Of a stretch of DNA of 49,023 nucleotides, positions 1-49,023 are shown one piece after another (position 1 is the first letter of the stretch; each line of letters opens with the position of its first letter). Origin of the DNA: Caldisericota bacterium (GTDB lineage: Bacteria > Caldisericota > Caldisericia > Caldisericales > Caldisericaceae); contig JAYELD010000015.1 in NCBI GenBank assembly GCA_034717215.1, forward strand, positions 1-49,023, given 5' to 3'. The translations under genes were made by a program, and so were the position numbers. The notes beneath the pieces are model-generated. The model was not told where the DNA came from. It saw only the letters and a list, made by a program, of their open reading frames with translations, and made no database searches.

Positions 1-72
1 GCCTGGTGCAGAGTTGTTGGATGGGAAGTATCATAATAAAAATAGCTACTTGAATTAGTGATTCAATCCTAA

Positions 73-98
73 GGGCGCAAATATTTGCGCCCTTTTTT
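73..98 (+). terminator. Rho-independent terminator (20-nt perfect palindrome plus T6)
   Basis: GGGCGCAAATATTTGCGCCC at 73-92 is followed by TTTTTT at 93-98. It lies just after an open frame that enters from the left edge and stops at TAA 34-36. It is also downstream of the minus-strand decarboxylase operon, but there is no T-tract in that direction. Confidence 0.7.
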
Positions 99-257
99 AT
101 TTTATATCATTTGCTTACCTGAGTTATATTGTAGTGATAACACTGTGTCGGAGGTTAAATATTGTATTGTTAATTTAATTTTAATAATTTTTATTCTTGC
201 AATAAGCCGTTGAGATAAAAAATAGGGTTCACTATATTTAACAATATGAATGGTTTT

Positions 258-1379
258 TTATCTTGCAAGTAAAGTAATCATTATTCCTGCTGCGACTATT
301 GCTCCGATTGCCCCAGCGATATTTGGACCCATTGCATGCATAAGCAAAAAATTACCAGGATTTTCTTCCTGCCCTACTCTTTGAGAAATCCTTGCTGCCA
401 TTGGTACGGCAGATACTCCAGCGGATCCAATGAGGGGATTGACCTTGCCCTTCGTGAAATAATACAAAAGTTTAGCAAAGAGTAAGCCTCCTATCGTACT
501 TGTAACAAAAGCAATGATTCCAAGACCAATAATAATAAGAGTTCCCTTTGTTAAAAATTTATCTGCCTGCATTGTGGACCCGATAGTAGTTGCAATAAGA
601 ATTACGAGAACATCCATAAATTGATTGCTAACTGTTTTTGCAAGCCTATCAGTAACTCCACTTTCTCTGAGAAGATTACCCAACATAAACATTCCAATTA
701 ACAAAGAAGCTTCCGGGATAATTATGGAAACTATGAGCGATATAAAAATAGGAAAAAGAATTTTTTCAACTTTGGAAACAGGGCGTAACTGTTCCATTAC
801 AACGCTTCTTTCTTTTTTTGTAGTGAGCAATCGCATAATCGGGGGTTGAATGATTGGAATAAGCGCCATATACATATATGCTGCGACAGCAATTGGGCCT
901 AGCAGGTGAGGAGCAAGTTTAATTGCGGTATATATTGTTGCTGGCCCAGTAGCTCCTCCAATGATTCCTATTGCTCCTGCTTCCATGAGGCTAAAATTTG
1001 ACATGCTTGCGATAAAAAATGTGATAAAAATTCCAATTTGTGCCGAAGCCCCTATCAATAAAGTTATTGGATTTGCAATCAAAGGACCAAAATCTGTAAG
1101 AGCGCCGACACCTAAAAATATTAAAACTGGTATAATTTCCGTTTGTATTAAATAAGTGTATATTAATTCAAAGAATCCTCCTTTTTCAAGTAAAGCAGCA
1201 CCTAAGGGAAGGTTTGATAATATGCAGCCAAACCCAATTGGAAGGAGAAGAAGTGGCTCTGCCTTTTTAAAAATTGCAAGGTAGATTAGGAATAATCCTA
1301 TCCCAATCATTAGTAATTCTCCCCAGGTAATACTGTAAAATCCATTTTGTCTAAATAAGTTTATGACAAGACTTTGCAT
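258..1379 (-). CDS. mmdB: Na+-translocating decarboxylase beta subunit (OadB/MmdB/GcdB family membrane protein)
   Basis: 373-aa polytopic Gly/Ile/Leu-rich membrane protein. The N-terminus (ITWGELLMIGIGLFLIYLAI) and overall pattern are typical of this family. Last gene of a carboxyltransferase-delta-BCCP-beta operon. AGGGGA SD upstream. Confidence 0.85.
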   Translation of the reverse strand: MQSLVINLFRQNGFYSITWGELLMIGIGLFLIYLAIFKKAEPLLLLPIGFGCILSNLPLGAALLEKGGFFELIYTYLIQTEIIPVLIFLGVGALTDFGPLIANPITLLIGASAQIGIFITFFIASMSNFSLMEAGAIGIIGGATGPATIYTAIKLAPHLLGPIAVAAYMYMALIPIIQPPIMRLLTTKKERSVVMEQLRPVSKVEKILFPIFISLIVSIIIPEASLLIGMFMLGNLLRESGVTDRLAKTVSNQFMDVLVILIATTIGSTMQADKFLTKGTLIIIGLGIIAFVTSTIGGLLFAKLLYYFTKGKVNPLIGSAGVSAVPMAARISQRVGQEENPGNFLLMHAMGPNIAGAIGAIVAAGIMITLLAR

Positions 1380-1388
1380 ATTTTTCCC

Positions 1389-1841
1389 CTATCTTTCTAA
1401 TTCAATCAATTTTTGGCCCGTTATAACATAATCACCTGAATTCATAAAAATTTCTTTAATCTTTCCATTTTCTGGTGCAAAAATTTCATTTTCCATTTTC
1501 ATTGCCTCTATTACAAGTAGTAAGCCTCCTTGTTTTACTGCGTCTCCTTTTTTAACATTCACGGAGAGTACTTTTCCTGGAAGTGGCGCTGCTACGATAC
1601 TTGCTCCACTTTTGGAAACATCTTTTGTTTTTATCGATATTGGTTCTGTTTTAATTGTATTAGCAGGAGTATCAGTAATTTCTTTTTCATAGGGTTTTTT
1701 TGCTTGAGTTTCGGCAACTTTAGGTTTTTCAATTTTGCTATCTTCTTTATTTATTTGAGTAACAACTCGTTGTGGTCCAATTTCACTAATTTCGACTTCA
1801 AATGTTTCTCCATCTACTGTAACTTTAAATTTTTTACCCAT
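1389..1841 (-). CDS. mmdC: Biotin carboxyl carrier subunit of the decarboxylase (biotinyl domain)
   Basis: C-terminal biotinyl/lipoyl domain with the EAMKMENEI biotin-attachment motif. Charged Pro/Lys/Glu linker. AGAGGTGG SD. Confidence 0.85.
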   Translation of the reverse strand: MGKKFKVTVDGETFEVEISEIGPQRVVTQINKEDSKIEKPKVAETQAKKPYEKEITDTPANTIKTEPISIKTKDVSKSGASIVAAPLPGKVLSVNVKKGDAVKQGGLLLVIEAMKMENEIFAPENGKIKEIFMNSGDYVITGQKLIELER

Positions 1842-2154
1842 TTTTCCACCTCTTTATCTTTAATTTTTCATATGATTTATTTTTGGAGAATTTTCTTTTA
1901 GTCAACCTTACTTTGTAGGTTTGATTTAAATATTGATATAGTGCTGCACTTATTGCTGCAATTTTTCTCTTATCTATTTCACTCTTTATCCCCTTCAGTG
2001 GGACAGATACAAACTGTGCCGGTTCTTTTTCTTTTCTGTAAAATATGAATGTAAATAAAATGAGTAAACCATATAGTACTCCAAGCACAACAAACACCCC
2101 TATTTGTCCCATGATACTAAATAAAACTATTTCACTAATTAGATCAATTTTCAT
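1834..2154 (-). CDS. mmdD: Small single-TM decarboxylase subunit (OadG/MmdD-like delta subunit)
   Basis: 106 aa with one N-terminal TM helix (VLFSIMGQIGVFVVLGVLYGLLILFTFIF). Positioned between the carboxyltransferase and BCCP genes. 8-nt overlap with the next gene. Confidence 0.55.
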   Translation of the reverse strand: MKIDLISEIVLFSIMGQIGVFVVLGVLYGLLILFTFIFYRKEKEPAQFVSVPLKGIKSEIDKRKIAAISAALYQYLNQTYKVRLTKRKFSKNKSYEKLKIKRWKNG

Positions 2155-2171
2155 GTCTAACTTGTCTCTTA

Positions 2172-3719
2172 TTAAAGAGGAATATTCCCATGTTTTTTCT
2201 GGACAGGCTCTTCGCTTTTTGTTCTCAGGAATTCAAGTGCCTTGCCAATTACAGCTCTTGTGTCTTTCGGATCTATTATATCGTCAACATATCCTCTTTC
2301 AGCTGCTTTAAATGGATTTGCAAATTGGTCTCTATATTCTTTAATTTTCTCCTCTCTTACCGCTTCCGGGTTTTCAGCATTTTTAATTTCTTTTCTAAAT
2401 ATTATATTAGCGGCACCTTCAGCTCCCATTACTGCTATTTCTGCCTGTGGATAGGCAAAAACCATATCTGCTCCGAGATGCCTTGCACACATGGCTATGT
2501 ATGCACCTCCAAATGCTTTACGCATTATGACTGTAACCTTTGGGACGGTGGCTTCAGAGAATGCATACAAAACTTTTGCACCGTGTCGTATTACACCTCG
2601 ATGTTCTTGATCTGTTCCCGGTAAAAACCCTGGGGTATCCACAAATGTTACAAACGGAATGTTGAAAGCATCGCAGAATCTTACAAATCGTGCAATTTTA
2701 TCTGAAGCATTAATATCAAGGACGCCTGCCATATATTCGGCTTGGTTGGCCACTATTCCTATTGCTCTGCCACCAATACGTGCAAAGCCTATTACTACGT
2801 TTTTTGCAAATAATGATTGAACTTCCAAAAAATCTCCATTATCTACAACTTTTTTGATTACATCTCTAACATCATAGCTTTTTGATGGATCAATTGGGAC
2901 TATATTTCTGAGTTCTAATTCTTCTCTTTCAACAGGGTCACCGGTATCTATAATCTTAGGCTCTTGCAAATAATTATCAGGCAGGAATGACAAAAGTTTC
3001 TTGAGTGTTTCTATTGCATCTTTATCATCTTTTGCAAGGAAGTGTGCTACTCCACTTTTTGTATTGTGCACTAATCCGCCACCAAGTTCTTCATGGCCTA
3101 CTTGTTCTCCTGTTACTGATTTTACGACTTCCGGGCCTGTAATATAGGTAGTAGCCTTTTCTGTCATTATGATAAAATCCATGATTGCTGGTGAATATAC
3201 TGCACCACCAGCTGTTGGGCCCATCATAATTGTAATTTGTGGAATTACACCAGATGTTTTTGTATTTCTTCTGAATATTTCTCCGTATCCGTACAAAGAA
3301 TCTATGCCTTCTTGTATTCTTGCACCGCCTGAATCATTCATACCTATGATTGGTATACCTAATTTCATGGCAAGATCCTGCATTTTTGTGGTTTTAAGAG
3401 CATACATTTCTCCAAGCGATCCTCCGACTACAGTAAAATCCTGAGCAAATAGTGCAATTCTTCGTCCATTTACATACCCTGTGCCAGTCACAATACCATC
3501 TGCGGGTATACTTTTTTTGTCTAAACCAAAGTAGGTAGAACGCGTTTTGACAAAAAGATCAAATTCTTGGAAAGTACCTGAATCAACTAATAACTCAATT
3601 CTTTCTCTTGCTGTAAGTTTTCCTCTTGCGTGTTGTTTTTCTGTCGCCTTTTCTCCCCCACCCTTTTTTAGAGCGGCTTTTTTTTCTTCCAAGTTAATAA
3701 TTAATCCGTTTTTCTTCAT
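2172..3719 (-). CDS. mmdA: Methylmalonyl-CoA decarboxylase alpha subunit / acyl-CoA carboxyltransferase (PccB-MmdA family)
   Basis: 515 aa. N-terminal GGGEKATEKQHARGKLTARERIELL, GGARIQEG and duplicated carboxyltransferase halves are typical of the family. AAGGAGA SD. Confidence 0.9.
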   Translation of the reverse strand: MKKNGLIINLEEKKAALKKGGGEKATEKQHARGKLTARERIELLVDSGTFQEFDLFVKTRSTYFGLDKKSIPADGIVTGTGYVNGRRIALFAQDFTVVGGSLGEMYALKTTKMQDLAMKLGIPIIGMNDSGGARIQEGIDSLYGYGEIFRRNTKTSGVIPQITIMMGPTAGGAVYSPAIMDFIIMTEKATTYITGPEVVKSVTGEQVGHEELGGGLVHNTKSGVAHFLAKDDKDAIETLKKLLSFLPDNYLQEPKIIDTGDPVEREELELRNIVPIDPSKSYDVRDVIKKVVDNGDFLEVQSLFAKNVVIGFARIGGRAIGIVANQAEYMAGVLDINASDKIARFVRFCDAFNIPFVTFVDTPGFLPGTDQEHRGVIRHGAKVLYAFSEATVPKVTVIMRKAFGGAYIAMCARHLGADMVFAYPQAEIAVMGAEGAANIIFRKEIKNAENPEAVREEKIKEYRDQFANPFKAAERGYVDDIIDPKDTRAVIGKALEFLRTKSEEPVQKKHGNIPL

Positions 3720-3783
3720 TTTAGTCTCCTTTATTGTTAAGAGTTATAAAAGATTTTATAATATACTATTAATATAATTTGAG

Positions 3784-4488
3784 TCAAGTAAAAATTATGC
3801 GAAAACTCAGAAATTTAACACAGTCCCTTGAACAATTTTTTTTTGTTCCACTCGCCGTTTCTAGAATGAGTTCCCCTAAGTCAGTAACTCCCAATACTTT
3901 CCCGTAAGTAACGCTTTCGCTTTTTACAGTAATGTTTTTGTTCATAAAAATTAGATGGTCTTCATATTCATTTCTAAACGTGGCAAATCCATTTTTGTTG
4001 AATACTGGAAGAAGTTTTTCTTCTTCTTCTTTTATTCCTTCAAATATTTTTGTCTTGTTTATATTTTCCAATTCTTTTAAACTAATTGCATACTTCTTGG
4101 CTTCAGCAGGAATATCATTCTCAGCATTTATTCCTATACCTACAAATGCAATATTGCGTGATGTTTTTGTAAGTATTCCTGCAATTTTCTTGTTATTTAG
4201 ATATAGATCATTTGGCCATTTTACTTTAATTTCCGGGTCATATTTTTTAAGAACTCGCAGAATAGGTATCGACATAAAAAGGGATAAACCTAAAATTCTT
4301 TCAGTGTAAAACACTTCCGTGAACCATAATCCTCCCTCTGGAGAAAGCCATTTCCTACTTCTCTGTCCATGCCCGGATGTTTGTGATTCAGCTAAAACGA
4401 TAAATGGTGGTTCCAGTATTGAGAGCAATTGTTTTGCAGCAGTCATCGTGCTGCCGACTTTTTTTAAATAAATAACAGTTTTAAACAT
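3784..4488 (-). CDS. birA: Biotin-protein ligase, class I (no N-terminal HTH)
   Basis: Contains GHGQRSRKW (a variant of the GRGRxGRxW biotin loop) and KWPNDLYLNNKKIAGIL. At 234 aa it is too short to carry the repressor domain. Sits directly upstream of the biotin-enzyme operon. Confidence 0.8.
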   Translation of the reverse strand: MFKTVIYLKKVGSTMTAAKQLLSILEPPFIVLAESQTSGHGQRSRKWLSPEGGLWFTEVFYTERILGLSLFMSIPILRVLKKYDPEIKVKWPNDLYLNNKKIAGILTKTSRNIAFVGIGINAENDIPAEAKKYAISLKELENINKTKIFEGIKEEEEKLLPVFNKNGFATFRNEYEDHLIFMNKNITVKSESVTYGKVLGVTDLGELILETASGTKKNCSRDCVKFLSFRIIFT

Positions 4489-4798
4489 CAGAGCGTTACA
4501 ATAAATACAAATATGATTTTGCTCTAAACTTTATTTGTTTGACTCTGATTTTTAAATTCATTACTATCATATTATTACCTTCTTTTTTGGAGGTTATTCC
4601 TTCATTTTTTATAGAATATAGTCTCTTTAATACAAAAAATAATAGCAACCTTAAAGATTTTGTCAAATAGAAACAGCTAAATTCAAATGTGTTTCTTGTC
4701 TTAAGACGCTATAATTGAACAAACTTTTTGAGGTCTAGCGCGGTCGTAATGGAATGTCAATGTATTATATTTTCGATAGTCGCTTGAATTGTACTGCT

Positions 4799-4826
4799 TT
4801 GACTAAATTGTCAAATTCTGTATTAT
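4799..4826 (+). promoter_or_regulatory. Sigma70-like promoter, possibly giving a leaderless moaB mRNA
   Basis: TTGACT (4799-4804), 16-nt spacer, TATTAT (4821-4826). The moaB ATG (4833) begins 7 nt after the -10 and no SD is present. Confidence 0.4.
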
Positions 4827-4832
4827 ATCAAT

Positions 4833-5327
4833 ATGATTACAGTGGCAATTATTATAACAAGTGATACAAGAAGCACGGGAATAAAAAGGGAAGAAACGGT
4901 TCCTATATTAAGCAAGTTTTTTGCAAGTCAGGGTTGGGAGCTTGTAGATGCTTGTGTAATTCCTGACGAATATGAAAAAATCAAGGATAAGATAGTTTAT
5001 TATGCAGATCAGCTGGGGGTAGATTTAATTTTAACGAGTGGAGGAACTGGTTTTTCAAAAAGAGATGTTACTCCAGAGGCGACTAGAGCTGTTATCGAAA
5101 AAGAGACTCCAGGATTTTCAGAAATAATTAGATTGGAATCTTTCAAACCAACAAAAAAAGCTATTTTATCAAGAGCTATAGCAGGAATTCGGGGCACTAC
5201 CCTCATAATAAATCTTCCGGGGAATCCACAGGGTGCAATAGATTCATTAAATATCATTAAAGAAGCTATCCCCCATGGTATAGATATTATCAAAGGAAAA
5301 GGCGAACCACATACTAAACACGAATAA
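4833..5327 (+). CDS. moaB: Molybdenum cofactor biosynthesis protein, MoaB/MogA family
   Basis: 164 aa with LILTSGGTGFSKRDVTPEAT and a PGNP motif, characteristic of the MoCF_biosynth domain. Confidence 0.85.
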   Translation: MITVAIIITSDTRSTGIKREETVPILSKFFASQGWELVDACVIPDEYEKIKDKIVYYADQLGVDLILTSGGTGFSKRDVTPEATRAVIEKETPGFSEIIRLESFKPTKKAILSRAIAGIRGTTLIINLPGNPQGAIDSLNIIKEAIPHGIDIIKGKGEPHTKHE

Positions 5328-5429
5328 GTATGTTGATAGCAAAAAGAGGCAACAATATGAGCTATAGTCCCATTTGTTTTAATTCAAAAGGATGTCATAA
5401 AGAGTATGAATGTAGCGTAAAAAATTTGA

Positions 5430-6383
5430 TTAGATATAGATATCTCTTTTAGATTTAAGAATCTTTGCAAGAAATGCTGCGCCAATTGCGCCTGCATCAT
5501 TTTTTAGCACAGAGCGCACGATTTTAATGTCTTTAAGAGATGATGGCATGGCATAATTTTTTGTCTCCCTTATTGTGTTTCTCAAAATGAGTCCGGACTC
5601 AACTACTCCGCCTCCAAATATGATTATTTCCGGGTTTAATATGTTTATGATATTTCCGCATATTTTTCCTAGATAATGTGAAGCTTGGTCATAAGCTTGA
5701 AGAGCCAGCTTATCCCCACGTTTTGCAAATTGCGCTATCTTTTTTGCTGTAATTTTGCAGTCTATCATTTCTGTTTTTTTTCCTTTTGTTATCTCGCTAG
5801 TTACGTACCGCTCAATTCCTTTTCCTGAAGCAACTGTTTCCAGGCAGCCTCTTTTCCCGCAGTTACATAGAAGACCATTTTCTTGAACAGTTAAGTGGCC
5901 TATTTCGCCTGCAAGTCCTTTTTTCCCGGTATAAATTCTACCGGCAATTAGAATTGCACCTCCGATACCAGTGCCCACAGAAACAAAGACTACATTTTGC
6001 TTATTTTGTGCTGCTCCTATACAAGCTTCTCCTAAAAGTGCAGTGTTGACGTCGTTTTCAAGAAAGGCGGGGACACTTATTTTTTTTGAAAGGTGCTCGA
6101 TAATAGGAAAATCTTTTATTTTTCCAATATTTGGAAGGAAGGTAATTTGCCCCGATGTGTGATTAACCATTCCTGCCAGCCCAATACCTATTGCAGAAGG
6201 AAGAATTGAAGTCTTTTGCTCTATTTTTGTTACACCTGTAAGGATTTTTCGAACAATGTCATCTCCTGAAGCTATTTTTCCTGTTAAGATTCTCCTTTTA
6301 TAAAATATTTCATTATTCTTTAGTAGGACAAAATTGATTTTAGTCCCGCCAAAATCAATACCAAGAAAAGATTTTGTTTTCAT
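5430..6383 (-). CDS. ROK-family sugar kinase (glucokinase-like)
   Basis: GIDFGGTKI ATP-binding N-terminus, the ROK zinc motif CNCGKRGCLE, and GGGV near the C-terminus. Confidence 0.85.
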   Translation of the reverse strand: MKTKSFLGIDFGGTKINFVLLKNNEIFYKRRILTGKIASGDDIVRKILTGVTKIEQKTSILPSAIGIGLAGMVNHTSGQITFLPNIGKIKDFPIIEHLSKKISVPAFLENDVNTALLGEACIGAAQNKQNVVFVSVGTGIGGAILIAGRIYTGKKGLAGEIGHLTVQENGLLCNCGKRGCLETVASGKGIERYVTSEITKGKKTEMIDCKITAKKIAQFAKRGDKLALQAYDQASHYLGKICGNIINILNPEIIIFGGGVVESGLILRNTIRETKNYAMPSSLKDIKIVRSVLKNDAGAIGAAFLAKILKSKRDIYI

Positions 6384-6595
6384 ACTGTTAGTGTATTGAG
6401 TATTAGTGAATAGTCAATAATTTATAGTTACCAATATGATACTTTATTTGATAAAACTTTAATTCAAATTTATTTAGATTGCGAAAAACGTTTTTTAGTA
6501 AAATGTCTTATAAGTAGCGGTACCTTTGAGATTACTCTATTTGGCGTTTAAAGCATGATCAGGCAATTTTGCTTTTGCATTACTGTGTCATATTT

Positions 6596-7435
6596 TCAAT
6601 TGCTCTTCTTTGCCTGTTCAGAGAGGTGTGCATATATAGAGGTAGTTTTTGGATTCTTATGGCCCAATAACTTTTGCATCGTTAAAATATCCGCTTTGTT
6701 TTGCATGAGAAGGACCGCAAATGTATGTCTAAGCGTATGTGGTGAAGTTTTTTTATCTATTCCTGCATTTTTGGCTCTTCTCTTGATAATGGCATATATC
6801 TCTATCTTGCTTAATCGTGTGCCTCTGTTTGATATAAACAGTGCATTACTATGTGTATGCACTTCTCTCCACTGCATATATGACTGTAGCGTGTTTTTCA
6901 GCGCTTTGTCTATTGGAATCTCTCGCTTGTTTTTACCTTTTTCTGCTATGTTCATTCTGCCAGATTTGAGGTTTACATCGTTTATATCCAGATTATAAAG
7001 CTCAGATGGTTTTATTCCTGTAAAAAGAAGCATGTCGATAATAGCTTTATCTCTAATTTTTTTGCAAGCATTTCTTAGTTTCATAACCTCATTGTTAGAA
7101 AGGTAGACAGGAACTTTTTTTGGTTGTTGTAGGGAAGAAGGAATGTCAAAATTTATGTTGTGTTCTTTTGTAATCCATTTACCAAAGGCTTTTAAAACAT
7201 ATACAATTTGTGCTTTTGAATTTTTGTTCCACCGCTCTTTCTCTATAAACTTATAAACAGAATCTTTGTTAGGAATATTAAAATCTTTCAAGAATTCTCG
7301 AAGTATCCATTCTCTATTTTGTATCGTGTGGTATGAATAACCTTTCTTGGAAATATGAGAAAGGTAACCCCTAATAAAGCTCTCTTTATTTTTTATGAAT
7401 TTTTTTGAATCTAATTTCATTTCTTTTTTATCCAT
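6596..7435 (-). CDS. Tyrosine recombinase / phage-integrase family (Xer-like size)
   Basis: Box II HTLRHTFAVLL, LLGH and the nucleophile Tyr in TSIYAHL. Box I reads TGIKPSEL, with Lys where the first catalytic Arg is expected. N-terminal SAM-like core-binding domain. Confidence 0.85.
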   Translation of the reverse strand: MDKKEMKLDSKKFIKNKESFIRGYLSHISKKGYSYHTIQNREWILREFLKDFNIPNKDSVYKFIEKERWNKNSKAQIVYVLKAFGKWITKEHNINFDIPSSLQQPKKVPVYLSNNEVMKLRNACKKIRDKAIIDMLLFTGIKPSELYNLDINDVNLKSGRMNIAEKGKNKREIPIDKALKNTLQSYMQWREVHTHSNALFISNRGTRLSKIEIYAIIKRRAKNAGIDKKTSPHTLRHTFAVLLMQNKADILTMQKLLGHKNPKTTSIYAHLSEQAKKSN

Positions 7436-7487
7436 ATCAGATACCTATTATTTATAATACGCAATTTGAGTAAATTTTAAAAAAGAA

Positions 7488-7515
7488 TTGACTTATGCAA
7501 AATTATGGTTATAAT
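7488..7515 (+). promoter_or_regulatory. Sigma70-like promoter of the phd-like operon
   Basis: TTGACT (7488-7493), 16-nt spacer, TATAAT (7510-7515). Flanked by a direct repeat TTATGCA (7493-7499 and 7527-7533) that could be an operator. Confidence 0.55.
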
Positions 7516-7544
7516 TGTTACTATATTTATGCATAGGAGGCGAA

Positions 7545-7754
7545 ATGTTAAAAGCGATCAATGCAACAGAGGGAAAAAAGAAATTTCTCGAGCTTCTGGA
7601 TAGTTGTAAAGAACAACCCTTTCTCATTATACGAAAAGGGAAACCAACTGCAGTCTTGATGGATAGCGGGCTGTACGAATCAATTATGGAAACGATTAAA
7701 TTTTATGCATATCCTGAAATTGCTAAAGAAATTAAAGAATGGAAGAAAAGATAA
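7545..7754 (+). CDS. Phd/YefM-family antitoxin-like protein
   Basis: The 69-aa protein MLKAINATEGKKKFLELLDSCKEQPFLIIRKGKPTAVLMDSGLYESIMETI fits the Phd/YefM N-terminal fold pattern. GGAGG lies 6 nt upstream of ATG 7545, so the longer ORF-track start at 7515 is unlikely. Confidence 0.7.
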   Translation: MLKAINATEGKKKFLELLDSCKEQPFLIIRKGKPTAVLMDSGLYESIMETIKFYAYPEIAKEIKEWKKR

Positions 7755-8332
7755 ATCTTCTAACCGAGAACTCAATAATTACCTTTAAAAATGACGGAAT
7801 TATACTTTCTTCCTACGGAAAGGAGCTATCTTATTTTAAATATGCGGATATCCAAACGCCATATTTTTCACTAATTATCCTCGCAGGGAGAGAGAGAAAT
7901 TTAAAGAGAGTAAAAAAAATTATCACAACCTATTCTGCACTTTCCGTGATTAGAGAGGTAATTATTGTTGGAAATAAAAGTCAGTCAACTGATGTAATTG
8001 CAGAGCTGTCAAATGTAAAATTTACAAAAAATGAAAAACCAAATGACCCTATTTCTGTGTCAGTAAAAAAAGGAATTTGCCTCTTAAGTAATCATTCTGA
8101 ATTTAACGTTATTGTCTTTGCAAATAGAAAAATTCTATCTGAAAAAAAAATGAATAAATTTATGCACATAGTGCATTCACAAAATATAGGTGTTGCAGTA
8201 CTAGTTGAAAAAGGAAAAAGAACGCATCCTATTATCTTTAGTACAAAGGCACTTCAAAAGATAAGGAAAGTACGAAAAGAACAGGGTATACGATATTTCA
8301 TAAAAAAATTTTCTAGGGAGGTAGCGTTATGA
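7739..8332 (+). CDS. MobA/MocA-like NTP-transferase-fold protein with degenerate active-site motifs
   Basis: Collinear by eye with MobA/MocA: IILAG..., VIIVGN, GVAVLVEKGKRTHPIIFS. The LAGGxxxRMG loop reads LAGRERNLKRV and the (C)D(T/Q)P Asp position reads FANRKI. Extra ~40-aa N-terminus. Overlaps the phd-like gene by 16 nt. Confidence 0.5.
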   Translation: MEEKINLLTENSIITFKNDGIILSSYGKELSYFKYADIQTPYFSLIILAGRERNLKRVKKIITTYSALSVIREVIIVGNKSQSTDVIAELSNVKFTKNEKPNDPISVSVKKGICLLSNHSEFNVIVFANRKILSEKKMNKFMHIVHSQNIGVAVLVEKGKRTHPIIFSTKALQKIRKVRKEQGIRYFIKKFSREVAL

Positions 8333-9231
8333 AAAAATTGGCAATGATTATGATGGCAATATTATTTATCTTTACAGCAGGATGTAAAACTTCGGTCGAA
8401 ACACTTAATATTGCGGTGGAATTAAACGACCATGCTGCATCTGCATATATTGCAAAGGATAGGGACGATTTTAACAAGTATGGTATTGAGGTAGATTTAT
8501 TTGAACAGTATGATACAGGGATGGCTCTTGCTGCGGCTCTTGCTAGAGGAGATATCAATGTCGGATATATTTGCGTTATTCCCGCTATTATTTCATACTC
8601 GCGTGGAGTTCCAATAAAAATTGTTTCTCTTACACACCAATACGGCTATGAACTTGTATCAAAGCAAGGAATAAAGAGCGTACAAGAGCTCGATGGAAAA
8701 AAAGTTGCATGCCCTAAAGAAGGAAGCAGTGCAAACTTTGTTATGAAACTTGTGGAAGAACAATATGATATAAAATTTAATGTACTGGGGACAAAGCCTC
8801 TTGTTGCAATGTCTGCTTTGAGTAATGGTTCTGTAGATGCTGTGTTTATTCCCGAGCATTATGCTTCAATACTTGTTTCACAAGGATTCAAAATACTTCT
8901 TCGCGCTCAAGATGTTTTTCCTGAGATGCCCGGAAGTTGTATTGTTGTAAAAAATGATATCATCGAAACAAAACCTGTAGTTGTAAAAGAACTTGTAAAA
9001 TTGAATATCGCAGAAACAAACTTTATCAATAAAAATCAGAACGAAGCAGCAAAGATTCTTTCTGGATACCTCAATACTGATGAGATTATTATTGAAAACT
9101 CTATGAAGAATATTGCTTATACAAATAGTTTAAATGTAGCAAATATTCAGTTTGTGATAGACAAACTTGCTGACTGGGGTTATATTGACAAACGATTTAA
9201 CGCAGAGGATGCTATATGGGCAGGAAATTAA
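8329..9231 (+). CDS. ABC transporter substrate-binding lipoprotein, NMT1/SsuA/TauA-like (NitT/TauT family)
   Basis: Lipoprotein signal MKKLAMIMMAILFIFTAGC. Sequence pattern of type 2 binding proteins of the nitrate/sulfonate/taurine family. ATGA overlap with the upstream gene. Confidence 0.7.
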   Translation: MKKLAMIMMAILFIFTAGCKTSVETLNIAVELNDHAASAYIAKDRDDFNKYGIEVDLFEQYDTGMALAAALARGDINVGYICVIPAIISYSRGVPIKIVSLTHQYGYELVSKQGIKSVQELDGKKVACPKEGSSANFVMKLVEEQYDIKFNVLGTKPLVAMSALSNGSVDAVFIPEHYASILVSQGFKILLRAQDVFPEMPGSCIVVKNDIIETKPVVVKELVKLNIAETNFINKNQNEAAKILSGYLNTDEIIIENSMKNIAYTNSLNVANIQFVIDKLADWGYIDKRFNAEDAIWAGN

Positions 9232-9953
9232 ATAGTTTACTGCCCATTGCTCTTTTTTTGCTTATATGGGAGCTTGTAGGAAGGCTTCCGGCTGTTCCTA
9301 CATACCTTTTTCCGCCGTTTAGTAGTGTTATTGTTAAACTCTTCACGGTCAAAGGTTTATTGCTTGAAAATATCTTTTTTACTCTATTCCGGGTTGCACT
9401 AGGGTTTGTTATTGGCACAGTAAGTGGTATTACAATTGGCTTATTTGCCGGCATTAACGAAAAGGTAAATCAATTTATGACTCCGATTGTTTCGATTATA
9501 TACCCTATCCCATCTATTGGTTGGATACCCGTGCTTATGATATGGTTTGGCATATCAAACAGTGTGCCAATTATTGCTATTTTTATTTGTTCCTTTTTTC
9601 CTATCTTTCTTAACACAGTAAGAGGCGTAAAGGATATTGATCAAAGTATAATTTATGCGGCAAAAACAATGGGAACTTCAAAAACTTGTCTTATAAGAAA
9701 AATTATTCTACCGCTTGCTCTGCCGAATATTTTTACAGGATTAAAGCTTGAAAGTGGAATGGCTATAAGAACGGGAGTTGTTGCGGAAATGCTAGCAATA
9801 CCGTCTGGTTTAGGATATCTCCTGATGAAAGGAGAATCTTTAATTGATACACAACTTATATTTGTTGTTCTTATTGCAATGGGTATTATCTCTTTTGTTA
9901 CCGATTATATAATACGAAAGGTAGAGGTAAAACTTCTCACATGGAAGGCTTAA
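9216..9953 (+). CDS. ABC transporter permease, SsuC/TauC-type
   Basis: 245 aa with about 6 TM segments. Conserved stretches FRVALGFVIGTVSGITIGL, IPVLMIWFG and the LPLALPNIFTGLKLESGMA EAA-type loop. Confidence 0.85.
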   Translation: MGRKLNSLLPIALFLLIWELVGRLPAVPTYLFPPFSSVIVKLFTVKGLLLENIFFTLFRVALGFVIGTVSGITIGLFAGINEKVNQFMTPIVSIIYPIPSIGWIPVLMIWFGISNSVPIIAIFICSFFPIFLNTVRGVKDIDQSIIYAAKTMGTSKTCLIRKIILPLALPNIFTGLKLESGMAIRTGVVAEMLAIPSGLGYLLMKGESLIDTQLIFVVLIAMGIISFVTDYIIRKVEVKLLTWKA

Positions 9954-10945
9954 AGATAAAGTCAGTTTCAGTAGGTATTCTTAAAAATATTTCATTTATT
10001 CTTGAAAAGGGCAAAGTCGGCGTTTTACTTGGGTCCAATGGTGCTGGCAAAACTACGCTTCTCAATGCAATAAGTGGTATAATACCCGTGAAAAATGGAC
10101 ATATCTACCTCAACGGCAAGGAAATTACACCTGTACCAATCGAAGAAAGAGATATAAGCTATATATTTCAAAATCTGGCATTGTTTCCACATCTTACAGT
10201 CTACGAAAATATTGCGTTTCCTCTACACATTAAGAAGGAAGAAAATATCGACAAGAAGGTGTTAAAGATTTTAAAAAAAGTAGATATTCTTGCGCTCAAA
10301 GATAGATATCCATTAAGACTCAGCGGGGGTGAAAAACAAAAGGTGGCAATTGCTAGGGCCCTTGTAACAAATCCTGAATTACTTTTATTAGATGAACCAT
10401 TTGCAAGTCTTGATTTTGAAATGAGAAAATTTATAAGAGCTGAATTTTTAAAAGTAATCAAGGAATTTTCACTGACAACTCTTATTGTAACACATGATCC
10501 GTATGAAGCAGAAGAACTGGGAAACAATATAATAAAAATAAGACAGGGCAAACTTGTTCACACTGGTAATGACGTAAACAGGATTAAAGTGAGGTCGCTT
10601 AAAAAAGTAACAAAGGATATTGCTCTTGCTGAATTTGATAATTTTTCTCTCATTGTGCCGTTCAGTTCAGAGAAGAGCGATGATTATTACGTAGAATTTT
10701 TGGAAGAGGATCTTTACATTTCTTCATTGAAACCACCAATTCCAACGCTCAATACTCTGCGAGGAAAAATTATTTCTCATAAGGAAAGCGCAGAAAGGGT
10801 GCATGTGAAAATAGACATAAATGAGACAATAATTAAAGGAAATATACCATGGTATATGTGGCATGAGATAGATAAAGATGATGTCTATGTAATTATTAAA
10901 TATAGAGGCACAAAATTGAAAGGAGTGAATAATGGCGGTTTATGA
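9941..10945 (+). CDS. ABC transporter ATP-binding protein with a C-terminal TOBE-like extension
   Basis: Walker A GSNGAGKTT, signature LSGGEKQKVAIARAL, Walker B LLLLDEPFASLD, H-loop VTHD. Roughly 110 extra C-terminal residues (LRGKIISHKESAERVHVKIDINETIIKGNI...VYVIIKYRGTKL) resemble ModC/CysA-type TOBE OB-folds. Confidence 0.8.
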   Translation: MEGLKIKSVSVGILKNISFILEKGKVGVLLGSNGAGKTTLLNAISGIIPVKNGHIYLNGKEITPVPIEERDISYIFQNLALFPHLTVYENIAFPLHIKKEENIDKKVLKILKKVDILALKDRYPLRLSGGEKQKVAIARALVTNPELLLLDEPFASLDFEMRKFIRAEFLKVIKEFSLTTLIVTHDPYEAEELGNNIIKIRQGKLVHTGNDVNRIKVRSLKKVTKDIALAEFDNFSLIVPFSSEKSDDYYVEFLEEDLYISSLKPPIPTLNTLRGKIISHKESAERVHVKIDINETIIKGNIPWYMWHEIDKDDVYVIIKYRGTKLKGVNNGGL

Positions 10946-11657
10946 TATATTAACAATGGAATTTGAAAGAATAGCTAAAGAAAATAATTTGCTGAACGAG
11001 AGTGTCGTAATAAAAGCTGCTCCCCTTACTGCTGAAGAGGCAATAGGGGATCCTACAGATAAGGATTATCCTATAATAAAAGGTCAAGAAAAATTAATGG
11101 AAGCCCATTTTAGAGGCGCAAGAGGGCAAGCATTTACAGACTTTTATGGCAATTTTACAGGAACGATTCAAGATGTATTAGATCTTGATCTACGTACAAA
11201 TTATCAAAGAGCGATATTCGTTTCTACACTTAATGCAATATTGGATTACCTGAAACTGACAGATAAAACAATACATTGTAAAAATGACGAACCACGAGAG
11301 TGTGCCGAAAATGCTGTGGATTTTATAAAAAGAAAATTTGGCAATCCAAAAATTTTTCTTATTGGCTATCAACCTCGTTTTGCAGAAACTTTTTCAAAAC
11401 ATTTCCACTTGAGAATTGTTGATTTAGATAACGAAATGGTTGGAAAGAAGGTAAACGGAGTGCTGATCGAAGTTGAAGAGAGCACCAGTAGAAATATTGA
11501 ATGGGCTGATCTCCTCTGGATAACCGGGACAACTGTTGTAAATAATACAATTGAGCAATTTTTAAATGTAAAAAAGGATAAAGTATTTTACGGGACAACA
11601 ATAGCAGGCGCTGCTTATATCCTTAACCTCAAAAGATTTTGTTCATTAGCAAAATAA
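10932..11657 (+). CDS. DUF364-family Rossmann-like protein (putative heavy-metal chelation domain)
   Basis: The C-terminal half (KIFLIGYQP...ADLLWITGTTVVNNTIEQFL...VFYGTTIAG) matches the DUF364 pattern (aDvviiTGstlvNgT). 14-nt overlap with the ATPase gene. Confidence 0.6.
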   Translation: MAVYDILTMEFERIAKENNLLNESVVIKAAPLTAEEAIGDPTDKDYPIIKGQEKLMEAHFRGARGQAFTDFYGNFTGTIQDVLDLDLRTNYQRAIFVSTLNAILDYLKLTDKTIHCKNDEPRECAENAVDFIKRKFGNPKIFLIGYQPRFAETFSKHFHLRIVDLDNEMVGKKVNGVLIEVEESTSRNIEWADLLWITGTTVVNNTIEQFLNVKKDKVFYGTTIAGAAYILNLKRFCSLAK

Positions 11658-11687
11658 ATTCATAATTTTTTCACAATTTGGTATATA

Positions 11688-13160
11688 ATGAATAATATGG
11701 GAAAAATTAAATTTTTTGATGGTACCGACACAATTGGCGGCACAAAAATACTGTTAGAGATTTCTAAGAAGAGGTTTTTCCTCGATTTTGGTTTGAATTA
11801 TAATAGGCGAGGGATGTTTTTTGAGGAGTATCTGAATCCCCGTCCTGCAAATGGAATGGGGGATCTTTACTTTTTAGGACTTCTTCCTTCCATAAAGGGA
11901 ATATATAGAAAGGATCTTCTACAATTCATTCAACGAGAAGGTATTAAAGAGTTAGGCGATGGCAGTGAGCCTCCATTTGTGGACGGTGTATTTCTTAGCC
12001 ATGTTCATTTTGACCATTCTGGGTACATTACATTTCTTCGTGAAGATATTCCAATTTACACATCAAAAATTACCATTTCTTTATTAAAGGCAATTGAAGA
12101 TACATCTAATACACAGTTTGAAACATCCATTTTTAAGTTTATACGGCGTCCTGCAACCGGAAGCCATAAAGACCCACTTTATTATGGCACACATAAAGCC
12201 AATGCTATTTACGGAGAGGAAAAAATTAATGGAGTTAATGTTACAGCGTGTCCCGTTGATCATTCTGTTCCTGGTGCAATGGGTTTCATTATTAAGAGTG
12301 AGGAGAAAACCATTGTTTATACAGGTGATTTGAGGCTTCATGGCAAAACACGAGCTGACACGGAACAATTTGTTAGACAAGCAAGAGAAGCACATCCCGA
12401 TATATTAATTATCGAGGGCACAAATTTACGCGCTTATAATGATGATGAAACGCGAGAATTCTGGACTGAACAACGCGTTTTTGAAGAAGCACAAAAAGAG
12501 ATTCATAATAGAAAAAAACTTGTTATTGTGGATTTTCCTTTCAAGAATATTTATCGGTTCCTCACTTTTTATGAACTTGCCAAATCAAGTGGGCGGAAGT
12601 TTGTTATTTCTTTAAAAGATGCTTATTTTATGGATGCAATGAAAAATGTTGGTATGCCTGTTCCTTCTCTTTCTGATCCGAATATTTATCTTTACCTTGA
12701 AAAAAAAAGAAGTGGGACTTACGACAAAAAAGATTATTCAAGCAGTTGGATGAAAAATATATTAGGAAAAGTAGATGCAAGCCGGATTATAACAGCAAAA
12801 GAAATTAGGGCAAATGAAAATAATTTTATGCTTATATTGCGTTATTTTAATTTTCAACAACTTGTTGATATACGTCCGACAAACGGCAGTATTTATATTC
12901 ATTCGGCATCTGAGGCGCACTCGGAAGAACAGGAAATTGATGAACAGAGGATGGACAACTGGCTTAAGTATTTTAATCTTTACCCACGAATTCATATTCA
13001 CGCATCAGGTCACGCGAAAAAGGATGATTTATTTAATATAGTATCAGAAATTAATCCAAAGACGATTATTCCCGTTCACACTGAACATGCAGAAGAATAC
13101 GAAGAACAGTTTGGGAATAAAGTAAAAATCGTTAAAAACGGAGATACAATAAAGTTTTAG
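11688..13160 (+). CDS. Metallo-beta-lactamase fold / beta-CASP ribonuclease (RNase J-like)
   Basis: HxHxDH motif (LSHVHFDHSG), N-terminal GTDTIGGTKILLE, and a C-terminal HASGHA...IIPVHTEH beta-CASP-type motif. Confidence 0.6.
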   Translation: MNNMGKIKFFDGTDTIGGTKILLEISKKRFFLDFGLNYNRRGMFFEEYLNPRPANGMGDLYFLGLLPSIKGIYRKDLLQFIQREGIKELGDGSEPPFVDGVFLSHVHFDHSGYITFLREDIPIYTSKITISLLKAIEDTSNTQFETSIFKFIRRPATGSHKDPLYYGTHKANAIYGEEKINGVNVTACPVDHSVPGAMGFIIKSEEKTIVYTGDLRLHGKTRADTEQFVRQAREAHPDILIIEGTNLRAYNDDETREFWTEQRVFEEAQKEIHNRKKLVIVDFPFKNIYRFLTFYELAKSSGRKFVISLKDAYFMDAMKNVGMPVPSLSDPNIYLYLEKKRSGTYDKKDYSSSWMKNILGKVDASRIITAKEIRANENNFMLILRYFNFQQLVDIRPTNGSIYIHSASEAHSEEQEIDEQRMDNWLKYFNLYPRIHIHASGHAKKDDLFNIVSEINPKTIIPVHTEHAEEYEEQFGNKVKIVKNGDTIKF

Positions 13161-13173
13161 GGAGGTAGAAAAT

Positions 13174-14301
13174 ATGGAAGAAATGAGGAGAAGAAACTGG
13201 GTTATAGCGCTCATTATAGGTATTATTATCGGAAGCATTGTTGGCGGCATTTTTGGAACCTACCTTGTGTTTCAGAATCCGACAATCTTTCCATGGGCAC
13301 AGGTTAGTACAACAAATGACCAACAAAAAGAATATATTTTAAGCAGTAATGAAGCCCCATCAATTGAGAATGCTATTGTAAACGTGGTTACTGTAGTTTC
13401 TCCGTCAGTGGTGAGAATTGTGTCTACGAAGGAAGTAATTGATTTTTTCTTTTTGCAGACTACCCCACAACAGGGACTTGGATCTGGTGTTATTATAGAG
13501 TCAGATGGTCTTATATTAACCAACTACCATGTTATAGAGGATGCTGATAAGATTGAGGTAACATTAAGCAGTGGAAAAATATATAAAGGGACAGTGATTG
13601 GAGCAGATCCTATTAGCGATGTTGCATTAGTACAGATTGATGAGAAAAATTTACCTACAGCAAAACTTAGCGATTCAGCAAAGCTTAAAGTAGGACAGTT
13701 CGTTGTAGCAATTGGTAATCCATATGGGTTAGATCATACCGTAACTACAGGAGTGATAAGTGCTCTTGAAAGAAATATTAATATTGGCAGGCAAACAATG
13801 TATGGCATCATTCAAACTGATGCTGCAATTAATCCCGGAAACAGTGGTGGGCCACTAGTAAATCTTGAAGGTGAAGTTGTCGGCATTAATACGCTGATAT
13901 ATAGCCAGGCACAAGGTCTTGGATTTGCAGTATCAACTGATACTTGCAAGAAAGTTATTGATAACATTAAAAAAACCGGCAAAATGGAGTGGCCATACAT
14001 TGGGATAGAGCTTACTACAATGACTGAAGAACTTGCTAACAACGCTAATCTTAAATATGCTCCGGGGATTGTCGTGATTAGAGTAATGCCAGGTAGTCCA
14101 GCAGAAAATGCAGGAATTAAGCAAGGAGATATTATTGTATCAATTGATGGTGTCTCTGTTGATACAACTGATGAGTTTCTAAAAATTGTACGTTCACGCA
14201 ATGCAGGAGATAGCATCATGCTGGAGGTAAAGAGAAAAAATATCAGCGAAGTGATAAAATTAGAGCTCACTCTTTCTGTACAACCACCATTTGCAGAATG
14301 A
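13174..14301 (+). CDS. htrA: HtrA/DegP-family serine protease with one PDZ domain, membrane anchored
   Basis: N-terminal TM helix. Catalytic His (TNYHVI), Asp (SDVALV) and Ser (GNSGGPLVN). C-terminal PDZ (PGSPAENAGIKQGDIIVSIDG). GGAGG SD. Confidence 0.9.
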   Translation: MEEMRRRNWVIALIIGIIIGSIVGGIFGTYLVFQNPTIFPWAQVSTTNDQQKEYILSSNEAPSIENAIVNVVTVVSPSVVRIVSTKEVIDFFFLQTTPQQGLGSGVIIESDGLILTNYHVIEDADKIEVTLSSGKIYKGTVIGADPISDVALVQIDEKNLPTAKLSDSAKLKVGQFVVAIGNPYGLDHTVTTGVISALERNINIGRQTMYGIIQTDAAINPGNSGGPLVNLEGEVVGINTLIYSQAQGLGFAVSTDTCKKVIDNIKKTGKMEWPYIGIELTTMTEELANNANLKYAPGIVVIRVMPGSPAENAGIKQGDIIVSIDGVSVDTTDEFLKIVRSRNAGDSIMLEVKRKNISEVIKLELTLSVQPPFAE

Positions 14302-14348
14302 AGTAGTAGTTAATTGTTTGTAAAAAGGTAAGCACTTCCAAAAAATTT

Positions 14349-16091
14349 TTAAAAGAGCCCTTCTCGCTTTTTAATATACAGTTTTCGTAAAAGATTTGCA
14401 GGAAGCACTCCTGCAAATTGACCCTTTTTGTCTACAACAGCTAAAACATCTGTTTTAAGTTTCTCCATTTGGTGAAGAGCAGTTAAAAGTGAGTCCGATT
14501 CTGGGATAGAAAAATCTTTTACTGTAACAAATTCATCAATTTTTTTGTTATCATCGACACTTAATATATCAATAGTATGCAAGATTCCAACTGGATGTTC
14601 TTCGCCATTTAGAATAGGAATTTTTGCAATTCCTTTCTCTGAGATTATTTTCTTTGCCTGCTTTATATTGTCGCTCAAATATAGATATTCTGCGTCTTTT
14701 ATCATTGCGTTTTTTACTTTAACTGTCGAAAGAACATTAATCTCATGGCCGCTATGTACATGTATTCCACGTCGCATTAGTGGTTCTGAGTACATTGTTT
14801 TTTTATAAAGAAAAGCAACGATAAATCTGCTAGTGATAACGCACAGCATTAATGGAAGGATAATTTCATAGGATCTTGTTAGTTCGTACGCCATCACAAT
14901 AGCCGTAATTACTGCACCGGTAGTTCCTGCAACAACTGCTGCCATGCCTATCAGTGCATAAGCAGCGGGTGGGGCAGTAATGGAAGGGAAAATATTATTA
15001 ACAATAATTCCAAATGCAGCGCCTCCTGCCGTTCCAATGAAAAGGGACGAAGCAAAAATTCCTCCGGATCCTCCGGATCCAAGCGTAAATGATGTCGCAA
15101 TAATTTTTGCAAAAATAAGTGCAAGCAAAATAATGAGTGGAATATTTTCCTGCGTAAGAACACTTGTAATAAATGAATAACCAACGCCGAAAAGATAGTA
15201 GTGTCCCGTCCATTTCATAAAAAACAGACTTAAGATACCTACGATTAGTCCTCCGATGGCAGGCTTAAAATACTTGTTAATTCTTAATCGTTCGAACCAT
15301 ATTTCAAGTTTTGAGAGAGTGTTAGTGAAGATAATGGCTATAAAGCCGCAGAGTATTCCTAAAATTATATACAGAGGAAATTCCCATGAGGAAGCTAAGG
15401 TATAGCCTGGCACAATAAATGCTGGCTCAGTCCCTAAAAAGACTCTTGCAATGTTTGTTGCCACTATTGACGAAATTGCAAGGGGAATAAAGGTTTCAGT
15501 ACTAAACTCTGGCAGTATTAATTCAATTGTAAATAGTATGCCTGCAATAGGGGCATTAAAGGTAGCAGCTATACCTCCGCCTGCACCGGCTCCTACAAGA
15601 ATAATTATATCTCTTGGTTTAAGATGGAATAATTGGCCCAGTGTAGAGCCAAAGCTTGCTCCAATTTGAACAATAGGGCCTTCTCTACCAGCAGAACCTC
15701 CGGAACCTATGCCTATTGCGGTTGCTAGGATTTTTATCAAAGAAACAATAGGTCTTATTTTACCTTCTCTCATAATTACTGCTTCCATAACTTCAGGAAC
15801 ACCATGTCCTTTTACTTCTGGCGAAAACCGCTGTATAAGATACCCGACAATTATCCCACCAATTACCGGTATTATTATTACGTAATTTCCAAACCGGGAA
15901 ACAAAATGCAAATTAGAATCATAAGCTAGTGACAAAGTTCCATTAAAGAACAAATTATGAAAGAACGCAATAAGAGTTCTAAATACAACTGCACCCAGAC
16001 CAGATATTATCCCTACAAGTGCAGAATAAAAAGATATCTTAATAAAATGTTTTGTTTTCTTTTCCTTTGCTCGCATAAAAATTTTTTCCAT
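14349..16091 (-). CDS. ClC-family chloride channel/antiporter with C-terminal CBS pair
   Basis: Selectivity motifs GSGGSAGREGP and GGSGGIFASS, with a CBS-domain tail. Start set at the first ATG (16091, AGGAA upstream), because the ORF-track start at 16118 is a TTG abutting the aor terminator. Confidence 0.85.
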   Translation of the reverse strand: MEKIFMRAKEKKTKHFIKISFYSALVGIISGLGAVVFRTLIAFFHNLFFNGTLSLAYDSNLHFVSRFGNYVIIIPVIGGIIVGYLIQRFSPEVKGHGVPEVMEAVIMREGKIRPIVSLIKILATAIGIGSGGSAGREGPIVQIGASFGSTLGQLFHLKPRDIIILVGAGAGGGIAATFNAPIAGILFTIELILPEFSTETFIPLAISSIVATNIARVFLGTEPAFIVPGYTLASSWEFPLYIILGILCGFIAIIFTNTLSKLEIWFERLRINKYFKPAIGGLIVGILSLFFMKWTGHYYLFGVGYSFITSVLTQENIPLIILLALIFAKIIATSFTLGSGGSGGIFASSLFIGTAGGAAFGIIVNNIFPSITAPPAAYALIGMAAVVAGTTGAVITAIVMAYELTRSYEIILPLMLCVITSRFIVAFLYKKTMYSEPLMRRGIHVHSGHEINVLSTVKVKNAMIKDAEYLYLSDNIKQAKKIISEKGIAKIPILNGEEHPVGILHTIDILSVDDNKKIDEFVTVKDFSIPESDSLLTALHQMEKLKTDVLAVVDKKGQFAGVLPANLLRKLYIKKREGLF

Positions 16092-16127
16092 TTTATTTAT
16101 TCCTATTGAAGGGTACAAAAAATATTG

Positions 16128-16166
16128 AAAAGCTAAAGGAGTTCAATTTGGGCTCCTTTAGCTTTT
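16128..16166 (-). terminator. Rho-independent terminator after aor
   Basis: 14-bp stem AAAAGCTAAAGGAG / CTCCTTTAGCTTTT with an 11-nt loop. On the minus strand it is followed by CAATATTTTTTG. Confidence 0.6.
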
Positions 16167-16175
16167 TGGTTAAGA

Positions 16176-18059
16176 TTATATTGAAGCCCCGGAATCTACT
16201 TCACTGTCTAATCCCAACTTAAATAAACACATCTTAGTGGGTATTCCATTCTTTGACCATCCTCTTACGAGGTAATATTCATCAAGCATGTCTTGAAGTT
16301 CCTTTTCTGTCACATAGTTTCCTTTAGATATTCCGTTTTTAATTGGTTCGTGCGTGACACGGTAAGGAAGAGAATCGTCATTTCGAGTTAGCCCTTCTCT
16401 AACGTTAATAAGTTTTTCGAGATTATAAATCCTTTCGCCGATCGTCATTAATTGGTTTACATCATAATCAATTCCAGTTACAGCCTTTAATCCATCCAGC
16501 GTGCCTTCAAGCCAGAAAAGACCGCGAGAAAATTTACACATGCCAAGCGTATCATAAACAGACATAAAATCTTCTCCTGTTTTTACTTCATATCCCTTCC
16601 ATTCTGTCGAGAGTCTATCAACATTAGTTAATTTCCAGAAACTTCCCGTTAGCTCAGGGACATAAATACCACCGGTAAGGTGACAGGCACCTCTCACAGA
16701 TACAGCTATTGCAAGCGCCATTCCTTTCAGTCCTCTAACATCGTATCCAGGAGGTTCCAACCCTTTGATTTCAAGAGCGAACTTTTCAGAACCTTTCCCC
16801 AATTTTTTTGTTGCCCTTTTTACTCCATCTCCGAGTAATTCTCCGAGTTTCCCCTCTTTTGAGACCAGCTTTTCCATTGCCTGAATAGCTGCGTCTTCAT
16901 TGCCAAAATATAAATCAATGCCGTCCGTATCGTTTTTTGTGAGAATGCCTTTTTCGAATGCTTCCATTGCCCAACCTAATGTAACGCCTGCAGATATACC
17001 GTCTATTCCGGCCCTATCACATATTTCATTGAGTTTTGCGGTAACTTCTATTCTATCTATTCCTAATTCACTGCCTAGAGCATAGAGTAACTCATATTCT
17101 ATTCCTTCGACGCGTGTGCCTGCATATTTACCTTCTTTAATCACAAAGAATCTGCCACATGGCTTCGTGCAATTTGGACATGGATGAAGTTTTTCGGTAT
17201 ATTTTGGGGACCAGTAGTAAGGGTCGAGAGGCGATTTCTCATTTTTATGTTTTTCGAAGCTTTCTTCAAAGATGCTTTCTTGCCAGTTTTTTACAGGAAA
17301 GACACCTCGTTCTTTATTAACCCATTCGTAGAACTCTCCCGAGCCATATGCCATATCCAGTTTTTGTGTTTCCGAGCCGTTGATTTTTTTATTCCAGTTT
17401 GCAATTGCTGTTTTAAGTAAATCTTTATCTGCACAGCCCACATTACCAGTTCCTTTTACTGCAATTGCTTTGAGTAATTTACTTCCCATCACTGCACCGC
17501 CACCGGCTCGCGCTGATTGCCTTTCCTCAAAATCAATACCTGCAAGGAGTGAAAGTTTTTCTCCGGCAGGCCCTATTGCCCCGGTTCTAAAATCTTTGCC
17601 AAGTTTTTCTCTTAGAAAAATTTGTGTTTCTATCGCATCTTTGCCCCATAAATCAGCTGCATCCCTTATTTCTACATTTCCATCTTCTATACAAAGATAT
17701 ACAGGTCTGTTGCTTTTTCCTTTAATCATCATTCCGTCAAATCCGGCTTTTTTAAGTGCAATGCCAAGATAGGCTCCGGCAACACTTCTTCCGAATGCAT
17801 TGGTTGCCGGTGACTTAAATGTAATTGTAGTTTTTGATGCAGTTGAAAGTCCGGTGCCTACTAGCAACCCTGGAACAATAATGAGTGGATTTTCTGGAGA
17901 TAGCGGATCTGTTCCAGGCGCAAGATAATCATAGAGTAATCTTGATGCAATTCCTAAACCACCCAAATACTTTGTGTAAATTTCTTCTGAAAGCAGTATA
18001 GTTGTACTTTTTCCATTGGTTAAGTCAACGAAGAGTATTTTTCCTGTGATTCCTTTCAT
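16176..18059 (-). CDS. aor: Aldehyde:ferredoxin oxidoreductase (tungstopterin AOR family)
   Basis: 627 aa. N-terminus GKILFVDLTNGK...YLGGLGIASRLLY, the 4Fe-4S Cys motif CPNCTKPCGR plus a later MCKF. GGAGG SD. Begins 9 nt after the preceding M42 gene. Confidence 0.9.
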   Translation of the reverse strand: MKGITGKILFVDLTNGKSTTILLSEEIYTKYLGGLGIASRLLYDYLAPGTDPLSPENPLIIVPGLLVGTGLSTASKTTITFKSPATNAFGRSVAGAYLGIALKKAGFDGMMIKGKSNRPVYLCIEDGNVEIRDAADLWGKDAIETQIFLREKLGKDFRTGAIGPAGEKLSLLAGIDFEERQSARAGGGAVMGSKLLKAIAVKGTGNVGCADKDLLKTAIANWNKKINGSETQKLDMAYGSGEFYEWVNKERGVFPVKNWQESIFEESFEKHKNEKSPLDPYYWSPKYTEKLHPCPNCTKPCGRFFVIKEGKYAGTRVEGIEYELLYALGSELGIDRIEVTAKLNEICDRAGIDGISAGVTLGWAMEAFEKGILTKNDTDGIDLYFGNEDAAIQAMEKLVSKEGKLGELLGDGVKRATKKLGKGSEKFALEIKGLEPPGYDVRGLKGMALAIAVSVRGACHLTGGIYVPELTGSFWKLTNVDRLSTEWKGYEVKTGEDFMSVYDTLGMCKFSRGLFWLEGTLDGLKAVTGIDYDVNQLMTIGERIYNLEKLINVREGLTRNDDSLPYRVTHEPIKNGISKGNYVTEKELQDMLDEYYLVRGWSKNGIPTKMCLFKLGLDSEVDSGASI

Positions 18060-18068
18060 TGGTACCTC

Positions 18069-19061
18069 CTATTTTTCTATAAATTTTTTCAAAAGTTTTA
18101 CAGTATTTTCGACATCGGCCATATCAAGTGTTTCACCGGGAGTATGAATATACCGAGTGGAGATGGATACTGCGGCGGATTCTACTCCGGTTTTTGTAAT
18201 TTGTATCGCAGCGGCATCTGTCGAGCCGTCAGTAATAACTTCTAATTGATAAGGTATCTTATTTTTCTTTGCTGTGTCAATTAACAGCGTCCTTATTCTT
18301 TTTGAAGCAATCATTCCTGCGTCCATAATTTTTATAGTAGGGCCTTTTCCAAGAGCAAGTGAAATTGCTGGACTTTCAGGTGTATCCCCCGCGTCTGTTA
18401 CATCCAAAGCAATTCCTATATCCGGAGTGATACCGTAAGAAGATACTTTTGCTCCTTTTATTCCAATTTCTTCCTGCACTGTGAATACCGCATAGAGGTC
18501 ATATTTAATCTTTTTACGCCGCAAATTTTTTAAAAGTTGTATTGCCACAGCACACCCGATTCTATCATCCAGTGCAGGTGCAGTTAGTCTTGTGCCGTTT
18601 TTATAAAAAGAAGGTTTGTATATGCCCTCTGTTCCTATTTGCACAAGTTTTTTTGCGGATGTTCGATCAGTTGCTCCGATGTCAACATAGAATTTCTCTA
18701 ATTTATGGTCCTTCGATTCCCATGGAGATTCTTTATCTTCATAATAAACAAAACCTTCTACTCCTTCTTCAAAAAGAATTTTTTGGCCAACAAGAAGAGA
18801 TTTATGTAGCCCCCCTATGGAGCCAACTCTGAGGAATCCGTTTTTATCGATATTTGTGACCATAACACCAATCTGATCCATATGCGCTGCAAGCATAAGT
18901 GATTCGTTAGGCCCTTTAATATGGCCAACCAGGTTGCCAAAGTTGTCTTCATATACTTCATCGACTTCTTTTGAAATTTCTTCTTTAATAATTTCTTTTA
19001 CGCTGTTTTCTTTTGAGGACGGGCCAAAAGCATAGACTAGTTTTTTAATTAAATTTTCCAT
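18069..19061 (-). CDS. M42-family (TET/FrvX-type) aminopeptidase, paralog 3 of 3
   Basis: Motifs LMLAAHMDQIG, ALDDRIGCA, FTVQEEIGIKGA and YIHTP. AGGAGG SD. Confidence 0.85.
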   Translation of the reverse strand: MENLIKKLVYAFGPSSKENSVKEIIKEEISKEVDEVYEDNFGNLVGHIKGPNESLMLAAHMDQIGVMVTNIDKNGFLRVGSIGGLHKSLLVGQKILFEEGVEGFVYYEDKESPWESKDHKLEKFYVDIGATDRTSAKKLVQIGTEGIYKPSFYKNGTRLTAPALDDRIGCAVAIQLLKNLRRKKIKYDLYAVFTVQEEIGIKGAKVSSYGITPDIGIALDVTDAGDTPESPAISLALGKGPTIKIMDAGMIASKRIRTLLIDTAKKNKIPYQLEVITDGSTDAAAIQITKTGVESAAVSISTRYIHTPGETLDMADVENTVKLLKKFIEK

Positions 19062-19072
19062 AAATGCCTCCT

Positions 19073-20089
19073 TTAAAACTTTTTGAGAAATTTATTCAAC
19101 AGCTTTACTGTGCTTATATAGTCTTTTTTAAAGAACAGAGAGACGGGAGAATGAAGATAGCGTACTGGTACTGCCACAGTTAAAACTTTGACGCCTTTTC
19201 TTGTGGTTTGTATTCTGTACGAATCAGTACCCCCTGCAATAACTTGTTTGAATTGATATGGAATTTTATTTTGTTTTGCAGTTGAGATAAGTTTATTACG
19301 CAATTCATTATCGGTAATTACACCTCTGTCTTTTACCGTGATAACAGGGCCGTGGCCCAATTTACTGCATTTCAAATGATCCGGTACTTCTGGTAAATCA
19401 GCAGAAATGGTTCCTTCAATAGTTATTGAAATATCGGGAGTATATTGGTGGGCTCCTACAGCTGCTCCTCTTAGACCTATTTCTTCCTGTGTCGAAAAAA
19501 GTGCAATGATAGGAACATTGTAGTTTTGTTTAAGAAGATCGACAATAATGGCACACCCAAGCCTGTCATCAAAGGCCTTTCCAATGAATTTACTATCGGT
19601 AATTTCTTCAAATTTGGTATCAAACGCTACAAAACTACCTCTTGGTGCTATACTTTCTGCTTCTTCCATATCTTTTGCGCCTATATCTATATAGAGTTCG
19701 GTAGATTTTATGCTCTTTTCCCGTTCATCTACTTCTTGTAAATGAATAGCCTTTGCCCCAATAACGCCTCTAATTTCTTTTTCTCCGATAAGTACTCTTT
19801 TTCCTAGCAGCACTCGATCATCTATTCCACCTACTTTTTTAAATTGAAGAAATCCATTTTTACTAATGTGATCAATGATTAATCCTACCTCGTCTATATG
19901 GGCATTCAACATTATTTTTGGTCCTTTTTTTTTCATTCCTTTCAGGGCAATAAGATTCCCTAATGGATCAGTCGCTACCTTTTCAACATATTCCTTTATT
20001 TCGCCTCTCAGTATTTCTCTGACTTTTATTTCATCTCCTGAAATACCAGGGGTATTGCTTAGTTTTTCGACAAGTTTAATGCTCTCCAT
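19073..20089 (-). CDS. M42-family aminopeptidase, paralog 2 of 3
   Basis: Motifs LNAHIDEVG, AFDDRLGCA, STQEEIGLRGA and YLHSP. Start moved to ATG 20089 (GGAGG 8 nt upstream). 14-nt overlap with paralog 1. Confidence 0.85.
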   Translation of the reverse strand: MESIKLVEKLSNTPGISGDEIKVREILRGEIKEYVEKVATDPLGNLIALKGMKKKGPKIMLNAHIDEVGLIIDHISKNGFLQFKKVGGIDDRVLLGKRVLIGEKEIRGVIGAKAIHLQEVDEREKSIKSTELYIDIGAKDMEEAESIAPRGSFVAFDTKFEEITDSKFIGKAFDDRLGCAIIVDLLKQNYNVPIIALFSTQEEIGLRGAAVGAHQYTPDISITIEGTISADLPEVPDHLKCSKLGHGPVITVKDRGVITDNELRNKLISTAKQNKIPYQFKQVIAGGTDSYRIQTTRKGVKVLTVAVPVRYLHSPVSLFFKKDYISTVKLLNKFLKKF

Positions 20090-21116
20090 AAAGTGCCTCC
20101 AAAAATAGCTCGTCAATTTCCTCGATAAATAATGAAAGTAGATTCACTGTTTTGTCTACATCTGTCGGATCAATTACTTCAATTGGAGTATGCATATAAC
20201 GTAAAGGAATACCTATGATTCCTACAGGTATGCCTCTTCCAACAAGTTGAATTTCTGTAGCATCAGTACCGCTAAGGATGCCTATCTCTTGTTGCAAGGA
20301 AATGTTAAATTTATCTGCAACAGCAAAAAGTTTTTTGTTAATTATTTGATTAGCAGAAGGACCTATGAAAATAACCGGTCCTTTACCCATTTTGCACGTT
20401 TTTCTCTCGGATTCATTGGGGGAGGATCCAAAAGTTGCATCAATTGCAATAGCAAAATTTGGTTTCAACGCATAAGTAGAAGTAATTGCGCCCAGTCCTG
20501 TAATCTCCTCTTGCGATGAAAAGTGCCCTATAATGTCAATCAAAGGCAATTTTCTCTTTAAACTCTTTAGAACTTCTATAATAGTATAAACACCAACTCT
20601 GTCATCAAGAGATTTATTTGAAATGAGCTTGTTAAGAGAACTAAATCCAGGTATAAATGTAATACTACTCCCGATTGGTATCAATTTTTCAGCGCTTTCC
20701 CTGTCTATACCGCAATCGACAAAAATCTTGTCGATTGGAACAGCTTTTTTAGTCTTTTCTTCTGATTCAAGATGATATGGTTTTAGACCAATAACTCCTT
20801 TGAATTCTTGCTCTCCATGAACGCATACGATGGATCCTGGCAATACTTTTAAATCAATACTCTTTGTATGAACACGAAGGAATCCTTCTTTAGTTATTCC
20901 TGTTACAAATAGGGCTACTTCGTCTAAATGTGCATCAAGCATAAGGCTGTACTTGCCCGGGTTGCCCCTTTTTAATGCATAAATCGATCCATTTTTGAGG
21001 GTTTTAATTTCATCGACATAATTCGATAATTCTTTAGTTACTAAGGAATGCAATGCTGATTCCTCTGATGTTGCGGCATGTGCATTAGTTAATTCTTCAA
21101 TTAATTTTCGATTCAT
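20076..21116 (-). CDS. M42-family aminopeptidase, paralog 1 of 3
   Basis: Motifs LDAHLDEVA, SLDDRVGV, SSQEEITGLGA and YMHTP. Start at ATG 21116, preceded by GGGAGGTG. Confidence 0.8.
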   Translation of the reverse strand: MNRKLIEELTNAHAATSEESALHSLVTKELSNYVDEIKTLKNGSIYALKRGNPGKYSLMLDAHLDEVALFVTGITKEGFLRVHTKSIDLKVLPGSIVCVHGEQEFKGVIGLKPYHLESEEKTKKAVPIDKIFVDCGIDRESAEKLIPIGSSITFIPGFSSLNKLISNKSLDDRVGVYTIIEVLKSLKRKLPLIDIIGHFSSQEEITGLGAITSTYALKPNFAIAIDATFGSSPNESERKTCKMGKGPVIFIGPSANQIINKKLFAVADKFNISLQQEIGILSGTDATEIQLVGRGIPVGIIGIPLRYMHTPIEVIDPTDVDKTVNLLSLFIEEIDELFLEALYGEH

Positions 21117-21550
21117 AGCACCTCCCATAATTTGATTGAAAATCATCCTGTGCTTGAAATTGACGAGACGGTTGATGCTTATAGCAAGAAGTATATTTTT
21201 GGCTTAATATTATATAATTTTTGCGATTTATCCTTAATATAATTTTAAATATCGTGTCCTTGTTAAGTATAGAAGAAACAGAGATATTTGTTATCATATT
21301 TTATGAAGCAAGAATTTTATTGTTAACTTGCTGTCGTTTATTTTATCCATTTCGTATCCTTTTTTGTCATTTTCTTATTTTAACAAAAGAGAGCAAAAAA
21401 TTCAAATTTATAAAGCTCTTACAGGGTCAGCTTTTGTAAAATAGAATAATTACGAGAATAAACAAATCTGCAAAGAGTGTTGCTTAACTTAATCAAACAT
21501 TTTATTTTTGTAATTTTGTGCAAAGCAGCAATTATTGCGTATTTGAATTT

Positions 21551-21949
21551 TCAGAAAAAAAGTTCTAATTCTCTTTTGGCATCTTGCTTCGAGGAAGCCG
21601 CATGTACTATATTTTCAGTAAGGTAAGGAGAGAAGTCACCTCGTATTGAACCTGCTTTTCTTTTTTCAGGATAAGTCTCTCCTACAACAATCCTGCAGTT
21701 CATTACTGCTTCTTCTCCTTGCATTTTCATTAATACTACCGGCTCAGAAATTGTATACTCAATAAGTATGTCAAAAAAATCTTTTCCTTTATGCATTTCA
21801 TATAGCTTTTCTGCTTTATCTTGGTCAAGGTGTTCTATTTTAATGTCGACAATTGTCATCAATTTCTCTTCTAATCGCTTAATGACTTCACCTATTAATT
21901 TTCGCCTAACTCCATCTGGTTTAACCATCACAAATGTTTCTTCTATCAT
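21551..21949 (-). CDS. ndk: Nucleoside diphosphate kinase
   Basis: TFVMVKPDGVRRKLIGEVIKRLE and the active-site His in NIVHAASS. TAATG overlap with the upstream gene. Confidence 0.85.
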   Translation of the reverse strand: MIEETFVMVKPDGVRRKLIGEVIKRLEEKLMTIVDIKIEHLDQDKAEKLYEMHKGKDFFDILIEYTISEPVVLMKMQGEEAVMNCRIVVGETYPEKRKAGSIRGDFSPYLTENIVHAASSKQDAKRELELFF

Positions 21950-22464
21950 TATTCCTCTCCAAGTTCATCCAAGTAGATTTCTTTTTCTTCGGGATTATAT
22001 CCGATAAGTTCAGCGTACCGGCCTAAATTTATAGCCGTTTTTAGCATATTTTTTGCTTCTGCCTCTCTCATTTCTTGCTGTAGTACAACAAGAAAATCAT
22101 TTTTATCGATGGTTTTATCGGGGATACTCAGAAGCAACTTAATAAGTTTTTTAAATATAGGAAGCCTTTTTAAGCTTTTTTTGAACATAAGCTTTCTTTC
22201 ATTCTCATCTCCCTTTAAAAGTGATTTACCCAAATTAGTTAGAATTAAATCTCCTTCTTCAATTTTAACAAATTTCAAAAGTTCTGAAGCCTTTATAATT
22301 GGGAGAAGGTCATCAATTTCAAGATTTAAATCAGATGCCATTGCATATACATCTGTCCTTCCACCCTCTTCGGCTAAATAATCAAGCATTCCAAATATTT
22401 CTCCTACATCTACAGCAGGTAACGGTGATACATCATCCATAAGTGTTTCCCTGTCGGGTTTCAC
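21949..22464 (-). CDS. Stand-alone AAA-associated C-terminal domain protein (accessory of NitT/TauT-type ABC systems)
   Basis: 171 aa. LPAVDVGEIFGMLDYLAEEGGRTDVYAMASDLNLEIDDLLPIIKASELL ... INLGRYAELIGYN matches the domain that is often fused to the C-terminus of such ATPases. Confidence 0.6.
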   Translation of the reverse strand: MKPDRETLMDDVSPLPAVDVGEIFGMLDYLAEEGGRTDVYAMASDLNLEIDDLLPIIKASELLKFVKIEEGDLILTNLGKSLLKGDENERKLMFKKSLKRLPIFKKLIKLLLSIPDKTIDKNDFLVVLQQEMREAEAKNMLKTAINLGRYAELIGYNPEEKEIYLDELGEE

Positions 22465-22478
22465 CTCCTTTTTATATT

Positions 22479-23246
22479 TTATATATTATAACCTTTAGTG
22501 ACAACAGTTGAATATAGTTTATCATAAAGTTTTATGAATTCAACACTATCGCGGTCTCTTGGCCGTGGTAGTGTAACCGGCACATCACTGATGATTTTAC
22601 CGGGGTGGGTAGAGAGTACAATGACTCTGTCAGTCAGATAGATAGCTTCTTCGATATTATGTGTCACCATAAGGATGGATTTTAAAGAAAGCTCCCCGGA
22701 ACCCCATAGCCTCAATATCTCCTCTCTCAAGTTTTGGGCAGTAAATGCATCCAGTGCAGAAAATGGTTCATCCATAAGAAGAAGTTCCGGTTCCATTACC
22801 AATGCTCTTGCAATACCTACTCTTTGTTTCATTCCGCCAGAAAGTTCTCTTGGGTATGCTTCTTCAAAACCTTCCAGTCCCACAAGGTCGATGTATTTAA
22901 AAGCTTTTCGTAACCGCTCCTTCAGAGGAAATTCCCTTGCTTCTAATCCAAGCGTTATGTTTTCCGTAACATCTAACCAGGGAAGCAATCCAAAAGTCTG
23001 AAAAATAATGCTTACATTGGCATTAATCTCTTTTACCGATTTCTCCTTAAAAAGTACCTTCCCGGAGCTTGGGGCTACCAACCCGGCAATAATTCTAAGG
23101 AGCGTACTTTTTCCACAACCGGAAGGACCTACAAGTGCAACAAATTCTCCATTGTTGACAACAAAATTAATATCATCAAGAACTACTAATTCTTTATTTT
23201 TGAGTGGAAAGATCTGTTTGATTTTTTTTAGCTCTAACAGTGCCAT
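22479..23246 (-). CDS. ABC transporter ATP-binding protein (NitT/TauT family)
   Basis: Walker [10 protein letters not shown], signature [15 protein letters not shown], Walker [14 protein letters not shown]-loop VTHN. Confidence 0.9.
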
Positions 23247-24949
23247 TATGCCTCCATGGTGAATCTCTCAGAAATTTTAGCATAAAGTGGTCGATAAACA
23301 AAATGATTAATTGAAAAGATTGCGAAAACCATAATTAGGAGGGCAACAATAAATATTCCTTTTTTGTCTTCGTTTAATGAAGTATTGAGAATACTGCCAA
23401 TACCAGGGACGGAATATATTTTTCCTTGAAGACTAATGTACTCGGCAATAATTAAAGCATTCCATCCCCCACCCCATGCTGTAATCGTTCCGGTCATAAG
23501 AGAAGGCAGTGATGCAGGAAAGAGTAACCTTTTAAATTTCAGAAATCTTGTTGGTTTAAATGAATCTACAACTTCTTTGACATCACTCGGAATTGCTTTC
23601 AACCCACCGAATATATTAAACAATAGATACCATTGCATGCCAGTGAGAATAAGGATGATCGCTGTAATATTCAAGCCGTTAGGAATTCGAATAAAATAAT
23701 AAAGAAACAGTGGAAATATTGCTACTGCGGGAATTGAGGCAAATATTTGGATGAAAGGAGAGATAATTTTAGCACCACGAGGGTGATAGAACATAGTAAT
23801 TGCCACTGGAAGAGTCCAGATAAGTGATATGAGATATGCGATTAGAAGGCGAGTAAAAGAGAATAAAAGCCCCTTAAAAGTTGCAACAAGATCAAGAAAG
23901 GTAATTTCGTTTATGATGCTGGGAATGCCCTTAGCAAGAAGATAAACCAAGTAACTTACTGCTGCAATAATTCCGATTAGCATTATTTTAGAAAACACGA
24001 CATTGCATTTATGAACAATTCTGTTTTGTGTGATTCTTAAAATATGTGAAAAATTATTTTCTATTTTTCCAGTAAGTGGTTTTAGTTTGCAAAGGATATT
24101 GCCTATAATTTTCCAAAAGGCTTTGACAATTTCCAGTACTTCACTTTTTTCTTCTTCTTCTCCGGGCGATAAATCATATCGGAATCGGCGTGACCACTGC
24201 GAAAGCGGTTTCCAGATAAAAAGGTCAACAAAAATAATTATTAACACAAGAACAAGGATGCCAAGCAGTGTTAACGAAATTTTTGACTGAGTTGCAGTTT
24301 CCATAATGAAACTCCCAAGTCCTGGGAGCCGATACGAGGCTCTCCCTACTGCAAATATTTCACATGCAACGAGAAAGTACCAGCCATTTGTCCAGCTCAT
24401 CATACTGTTATAAACAAGCTTTGGAATAATTGCGGGGAAGAGAAGTCTTCGTGTTCGCAACCGTCCTTGTGGATCAAAAAAATTGTAAGATTCTGCAATG
24501 TTTCTTGGTATAGTTGAGAGACTTTCATAAATGCCAAACGCAATGTTCCATACTTGAGAAGTGAAAATTAAAAAAATTGCGGCAATTTCTATTCCAATGA
24601 ATTTGCTTGGAATTACAGCAATAAAAAAGAAAATAGCTGCGGGGAAGAAAGCAAGTATTGGTACAGACTGAAAGATATCCAGGATTGGTAGCATAATCCT
24701 GGCTCGTCTTTCACTTGTCGCAGCGGCAAAACCGTACAATACCGAAAACAGGAGCGCAAGTAAGTATGCACAGGTCATTCGAAATAACGAACGCAAAGCA
24801 TACGAAGGAAGGTGCTTAACAGAGAGAGTAGAAATAAAATCAGTGACAGAAATTTCTTTTCTATAAAATATATATGCAAGGGCAATAAGAGCGATGAGAA
24901 GGAATAGTTCTAAAAAGATGTTTTCAGTTTTTGCTTTTTCTGTGCTCAT
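23246..24949 (-). CDS. ABC transporter permease with duplicated TauC/SsuC-like domains
   Basis: 567 aa. Two homologous halves, each ending in a permease EAA-type region ([29 protein letters not shown] and [29 protein letters not shown]). Confidence 0.8.
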
Positions 24950-24957
24950 AGTAAATG

Positions 24958-25269
24958 TTAAAAAACAGGAGGTTCTTCATACTTTTTTTCGTCATTTTCT
25001 CTTGTGAGTTCAAAAATTACTGTATTATCTGGATCAGGGCAAGAAATATAAGCTTTATCAGGGTTTTTTTCCCAAGGTAAAGTTCCACCATATCGAAGCG
25101 GGGTGATAAATGGCCATAAAGTCATAAACGCCCAGCCACAAAAATTAATAGGCACAGGTTGTCCATTTGTGTCGATATCAAAAGTATCTCCTACTTTGAG
25201 GCCTGCAGGACATTTTCCAGAGCCTCTGATTTCAATAATTTTTATTTTTATCTTATATATTTTTGCCAT
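24958..25269 (-). CDS. TIGR04076-family small Cys-containing protein
   Basis: 103 aa. GKCPAGLKVGDTF ... FCGWAF ... RYGG..PWE ... ISCPDPDN.VIFEL matches my recollection of the TIGR04076 consensus (FC.WAW ... GG ... C.DG.RPVvF.leR). First gene of the ABC operon. Confidence 0.6.
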   Translation of the reverse strand: MAKIYKIKIKIIEIRGSGKCPAGLKVGDTFDIDTNGQPVPINFCGWAFMTLWPFITPLRYGGTLPWEKNPDKAYISCPDPDNTVIFELTRENDEKKYEEPPVF

Positions 25270-25374
25270 TATGTTATTTCACCTTAATGAATTTTAGCAT
25301 AAAGCCAATTTGTTTCCAAGTAGGTATTTTAGTGAATTTTTACTATAATAGAAAAATTACTGAGAGGAGTAAGG

Positions 25375-26385
25375 ATGGGTCGACGAAAAAACAATAAATC
25401 TTTCAACATATTTTTAACAGTTATTGTTCTAATACTAATTCTTGTTTATGGCTATCTTTTTCAGGACATTTCCCCAATTTTTTCTCCACAAACAGCCCTA
25501 CCTACTCTGAAAAGTGCTCAATTATTCGTTGAGCCAAATGATGGAAGGTCGTATATAATAGATGCAATAGATAATGCAAAAGAAAGCGTGGACCTAGAAG
25601 TATATATACTATCCGATAGTAAAATTATAAGCGCATTGATTAATGCAAAGAACAGAGGAGCAATAGTTCGGGTGATTTTAGAAGAAAATCCTTACCTTGG
25701 ATATGGAGCGAATAAAGTAGCAAAGAATAAACTTGCTCACTACGGGGTTGATGTTAAATGGTCTAACAGAGTATACAGATTTACGCATTCAAAGTTTTTT
25801 GTAACAGATATGGCAAATGGTTACATACTGACACTTAATCTTTCAAAAAGTGCGTTTACTAAAAATAGAGAGTTTGGAATAATAACCCAGGATTCCATAT
25901 CTGTCGGTGAGCTTGAAAAAATTTTCCAGGCAGATTGGGATAGAAAACCATATAGGGTTACAGAATCGCCTCTTGTTGTAAGTCCTGAAAACGCAAGAAT
26001 AAAATTGGAAAATCTCATAGAAGGGGCAGAAAAAGAAATTCTTGTTTATGCAGAGGTGATGAATGATGCAGCTTTTGAAAAGCTACTGGTTGCCAAAGCA
26101 CATAATGACGTGTCGGTGCGTGTTATTCTGGCAGATCCTTCAGATATCGACTCTAATGCTGATGCATATGAGCGGTTCTCAGTTTCTAAGATTCAGGTAT
26201 CAATTTGCTCAACTCCATTTACGCATGCCAAAGCTATTCTTGTTGATGATTCTACTGCATATATTGGTTCAATTAATTTTTCTACTACTTCCTTTGACAA
26301 AAATAGAGAAGTAGGCATTATTGTTTCTTCGCCTGATGTTATTAGCAAACTAAAAACAACCTTTTTCTCTGATTTTCGACCATAA
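25375..26385 (+). CDS. Phospholipase D superfamily protein with two HKD motifs and an N-terminal TM anchor
   Basis: HSKFFVTD...N and HAKAILVDD...N HKD motifs in two repeated halves. TM helix FNIFLTVIVLILILVYGYLF. Confidence 0.8.
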   Translation: MGRRKNNKSFNIFLTVIVLILILVYGYLFQDISPIFSPQTALPTLKSAQLFVEPNDGRSYIIDAIDNAKESVDLEVYILSDSKIISALINAKNRGAIVRVILEENPYLGYGANKVAKNKLAHYGVDVKWSNRVYRFTHSKFFVTDMANGYILTLNLSKSAFTKNREFGIITQDSISVGELEKIFQADWDRKPYRVTESPLVVSPENARIKLENLIEGAEKEILVYAEVMNDAAFEKLLVAKAHNDVSVRVILADPSDIDSNADAYERFSVSKIQVSICSTPFTHAKAILVDDSTAYIGSINFSTTSFDKNREVGIIVSSPDVISKLKTTFFSDFRP

Positions 26386-26547
26386 CTGAATTTTGAAACT
26401 ATGACTTTTTAATATTTTTTTTGAACATTATTTACTTGTTTTTGTAAAAAATTAAACGAGGTATATAATAAAAGACAATGGAAAGAAATGGAATGCATAA
26501 ATATTTTTTGTTAAAATGTTTACTTAGCCAGCAATAAGGAGAAATAG

Positions 26548-27561
26548 ATGAGTAATAAGGTTGGCAAATGGTTTGAATCATCTCCCTACACCGTTAACAA
26601 TAAAATTATTACACGGTTTGATCAAAGGAAAAACATATTTGGGCGAATACTCAATGATACAAAAGCGCCTTTTTATAAAAAAAGCATGTACAAGAATGTT
26701 AAAAAAATTCTTACTCAAAAGAACAAGGGGTATTCCCGGATTGAATTTGCCAAAGTTTTAGGAGCATGGGCTGTTTATGATTATTTTTACAAAGCATTTT
26801 CTTGGGAAAGGCCAACCGAGCAGAACAACATTATGGATAAGCCTGACCTTAGGAAATATCCTGTCAAAAATAGAAGAACAATGAGCAAAGAAGTTAAAGA
26901 CGCAGCAAAGTTGTATGGTGCATCTCTTTTGGGTATATGCGAAATCAACCCGCTCTGGATATACTCAACTAATTTGTTTGAGCAGCCAATTGATATCCCA
27001 GATAACTATAAATATGCAATTGTTATGGCAATGCACGTGGATGACAAGTTACTTAAAAGTTCTCCAACCTTTCCGGCTTGTGCCGCCAGCGCAATTGGGT
27101 ACTCAAAAATGGCTTTTTGTATAGCATGTCTTGCAGAATTTATTAGAAATTTGGGATATAATGCTATTCCAATGGGTAATGACACTGCTTTAAGCATCCC
27201 GCTTGCAATTGATGCTGGTCTTGGAGAATTAGGGCGGAATGGTTTATTAATTACGCCCCAGTATGGGCCAAATGTAAAAATATGTAAAGTATTTACAGAT
27301 TTACCGCTGGAACCAGATGAACCTATCGAGTTTGGAGTTGCAAACTTTTGTAAGAAATGCAAAAAATGTGCAGAGGCATGTTCTGCTGATGCCATACAAT
27401 TTGAAACAGAACCCTCTTTTAAAACAGTATCCCTATCGAATAACCCTGGGATATTACGTTGGGCTGTAGATCATGACAAGTGCTATACGTTTTGGATTAA
27501 AAACGGAGGTGATTGTTCAAATTGTATTGTTGTATGTCCTTTTACTCCTTCATCCGTTTAA
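26548..27561 (+). CDS. Reductive dehalogenase-family protein, short cytoplasmic form (two 4Fe-4S motifs)
   Basis: AGLGELGRNGLLITPQYGPNVKICKVFTDLPLEPDEPIEFGVANFCKKCKKCAEACSADAI is the typical RdhA core. Second cluster C-x10-CSNCIVVCP. No RR signal. AAGGAGA SD. Confidence 0.65.
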   Translation: MSNKVGKWFESSPYTVNNKIITRFDQRKNIFGRILNDTKAPFYKKSMYKNVKKILTQKNKGYSRIEFAKVLGAWAVYDYFYKAFSWERPTEQNNIMDKPDLRKYPVKNRRTMSKEVKDAAKLYGASLLGICEINPLWIYSTNLFEQPIDIPDNYKYAIVMAMHVDDKLLKSSPTFPACAASAIGYSKMAFCIACLAEFIRNLGYNAIPMGNDTALSIPLAIDAGLGELGRNGLLITPQYGPNVKICKVFTDLPLEPDEPIEFGVANFCKKCKKCAEACSADAIQFETEPSFKTVSLSNNPGILRWAVDHDKCYTFWIKNGGDCSNCIVVCPFTPSSV

Positions 27562-27606
27562 ACAATAGGATCTTACAATGGAAAGGATTAATTTAAAAAG
27601 GAAGCG

Positions 27607-27804
27607 ATGAATATGTCAAAATATATTTTATTAGAAGTATTGCATTTTTTTAAAAAAGGTAGTAATATTACGAGAGATTTTGAAAGTTTGAATCGAAATT
27701 GTATAATTTTGCATGCTGCTTTTAGCTATGAAGACATGACGGAAAAAAGAATAAAGGAACTAGTATTTAGCAGAGCAGAAAAAGGTGTATTTACAGATGG
27801 ATAA
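27607..27804 (+). CDS. Hypothetical small hydrophilic protein
   Basis: 65-codon ORF with AAGGAAG just upstream (ATG at 27607 or 27613). No recognisable motif. Confidence 0.25.
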   Translation: MNMSKYILLEVLHFFKKGSNITRDFESLNRNCIILHAAFSYEDMTEKRIKELVFSRAEKGVFTDG

Positions 27805-27878
27805 GTTATCGGGAAAAGTACAAGTTTTTTTGTGGAGTGTGGTTTTAGTTCAGAGACAGTTGAAGTAAGTAAGAGGGA

Positions 27879-27905
27879 ACAAGTATTTCATAGAGAAATA
27901 CTTGT
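27879..27905 (+). promoter_or_regulatory. Perfect 11-bp hairpin in the oppA leader
   Basis: ACAAGTATTTC-ATAGA-GAAATACTTGT, about 35 nt upstream of the oppA start. No T-tract follows. Confidence 0.3.
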
Positions 27906-27940
27906 GTGGAGAATAAAAAAAATTAAACAAGGAGGAAAGA

Positions 27941-29551
27941 ATGTTTAAAAAAGCAGTAATTGTAGTGGTAGCACTAGCGTTAATAGTAGGTTTTGCCGGA
28001 TGCGCACCGGCAGCCGAAGAAACTCCAAAAGTAGAACAGGTATTAACGTACAATGTGGGAGCTGAACCACAGTTTTTTGATCCAAGAAAAGCAACAGGAA
28101 TACCAGAATTTACAATGTTGCTTAATCTTTTTGATGGGTTAATGAGGTATGACATTCAAGGACAGTTAGTCCTATCCATGGCAGAAAGCTACGACGTTTC
28201 TGATGATGGTCTAGTCTGGACATTTCATCTAAGAGATGCAAAATGGTCAAATGGCGAACCTGTTACTGCTTATGATTTTGAATATTCCTGGAAAACTGCT
28301 CTGGCACCTAAAACTGAATCTGAGTATGCTTACCAGATGTACTATCTCAAAAATGGAGCAGCATATAACAGCGGGGATATTACAGATCCTGACCTAGTAG
28401 GCGTAAAAGCTTTGGATGACAAAACACTTGTAGCGACTTTAGAGGCACCAACTGTTTACTTCACTTCACTTCTTACCTTTACTACTTATCTTCCAATAAA
28501 TAAGAAGCTTGATATGGAGAATCCTGATTGGGCAAAATCTGCAGATAATTTTATTAGCAATGGGCCATTTACGATTACAAAATGGGAACATAACCATCAA
28601 ATTGAAATGGTAAAGAATTCAAATTATTGGGATGCTGATAAGGTTAAATTAGATAAGATTGTTTTCCTTATGGTCGAAGAAAGCTCCACGGAATTAATGA
28701 TGTTTGAGAACGGAGAAATAGATTTTGGAAACAATCCACCTTTACCTGAAATGGACAGACTAAAGAGCGAAGGAATTTTGACAATCAGCCCGTATCTTGG
28801 AACATATTATTATATGTGTAACGTAACGGAGCCTCCATTTGACAATGTACTTGTAAGGAAAGCTTTTGCTGCTGCAATTGATAGAGAATCAATTGTAACA
28901 AATGTGACAAAAGGTGGCCAGCTACCTGCAACAGCATTTGTTCCGGGAGGAATACCCGATGCTGCACCAGGAGCAGAGTTTAGAGATGTTGGTGGTACCT
29001 ATTTTGAACCGTATGAGCCTGAAAAAGCAAAGCAATATTTAGCTGAAGCCGGTTATCCAAACGGCGAAGGATTTCCGGAATTTGTTCTTCTTTACAATAC
29101 AAGTGAAGGCCATAAAATTATTGCAGAGGCAATTCAGGGAATGTGGAAAGATACTTTAGGTGTCACTTGTACTCTGACCAACCAGGAATGGAAGGTTTAC
29201 CTTGACAATCGGAGCAAATTGAACTATCAGATTGCAAGAGCAGGCTGGATTGGCGATTATACCGATCCTATGACATTTATTGATATGTGGGTCACAGATG
29301 GCGGAAATAATGATACCGGCTGGAGTAATCTTGATTATGATAATTTTGTTGCTATTGCAAAAGGCACAGGAGACCAGGCTGTTAGAATGAAAGCAATGCA
29401 TGATGCAGAAGATATTTTGATGGATGAAATGCCCATAATTCCTATATATTTCTACACAAATCTTAATCTTATTAAACCATATCTAAAAGATTACTATATA
29501 TCCGCTCTTGGGTATACAGATTTTAAATTAGCATATATCGAAGAACATTAA
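27941..29551 (+). CDS. oppA: Oligopeptide ABC transporter substrate-binding lipoprotein (family 5)
   Basis: Lipobox LIVGFAGC. 536 aa with the typical SBP_bac_5 pattern (TFHLRDAKWSNGEPVTAYDF, ARAGWIGDYTDP). AAGGAGGA SD. Confidence 0.9.
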   Translation: MFKKAVIVVVALALIVGFAGCAPAAEETPKVEQVLTYNVGAEPQFFDPRKATGIPEFTMLLNLFDGLMRYDIQGQLVLSMAESYDVSDDGLVWTFHLRDAKWSNGEPVTAYDFEYSWKTALAPKTESEYAYQMYYLKNGAAYNSGDITDPDLVGVKALDDKTLVATLEAPTVYFTSLLTFTTYLPINKKLDMENPDWAKSADNFISNGPFTITKWEHNHQIEMVKNSNYWDADKVKLDKIVFLMVEESSTELMMFENGEIDFGNNPPLPEMDRLKSEGILTISPYLGTYYYMCNVTEPPFDNVLVRKAFAAAIDRESIVTNVTKGGQLPATAFVPGGIPDAAPGAEFRDVGGTYFEPYEPEKAKQYLAEAGYPNGEGFPEFVLLYNTSEGHKIIAEAIQGMWKDTLGVTCTLTNQEWKVYLDNRSKLNYQIARAGWIGDYTDPMTFIDMWVTDGGNNDTGWSNLDYDNFVAIAKGTGDQAVRMKAMHDAEDILMDEMPIIPIYFYTNLNLIKPYLKDYYISALGYTDFKLAYIEEH

Positions 29552-29553
29552 CG

Positions 29554-29586
29554 TTTATGGCCCCTCTCTGTGAGAGGGGCCATAAA
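29554..29586 (+). other. 15-bp intercistronic stem-loop between oppA and oppB
   Basis: TTTATGGCCCCTCTC-TGT-GAGAGGGGCCATAAA directly after the oppA stop. No U-tract follows, so it is more likely a partial terminator or mRNA-stabilising hairpin. Confidence 0.6.
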
Positions 29587-29614
29587 CTCTTAAAGAAGCG
29601 AAGCAGAGAAAAAC

Positions 29615-30541
29615 ATGAAAAAATATATTATAAATAGAATATTTTCGATGATACTTGTGCTTGTGGTTGTTTCGTCACTAACCTTTTTTTTGGCAAAGGC
29701 AATTCCTGGCGGTCCTTTTACAAAAGAAAAAAAGGTTCCCGATGTAATTTTACAAAGACTTGAGGAAAAATATCATTTTGATGATCCACTATGGAAACAA
29801 TATGTATCTTATATGGGCAATCTCCTGAAGGGTGATCTAGGCCCTTCATTTAGATATGATGCTCTAACTGTCAATGATATCATAGCGAAGGGTTTTCCCG
29901 TTTCGGCTACAATTGGTTTTCTTGCGGTGTTGCTTTCGATTATACTTGGCCTACCGGCTGGAATAATATCTGCTTATAGACAAAACTTCTGGCAGGACAA
30001 TACTGTAATGTTTGCTTCTTTAATTGGAATCTCTGTTCCTAGTTTTATTTTAGCAACTGCATTTATGTATTTTTTTGGGTTAAAGTTTAAAATATTGCCA
30101 ATTGCAGGATGGGGTGGATTCCGTTATATGATTCTTCCTGCAATTACACTTGCTGCATATCCAACCGCATATATAGCAAGGTTAACCAGATCTAGCATGT
30201 TAGATGTGTTGAGCCAAGATTATATTAAAACAGCAAGATCTAAAGGCCTTTCAGAATTTAAGGTTATCACAATGCATGCGCTGAAAAATGCAATCCTTCC
30301 GGTCGTTACTTATATGGGACCAATGATTGCTGCAATTTTCACTGGTAGCTTTATCATTGAAAGATTATTTTTTATTCCCGGTCTTGGAAAATATTATGTT
30401 ACAGCTATCTATGATAGAGATTATACAGTAATTCTTGGGACAACAATATTCTATGCATTTTTTTTGGTAACTGCAAACTTTATTGTTGATATTCTTTACG
30501 CATTTCTTGACCCAAGGATTACATATGCAGAAAAAAAGTAG
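29615..30541 (+). CDS. oppB: Oligopeptide ABC transporter permease
   Basis: 308 aa. N-terminus MKKYIINRIFSMILVLVVVSSLTFFL and the DYIKTARSKGLSE EAA motif. Confidence 0.9.
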   Translation: MKKYIINRIFSMILVLVVVSSLTFFLAKAIPGGPFTKEKKVPDVILQRLEEKYHFDDPLWKQYVSYMGNLLKGDLGPSFRYDALTVNDIIAKGFPVSATIGFLAVLLSIILGLPAGIISAYRQNFWQDNTVMFASLIGISVPSFILATAFMYFFGLKFKILPIAGWGGFRYMILPAITLAAYPTAYIARLTRSSMLDVLSQDYIKTARSKGLSEFKVITMHALKNAILPVVTYMGPMIAAIFTGSFIIERLFFIPGLGKYYVTAIYDRDYTVILGTTIFYAFFLVTANFIVDILYAFLDPRITYAEKK

Positions 30542-31460
30542 GGAAGATATGGATGGGAAAAAACTTTTTACACCTATAAAAAAAGAAGAATTAGGAATAA
30601 AGGAATTTGTGAGACCACCAGTAGGTTATTGGAAAGATGCATGGAGAAGATTAAAGAAAAATAAATTGGCAATGGTCGGGCTTGTGATGATAATCTTATT
30701 GCTTTTATTTGCTGTTTTGGGTCCCCAACTTTCCCCTTATAAGTATGACCAAACTGAACTAATAAATTGCTATGCGTCTATGTCAAAAACGCATCTATTT
30801 GGCACCGATGCAATTGGAAGAGATGTTTTTACGCGAATTGCATTTGGAGCACGTATATCTCTTGCCGTTGGTTTTGTAGCAGCATTTATTAGTTTTTTTA
30901 TAGGAGTTTTTTATGGTGGAATTTCAGGGTTTATTGGTGGGAAAACCGATAACATTATGATGAGAATTGTTGATATTTTTTACAGTGTTCCCGTGCTTCT
31001 TATTGTCATACTTCTCATGGTAATACTCCGGCCTGGTCTTACAAATGTATTTATTGCGCTTGGAATTGCTTATTGGGTTGGAATGGCGAGGATAGTCAGG
31101 GGGCAAGTCCTAAGTTTAAAAGAGCAGGAATTTACACTGGCTGCTCGTGCTTTAGGAGCAAGTAAACGAAGGATTCTAACAAAGCATCTTATTCCAAACA
31201 CAATGGGTCCAATTATTATTACTGCAACTCTTCTTATTCCAAATGCAATTTTCTTTGAGGCATTCTTGAGTTTTATTGGGCTTGGTGTTTCTGCTCCAAT
31301 GGCCAGCTGGGGTGTGTTAGCATCTGATGGTATTCAGGGTTTTCGATCTTACCCTAATCTTCTCTTTATCCCGGCAATTTTTATTTCATTAACAATGTTA
31401 TCGTTTAATTTCCTCGGTGACGGCTTAAGAGATGCTTTGGATCCACGACTCAGAAAATAG
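30525..31460 (+). CDS. oppC: Oligopeptide ABC transporter permease
   Basis: WKDAWRRLKKNKLAMVGL N-terminus and an OppC-type EAA loop (FTLAARALGASKRRIL). Start chosen at ATG 30525 (AAGGA 6 nt upstream). ATG 30549 is an alternative. Confidence 0.85.
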   Translation: MQKKSREDMDGKKLFTPIKKEELGIKEFVRPPVGYWKDAWRRLKKNKLAMVGLVMIILLLLFAVLGPQLSPYKYDQTELINCYASMSKTHLFGTDAIGRDVFTRIAFGARISLAVGFVAAFISFFIGVFYGGISGFIGGKTDNIMMRIVDIFYSVPVLLIVILLMVILRPGLTNVFIALGIAYWVGMARIVRGQVLSLKEQEFTLAARALGASKRRILTKHLIPNTMGPIIITATLLIPNAIFFEAFLSFIGLGVSAPMASWGVLASDGIQGFRSYPNLLFIPAIFISLTMLSFNFLGDGLRDALDPRLRK

Positions 31461-31471
31461 GAGGAGAATGA

Positions 31472-32473
31472 ATGACACAACCAACACTGAAAGTTGAGAA
31501 TCTTACAACTCAGTTTTTTACATATGCAGGAGTTGTCCAGGCAGTTAGAGGAGTTTCTTTTGAAATTTATCCTGGCGAAGCCGTTGGGCTTGTAGGAGAA
31601 TCTGGATGCGGAAAATCTGTAACAGGATTATCTATTATGCGATTAATTCCAAACCCACCAGGCAAAATTGTTTCTGGGTCTGTCTACCTTGACAGGAAAA
31701 ACCTTTTGGAATTTAGTGAAAAAGAAATGAGAAGCGTTCGTGGCAATGAAATCTCGATGATTTTTCAAGATCCAATGACCTCTTTGAACCCTGTTTTTTC
31801 CATTGGGTATCAAATAATGGAGACGCTATTGCTTCATCAGAAAATAACAAAAAAACAGGCAAGGGAAAAAGCAATTAAACTGCTTGATATGGTGCATATA
31901 AAATCTCCCGAAGAGGTTATCAATCGATACCCTCATCAATTAAGCGGAGGAATGAGACAAAGAGTGATGGCGGCAATTGCAATTTCCTGTGATCCAAAAA
32001 TAATCATTGCAGATGAACCAACTACATCTCTTGACGTTACAATTCAGGCTCAAATATTGAATCTCCTCACCGACTTAAAGACCAAATTGAATTCGTCGAT
32101 AGTCTTGATTACACATAATCTTGCTGTGGTAGCAGGCTTATGTAGTAGAGTACTTGTGATGTATGCAGGATTAATAATGGAAGAAGGAACTGACATGCAG
32201 ATATATAACGACCCGATGCATCCGTATACCTGGGGGTTAATGAAGGCTGTGCCTAAAATTAATGAAGAAGAAAAAGAGAGACTTATGACAATACCTGGTT
32301 TACCGCCAGATCTTCTATCTCCTCCTGAAGGATGTCCTTTTGCACTAAGGTGTGATTACGCAATGCAGATATGTTTCCAGAAAAAACCACCTTTTTTTGA
32401 ACCCAAAAAGGGACATAAGGTGGCATGCTGGTTGATGGATTCAAGAGCACCTCGTGTGAAAAGGAGCATGTAA
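31472..32473 (+). CDS. oppD: Oligopeptide ABC transporter ATP-binding protein
   Basis: Walker A GESGCGKS, signature LSGGMRQRVMAAIA, and a C-terminal oligopeptide-type extension (HPYTWGL...CPFALRC). Confidence 0.9.
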   Translation: MTQPTLKVENLTTQFFTYAGVVQAVRGVSFEIYPGEAVGLVGESGCGKSVTGLSIMRLIPNPPGKIVSGSVYLDRKNLLEFSEKEMRSVRGNEISMIFQDPMTSLNPVFSIGYQIMETLLLHQKITKKQAREKAIKLLDMVHIKSPEEVINRYPHQLSGGMRQRVMAAIAISCDPKIIIADEPTTSLDVTIQAQILNLLTDLKTKLNSSIVLITHNLAVVAGLCSRVLVMYAGLIMEEGTDMQIYNDPMHPYTWGLMKAVPKINEEEKERLMTIPGLPPDLLSPPEGCPFALRCDYAMQICFQKKPPFFEPKKGHKVACWLMDSRAPRVKRSM

Positions 32474-33462
32474 TGAATGTCAAAACAATTGACGAACCAA
32501 TCCTTCAAGTTAAACGTTTAAAAAAATACTTCCCGATAAAAAGAGGCGGTTTCTTAAAGAAAGAAACTGTTTTTGTAAAAGCGATTGATGATGTAAGTTT
32601 TAATGTCAGAAAGGGGGAAACTCTTGGCCTTGTAGGAGAAACTGGAAGTGGTAAGACAACTGTAGGGAGAACAATAATCCGCTTATATAAACCTACCAGC
32701 GGACAAATTATTTTTAATGGAATGGATATAACTAATGTTAATGAAAATAAAATGCAAAAGATTCGAAAAAAAATTCAAATGATTTTTCAGGATCCATACG
32801 CTTCTCTTGATCCGCGGCTTACTGTCGAAGAAATTGTCACAGAACCAATGGAAATCCATAGCCTCTACACTCCTGAGAAGAGAAGAGAGAAAGCAAAAGA
32901 ATTACTGAATATTATTGGACTTAATCCTGAGCACTTGAATAGATTTCCCCATGAATTTAGTGGTGGTCAACGACAAAGAATAGGTCTTGCAAGAGCATTG
33001 GCAGTTGAGCCACAATTTATTATTTGTGATGAGCCCGTATCTGCTCTTGATGTATCTATTCAGGCCCAAATAATTAATACTTTTGAAGATCTACAAGAAC
33101 AATTTGGACTCACTTATCTATTTATTTCACATGATATTGCAATGGTAAAACATATCAGCGATGATATTGCTGTGATGTACCTTGGTCGAGTTATGGAAAC
33201 TGCGTTAAGTAATGAAATTTATAAACACCCACTTCATCCATATACTCAGGCTTTGATGACAGCAGTACCAATTCCGGATCCTCAAGCAGAAAAAAAGCGG
33301 GCTAGAATCATACTGGAAGGTGATATTTCAAGCAACATAAATCTTCCTAAGGGCTGTAGATTCAGGCCACGCTGTAAGTACGCAAAGAAAATATGCGAAG
33401 AGGTAGAACCTAAGTTAGAAGAAAAAGAAACAAATCATTTTGTAGCCTGTCATCTTTATTGA
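32473..33462 (+). CDS. oppF: Oligopeptide ABC transporter ATP-binding protein
   Basis: Walker A GETGSGKTT, signature FSGGQRQRIGLARAL, and a C-terminal HPYTQAL...CRFRPRC. Start at ATG 32473 (TAATG overlap with oppD, AAGGAG SD). Confidence 0.9.
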   Translation: MNVKTIDEPILQVKRLKKYFPIKRGGFLKKETVFVKAIDDVSFNVRKGETLGLVGETGSGKTTVGRTIIRLYKPTSGQIIFNGMDITNVNENKMQKIRKKIQMIFQDPYASLDPRLTVEEIVTEPMEIHSLYTPEKRREKAKELLNIIGLNPEHLNRFPHEFSGGQRQRIGLARALAVEPQFIICDEPVSALDVSIQAQIINTFEDLQEQFGLTYLFISHDIAMVKHISDDIAVMYLGRVMETALSNEIYKHPLHPYTQALMTAVPIPDPQAEKKRARIILEGDISSNINLPKGCRFRPRCKYAKKICEEVEPKLEEKETNHFVACHLY

Positions 33463-33516
33463 TTAGCGGCATTTTTAATAATGTAAAAATTTTTTAAAAA
33501 AAATAGGTATAAAGTA

Positions 33517-33544
33517 TTGACATGGATGATAAAATTCATATAAT
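33517..33544 (+). promoter_or_regulatory. Near-consensus sigma70 promoter with no downstream protein gene
   Basis: TTGACA (33517-33522), 16-nt spacer, TATAAT (33539-33544), in the convergent oppF/thiI intergenic region. Confidence 0.55.
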
Positions 33545-33550
33545 AGTTTG

Positions 33551-33656
33551 GCTTATGAGAATAAGCTGAAAGTTTGTAAAAACTTTCATTTTCTTCCTCC
33601 TTTTTAAGGAATATTAAACAATAAATAAAGCCCCTCCCCCGGGGCTTTTCTGTTTT
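33551..33656 (+). ncRNA. Candidate ~105-nt small RNA (two GNRA-capped hairpins, CCUCC-containing segment, intrinsic terminator)
   Basis: Bounded by the promoter at 33517-33544 and the terminator at 33627-33656. Hairpins GCUUAU-GAGA-AUAAGC and GAAAGUUU-GUAA-AAACUUUC, then UUCUUCCUCCUUUUUAAGGAA. The 5' end is inferred, not measured. Confidence 0.4.
33627..33656. terminator. Bidirectional intrinsic terminator
   Basis: AAAGCCCC-TCCCCC-GGGGCTTT stem-loop. T-rich tails on both strands (TTTTCTGTTTT on plus, TTTATTTATTG on minus). Downstream of thiI on the minus strand and of the candidate sRNA on the plus strand. Confidence 0.7.
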
Positions 33657-33767
33657 AAGCTTAATAATCTGATGAAGATAATCTTGAGCTTAAATATTTG
33701 AATCGATAAAGTGTTGAGTTATTGTCGATTAAAGCGGAACGCGTAAACATTACATATACATAAGATA

Positions 33768-34871
33768 TTATGCTTCGATTTCTTCGTCGATAATTGCACT
33801 TATCTTTTCAACTTCTTCTTTATTTCCTTTTATGATTGGATATTTAGGTAGAAACTGACATTGATAACTTGTAGAAATAGAGATATCATATGTGCCAATG
33901 TAACTGGCAATTTTTTCAATTTCGAGCTTATCCAATCCAATGAGAGGCCTATAAATGGGAAAATCTATATTTTTTTGAATGATATGGATATTCCTAAGCG
34001 TCTGGCTTGCTACCTGCCCTAACGAATCACCTGTAACAACACCTTCGGCCTTTATCTTTTCGGCAATGTGTGCTGCAACGCTAAGAATTCTGCGTTTACA
34101 GAAAATACAAATGTAGCGTTCTTTATCGTATTTTTTGAGAATTTTTCTTAAATCATTCAGGTATTCATTATGCGGAACGAGTATGAATTTTGTTTTGCGA
34201 TCAAAAAGTAGAAAATACTCATATAATTTTCGTGCTTTCTCTTCTTCGCCTTTGTCTATAGTGAAATGTACAAATGTAATTCGCGCACCTCTTTTTAACA
34301 TAAGAAAAGCGGCGACAGGCGAATCAATGCCACCAGAAAGAAGAGCAACAATACTTCCTTGCTCACCAACAGGAAGTCCACCAACTCCTCTCAACTTATC
34401 AGTATAAAGATAGGTTCCGTTGCGTAAAATTTCAATGCCTATAAAAAGATCAGGATGTTTTAAGTCCACATTTAGATTGGTTGCATCTTTGATGGCGCCA
34501 CCTACAATACGCTCAATGTCAGGACTTTTGACGGGATATTCTAAGTAGAGTCGCTTGACGCGCACTACAAAACTTTTAATCTCTTGTTCAGCTTGCTTGT
34601 CTTTCGCTAATTGAACAGCACTGCTTTTAATTTCATTTAAGTTATGGCCAATTTTTATAGCCGGACTGAATGAAACAATCCCCGGAAGATAGCTCATTTT
34701 TTTCGCATTGCTCCAGTTTGTATATACGACAAGTCTTCCGCCAACAATCTCTACTTTACTGCCATTAAACAGTTTCTCAATTTGTTCCTTTAACCTGCGT
34801 TTCATACTGTTTTGTGCTTTCCGACCCTTAGTTCCGATTTCTCCAAATCTGCATATAATTGTATGTTCCAT
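33768..34871 (-). CDS. thiI: tRNA 4-thiouridine synthase ThiI (THUMP plus PP-loop, no rhodanese domain)
   Basis: N-terminal GEIGTKGRK, PP-loop LLSGGIDSPVAA, CIFCKRR, and TGDSLGQVASQTLRN...RPLIGLDK. Confidence 0.9.
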   Translation of the reverse strand: MEHTIICRFGEIGTKGRKAQNSMKRRLKEQIEKLFNGSKVEIVGGRLVVYTNWSNAKKMSYLPGIVSFSPAIKIGHNLNEIKSSAVQLAKDKQAEQEIKSFVVRVKRLYLEYPVKSPDIERIVGGAIKDATNLNVDLKHPDLFIGIEILRNGTYLYTDKLRGVGGLPVGEQGSIVALLSGGIDSPVAAFLMLKRGARITFVHFTIDKGEEEKARKLYEYFLLFDRKTKFILVPHNEYLNDLRKILKKYDKERYICIFCKRRILSVAAHIAEKIKAEGVVTGDSLGQVASQTLRNIHIIQKNIDFPIYRPLIGLDKLEIEKIASYIGTYDISISTSYQCQFLPKYPIIKGNKEEVEKISAIIDEEIEA

Positions 34872-36010
34872 TAAATGCCTCTCATTTTTTTGAAAAACGA
34901 TTTATTATTTTCTTGAATACTTATGCCATCTTTTTGAAGCAATTCGCTAAAAATTTGCCGAAGCGCTGATTTTTCATAGGCATGTATCACTGCCTGTTCA
35001 TGCGCTTCTTTGAGTGCTACAGGATAGCCCATTCCTTTTTCTGTTTGACTCAATAAAAGTTTGTGTAAAAGATCAATTTTTTGTTTGTCATGTGCTATAA
35101 ATGCTGGAATTTCTACTCTTGCTATTTCGCTTCCCACGTTAAAATAGAAGAAAAATATTGGAGCAGTATAATAACGCAAAATCGGCGCATTACTCCTAAA
35201 TAGTGCTGAACGTTCGCCACTTTTAAGCAATCTGCCGAAGATATCAGTGTCCTGGAGTATATCAAATTGTTTTACGTCTTCATTGCTTGTCTTTTTTTCA
35301 CTGCTAGTAATTTGTAATTTTACTATACCAGTGACATCTTTGGAACGAGATCCGCTTATATATCCTGCAGTAGGAATATTTAACTCCTGACTTTTTTGAA
35401 AAAGCAGCTGGAATCTATTGATAAATTCTTGTTTGAACTGCTCATTTCGGTCTTTTACTTCCCACTGGATTAATGTTCCGTCGAGAAGAGATATTACTGG
35501 AATATTTTCATTTTTTGTTTTTTCAAGAAGAGAAGAAAGCGAAATACTCTCTTCTAAGAGCATTTTGGAATCTAATACTTCACCTTTAATCATCATTTTT
35601 TGTCCACCCATATCTACAAAAAGATCTTTCTCCGTATAAAACATTTTGGGTACTGAGTTTGCAAAGAAATAAGGAGTATCACCGTATTTGATACTAATTT
35701 CTCCTATATTAACAACATAGTAATAAAGAGGAAAATCAAAGTCAATAGGAATCTCTGATCCGTCTGTAGCAACAACAATGTAATCCTGCATATCTACATC
35801 AGCGTGGATTTTGTCAAGAGGGTTACTCAAAGGTGTAGCTACAGGAAAATTAACATGCATAAAATTTCGTTTTATTTCAATTTCGCTTGCTGAAACATCT
35901 TTTAGTATTTCTAATGCTCTTTCGATAAGGTCTTTTTTAATCACTTGCAAATCTTTGCTCTCTTTTACTGCATTTTTCATTTCCGGCAGTATTTTTTCAA
36001 TTTTTAACAT
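34871..36010 (-). CDS. NurA-domain 5'-3' nuclease-like protein
   Basis: NurA motifs read by eye: VVATDGSEI, SLLDGTLIQW, GYISGSRSKD, ARVEIPAFI, GYPVALKEAHEQAVI. TAATG overlap with thiI. Confidence 0.65.
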   Translation of the reverse strand: MLKIEKILPEMKNAVKESKDLQVIKKDLIERALEILKDVSASEIEIKRNFMHVNFPVATPLSNPLDKIHADVDMQDYIVVATDGSEIPIDFDFPLYYYVVNIGEISIKYGDTPYFFANSVPKMFYTEKDLFVDMGGQKMMIKGEVLDSKMLLEESISLSSLLEKTKNENIPVISLLDGTLIQWEVKDRNEQFKQEFINRFQLLFQKSQELNIPTAGYISGSRSKDVTGIVKLQITSSEKKTSNEDVKQFDILQDTDIFGRLLKSGERSALFRSNAPILRYYTAPIFFFYFNVGSEIARVEIPAFIAHDKQKIDLLHKLLLSQTEKGMGYPVALKEAHEQAVIHAYEKSALRQIFSELLQKDGISIQENNKSFFKKMRGI

Positions 36011-36156
36011 TTCACTCTCCTTATCTATTATAGAAAAATTTAAAAAAGAAGTAAATCAGTTATTTAGTAGCTTTACATTAATTTGCAACCAACCGGTAGC
36101 ATAACTACAGTAGAATATAACATTGATTTTTTGGCTCATAACAGTATAATCGCTAT

Positions 36157-37365
36157 ATGAAAGATGTGATAACACTCTTTTCGATATTAATCTTTTTGGG
36201 AGTGCTTGTAAGACTTAAAACAAATATCGGAATAACAATCTTGCTATCTGGTATTTTGCTTTCAATTTTTAAGCAGATTCCTTTGATTGAAATTGCCAAA
36301 GCATTCTATGTAGTGGCTACTGCCTGGGATACCGTACGATTGACATTAATTGTGGTAATTATCACATATTTTGTAGAATTATTAAAAGAGGCTAAATTTC
36401 TCGATAGAATGGTAAAAAGTTTTTCAGAGATATTTTCCGCTAAATTTTTTGTGCCAATCTTTGCGCTTATCATAGGTACATTACCTATTCCTGGAGGAGC
36501 ACTAATCTCTGCTCCCTTAGTTAATGAAGGAATGAAGCAGTCAAGTGCAACAGCGGGAGAAAAAACAGTAATAAATTTTTGGTTTAGACATATCTGGCAG
36601 CCAACGTCACCGCTTTACCCGGATATGTTGCTTGCTTCATCAATTTTGGGTGTTTCAATATTACGCATTATCTTTGTACAATGGCCGTTTTCAGTTTTAA
36701 TGATCATTTCCGGGTTAATTTTTCTTGTGCCTAAGATCAACTGTATTAATTGTGCAAAAAGAAAAGTTAGCAAAAGTGCTGTGTACGAGCTGATATTAAG
36801 TATTATGCCAATATTCATTGTATTAAGCCTGATACTTATCTTCCATATATCGATTATTCTCTCTGGAGTTGTTGGAATAATTTATGTAATTATAGTAAGG
36901 AAACTCACGCCTAAAAACCTTTTAAAAGCTTTTCGTTGGAGACTTCTTTTAAAATTAGCAATTCTTCTGTTTTCGATTTTCTATCTAAAGCACGCTTTTA
37001 TAAAAACAGGTATTATTGATGGAATATATCTTTTTCTTAACGAACGAAACTTTCCTTATTTTTTTATTTTATTTTCTTTGCCGTTTGTGGTAAGCCTTAT
37101 GACGGGAGCAGCAGTTGCTACGGTAGGGGTTTCTTATCCATTACTTCTTCCTTTGCTACTAACTCCACAATTAAACAATGCTAATCTTTTTATTGCTTTT
37201 CTCGGAGGCTGGAGTGCGCTCATGCTTACTCCGACACATTTATGTCTTTCGCTGAGCATGGAGTATTTTAATGCAGTACCATCGAAAATGTACCTACTGC
37301 TTTTGAAGAATATAATATTTCTTATGCTGGGTGCTACATTTTGGTTTTTAGCAGTTTTTCGTTAA
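36157..37365 (+). CDS. DUF401-family integral membrane protein (putative permease)
   Basis: 402 aa with about 10-12 TM segments. GTLPIPGGALISAPLV and LGGWSALMLTPTHLCL resemble the DUF401/TIGR00529 family. Confidence 0.5.
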   Translation: MKDVITLFSILIFLGVLVRLKTNIGITILLSGILLSIFKQIPLIEIAKAFYVVATAWDTVRLTLIVVIITYFVELLKEAKFLDRMVKSFSEIFSAKFFVPIFALIIGTLPIPGGALISAPLVNEGMKQSSATAGEKTVINFWFRHIWQPTSPLYPDMLLASSILGVSILRIIFVQWPFSVLMIISGLIFLVPKINCINCAKRKVSKSAVYELILSIMPIFIVLSLILIFHISIILSGVVGIIYVIIVRKLTPKNLLKAFRWRLLLKLAILLFSIFYLKHAFIKTGIIDGIYLFLNERNFPYFFILFSLPFVVSLMTGAAVATVGVSYPLLLPLLLTPQLNNANLFIAFLGGWSALMLTPTHLCLSLSMEYFNAVPSKMYLLLLKNIIFLMLGATFWFLAVFR

Positions 37366-37369
37366 ACTA

Positions 37370-37397
37370 TTGATTTTTTGAGTAGTTTTGGTATTAT
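37370..37397 (+). promoter_or_regulatory. Promoter of tRNA-Ser
   Basis: TTGATT (37370-37375), 16-nt spacer ending in TGG (extended -10), TATTAT (37392-37397). The tRNA starts at 37416. Confidence 0.4.
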
Positions 37398-37415
37398 TGG
37401 CTCGCAAAACAGGAT

Positions 37416-46032: not shown

Positions 46033-47221
46033 AGTCCTTCTAATCGTGACTGGCAGTGTTGGAGCTTACAAGGCTGTTGAGATACTAAGGACTTTAAGAG
46101 ATTTAAATATAGACGTCAGGGTTATCTTGACTGAGGGAGCAGAAAAGTTTATTTCCGCGCTAACCTTCTCTTCTTCTGGTGCAGAAAAGGTTTTTACAGA
46201 GCAGGATCAATTCTCGGTCGATGACGAAGGTGTATCTGCACATATTTCATTATCAAGATGGGCTGATTGTATTCTTATAGCACCCGCTACTGCAAATACA
46301 ATTGCTAAGATACTGGCTGGTATTGCAGATAATCTTGTATTGTCCACAATTTTAGCCTCCAAAAAACAGATATTTATTGCCCCCTGTATGAACACAAACA
46401 TGTTTGAAAATTCAATTACACAAAGAAATATCAATGCGTTAAAAGAGCACGGAGTGATATTTATCGGACCAGAAGAAGGAAAACTTGCTGATTTTTCTGT
46501 GGGGTTAGGCCGACTTACCGATCCAGAAAAAATAGCACAGTTTGTTGTTTCATTTATGAATAAAGATACTGAATTATTCAAAGGAAAGAGGTTTGTCGTT
46601 ACTGCCGGTCCTACAAGAGAATATCTTGACCCAATAAGATTTGTTACAAATGATTCTTCAGGAAAGATGGGAACTGAAATTGCAAAAGAAGCAAAACGAA
46701 TGGGAGGATATGTACATTTAATTTGCGGCCCCTCTTGTGTTGATGCGATTGGATTGGATAAAATAGATAAAATTACGACGACAGAAGAGCTGTTTAAAAA
46801 GACAAAAAAAGCTATGGAAGACAGTGATATTTTAATAATGTCTGCTGCCCCTGCAGATTTTAAGCCAGAAATTGTGCAACCAGGCAAGATCAAAAAAATA
46901 TCACAGCTTAATGTTAAATTTCTCAAAACGATTGATATCATAAAAGAAATTGGGAAACATAAAAATAATAAAATTATCGTAGGTTTCGCACTGCAGACTA
47001 AAGATATAGAAAAAAATGCAGTGGAAAAGATGTGCGATAAAAAAATGGATATAGCTATTGCAAACAGCAATTTAAACATAGGACAAGATTATGGAAGTGT
47101 TTTAATTATCGATAAAACAGGTAGAAAAAAAGTTGTCCGGAATGAAACAAAGCAAAAAATCGCAAGAGAAATTTTAATATTTTTAAAAGAGTTTTTGGGA
47201 AAGGAGAGGGGAAATGGTTAG
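46016..47221 (+). CDS. coaBC: Bifunctional phosphopantothenoylcysteine decarboxylase / synthetase
   Basis: N-terminal flavoprotein domain (VLLIVTGSVGAYKAVEILRTL, LIAPATANTIAKILAGIADN) and a C-terminal DFP domain (VTAGPTREYLDPIRFVTNDSSGKMG). Confidence 0.9.
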   Translation: MMKKNKVLLIVTGSVGAYKAVEILRTLRDLNIDVRVILTEGAEKFISALTFSSSGAEKVFTEQDQFSVDDEGVSAHISLSRWADCILIAPATANTIAKILAGIADNLVLSTILASKKQIFIAPCMNTNMFENSITQRNINALKEHGVIFIGPEEGKLADFSVGLGRLTDPEKIAQFVVSFMNKDTELFKGKRFVVTAGPTREYLDPIRFVTNDSSGKMGTEIAKEAKRMGGYVHLICGPSCVDAIGLDKIDKITTTEELFKKTKKAMEDSDILIMSAAPADFKPEIVQPGKIKKISQLNVKFLKTIDIIKEIGKHKNNKIIVGFALQTKDIEKNAVEKMCDKKMDIAIANSNLNIGQDYGSVLIIDKTGRKKVVRNETKQKIAREILIFLKEFLGKERGNG

Positions 47222-48404
47222 AAATGGAAGACAAAGATTTGTTACCACAGAATCTGTGACAGAAGGTCATCCGGATAAACTTGCGGATCAAATTTCCGAT
47301 AAAGTACTTGATGAAATTATCCGAAAGGATCACAAGGCAAGAGTGGCCTGCGAAACATATGTAACACATGGTTTAATCATTGTTGGCGGCGAAATTACAA
47401 CTTCTGCGTGGGCTGATATTGCTGGAATTGCAAGAAGCACAATCAAAGATGTAGGATACATTGACCCCAAATACGGTTTCGATTATCACACCTGTGGTGT
47501 TCTTAATGCAGTAGGACGGCAATCTCCAGACATCGCACAAGGTGTAAATAAAGGTGGAGCAGGAGATCAAGGGGTTATGTATGGTTATGCAATCAATGAA
47601 ACCGATGTACTTATGCCGCTTCCAATTGTTATCGCACATAAACTCACTGAGCAGCTTGCAAGGGTAAGAAGAACAGGTAGTCCAATAAATAATATTGGAC
47701 CGTTCCTTGGCCCTGACGGTAAAGCTCAGATTACTTTAAGATACGAGGAAGGTAGAGCAATAGAGGCAACAAATATTGTTATATCCACTCAACATACCGA
47801 GGAACTGCTTGACGAAAAAGATCCATTACAAATGTCACTCGAGGCACGCCAAAGAATCATAGACGCAATAGCAATGCCTGTTATACCAAGTTATCTCATC
47901 ACTGACAACACACACTTCCATGTTAATCCCACGGGGAAATTTATCGTAGGTGGCCCTCAATCTGATACTGGAATGACTGGCCGAAAACTTGAAGTTGATA
48001 CATATGGCGGCATGGCTCCTCATGGGGGTGGTGCATTTTCGGGGAAAGATCCAACAAAAGTAGATAGATCAGCAACCTATATGATGCGTTATCTTGCAAA
48101 GAACATTGTTGCAGCTGGACTAGCGCAGGAATGCCTTATCCAGGCTGCTTATATTATTGGAGAAGTTCAACCTGTTTCATTCACTGTAGATACATTTGGT
48201 ACGGGAAAAGTCAACGATAAATTGCTTGAAAAAACTGTTATGAAGTTTGTCGATCTTTCGCCAAGAGGAATTATCAAAAAACTTAACCTTCTCAGACCAA
48301 TCTACCAAAAAACTGCTTCATACGGGCATTTTGGAAGAAATGAGCCTGAATTTACCTGGGAGAAAACTGATCTTATAGAATTATTACAAAAAAAACTTGG
48401 ATAA
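47214..48404 (+). CDS. metK: S-adenosylmethionine synthetase
   Basis: TTESVTEGHPDKLADQISD, GAGDQGVMYGYA, GGPQSDTGMTGRKLEVDTYGG and GGGAFSGKDPTKVDRSA motifs. Confidence 0.95.
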   Translation: MVRNGRQRFVTTESVTEGHPDKLADQISDKVLDEIIRKDHKARVACETYVTHGLIIVGGEITTSAWADIAGIARSTIKDVGYIDPKYGFDYHTCGVLNAVGRQSPDIAQGVNKGGAGDQGVMYGYAINETDVLMPLPIVIAHKLTEQLARVRRTGSPINNIGPFLGPDGKAQITLRYEEGRAIEATNIVISTQHTEELLDEKDPLQMSLEARQRIIDAIAMPVIPSYLITDNTHFHVNPTGKFIVGGPQSDTGMTGRKLEVDTYGGMAPHGGGAFSGKDPTKVDRSATYMMRYLAKNIVAAGLAQECLIQAAYIIGEVQPVSFTVDTFGTGKVNDKLLEKTVMKFVDLSPRGIIKKLNLLRPIYQKTASYGHFGRNEPEFTWEKTDLIELLQKKLG

Positions 48405-48411
48405 CAACATA

Positions 48412-49023
48412 TTGTACGGGGGTATCGTAATTGATGGACTTGTTCTGAACAAGGATCTATTCTATTATAAAATTCCCCGTTCTTTGGTTAATACCGTTCA
48501 AATAGGTAGCAGAGTTGCAGTGCCATTTACCGGAAAAAACGAACTTCATTCAGGATTCGTATTCGATATACGGAAAACTCCTCCTCACGATACTCGAAAA
48601 GTAAAAGCAATTTCAGATATAATTGAAGAGCCGCTATTTGGGAAAAACATAAGAGACCTCTTTATATTTACTGCAACACAATATCTTTTGCCATTGCATT
48701 TTCTTGTCAATCAATACATAAAAACCATAGGAGTAAAACGGTTAGAAAAATATATACAGTACACACCGGATCTTAAAAAATTTAACAAATCTTTACAAGA
48801 AGAAAATGGCATTAAAAGAGAGCTTATTGATTACCTTGCTGAAAATAAACTTTGTTCTTTATCGTCCATTAAGAAAAATTTCGGCTGTACAGCCTTGCAG
48901 CTCATAAAAGATTTAGAACAGATTGATCTTATTAAACGTATTACGTTAGAGACAGGAAAAACTACTAAATATCTGGTTCTTGCACATAGCGAAAAAGAAA
49001 CAGAAAAAATGCTGGACAGTATA
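48412..49023 (+). CDS. priA: Primosomal protein N' (PriA), 5' partial, runs off the right edge
   Basis: Open frame from TTG 48412 to the window end. LFYYKIPRSLVNTVQIGSRVAVPFTGKNELHSGFVF matches the PriA N-terminal 3'-DNA-binding domain pattern (Y.vP..l...v..G.rV.VPfg). Confidence 0.6.
   Translation, partial: MYGGIVIDGLVLNKDLFYYKIPRSLVNTVQIGSRVAVPFTGKNELHSGFVFDIRKTPPHDTRKVKAISDIIEEPLFGKNIRDLFIFTATQYLLPLHFLVNQYIKTIGVKRLEKYIQYTPDLKKFNKSLQEENGIKRELIDYLAENKLCSLSSIKKNFGCTALQLIKDLEQIDLIKRITLETGKTTKYLVLAHSEKETEKMLDSI

Follow-up and report, generated by a model that had tools for sequence, protein, structure and literature searches.

A putative molybdenum/tungsten import operon with a distinct DUF364 protein in a Caldisericota bacterium

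Organization of the operon

The window analysed here, a 49,023-nucleotide stretch of contig JAYELD010000015.1 from a Caldisericota bacterium, carries an operon of six open reading frames at positions 7545-11657 of the forward strand. The genes code for a Phd/YefM-family protein, a pseudo-MocA (a protein of the MocA/MobA fold with degenerate catalytic motifs), a lipoprotein substrate-binding protein, an ABC permease, an ABC ATPase and a DUF364-family protein. All six frames of an earlier, sequence-only reading were found in place, with overlaps of 16 nt (7739-7754), 4 nt (8329-8332), 16 nt (9216-9231), 13 nt (9941-9953) and 14 nt (10932-10945). Orthologous cassettes of other phyla have the same tight junctions. 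The genes of the binding protein and the permease overlap in 28 of 32 cassettes, those of the permease and the ATPase overlap or are 1 nt apart in 37 of 38, and those of the ATPase and the DUF364 protein overlap in 28 of 44; gene starts in these cassettes were longest-ORF calls, therefore some of the overlaps are too large. The six genes are translationally coupled, and purifying selection acts on all of them (dN/dS 0.07-0.25). Judged from sequence, the operon appears to have two functional parts, an import module (genes 3-6) and a regulatory pair (genes 1-2).

A sigma-70-type promoter (TTGACT, a 16-nt spacer, TATAAT) is situated at 7488-7515 of the forward strand. With 11 of 12 consensus positions matched, it is the top match within 6500-14600; promoter-like sites overall are not enriched (40 found vs. 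32 expected in AT-rich DNA). We observed that TTGACT, TATAAT, the AGGAGG at 7535-7540 and the ATG are all invariant in six Caldisericota loci with proteins down to ~60% identical. This conservation makes the near-consensus promoter proposed earlier credible. An imperfect 21-nt inverted repeat (7494-7535, arms 76% complementary) spans the -10 box together with the probable transcription start. As an operator for the Phd/YefM-like protein it is a weak candidate; orthologues do not conserve its outer half-sites, so it may have arisen by chance in AT-rich DNA. No Moco riboswitch was found in the window.

Two more genes follow on the same strand, one for an RNase J-like MBL/beta-CASP protein (11688-13160; PF12706 and PF07521) after a 30-nt gap and one for an HtrA-type protease with a PDZ domain (13174-14301; trypsin and PDZ domains annotated in syntenic loci) after a gap of 13 nt. 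Since there is no terminator-like site between the DUF364 gene and these two genes, the transcript may hold eight genes. The first terminator-like hairpin, an 11-pair stem and then a T run at 14393-14419 (forward strand), comes after HtrA, the last same-strand gene and probably the last gene of the transcript. The MBL/beta-CASP gene directly follows DUF364 in Caldisericota loci only; it is probably a co-transcribed, lineage-specific neighbour outside the module.

The four-gene import module

The lipoprotein encoded at 8329-9231 (forward strand) has the SsuA/TauA (NMT1) fold. It matches NMT1_2 (PF13379) at 59 bits and SsuA_fam at 127 bits against a cut-off of 163.5, and its AlphaFold2 model (pLDDT 93.6) was aligned by Foldseek to TauA (6ssy) and SsuA (2x26) with TM-scores of 0.80 and 0.81. 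Thus, the nearest proteins by both fold and sequence are sulfonate and taurine binders. Still, the clade is discrete: scores in a word-index search drop from 171 to 83 bits, and 113 of 19,307 relatives have E <= 1e-30. The closest relatives thus speak for a simple binder of sulfonate, taurine or a thiamine precursor, and the sub-cut-off scores and the separateness of the clade speak against it.

Glu31, His35, Thr63-Gly64, Cys82, His103, Glu176 and Gly202-Ser203 are invariant in the clade, and Cys128 is nearly so. The ligand-contacting Ser60-Gly61, Gly79, Thr132, Trp176 and Asp205 of TauA correspond to Thr63-Gly64, Cys82, Ser134, Pro175 and Ser203. The anion-binding backbone positions of TauA are kept, while its amine-binding Glu106 and Asp205 are absent, with invariant Cys, His and Glu instead. 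Known molybdenum- and tungsten-binding proteins use, to our knowledge, hydrogen-bond donors or carboxylates and no Cys or His. A pocket with invariant Cys, His and Glu would also be suitable for a metal, as the cation or in a chelate; one NMT1-fold protein, 3un6, was crystallised with zinc.

The permease (9216-9953, forward strand) is of the NitT/TauT type (PF00528, BPD_transp_1, 93 bits). Its best NCBIfam matches, SaoP (149 bits), TauC (120) and SsuC (117), are each under cut-off, ModB reaches just 29 bits, and no Cys or His is invariant in the family. The ATPase (9941-10945, forward strand; ABC_tran 132 bits) has a nucleotide-binding domain of the ModC/WtpC/CysA type (residues 1-211), with WtpC as the best NCBIfam match (212.7 bits), and a TOBE-like C-terminal part of 123 residues (~10574-10942). 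Its closest solved structures are ATPases bearing C-terminal regulatory domains. The ModC/CysA-like TOBE tail described earlier was recovered in the family, as 9 of 12 orthologous tails match PF03459 (best 3e-9) and a profile built from these tails has weak matches to Mop/molbindin and ModC (3d31); the tail in the window is too divergent to match Pfam TOBE at E <= 1. The earlier reading called an ATPase with such a tail untypical of this transporter class. The hybrid make-up is specific to this cassette, because a short ATPase of the SaoA/TauB type goes with the other NitT/TauT system of the window.

The last gene (10932-11657, forward strand) codes for a distinct subfamily of DUF364 (PF04016, 37.8 bits) with invariant His115, Cys116, Cys124 and Cys237 (Cys3His). 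Comparison with the conserved residues of Dhaf4260 indicated that the adenosyl-binding Rossmann site is retained. Significant Foldseek matches of the AlphaFold2 model (pLDDT 90.6) were limited to the DUF364 structures 3npg and 3l5o. The azetidine-ring chemistry of the one characterised DUF364 enzyme is common to nicotianamine synthase. That enzyme, from secondary metabolism, cyclises SAM, forming the ring from a SAM derivative (PMC12930334), an activity that runs counter to a role in molybdenum or tungsten handling. On the other hand, DUF364 was tied to transporters of Mo, W, V and Fe in 2010 (PMC2954201), and in M. maripaludis a modABC-DUF364 operon shows cofitness with nifH (bioRxiv 10.1101/2024.03.05.583561).

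The upstream gene pair

The first gene (7545-7754, forward strand) codes for a 69-aa protein matching PhdYeFM_antitox (PF02604) at 42 bits, above the cut-off of 29.8, and TIGR01552 at 27.5 bits (dN/dS 0.13-0.15). Its start, placed earlier at TTG 7515, cannot be there, inside the -10 box; the real start is the ATG at 7545. The second gene (7739-8332, forward strand) codes for the pseudo-MocA of 197 aa, with a lineage-specific N-terminus of 44 residues. Its match to NTP_transf_3 (37 bits) is confined to residues 66-190, and TIGR03310 (MocA) scores 50 bits against a cut-off of 186. The canonical 'LLAAGxSKRMG' is replaced by 'ILAGRERNLKR' and 'DQP' by 'NRK', and 13 residues are deleted, while the C-terminal '(K/R)xHPxxF' region of the fold is kept. 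Both 'SKRMG' and the Asp of 'DQP' are missing in Caldisericota and in Dehalococcoidia alike. A dN/dS of 0.18-0.25 argues that the gene is no decaying pseudogene.

The two genes overlap in 5 of 5 Caldisericota and 5 of 5 Dehalococcoidia loci, and in each of these they precede the cassette. The families and the motif loss noted earlier stand, and the two proteins are reread as a single pair, conserved and coupled in translation, that probably has a regulatory role and looks derived from a toxin-antitoxin system. The Phd/YefM-family protein is probably a DNA-binding regulator of the operon.

We consider it unlikely that the pair is not regulatory, being instead either a working toxin-antitoxin pair that shares the promoter or, for the pseudo-MocA, a nucleotide-independent factor assembling or holding bis-(W/Mo)-pyranopterin for the AOR-family enzyme. 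The pair has a Phd/YefM fold, its tight overlap is typical of toxin-antitoxin pairs, and Dehalococcoidia counterparts of the pseudo-MocA have an N-terminal domain whose sole solved-structure match is RelE (E = 0.013). This match is marginal, however, the alignment as read stops before the C-terminal catalytic residues of RelE, and the N-terminus in the window has no similarity to the RelE-like domain. The retained '(K/R)xHPxxF' region would fit an assembly factor, as would the case of YdhV, which we take to be an AOR-family enzyme. MobA forms bis-Mo-MPT besides adding the nucleotide, and the YdhV cofactor is nucleotide-free (PMC9103625). Yet an assembly factor would have no need of a coupled DNA-binding antitoxin partner, and the pair occurs solely upstream of this cassette, in two phyla.

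Genomic context of the cassette

Family matches established both cofactor-related neighbours named earlier: a MoaB/Mog-type molybdopterin adenylyltransferase 2.2 kb upstream (4833-5327, forward strand; PF00994 103 bits, NF006932 133.5 bits) and a tungsten-type, AOR-family aldehyde:ferredoxin oxidoreductase 4.5 kb downstream (16176-18059, reverse strand; PF01314 407 bits, PF02730 234 bits). As had been said of modABC, tupABC and wtpABC sets, binding proteins of the ModA, TupA and WtpA types did not turn up in the ORFs of the window that were scanned.

The divergent tyrosine recombinase (6596-7435, reverse strand) had raised the possibility of a mobile cassette, for which we found no support. 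The enzyme is Xer-like (XerA_Arch 205.6 bits vs. a cut-off of 220; XerD 166 bits) and is missing at this position in the more distant relatives L014 and L016; GC content is even across the region, no att-like repeats flank the cassette, and the downstream synteny of MBL and HtrA is kept across Caldisericota.

We surveyed 83 non-duplicate loci of the Cys3His DUF364 subfamily. Anaerobes of at least six phyla have the four-gene module. An NMT1-type cassette was found in 38 of the 83 loci and a ModA/ModB cassette, in the same position, in 12; ModA (TIGR01256) scored over cut-off in 4 of 5 loci of the latter type tested. For example, the order in Clostridium loci is MoeA-like, ModA, ModB, ATPase, DUF364, MoaB, MoaA, MoaC. 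The co-occurrence survey called for earlier showed molybdenum-cofactor genes within 10 kb in 21 of 38 NMT1-type loci: MoeA-like (9), ModE-N-like (8), MocA (8), YqeB, YqeC and XdhC (6 each), XDH-family (5) and AOR (3). The other 17 had no cofactor gene in the stretch fetched, with many of those contigs short. In locus L021 the order is AOR, MoeA-like, binding protein, permease, ATPase, DUF364. Six Dehalococcoidia loci have the cassette in one island with YqeB, YqeC, XdhC and MocA, and eight loci have a ModE-like regulator immediately 5' of the binding-protein gene. The general link of the cassette is to cofactor maturation, often with xanthine-dehydrogenase-family enzymes.

Reciprocal look-ups begun with homologues of the binding protein recovered a neighbouring DUF364 gene in 3 of 4 lineages and an ATPase of 336-355 aa in 4 of 4. 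In some of the loci anchored on the binding protein the neighbours are not Moco genes but Feo, cation-efflux and Nitro_FeMo-Co genes, and in two (L090 and L091) ThiN or Thiamine_BP genes lie a few kb away. The DUF364 subfamily also occurs beside FecCD/Peripla_BP_2 importers, a radical SAM enzyme and a methyltransferase.

Substrate and proposed function

Gene context slightly favours the cassette being a molybdenum/tungsten importer that serves the nearby tungsten-type AOR (probability roughly 0.55). The substrate would most likely be tungstate and/or molybdate, or their thio-forms. Of the uptake route proposed earlier, the cofactor-gene context and the ModC/WtpC-lineage ATPase speak for a W/Mo role, while the AOR-specific link is thin (3 of 38 loci).

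Import of another metal or chelate (Fe, Ni, Co, Zn or a metallophore complex), with DUF364 as a SAM-using maker or processor of a nicotianamine-like chelator, seems to us quite improbable. The pocket with Cys82, Cys128, His35, His103, Glu31 and Glu176, the zinc in 3un6, the loci beside FeoAB, cation-efflux and Nitro_FeMo-Co genes and the association of the subfamily with FecCD/Peripla_BP_2 importers, the radical SAM enzyme and the methyltransferase would all fit, as would the kept adenosyl-binding residues and the azetidine product of the first characterised DUF364 enzyme (PMC12930334). However, the ModA-type partners take bare oxyanions, not chelates, the cassette has neither an exporter nor further genes for biosynthesis, the ATPase, TOBE tail included, is of the oxyanion type (ModC/CysA), and Moco maturation is the dominant context.

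It is more doubtful still that this is an ordinary NitT/TauT importer (of an organic sulfonate, taurine, a thiamine or pyrimidine precursor, or nitrate/bicarbonate) near cofactor genes by coincidence. SsuA and TauA do top the sequence and fold matches, SaoP, TauC and SsuC are nearest to the permease, and the Thr-Gly anion-binding position at the helix N-terminus is retained. But all family scores are under curated cut-offs, the clade is discrete, the amine-binding residues of TauA are missing, the ATPase differs from the TauB/SsuB type, and the association with DUF364 and Moco genes is found repeatedly, in several phyla; moreover, the Caldisericota and Dehalococcoidia cassettes have no genes for sulfonate or thiamine utilisation beside them (L090 and L091 differ in this respect). 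Supply of a selenium or sulfur species, not metal, for the labile Se/S ligand of molybdenum hydroxylases is very unlikely: the Dehalococcoidia islands carry the signature of selenium-dependent molybdenum hydroxylases and the Cys-rich pocket and DUF364 would fit Se/S chemistry, but YqeB/YqeC are absent from Caldisericota loci, this window included, the partners of this DUF364 subfamily in Clostridium loci are ModA and MoaABC, and ModE-like regulators precede the binding-protein gene in eight loci.

If the cassette is a molybdenum/tungsten importer, the SsuA/TauA-fold lipoprotein would capture the substrate extracellularly, a dimer of the NitT/TauT-type permease would carry it across the membrane, and the ModC/WtpC-type ATPase would drive transport. 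By likeness to trans-inhibition in ModC, the TOBE domain would probably stop the pump once the cytoplasmic anion builds up. The Cys3His DUF364 protein may act on or hold the imported species in the cytoplasm and hand it on towards MoeA-type metal insertion. The Phd/YefM-like protein would repress the operon promoter by binding DNA; together with its partner, predicted to be a MocA-fold pseudoenzyme that has lost the NTP/Mg2+ motifs and kept '(K/R)xHPxxF', it would plausibly tune the single conserved promoter by cofactor or metal status. In this Caldisericota genome, with MoaB encoded upstream, the AOR-family enzyme is the probable main client. More generally, gene context suggests that the four-gene module is probably an unrecognised import route for molybdenum or tungsten.

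Operon organization and conservation

The operon, from a genome of Caldisericota (Caldisericales), consists of six overlapping genes on the forward strand. They code for a Phd/YefM-family protein (7545-7754, 69 aa, or 79 aa if translated from 7515), a MocA-like protein with degenerate catalytic motifs, called here pseudo-MocA (7739-8332, 197 aa), a binding protein (8329-9231, 300 aa), a permease (9216-9953, 245 aa), an ATPase (9941-10945, 334 aa), and a DUF364 protein (10932-11657, 241 aa). The sequence-only reading had described six ORFs with junctions overlapping by 16, 4, 16, 13 and 14 nt, and we recovered exactly these values. The promoter that it had placed at 7488-7515 (TTGACT, a 16-nt spacer, TATAAT) agrees with the consensus in 11 of 12 positions and is the top match within 6500-14600, while promoter-like sites overall were not enriched in this AT-rich DNA (40 found compared to 32 expected). 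Conservation is a stronger argument for the promoter than the consensus match. Both hexamers are invariant in six Caldisericota loci, as are the AGGAGG at 7535-7540 and the ATG at 7545, and the proteins of these loci have diverged to about 60% identity. Since the TTG at 7515 falls within the -10 box, we assigned the start of the first gene to the ATG at 7545.

No terminator-like site was found between the DUF364 gene and the next two genes on the same strand, which follow at gaps of 30 nt (to an MBL/beta-CASP gene) and 13 nt (from there to HtrA); the earliest such site past HtrA is at 14393-14419. The MBL/beta-CASP gene (11688-13160) codes for an RNase J-like protein of 490 aa. Its position after DUF364 is kept in most Caldisericota loci (L008, L010-L016 and L018), and it was not at that position in the locus L017 or in other phyla.

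All six operon genes are under purifying selection, with dN/dS from 0.07 to 0.25 (0.18-0.25 for the MocA-like gene). In the nearest public contig the DUF364 protein was 90% identical to that of the window.

The suggestion that the cassette might be mobile found no support. The GC content is uniform (0.30-0.37), no att-like flanking repeats were found, and synteny is conserved, with the order DUF364, MBL, HtrA kept throughout Caldisericota. The neighboring recombinase is Xer-like and is missing from that position in two of the loci (L014 and L016).

Distribution and gene context of the module

An alignment of the DUF364 subfamily was scanned against 185,579 species genomes, which produced at least 583 relatives. 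The best 80 of these, together with loci from an exact look-up, gave 83 non-duplicate loci; the loci of the relatives were taken as 20-kb slices, and their ORFs were compared with a reference set by BLASTP. An NMT1-type binding protein, a NitT/TauT permease and an ATPase of about 350 aa stood beside DUF364 in 38 of the 83 loci, and a ModA/ModB-type transporter in 12. Two more loci had a FecCD/Peripla_BP_2 system together with a radical SAM enzyme and a methyltransferase. The other 31 had no transporter beside DUF364; their recurring neighbors (TlyA-, GatCA-, PurF- and PurM-like) looked like housekeeping genes by eye, and these loci gave no further hint of function.

The 38 NMT1-type loci belong to Caldisericota, Dehalococcoidia and other Chloroflexota, Thermodesulfobacteriota, Omnitrophota and Auribacterota. 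In a locus from ANME-1 (Methanophagales; L070) the transporter genes lie about 5 kb from DUF364. Look-ups that started from four distant homologs of the binding protein (31-41% identity) showed DUF364 adjoining in three of the four and an ATPase of 336-355 aa in all four, one of them with a recorded Pfam TOBE match.

In the ModA/ModB class, the binding protein scored above the TIGR01256 modA cut-off in four of five tested cases, and the ATPases were closest to WtpC. For example, Clostridium loci have the order MoeA-like, ModA, ModB, ATPase, DUF364, MoaB, MoaA, MoaC. The cassette thus shares with genuine molybdate transporters the same operon slot by the same DUF364 subfamily, among MoeA, MoaABC and ModE-like genes. 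At least one cofactor gene was found within 10 kb in 21 of the 38 NMT1-type loci, all confirmed by Pfam or NCBIfam. Near the cassette we observed a MoeA-like gene in nine loci, a genuine MocA in eight, YqeB, YqeC and XdhC in six each, an XDH-family molybdoenzyme in five and an AOR in three; a regulator of the ModE N-terminal type was located directly upstream of the binding-protein gene in eight. In a Dehalococcoidales locus (L021) the order is AOR, MoeA-like, binding protein, permease, ATPase, DUF364. Such a context is that of the Mo/W cofactor and not, as for TauABC or SsuABC, that of sulfur assimilation.

Gene context is the basis on which we consider the operon to be a route of tungsten or molybdenum acquisition, with a probability of about 0.55. 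The sequence-only reading had proposed such a route; it is the best-supported reading, and the underlying observation of the operon was confirmed with minor corrections.

Several arrangements in the relatives deserve a separate description. In six Dehalococcoidia loci (L026, L034, L045, L057, L058 and L063) a single island, for example L057:6063-13819, contains, in this order, MocA, a ModE-N-like regulator, the NMT1-type cassette, two tandem DUF364 genes, YqeB, YqeC and XdhC. The first of the tandem genes is of the Cys3His type, the subfamily of the window's protein, and the second is of the canonical DUF4213+DUF364 type. YqeB and YqeC are signature proteins of selenium-dependent molybdenum hydroxylases and occur here in Dehalococcoidia. 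In the two FecCD/Peripla_BP_2 loci (L006:590-10726, on a metagenome contig, and L082), one of which comes from ANME-1, the DUF364 gene of the same subfamily is accompanied by genes for a radical SAM protein of 578 aa and a methyltransferase of the UbiE type; MolBCA, a type II importer of the FecCD/Peripla_BP_2 class, carries molybdate and tungstate. Small Nitro_FeMo-Co (PF02579) proteins are encoded close to the cassette in two loci anchored on the binding protein (L088:11617-13299 and L090:14341-16618), one of them fused to a cation-efflux dimerization domain; ParA/CbiA-4Fe-4S ATPases are likewise near the cassette there.

ATPase and permease

By gene content the cassette is a binding-protein-dependent type I ABC importer, as are ModABC and WtpABC. 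The nucleotide-binding domain of the ATPase had its best match in WtpC (212.7 bits against a cut-off of 440), followed by sulfate and ModC types; its score to TauB was 138.9 bits. All the nearest solved relatives bear C-terminal regulatory domains. As to the TOBE-type tail proposed earlier, PF03459 was found in 9 of 12 orthologous tails (best E-value 3e-9) and not in the window's own copy, whose C-terminal domain of 123 residues was not recognized by Pfam. A profile of the tails gave weak matches to molbindin/Mop proteins and to ModC (3d31). ModC is trans-inhibited via its TOBE domain. By its nucleotide-binding domain the ATPase is nearest to WtpC and ModC and belongs to another lineage than the short ATPases of the TauB/SsuB/NrtD type.

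The permease, in contrast, is of the NitT/TauT type and not of the ModB type. Its best NCBIfam matches were SaoP, TauC and SsuC, and to modB (TIGR02141), whose cut-off is 182.6 bits, it scored only 29.

The match to SaoP brings in the selenocysteine-assisted organometallic (SAO) system with its SaoX/SaoP/SaoA transporter (Haft; bioRxiv 10.1101/2022.07.06.499078). The cassette shares with SAO an NMT1-fold lipoprotein as the binding protein, with conserved cysteines at cleft positions, and a substrate suspected of containing metal. All three scores, however, were far under the cut-offs (SaoP 149 versus 295, SaoX 61 versus 300, and SaoA 148 versus 360 bits), and the ATPase does not resemble SaoA. 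Judged by conservation over the whole permease family, in which no Cys or His is invariant, an equivalent of the gating Sec/Cys of SaoP would be missing. No CC or CU motifs were found, and no other Sao genes (SaoL, SaoB, SaoT, SaoC, SaoE) were seen among the scanned ORFs of the window.

The window has a second NitT/TauT-like ABC system on the reverse strand (21949-24949), made of a 567-aa fused double permease, a 255-aa ATPase and a 171-aa PF09821 ('AAA_assoc_C') protein; no binding-protein gene adjoins it. At least the ATPase and PF09821 genes are kept in the syntenic contigs L004 and L005. The 255-aa ATPase is of the short SaoA/TauB type (243 bits to SaoA). A NitT/TauT permease combined with an ATPase of the ModC/WtpC type is therefore peculiar to the cassette.

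Binding protein and its putative pocket

The binding protein is an NMT1-family lipoprotein. Among the Pfam and NCBIfam profiles only NMT1_2, NMT1 and SsuA_fam matched it, the last with 127 bits against a cut-off of 163.5; all equivalog scores of the cassette to TauABC and SsuABC components were under the curated cut-offs. An AlphaFold2 model (pLDDT 93.6) superposed best on TauA and SsuA in Foldseek, with TM-scores of about 0.8. The fold is thus that of SsuA/TauA and not the SBP_bac_11 fold of ModA and WtpA or the PBP_like_2 fold of TupA.

The clade is small and discrete. Scores in a word-index search fell from 171 to 83 bits, and only 113 of 19,307 NMT1-like representatives matched the clade profile at E <= 1e-30. 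The named homologs are annotated just as 'NitT/TauT family' binding proteins, and no paper that we found connects Mo or W with a binding protein of the NMT1/TauT type.

Among 30-34 sequences drawn from several phyla, Glu31, His35, Thr63, Gly64, Cys82, His103, Gly106, Gly132, Glu176, Gly202 and Ser203 are invariant, while Tyr61, Tyr105, Tyr107 and Cys128 are almost invariant. Pocket positions were inferred from a HMMER alignment to TauA and from the published ligand contacts of TauA (PMC6906117). By this alignment, conserved residues coincide with or adjoin the ligand-contacting positions. Thr63-Gly64 correspond to TauA Ser60-Gly61, and Cys82 to Gly79, where main-chain NH groups bind the sulfonate. 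Ser134 corresponds to Thr132, which binds both sulfonate and amine, Pro175 (adjacent to Glu176) to Trp176, a van der Waals contact, and His35 to Ser32, which lines the site. Gly202-Ser203 correspond to Leu204-Asp205.

Like TauA and SsuA, the binding protein has the anion-binding (S/T)-G at a helix N-terminus and the main-chain ligand positions. On the other hand, the two residues of TauA that bind the ethylamine part are not conserved: Glu106 lies within an insertion that is missing here, and Asp205, which binds the amine, is replaced by the invariant Ser203. The sulfonate-binding Gln30 of TauA corresponds to a variable position in the clade. The putative pocket thus appears to have kept the anion-binding scaffold, lost the taurine-specific residues and gained Cys, His and Glu, with an invariant Cys and His that set it apart from ModABC and WtpABC. 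Such a pocket would be compatible with a metal oxy- or thio-anion and also with a metal cation or chelate, and decides for neither.

DUF364 protein

The DUF364 protein matched PF04016 with 37.8 bits (cut-off 23). A phmmer comparison of the protein with solved structures gave chance matches only, so a fold search was needed. The AlphaFold2 model (pLDDT 90.6) had its only significant Foldseek matches in 3npg and 3l5o, which share a two-domain fold (E-values 6.5e-7 to 4e-5), at 9-16% sequence identity to both structures. The fold and the adenosyl-binding Rossmann residues are shared with Dhaf4260 (3L5O), PH1506 (3NPG), MMP_RS02675 and the MeAZE synthase Orf5. Specifically, Gly145, Asp164, Thr198, Asn204 and Thr206 correspond to Gly129, Glu148, Thr174, Asp180 and Thr182 of Dhaf4260. 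Unlike these proteins, the protein from the operon belongs to a distant subfamily that has its own invariant residues, His115, Cys116, Cys124 and Cys237, and no Pfam DUF4213 match. In 13 NMT1-type loci the Cys3His protein is followed by a canonical DUF364 paralog without equivalents of the four residues, suggesting that the two differ in role.

DUF364 has been connected with metal transporters since 2010, and we know of no mechanism proposed for the link. It was described for Mo, W, V and Fe transporters (PMC2954201) and noted again in 2024. In M. maripaludis a modABC-DUF364 operon is cofit with nifH (bioRxiv 10.1101/2024.03.05.583561) and belongs to a pair of mod clusters responding to molybdate versus tetrathiomolybdate (PMC11484787). 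The sole enzymatically characterized member cyclizes methylated SAM (PMC12930334). We infer that the DUF364 protein of the operon may be a cytoplasmic partner handling the imported species.

The Phd/pseudo-MocA pair

The first gene matched the PF02604 profile with 42 bits (cut-off 29.8) over positions 2-68 of 74. In pseudo-MocA a MobA-like NTP-transferase domain was matched only over residues 66-190 (37 bits), and the score to the MocA equivalog TIGR03310 was 50 bits against a cut-off of 186.45. Genuine MocA copies in related loci scored 195.6 bits and had the motifs 'LLAAGxSKRMGxxK' and 'DQP', compared to 'ILAGRERNLKRVKK' (NTP-loop region 'ILAGRERNLKR') and 'NRK' in the window protein, which also has 13 residues deleted and 44 extra residues at the N-terminus. 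We take the acidic 'DxP' motif of MocA to be Mg2+-binding. With neither the 'LAAGxSxRMG' loop nor the 'DxP' motif intact, the earlier name pseudo-MocA is a fair description.

A word-index search with pseudo-MocA detected only eight close relatives; those in Dehalococcoidia were found by clustering the locus ORFs. Five Caldisericota loci possess the Phd and pseudo-MocA genes, and in each of them the two overlap. In five Dehalococcoidia loci a Phd-like gene overlaps a gene for a 276-aa MocA-like protein directly upstream of the cassette (L026:5297-6127, L038:6269-7075, L051:1470-2300, L056:2518-3438 and L058:552-1382). In the 276-aa proteins, too, 'SKRMG' is gone, with 'ADY..' in its place, and 'DQP' has become S/N-R-P, without its Asp. 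Their N-terminal domain of about 85 residues had E. coli RelE as the only match among solved structures, at a marginal E-value of 0.013, in a profile search where the match spanned nearly the full length of RelE; no toxin family of Pfam matched it. We know of no description of such an architecture, a RelE-like domain joined to a degenerate MocA. As hhalign detected no similarity between this domain and the 44-residue N-terminus of the window's pseudo-MocA, we claim no toxin domain for the window protein.

Regulatory elements were searched for upstream. No Moco riboswitch or other RNA was found there, the sole Rfam match in the window being a tRNA. An operator search returned a 21-nt imperfect palindrome over the -10 box, a weak candidate operator whose half-sites are not conserved.

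We read the pair as a YefM/YoeB-like module that may have been converted to a regulator, with the dead MocA domain as a putative sensor. As in YefM-YoeB and Phd-Doc, a first gene of the Phd/YefM fold overlaps its partner, and the Dehalococcoidia partners add the marginal RelE/YoeB-like domain; the partner's main domain has the MocA/MobA fold. Alternatively, pseudo-MocA could be a nucleotide-independent factor of bis-pterin assembly. MobA forms bis-Mo-MPT, and the YdhV cofactor carries no nucleotide (PMC9103625). A genuine toxin-antitoxin pair, the other alternative, would account for the overlapping Phd/YefM-fold gene, but the partner is a degenerate MocA-fold protein and not a recognized toxin, the RelE-like domain is not detectable in the window protein, and the pair is linked to a single transporter operon.

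Other genes in the window

Three tandem M42-family peptidase genes (18069-21146) are located immediately downstream of the AOR gene and, like it, on the reverse strand; genes for M42 peptidase and DUF401 are also close to the cassette in two unrelated loci (L090 and L091). A 337-aa protein (26548-27561) may be an enzyme of the QueG/RdhA kind; it matched the reductive-dehalogenase profile PF13486 weakly (25 bits) and has a 4Fe-4S dicluster domain. On the reverse strand, a gene for a 379-aa NurA-domain nuclease immediately precedes thiI (33768-36010).

Possible substrate and significance

The acquisition route for tungsten or molybdenum can be extended to a joint reading, which we consider improbable as a whole: the binding protein would be a thiometallate receptor, DUF364 the cytoplasmic acceptor, and the Phd/pseudo-MocA pair a cofactor-sensing control. 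In sulfidic water, W and Mo are dissolved as thiometallates. The SsuA-fold protein with its Cys/His/Glu pocket would bind tetrathio- or oxythio-tungstate or -molybdate, and the Cys3His DUF364 protein would strip or exchange their sulfur ligands ahead of metal insertion by MoeA. The toxin-antitoxin-derived pair would control the operon, with the dead MocA domain sensing the finished cofactor. Uptake of thiometallates would account for the restriction of the module to strict anaerobes from sulfidic habitats, namely Caldisericota, Dehalococcoidia, Desulfobacterota, ANME-1, Omnitrophota and Auribacterota.

The recognized high-affinity Mo/W importers are ModABC, WtpABC and TupABC, along with the type II MolBCA. 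If the acquisition reading is true, the cassette would represent a further importer class, in which a binding protein and a permease of the sulfonate type are joined by an ATPase of the ModC type, and this would alter the scoring of Mo/W use in genomes of uncultured anaerobes. The module also offers a testable hypothesis for DUF364. If the Phd/pseudo-MocA pair regulates, a toxin-antitoxin module would have turned into a metabolic sensor, possibly a new type of regulator; with the finished cofactor as its signal, it would be a protein counterpart of the Moco riboswitch. A 2024 study states that, up to then, no bioavailable form of Mo other than molybdate was known (PMC11484787). The joint reading, if true, would give the first dedicated route of thiometallate uptake. 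The module is relevant to Mo/W metabolism and trace-metal supply in sulfidic habitats, and may bear on how Mo and W reach anaerobes where thiometallates dominate.
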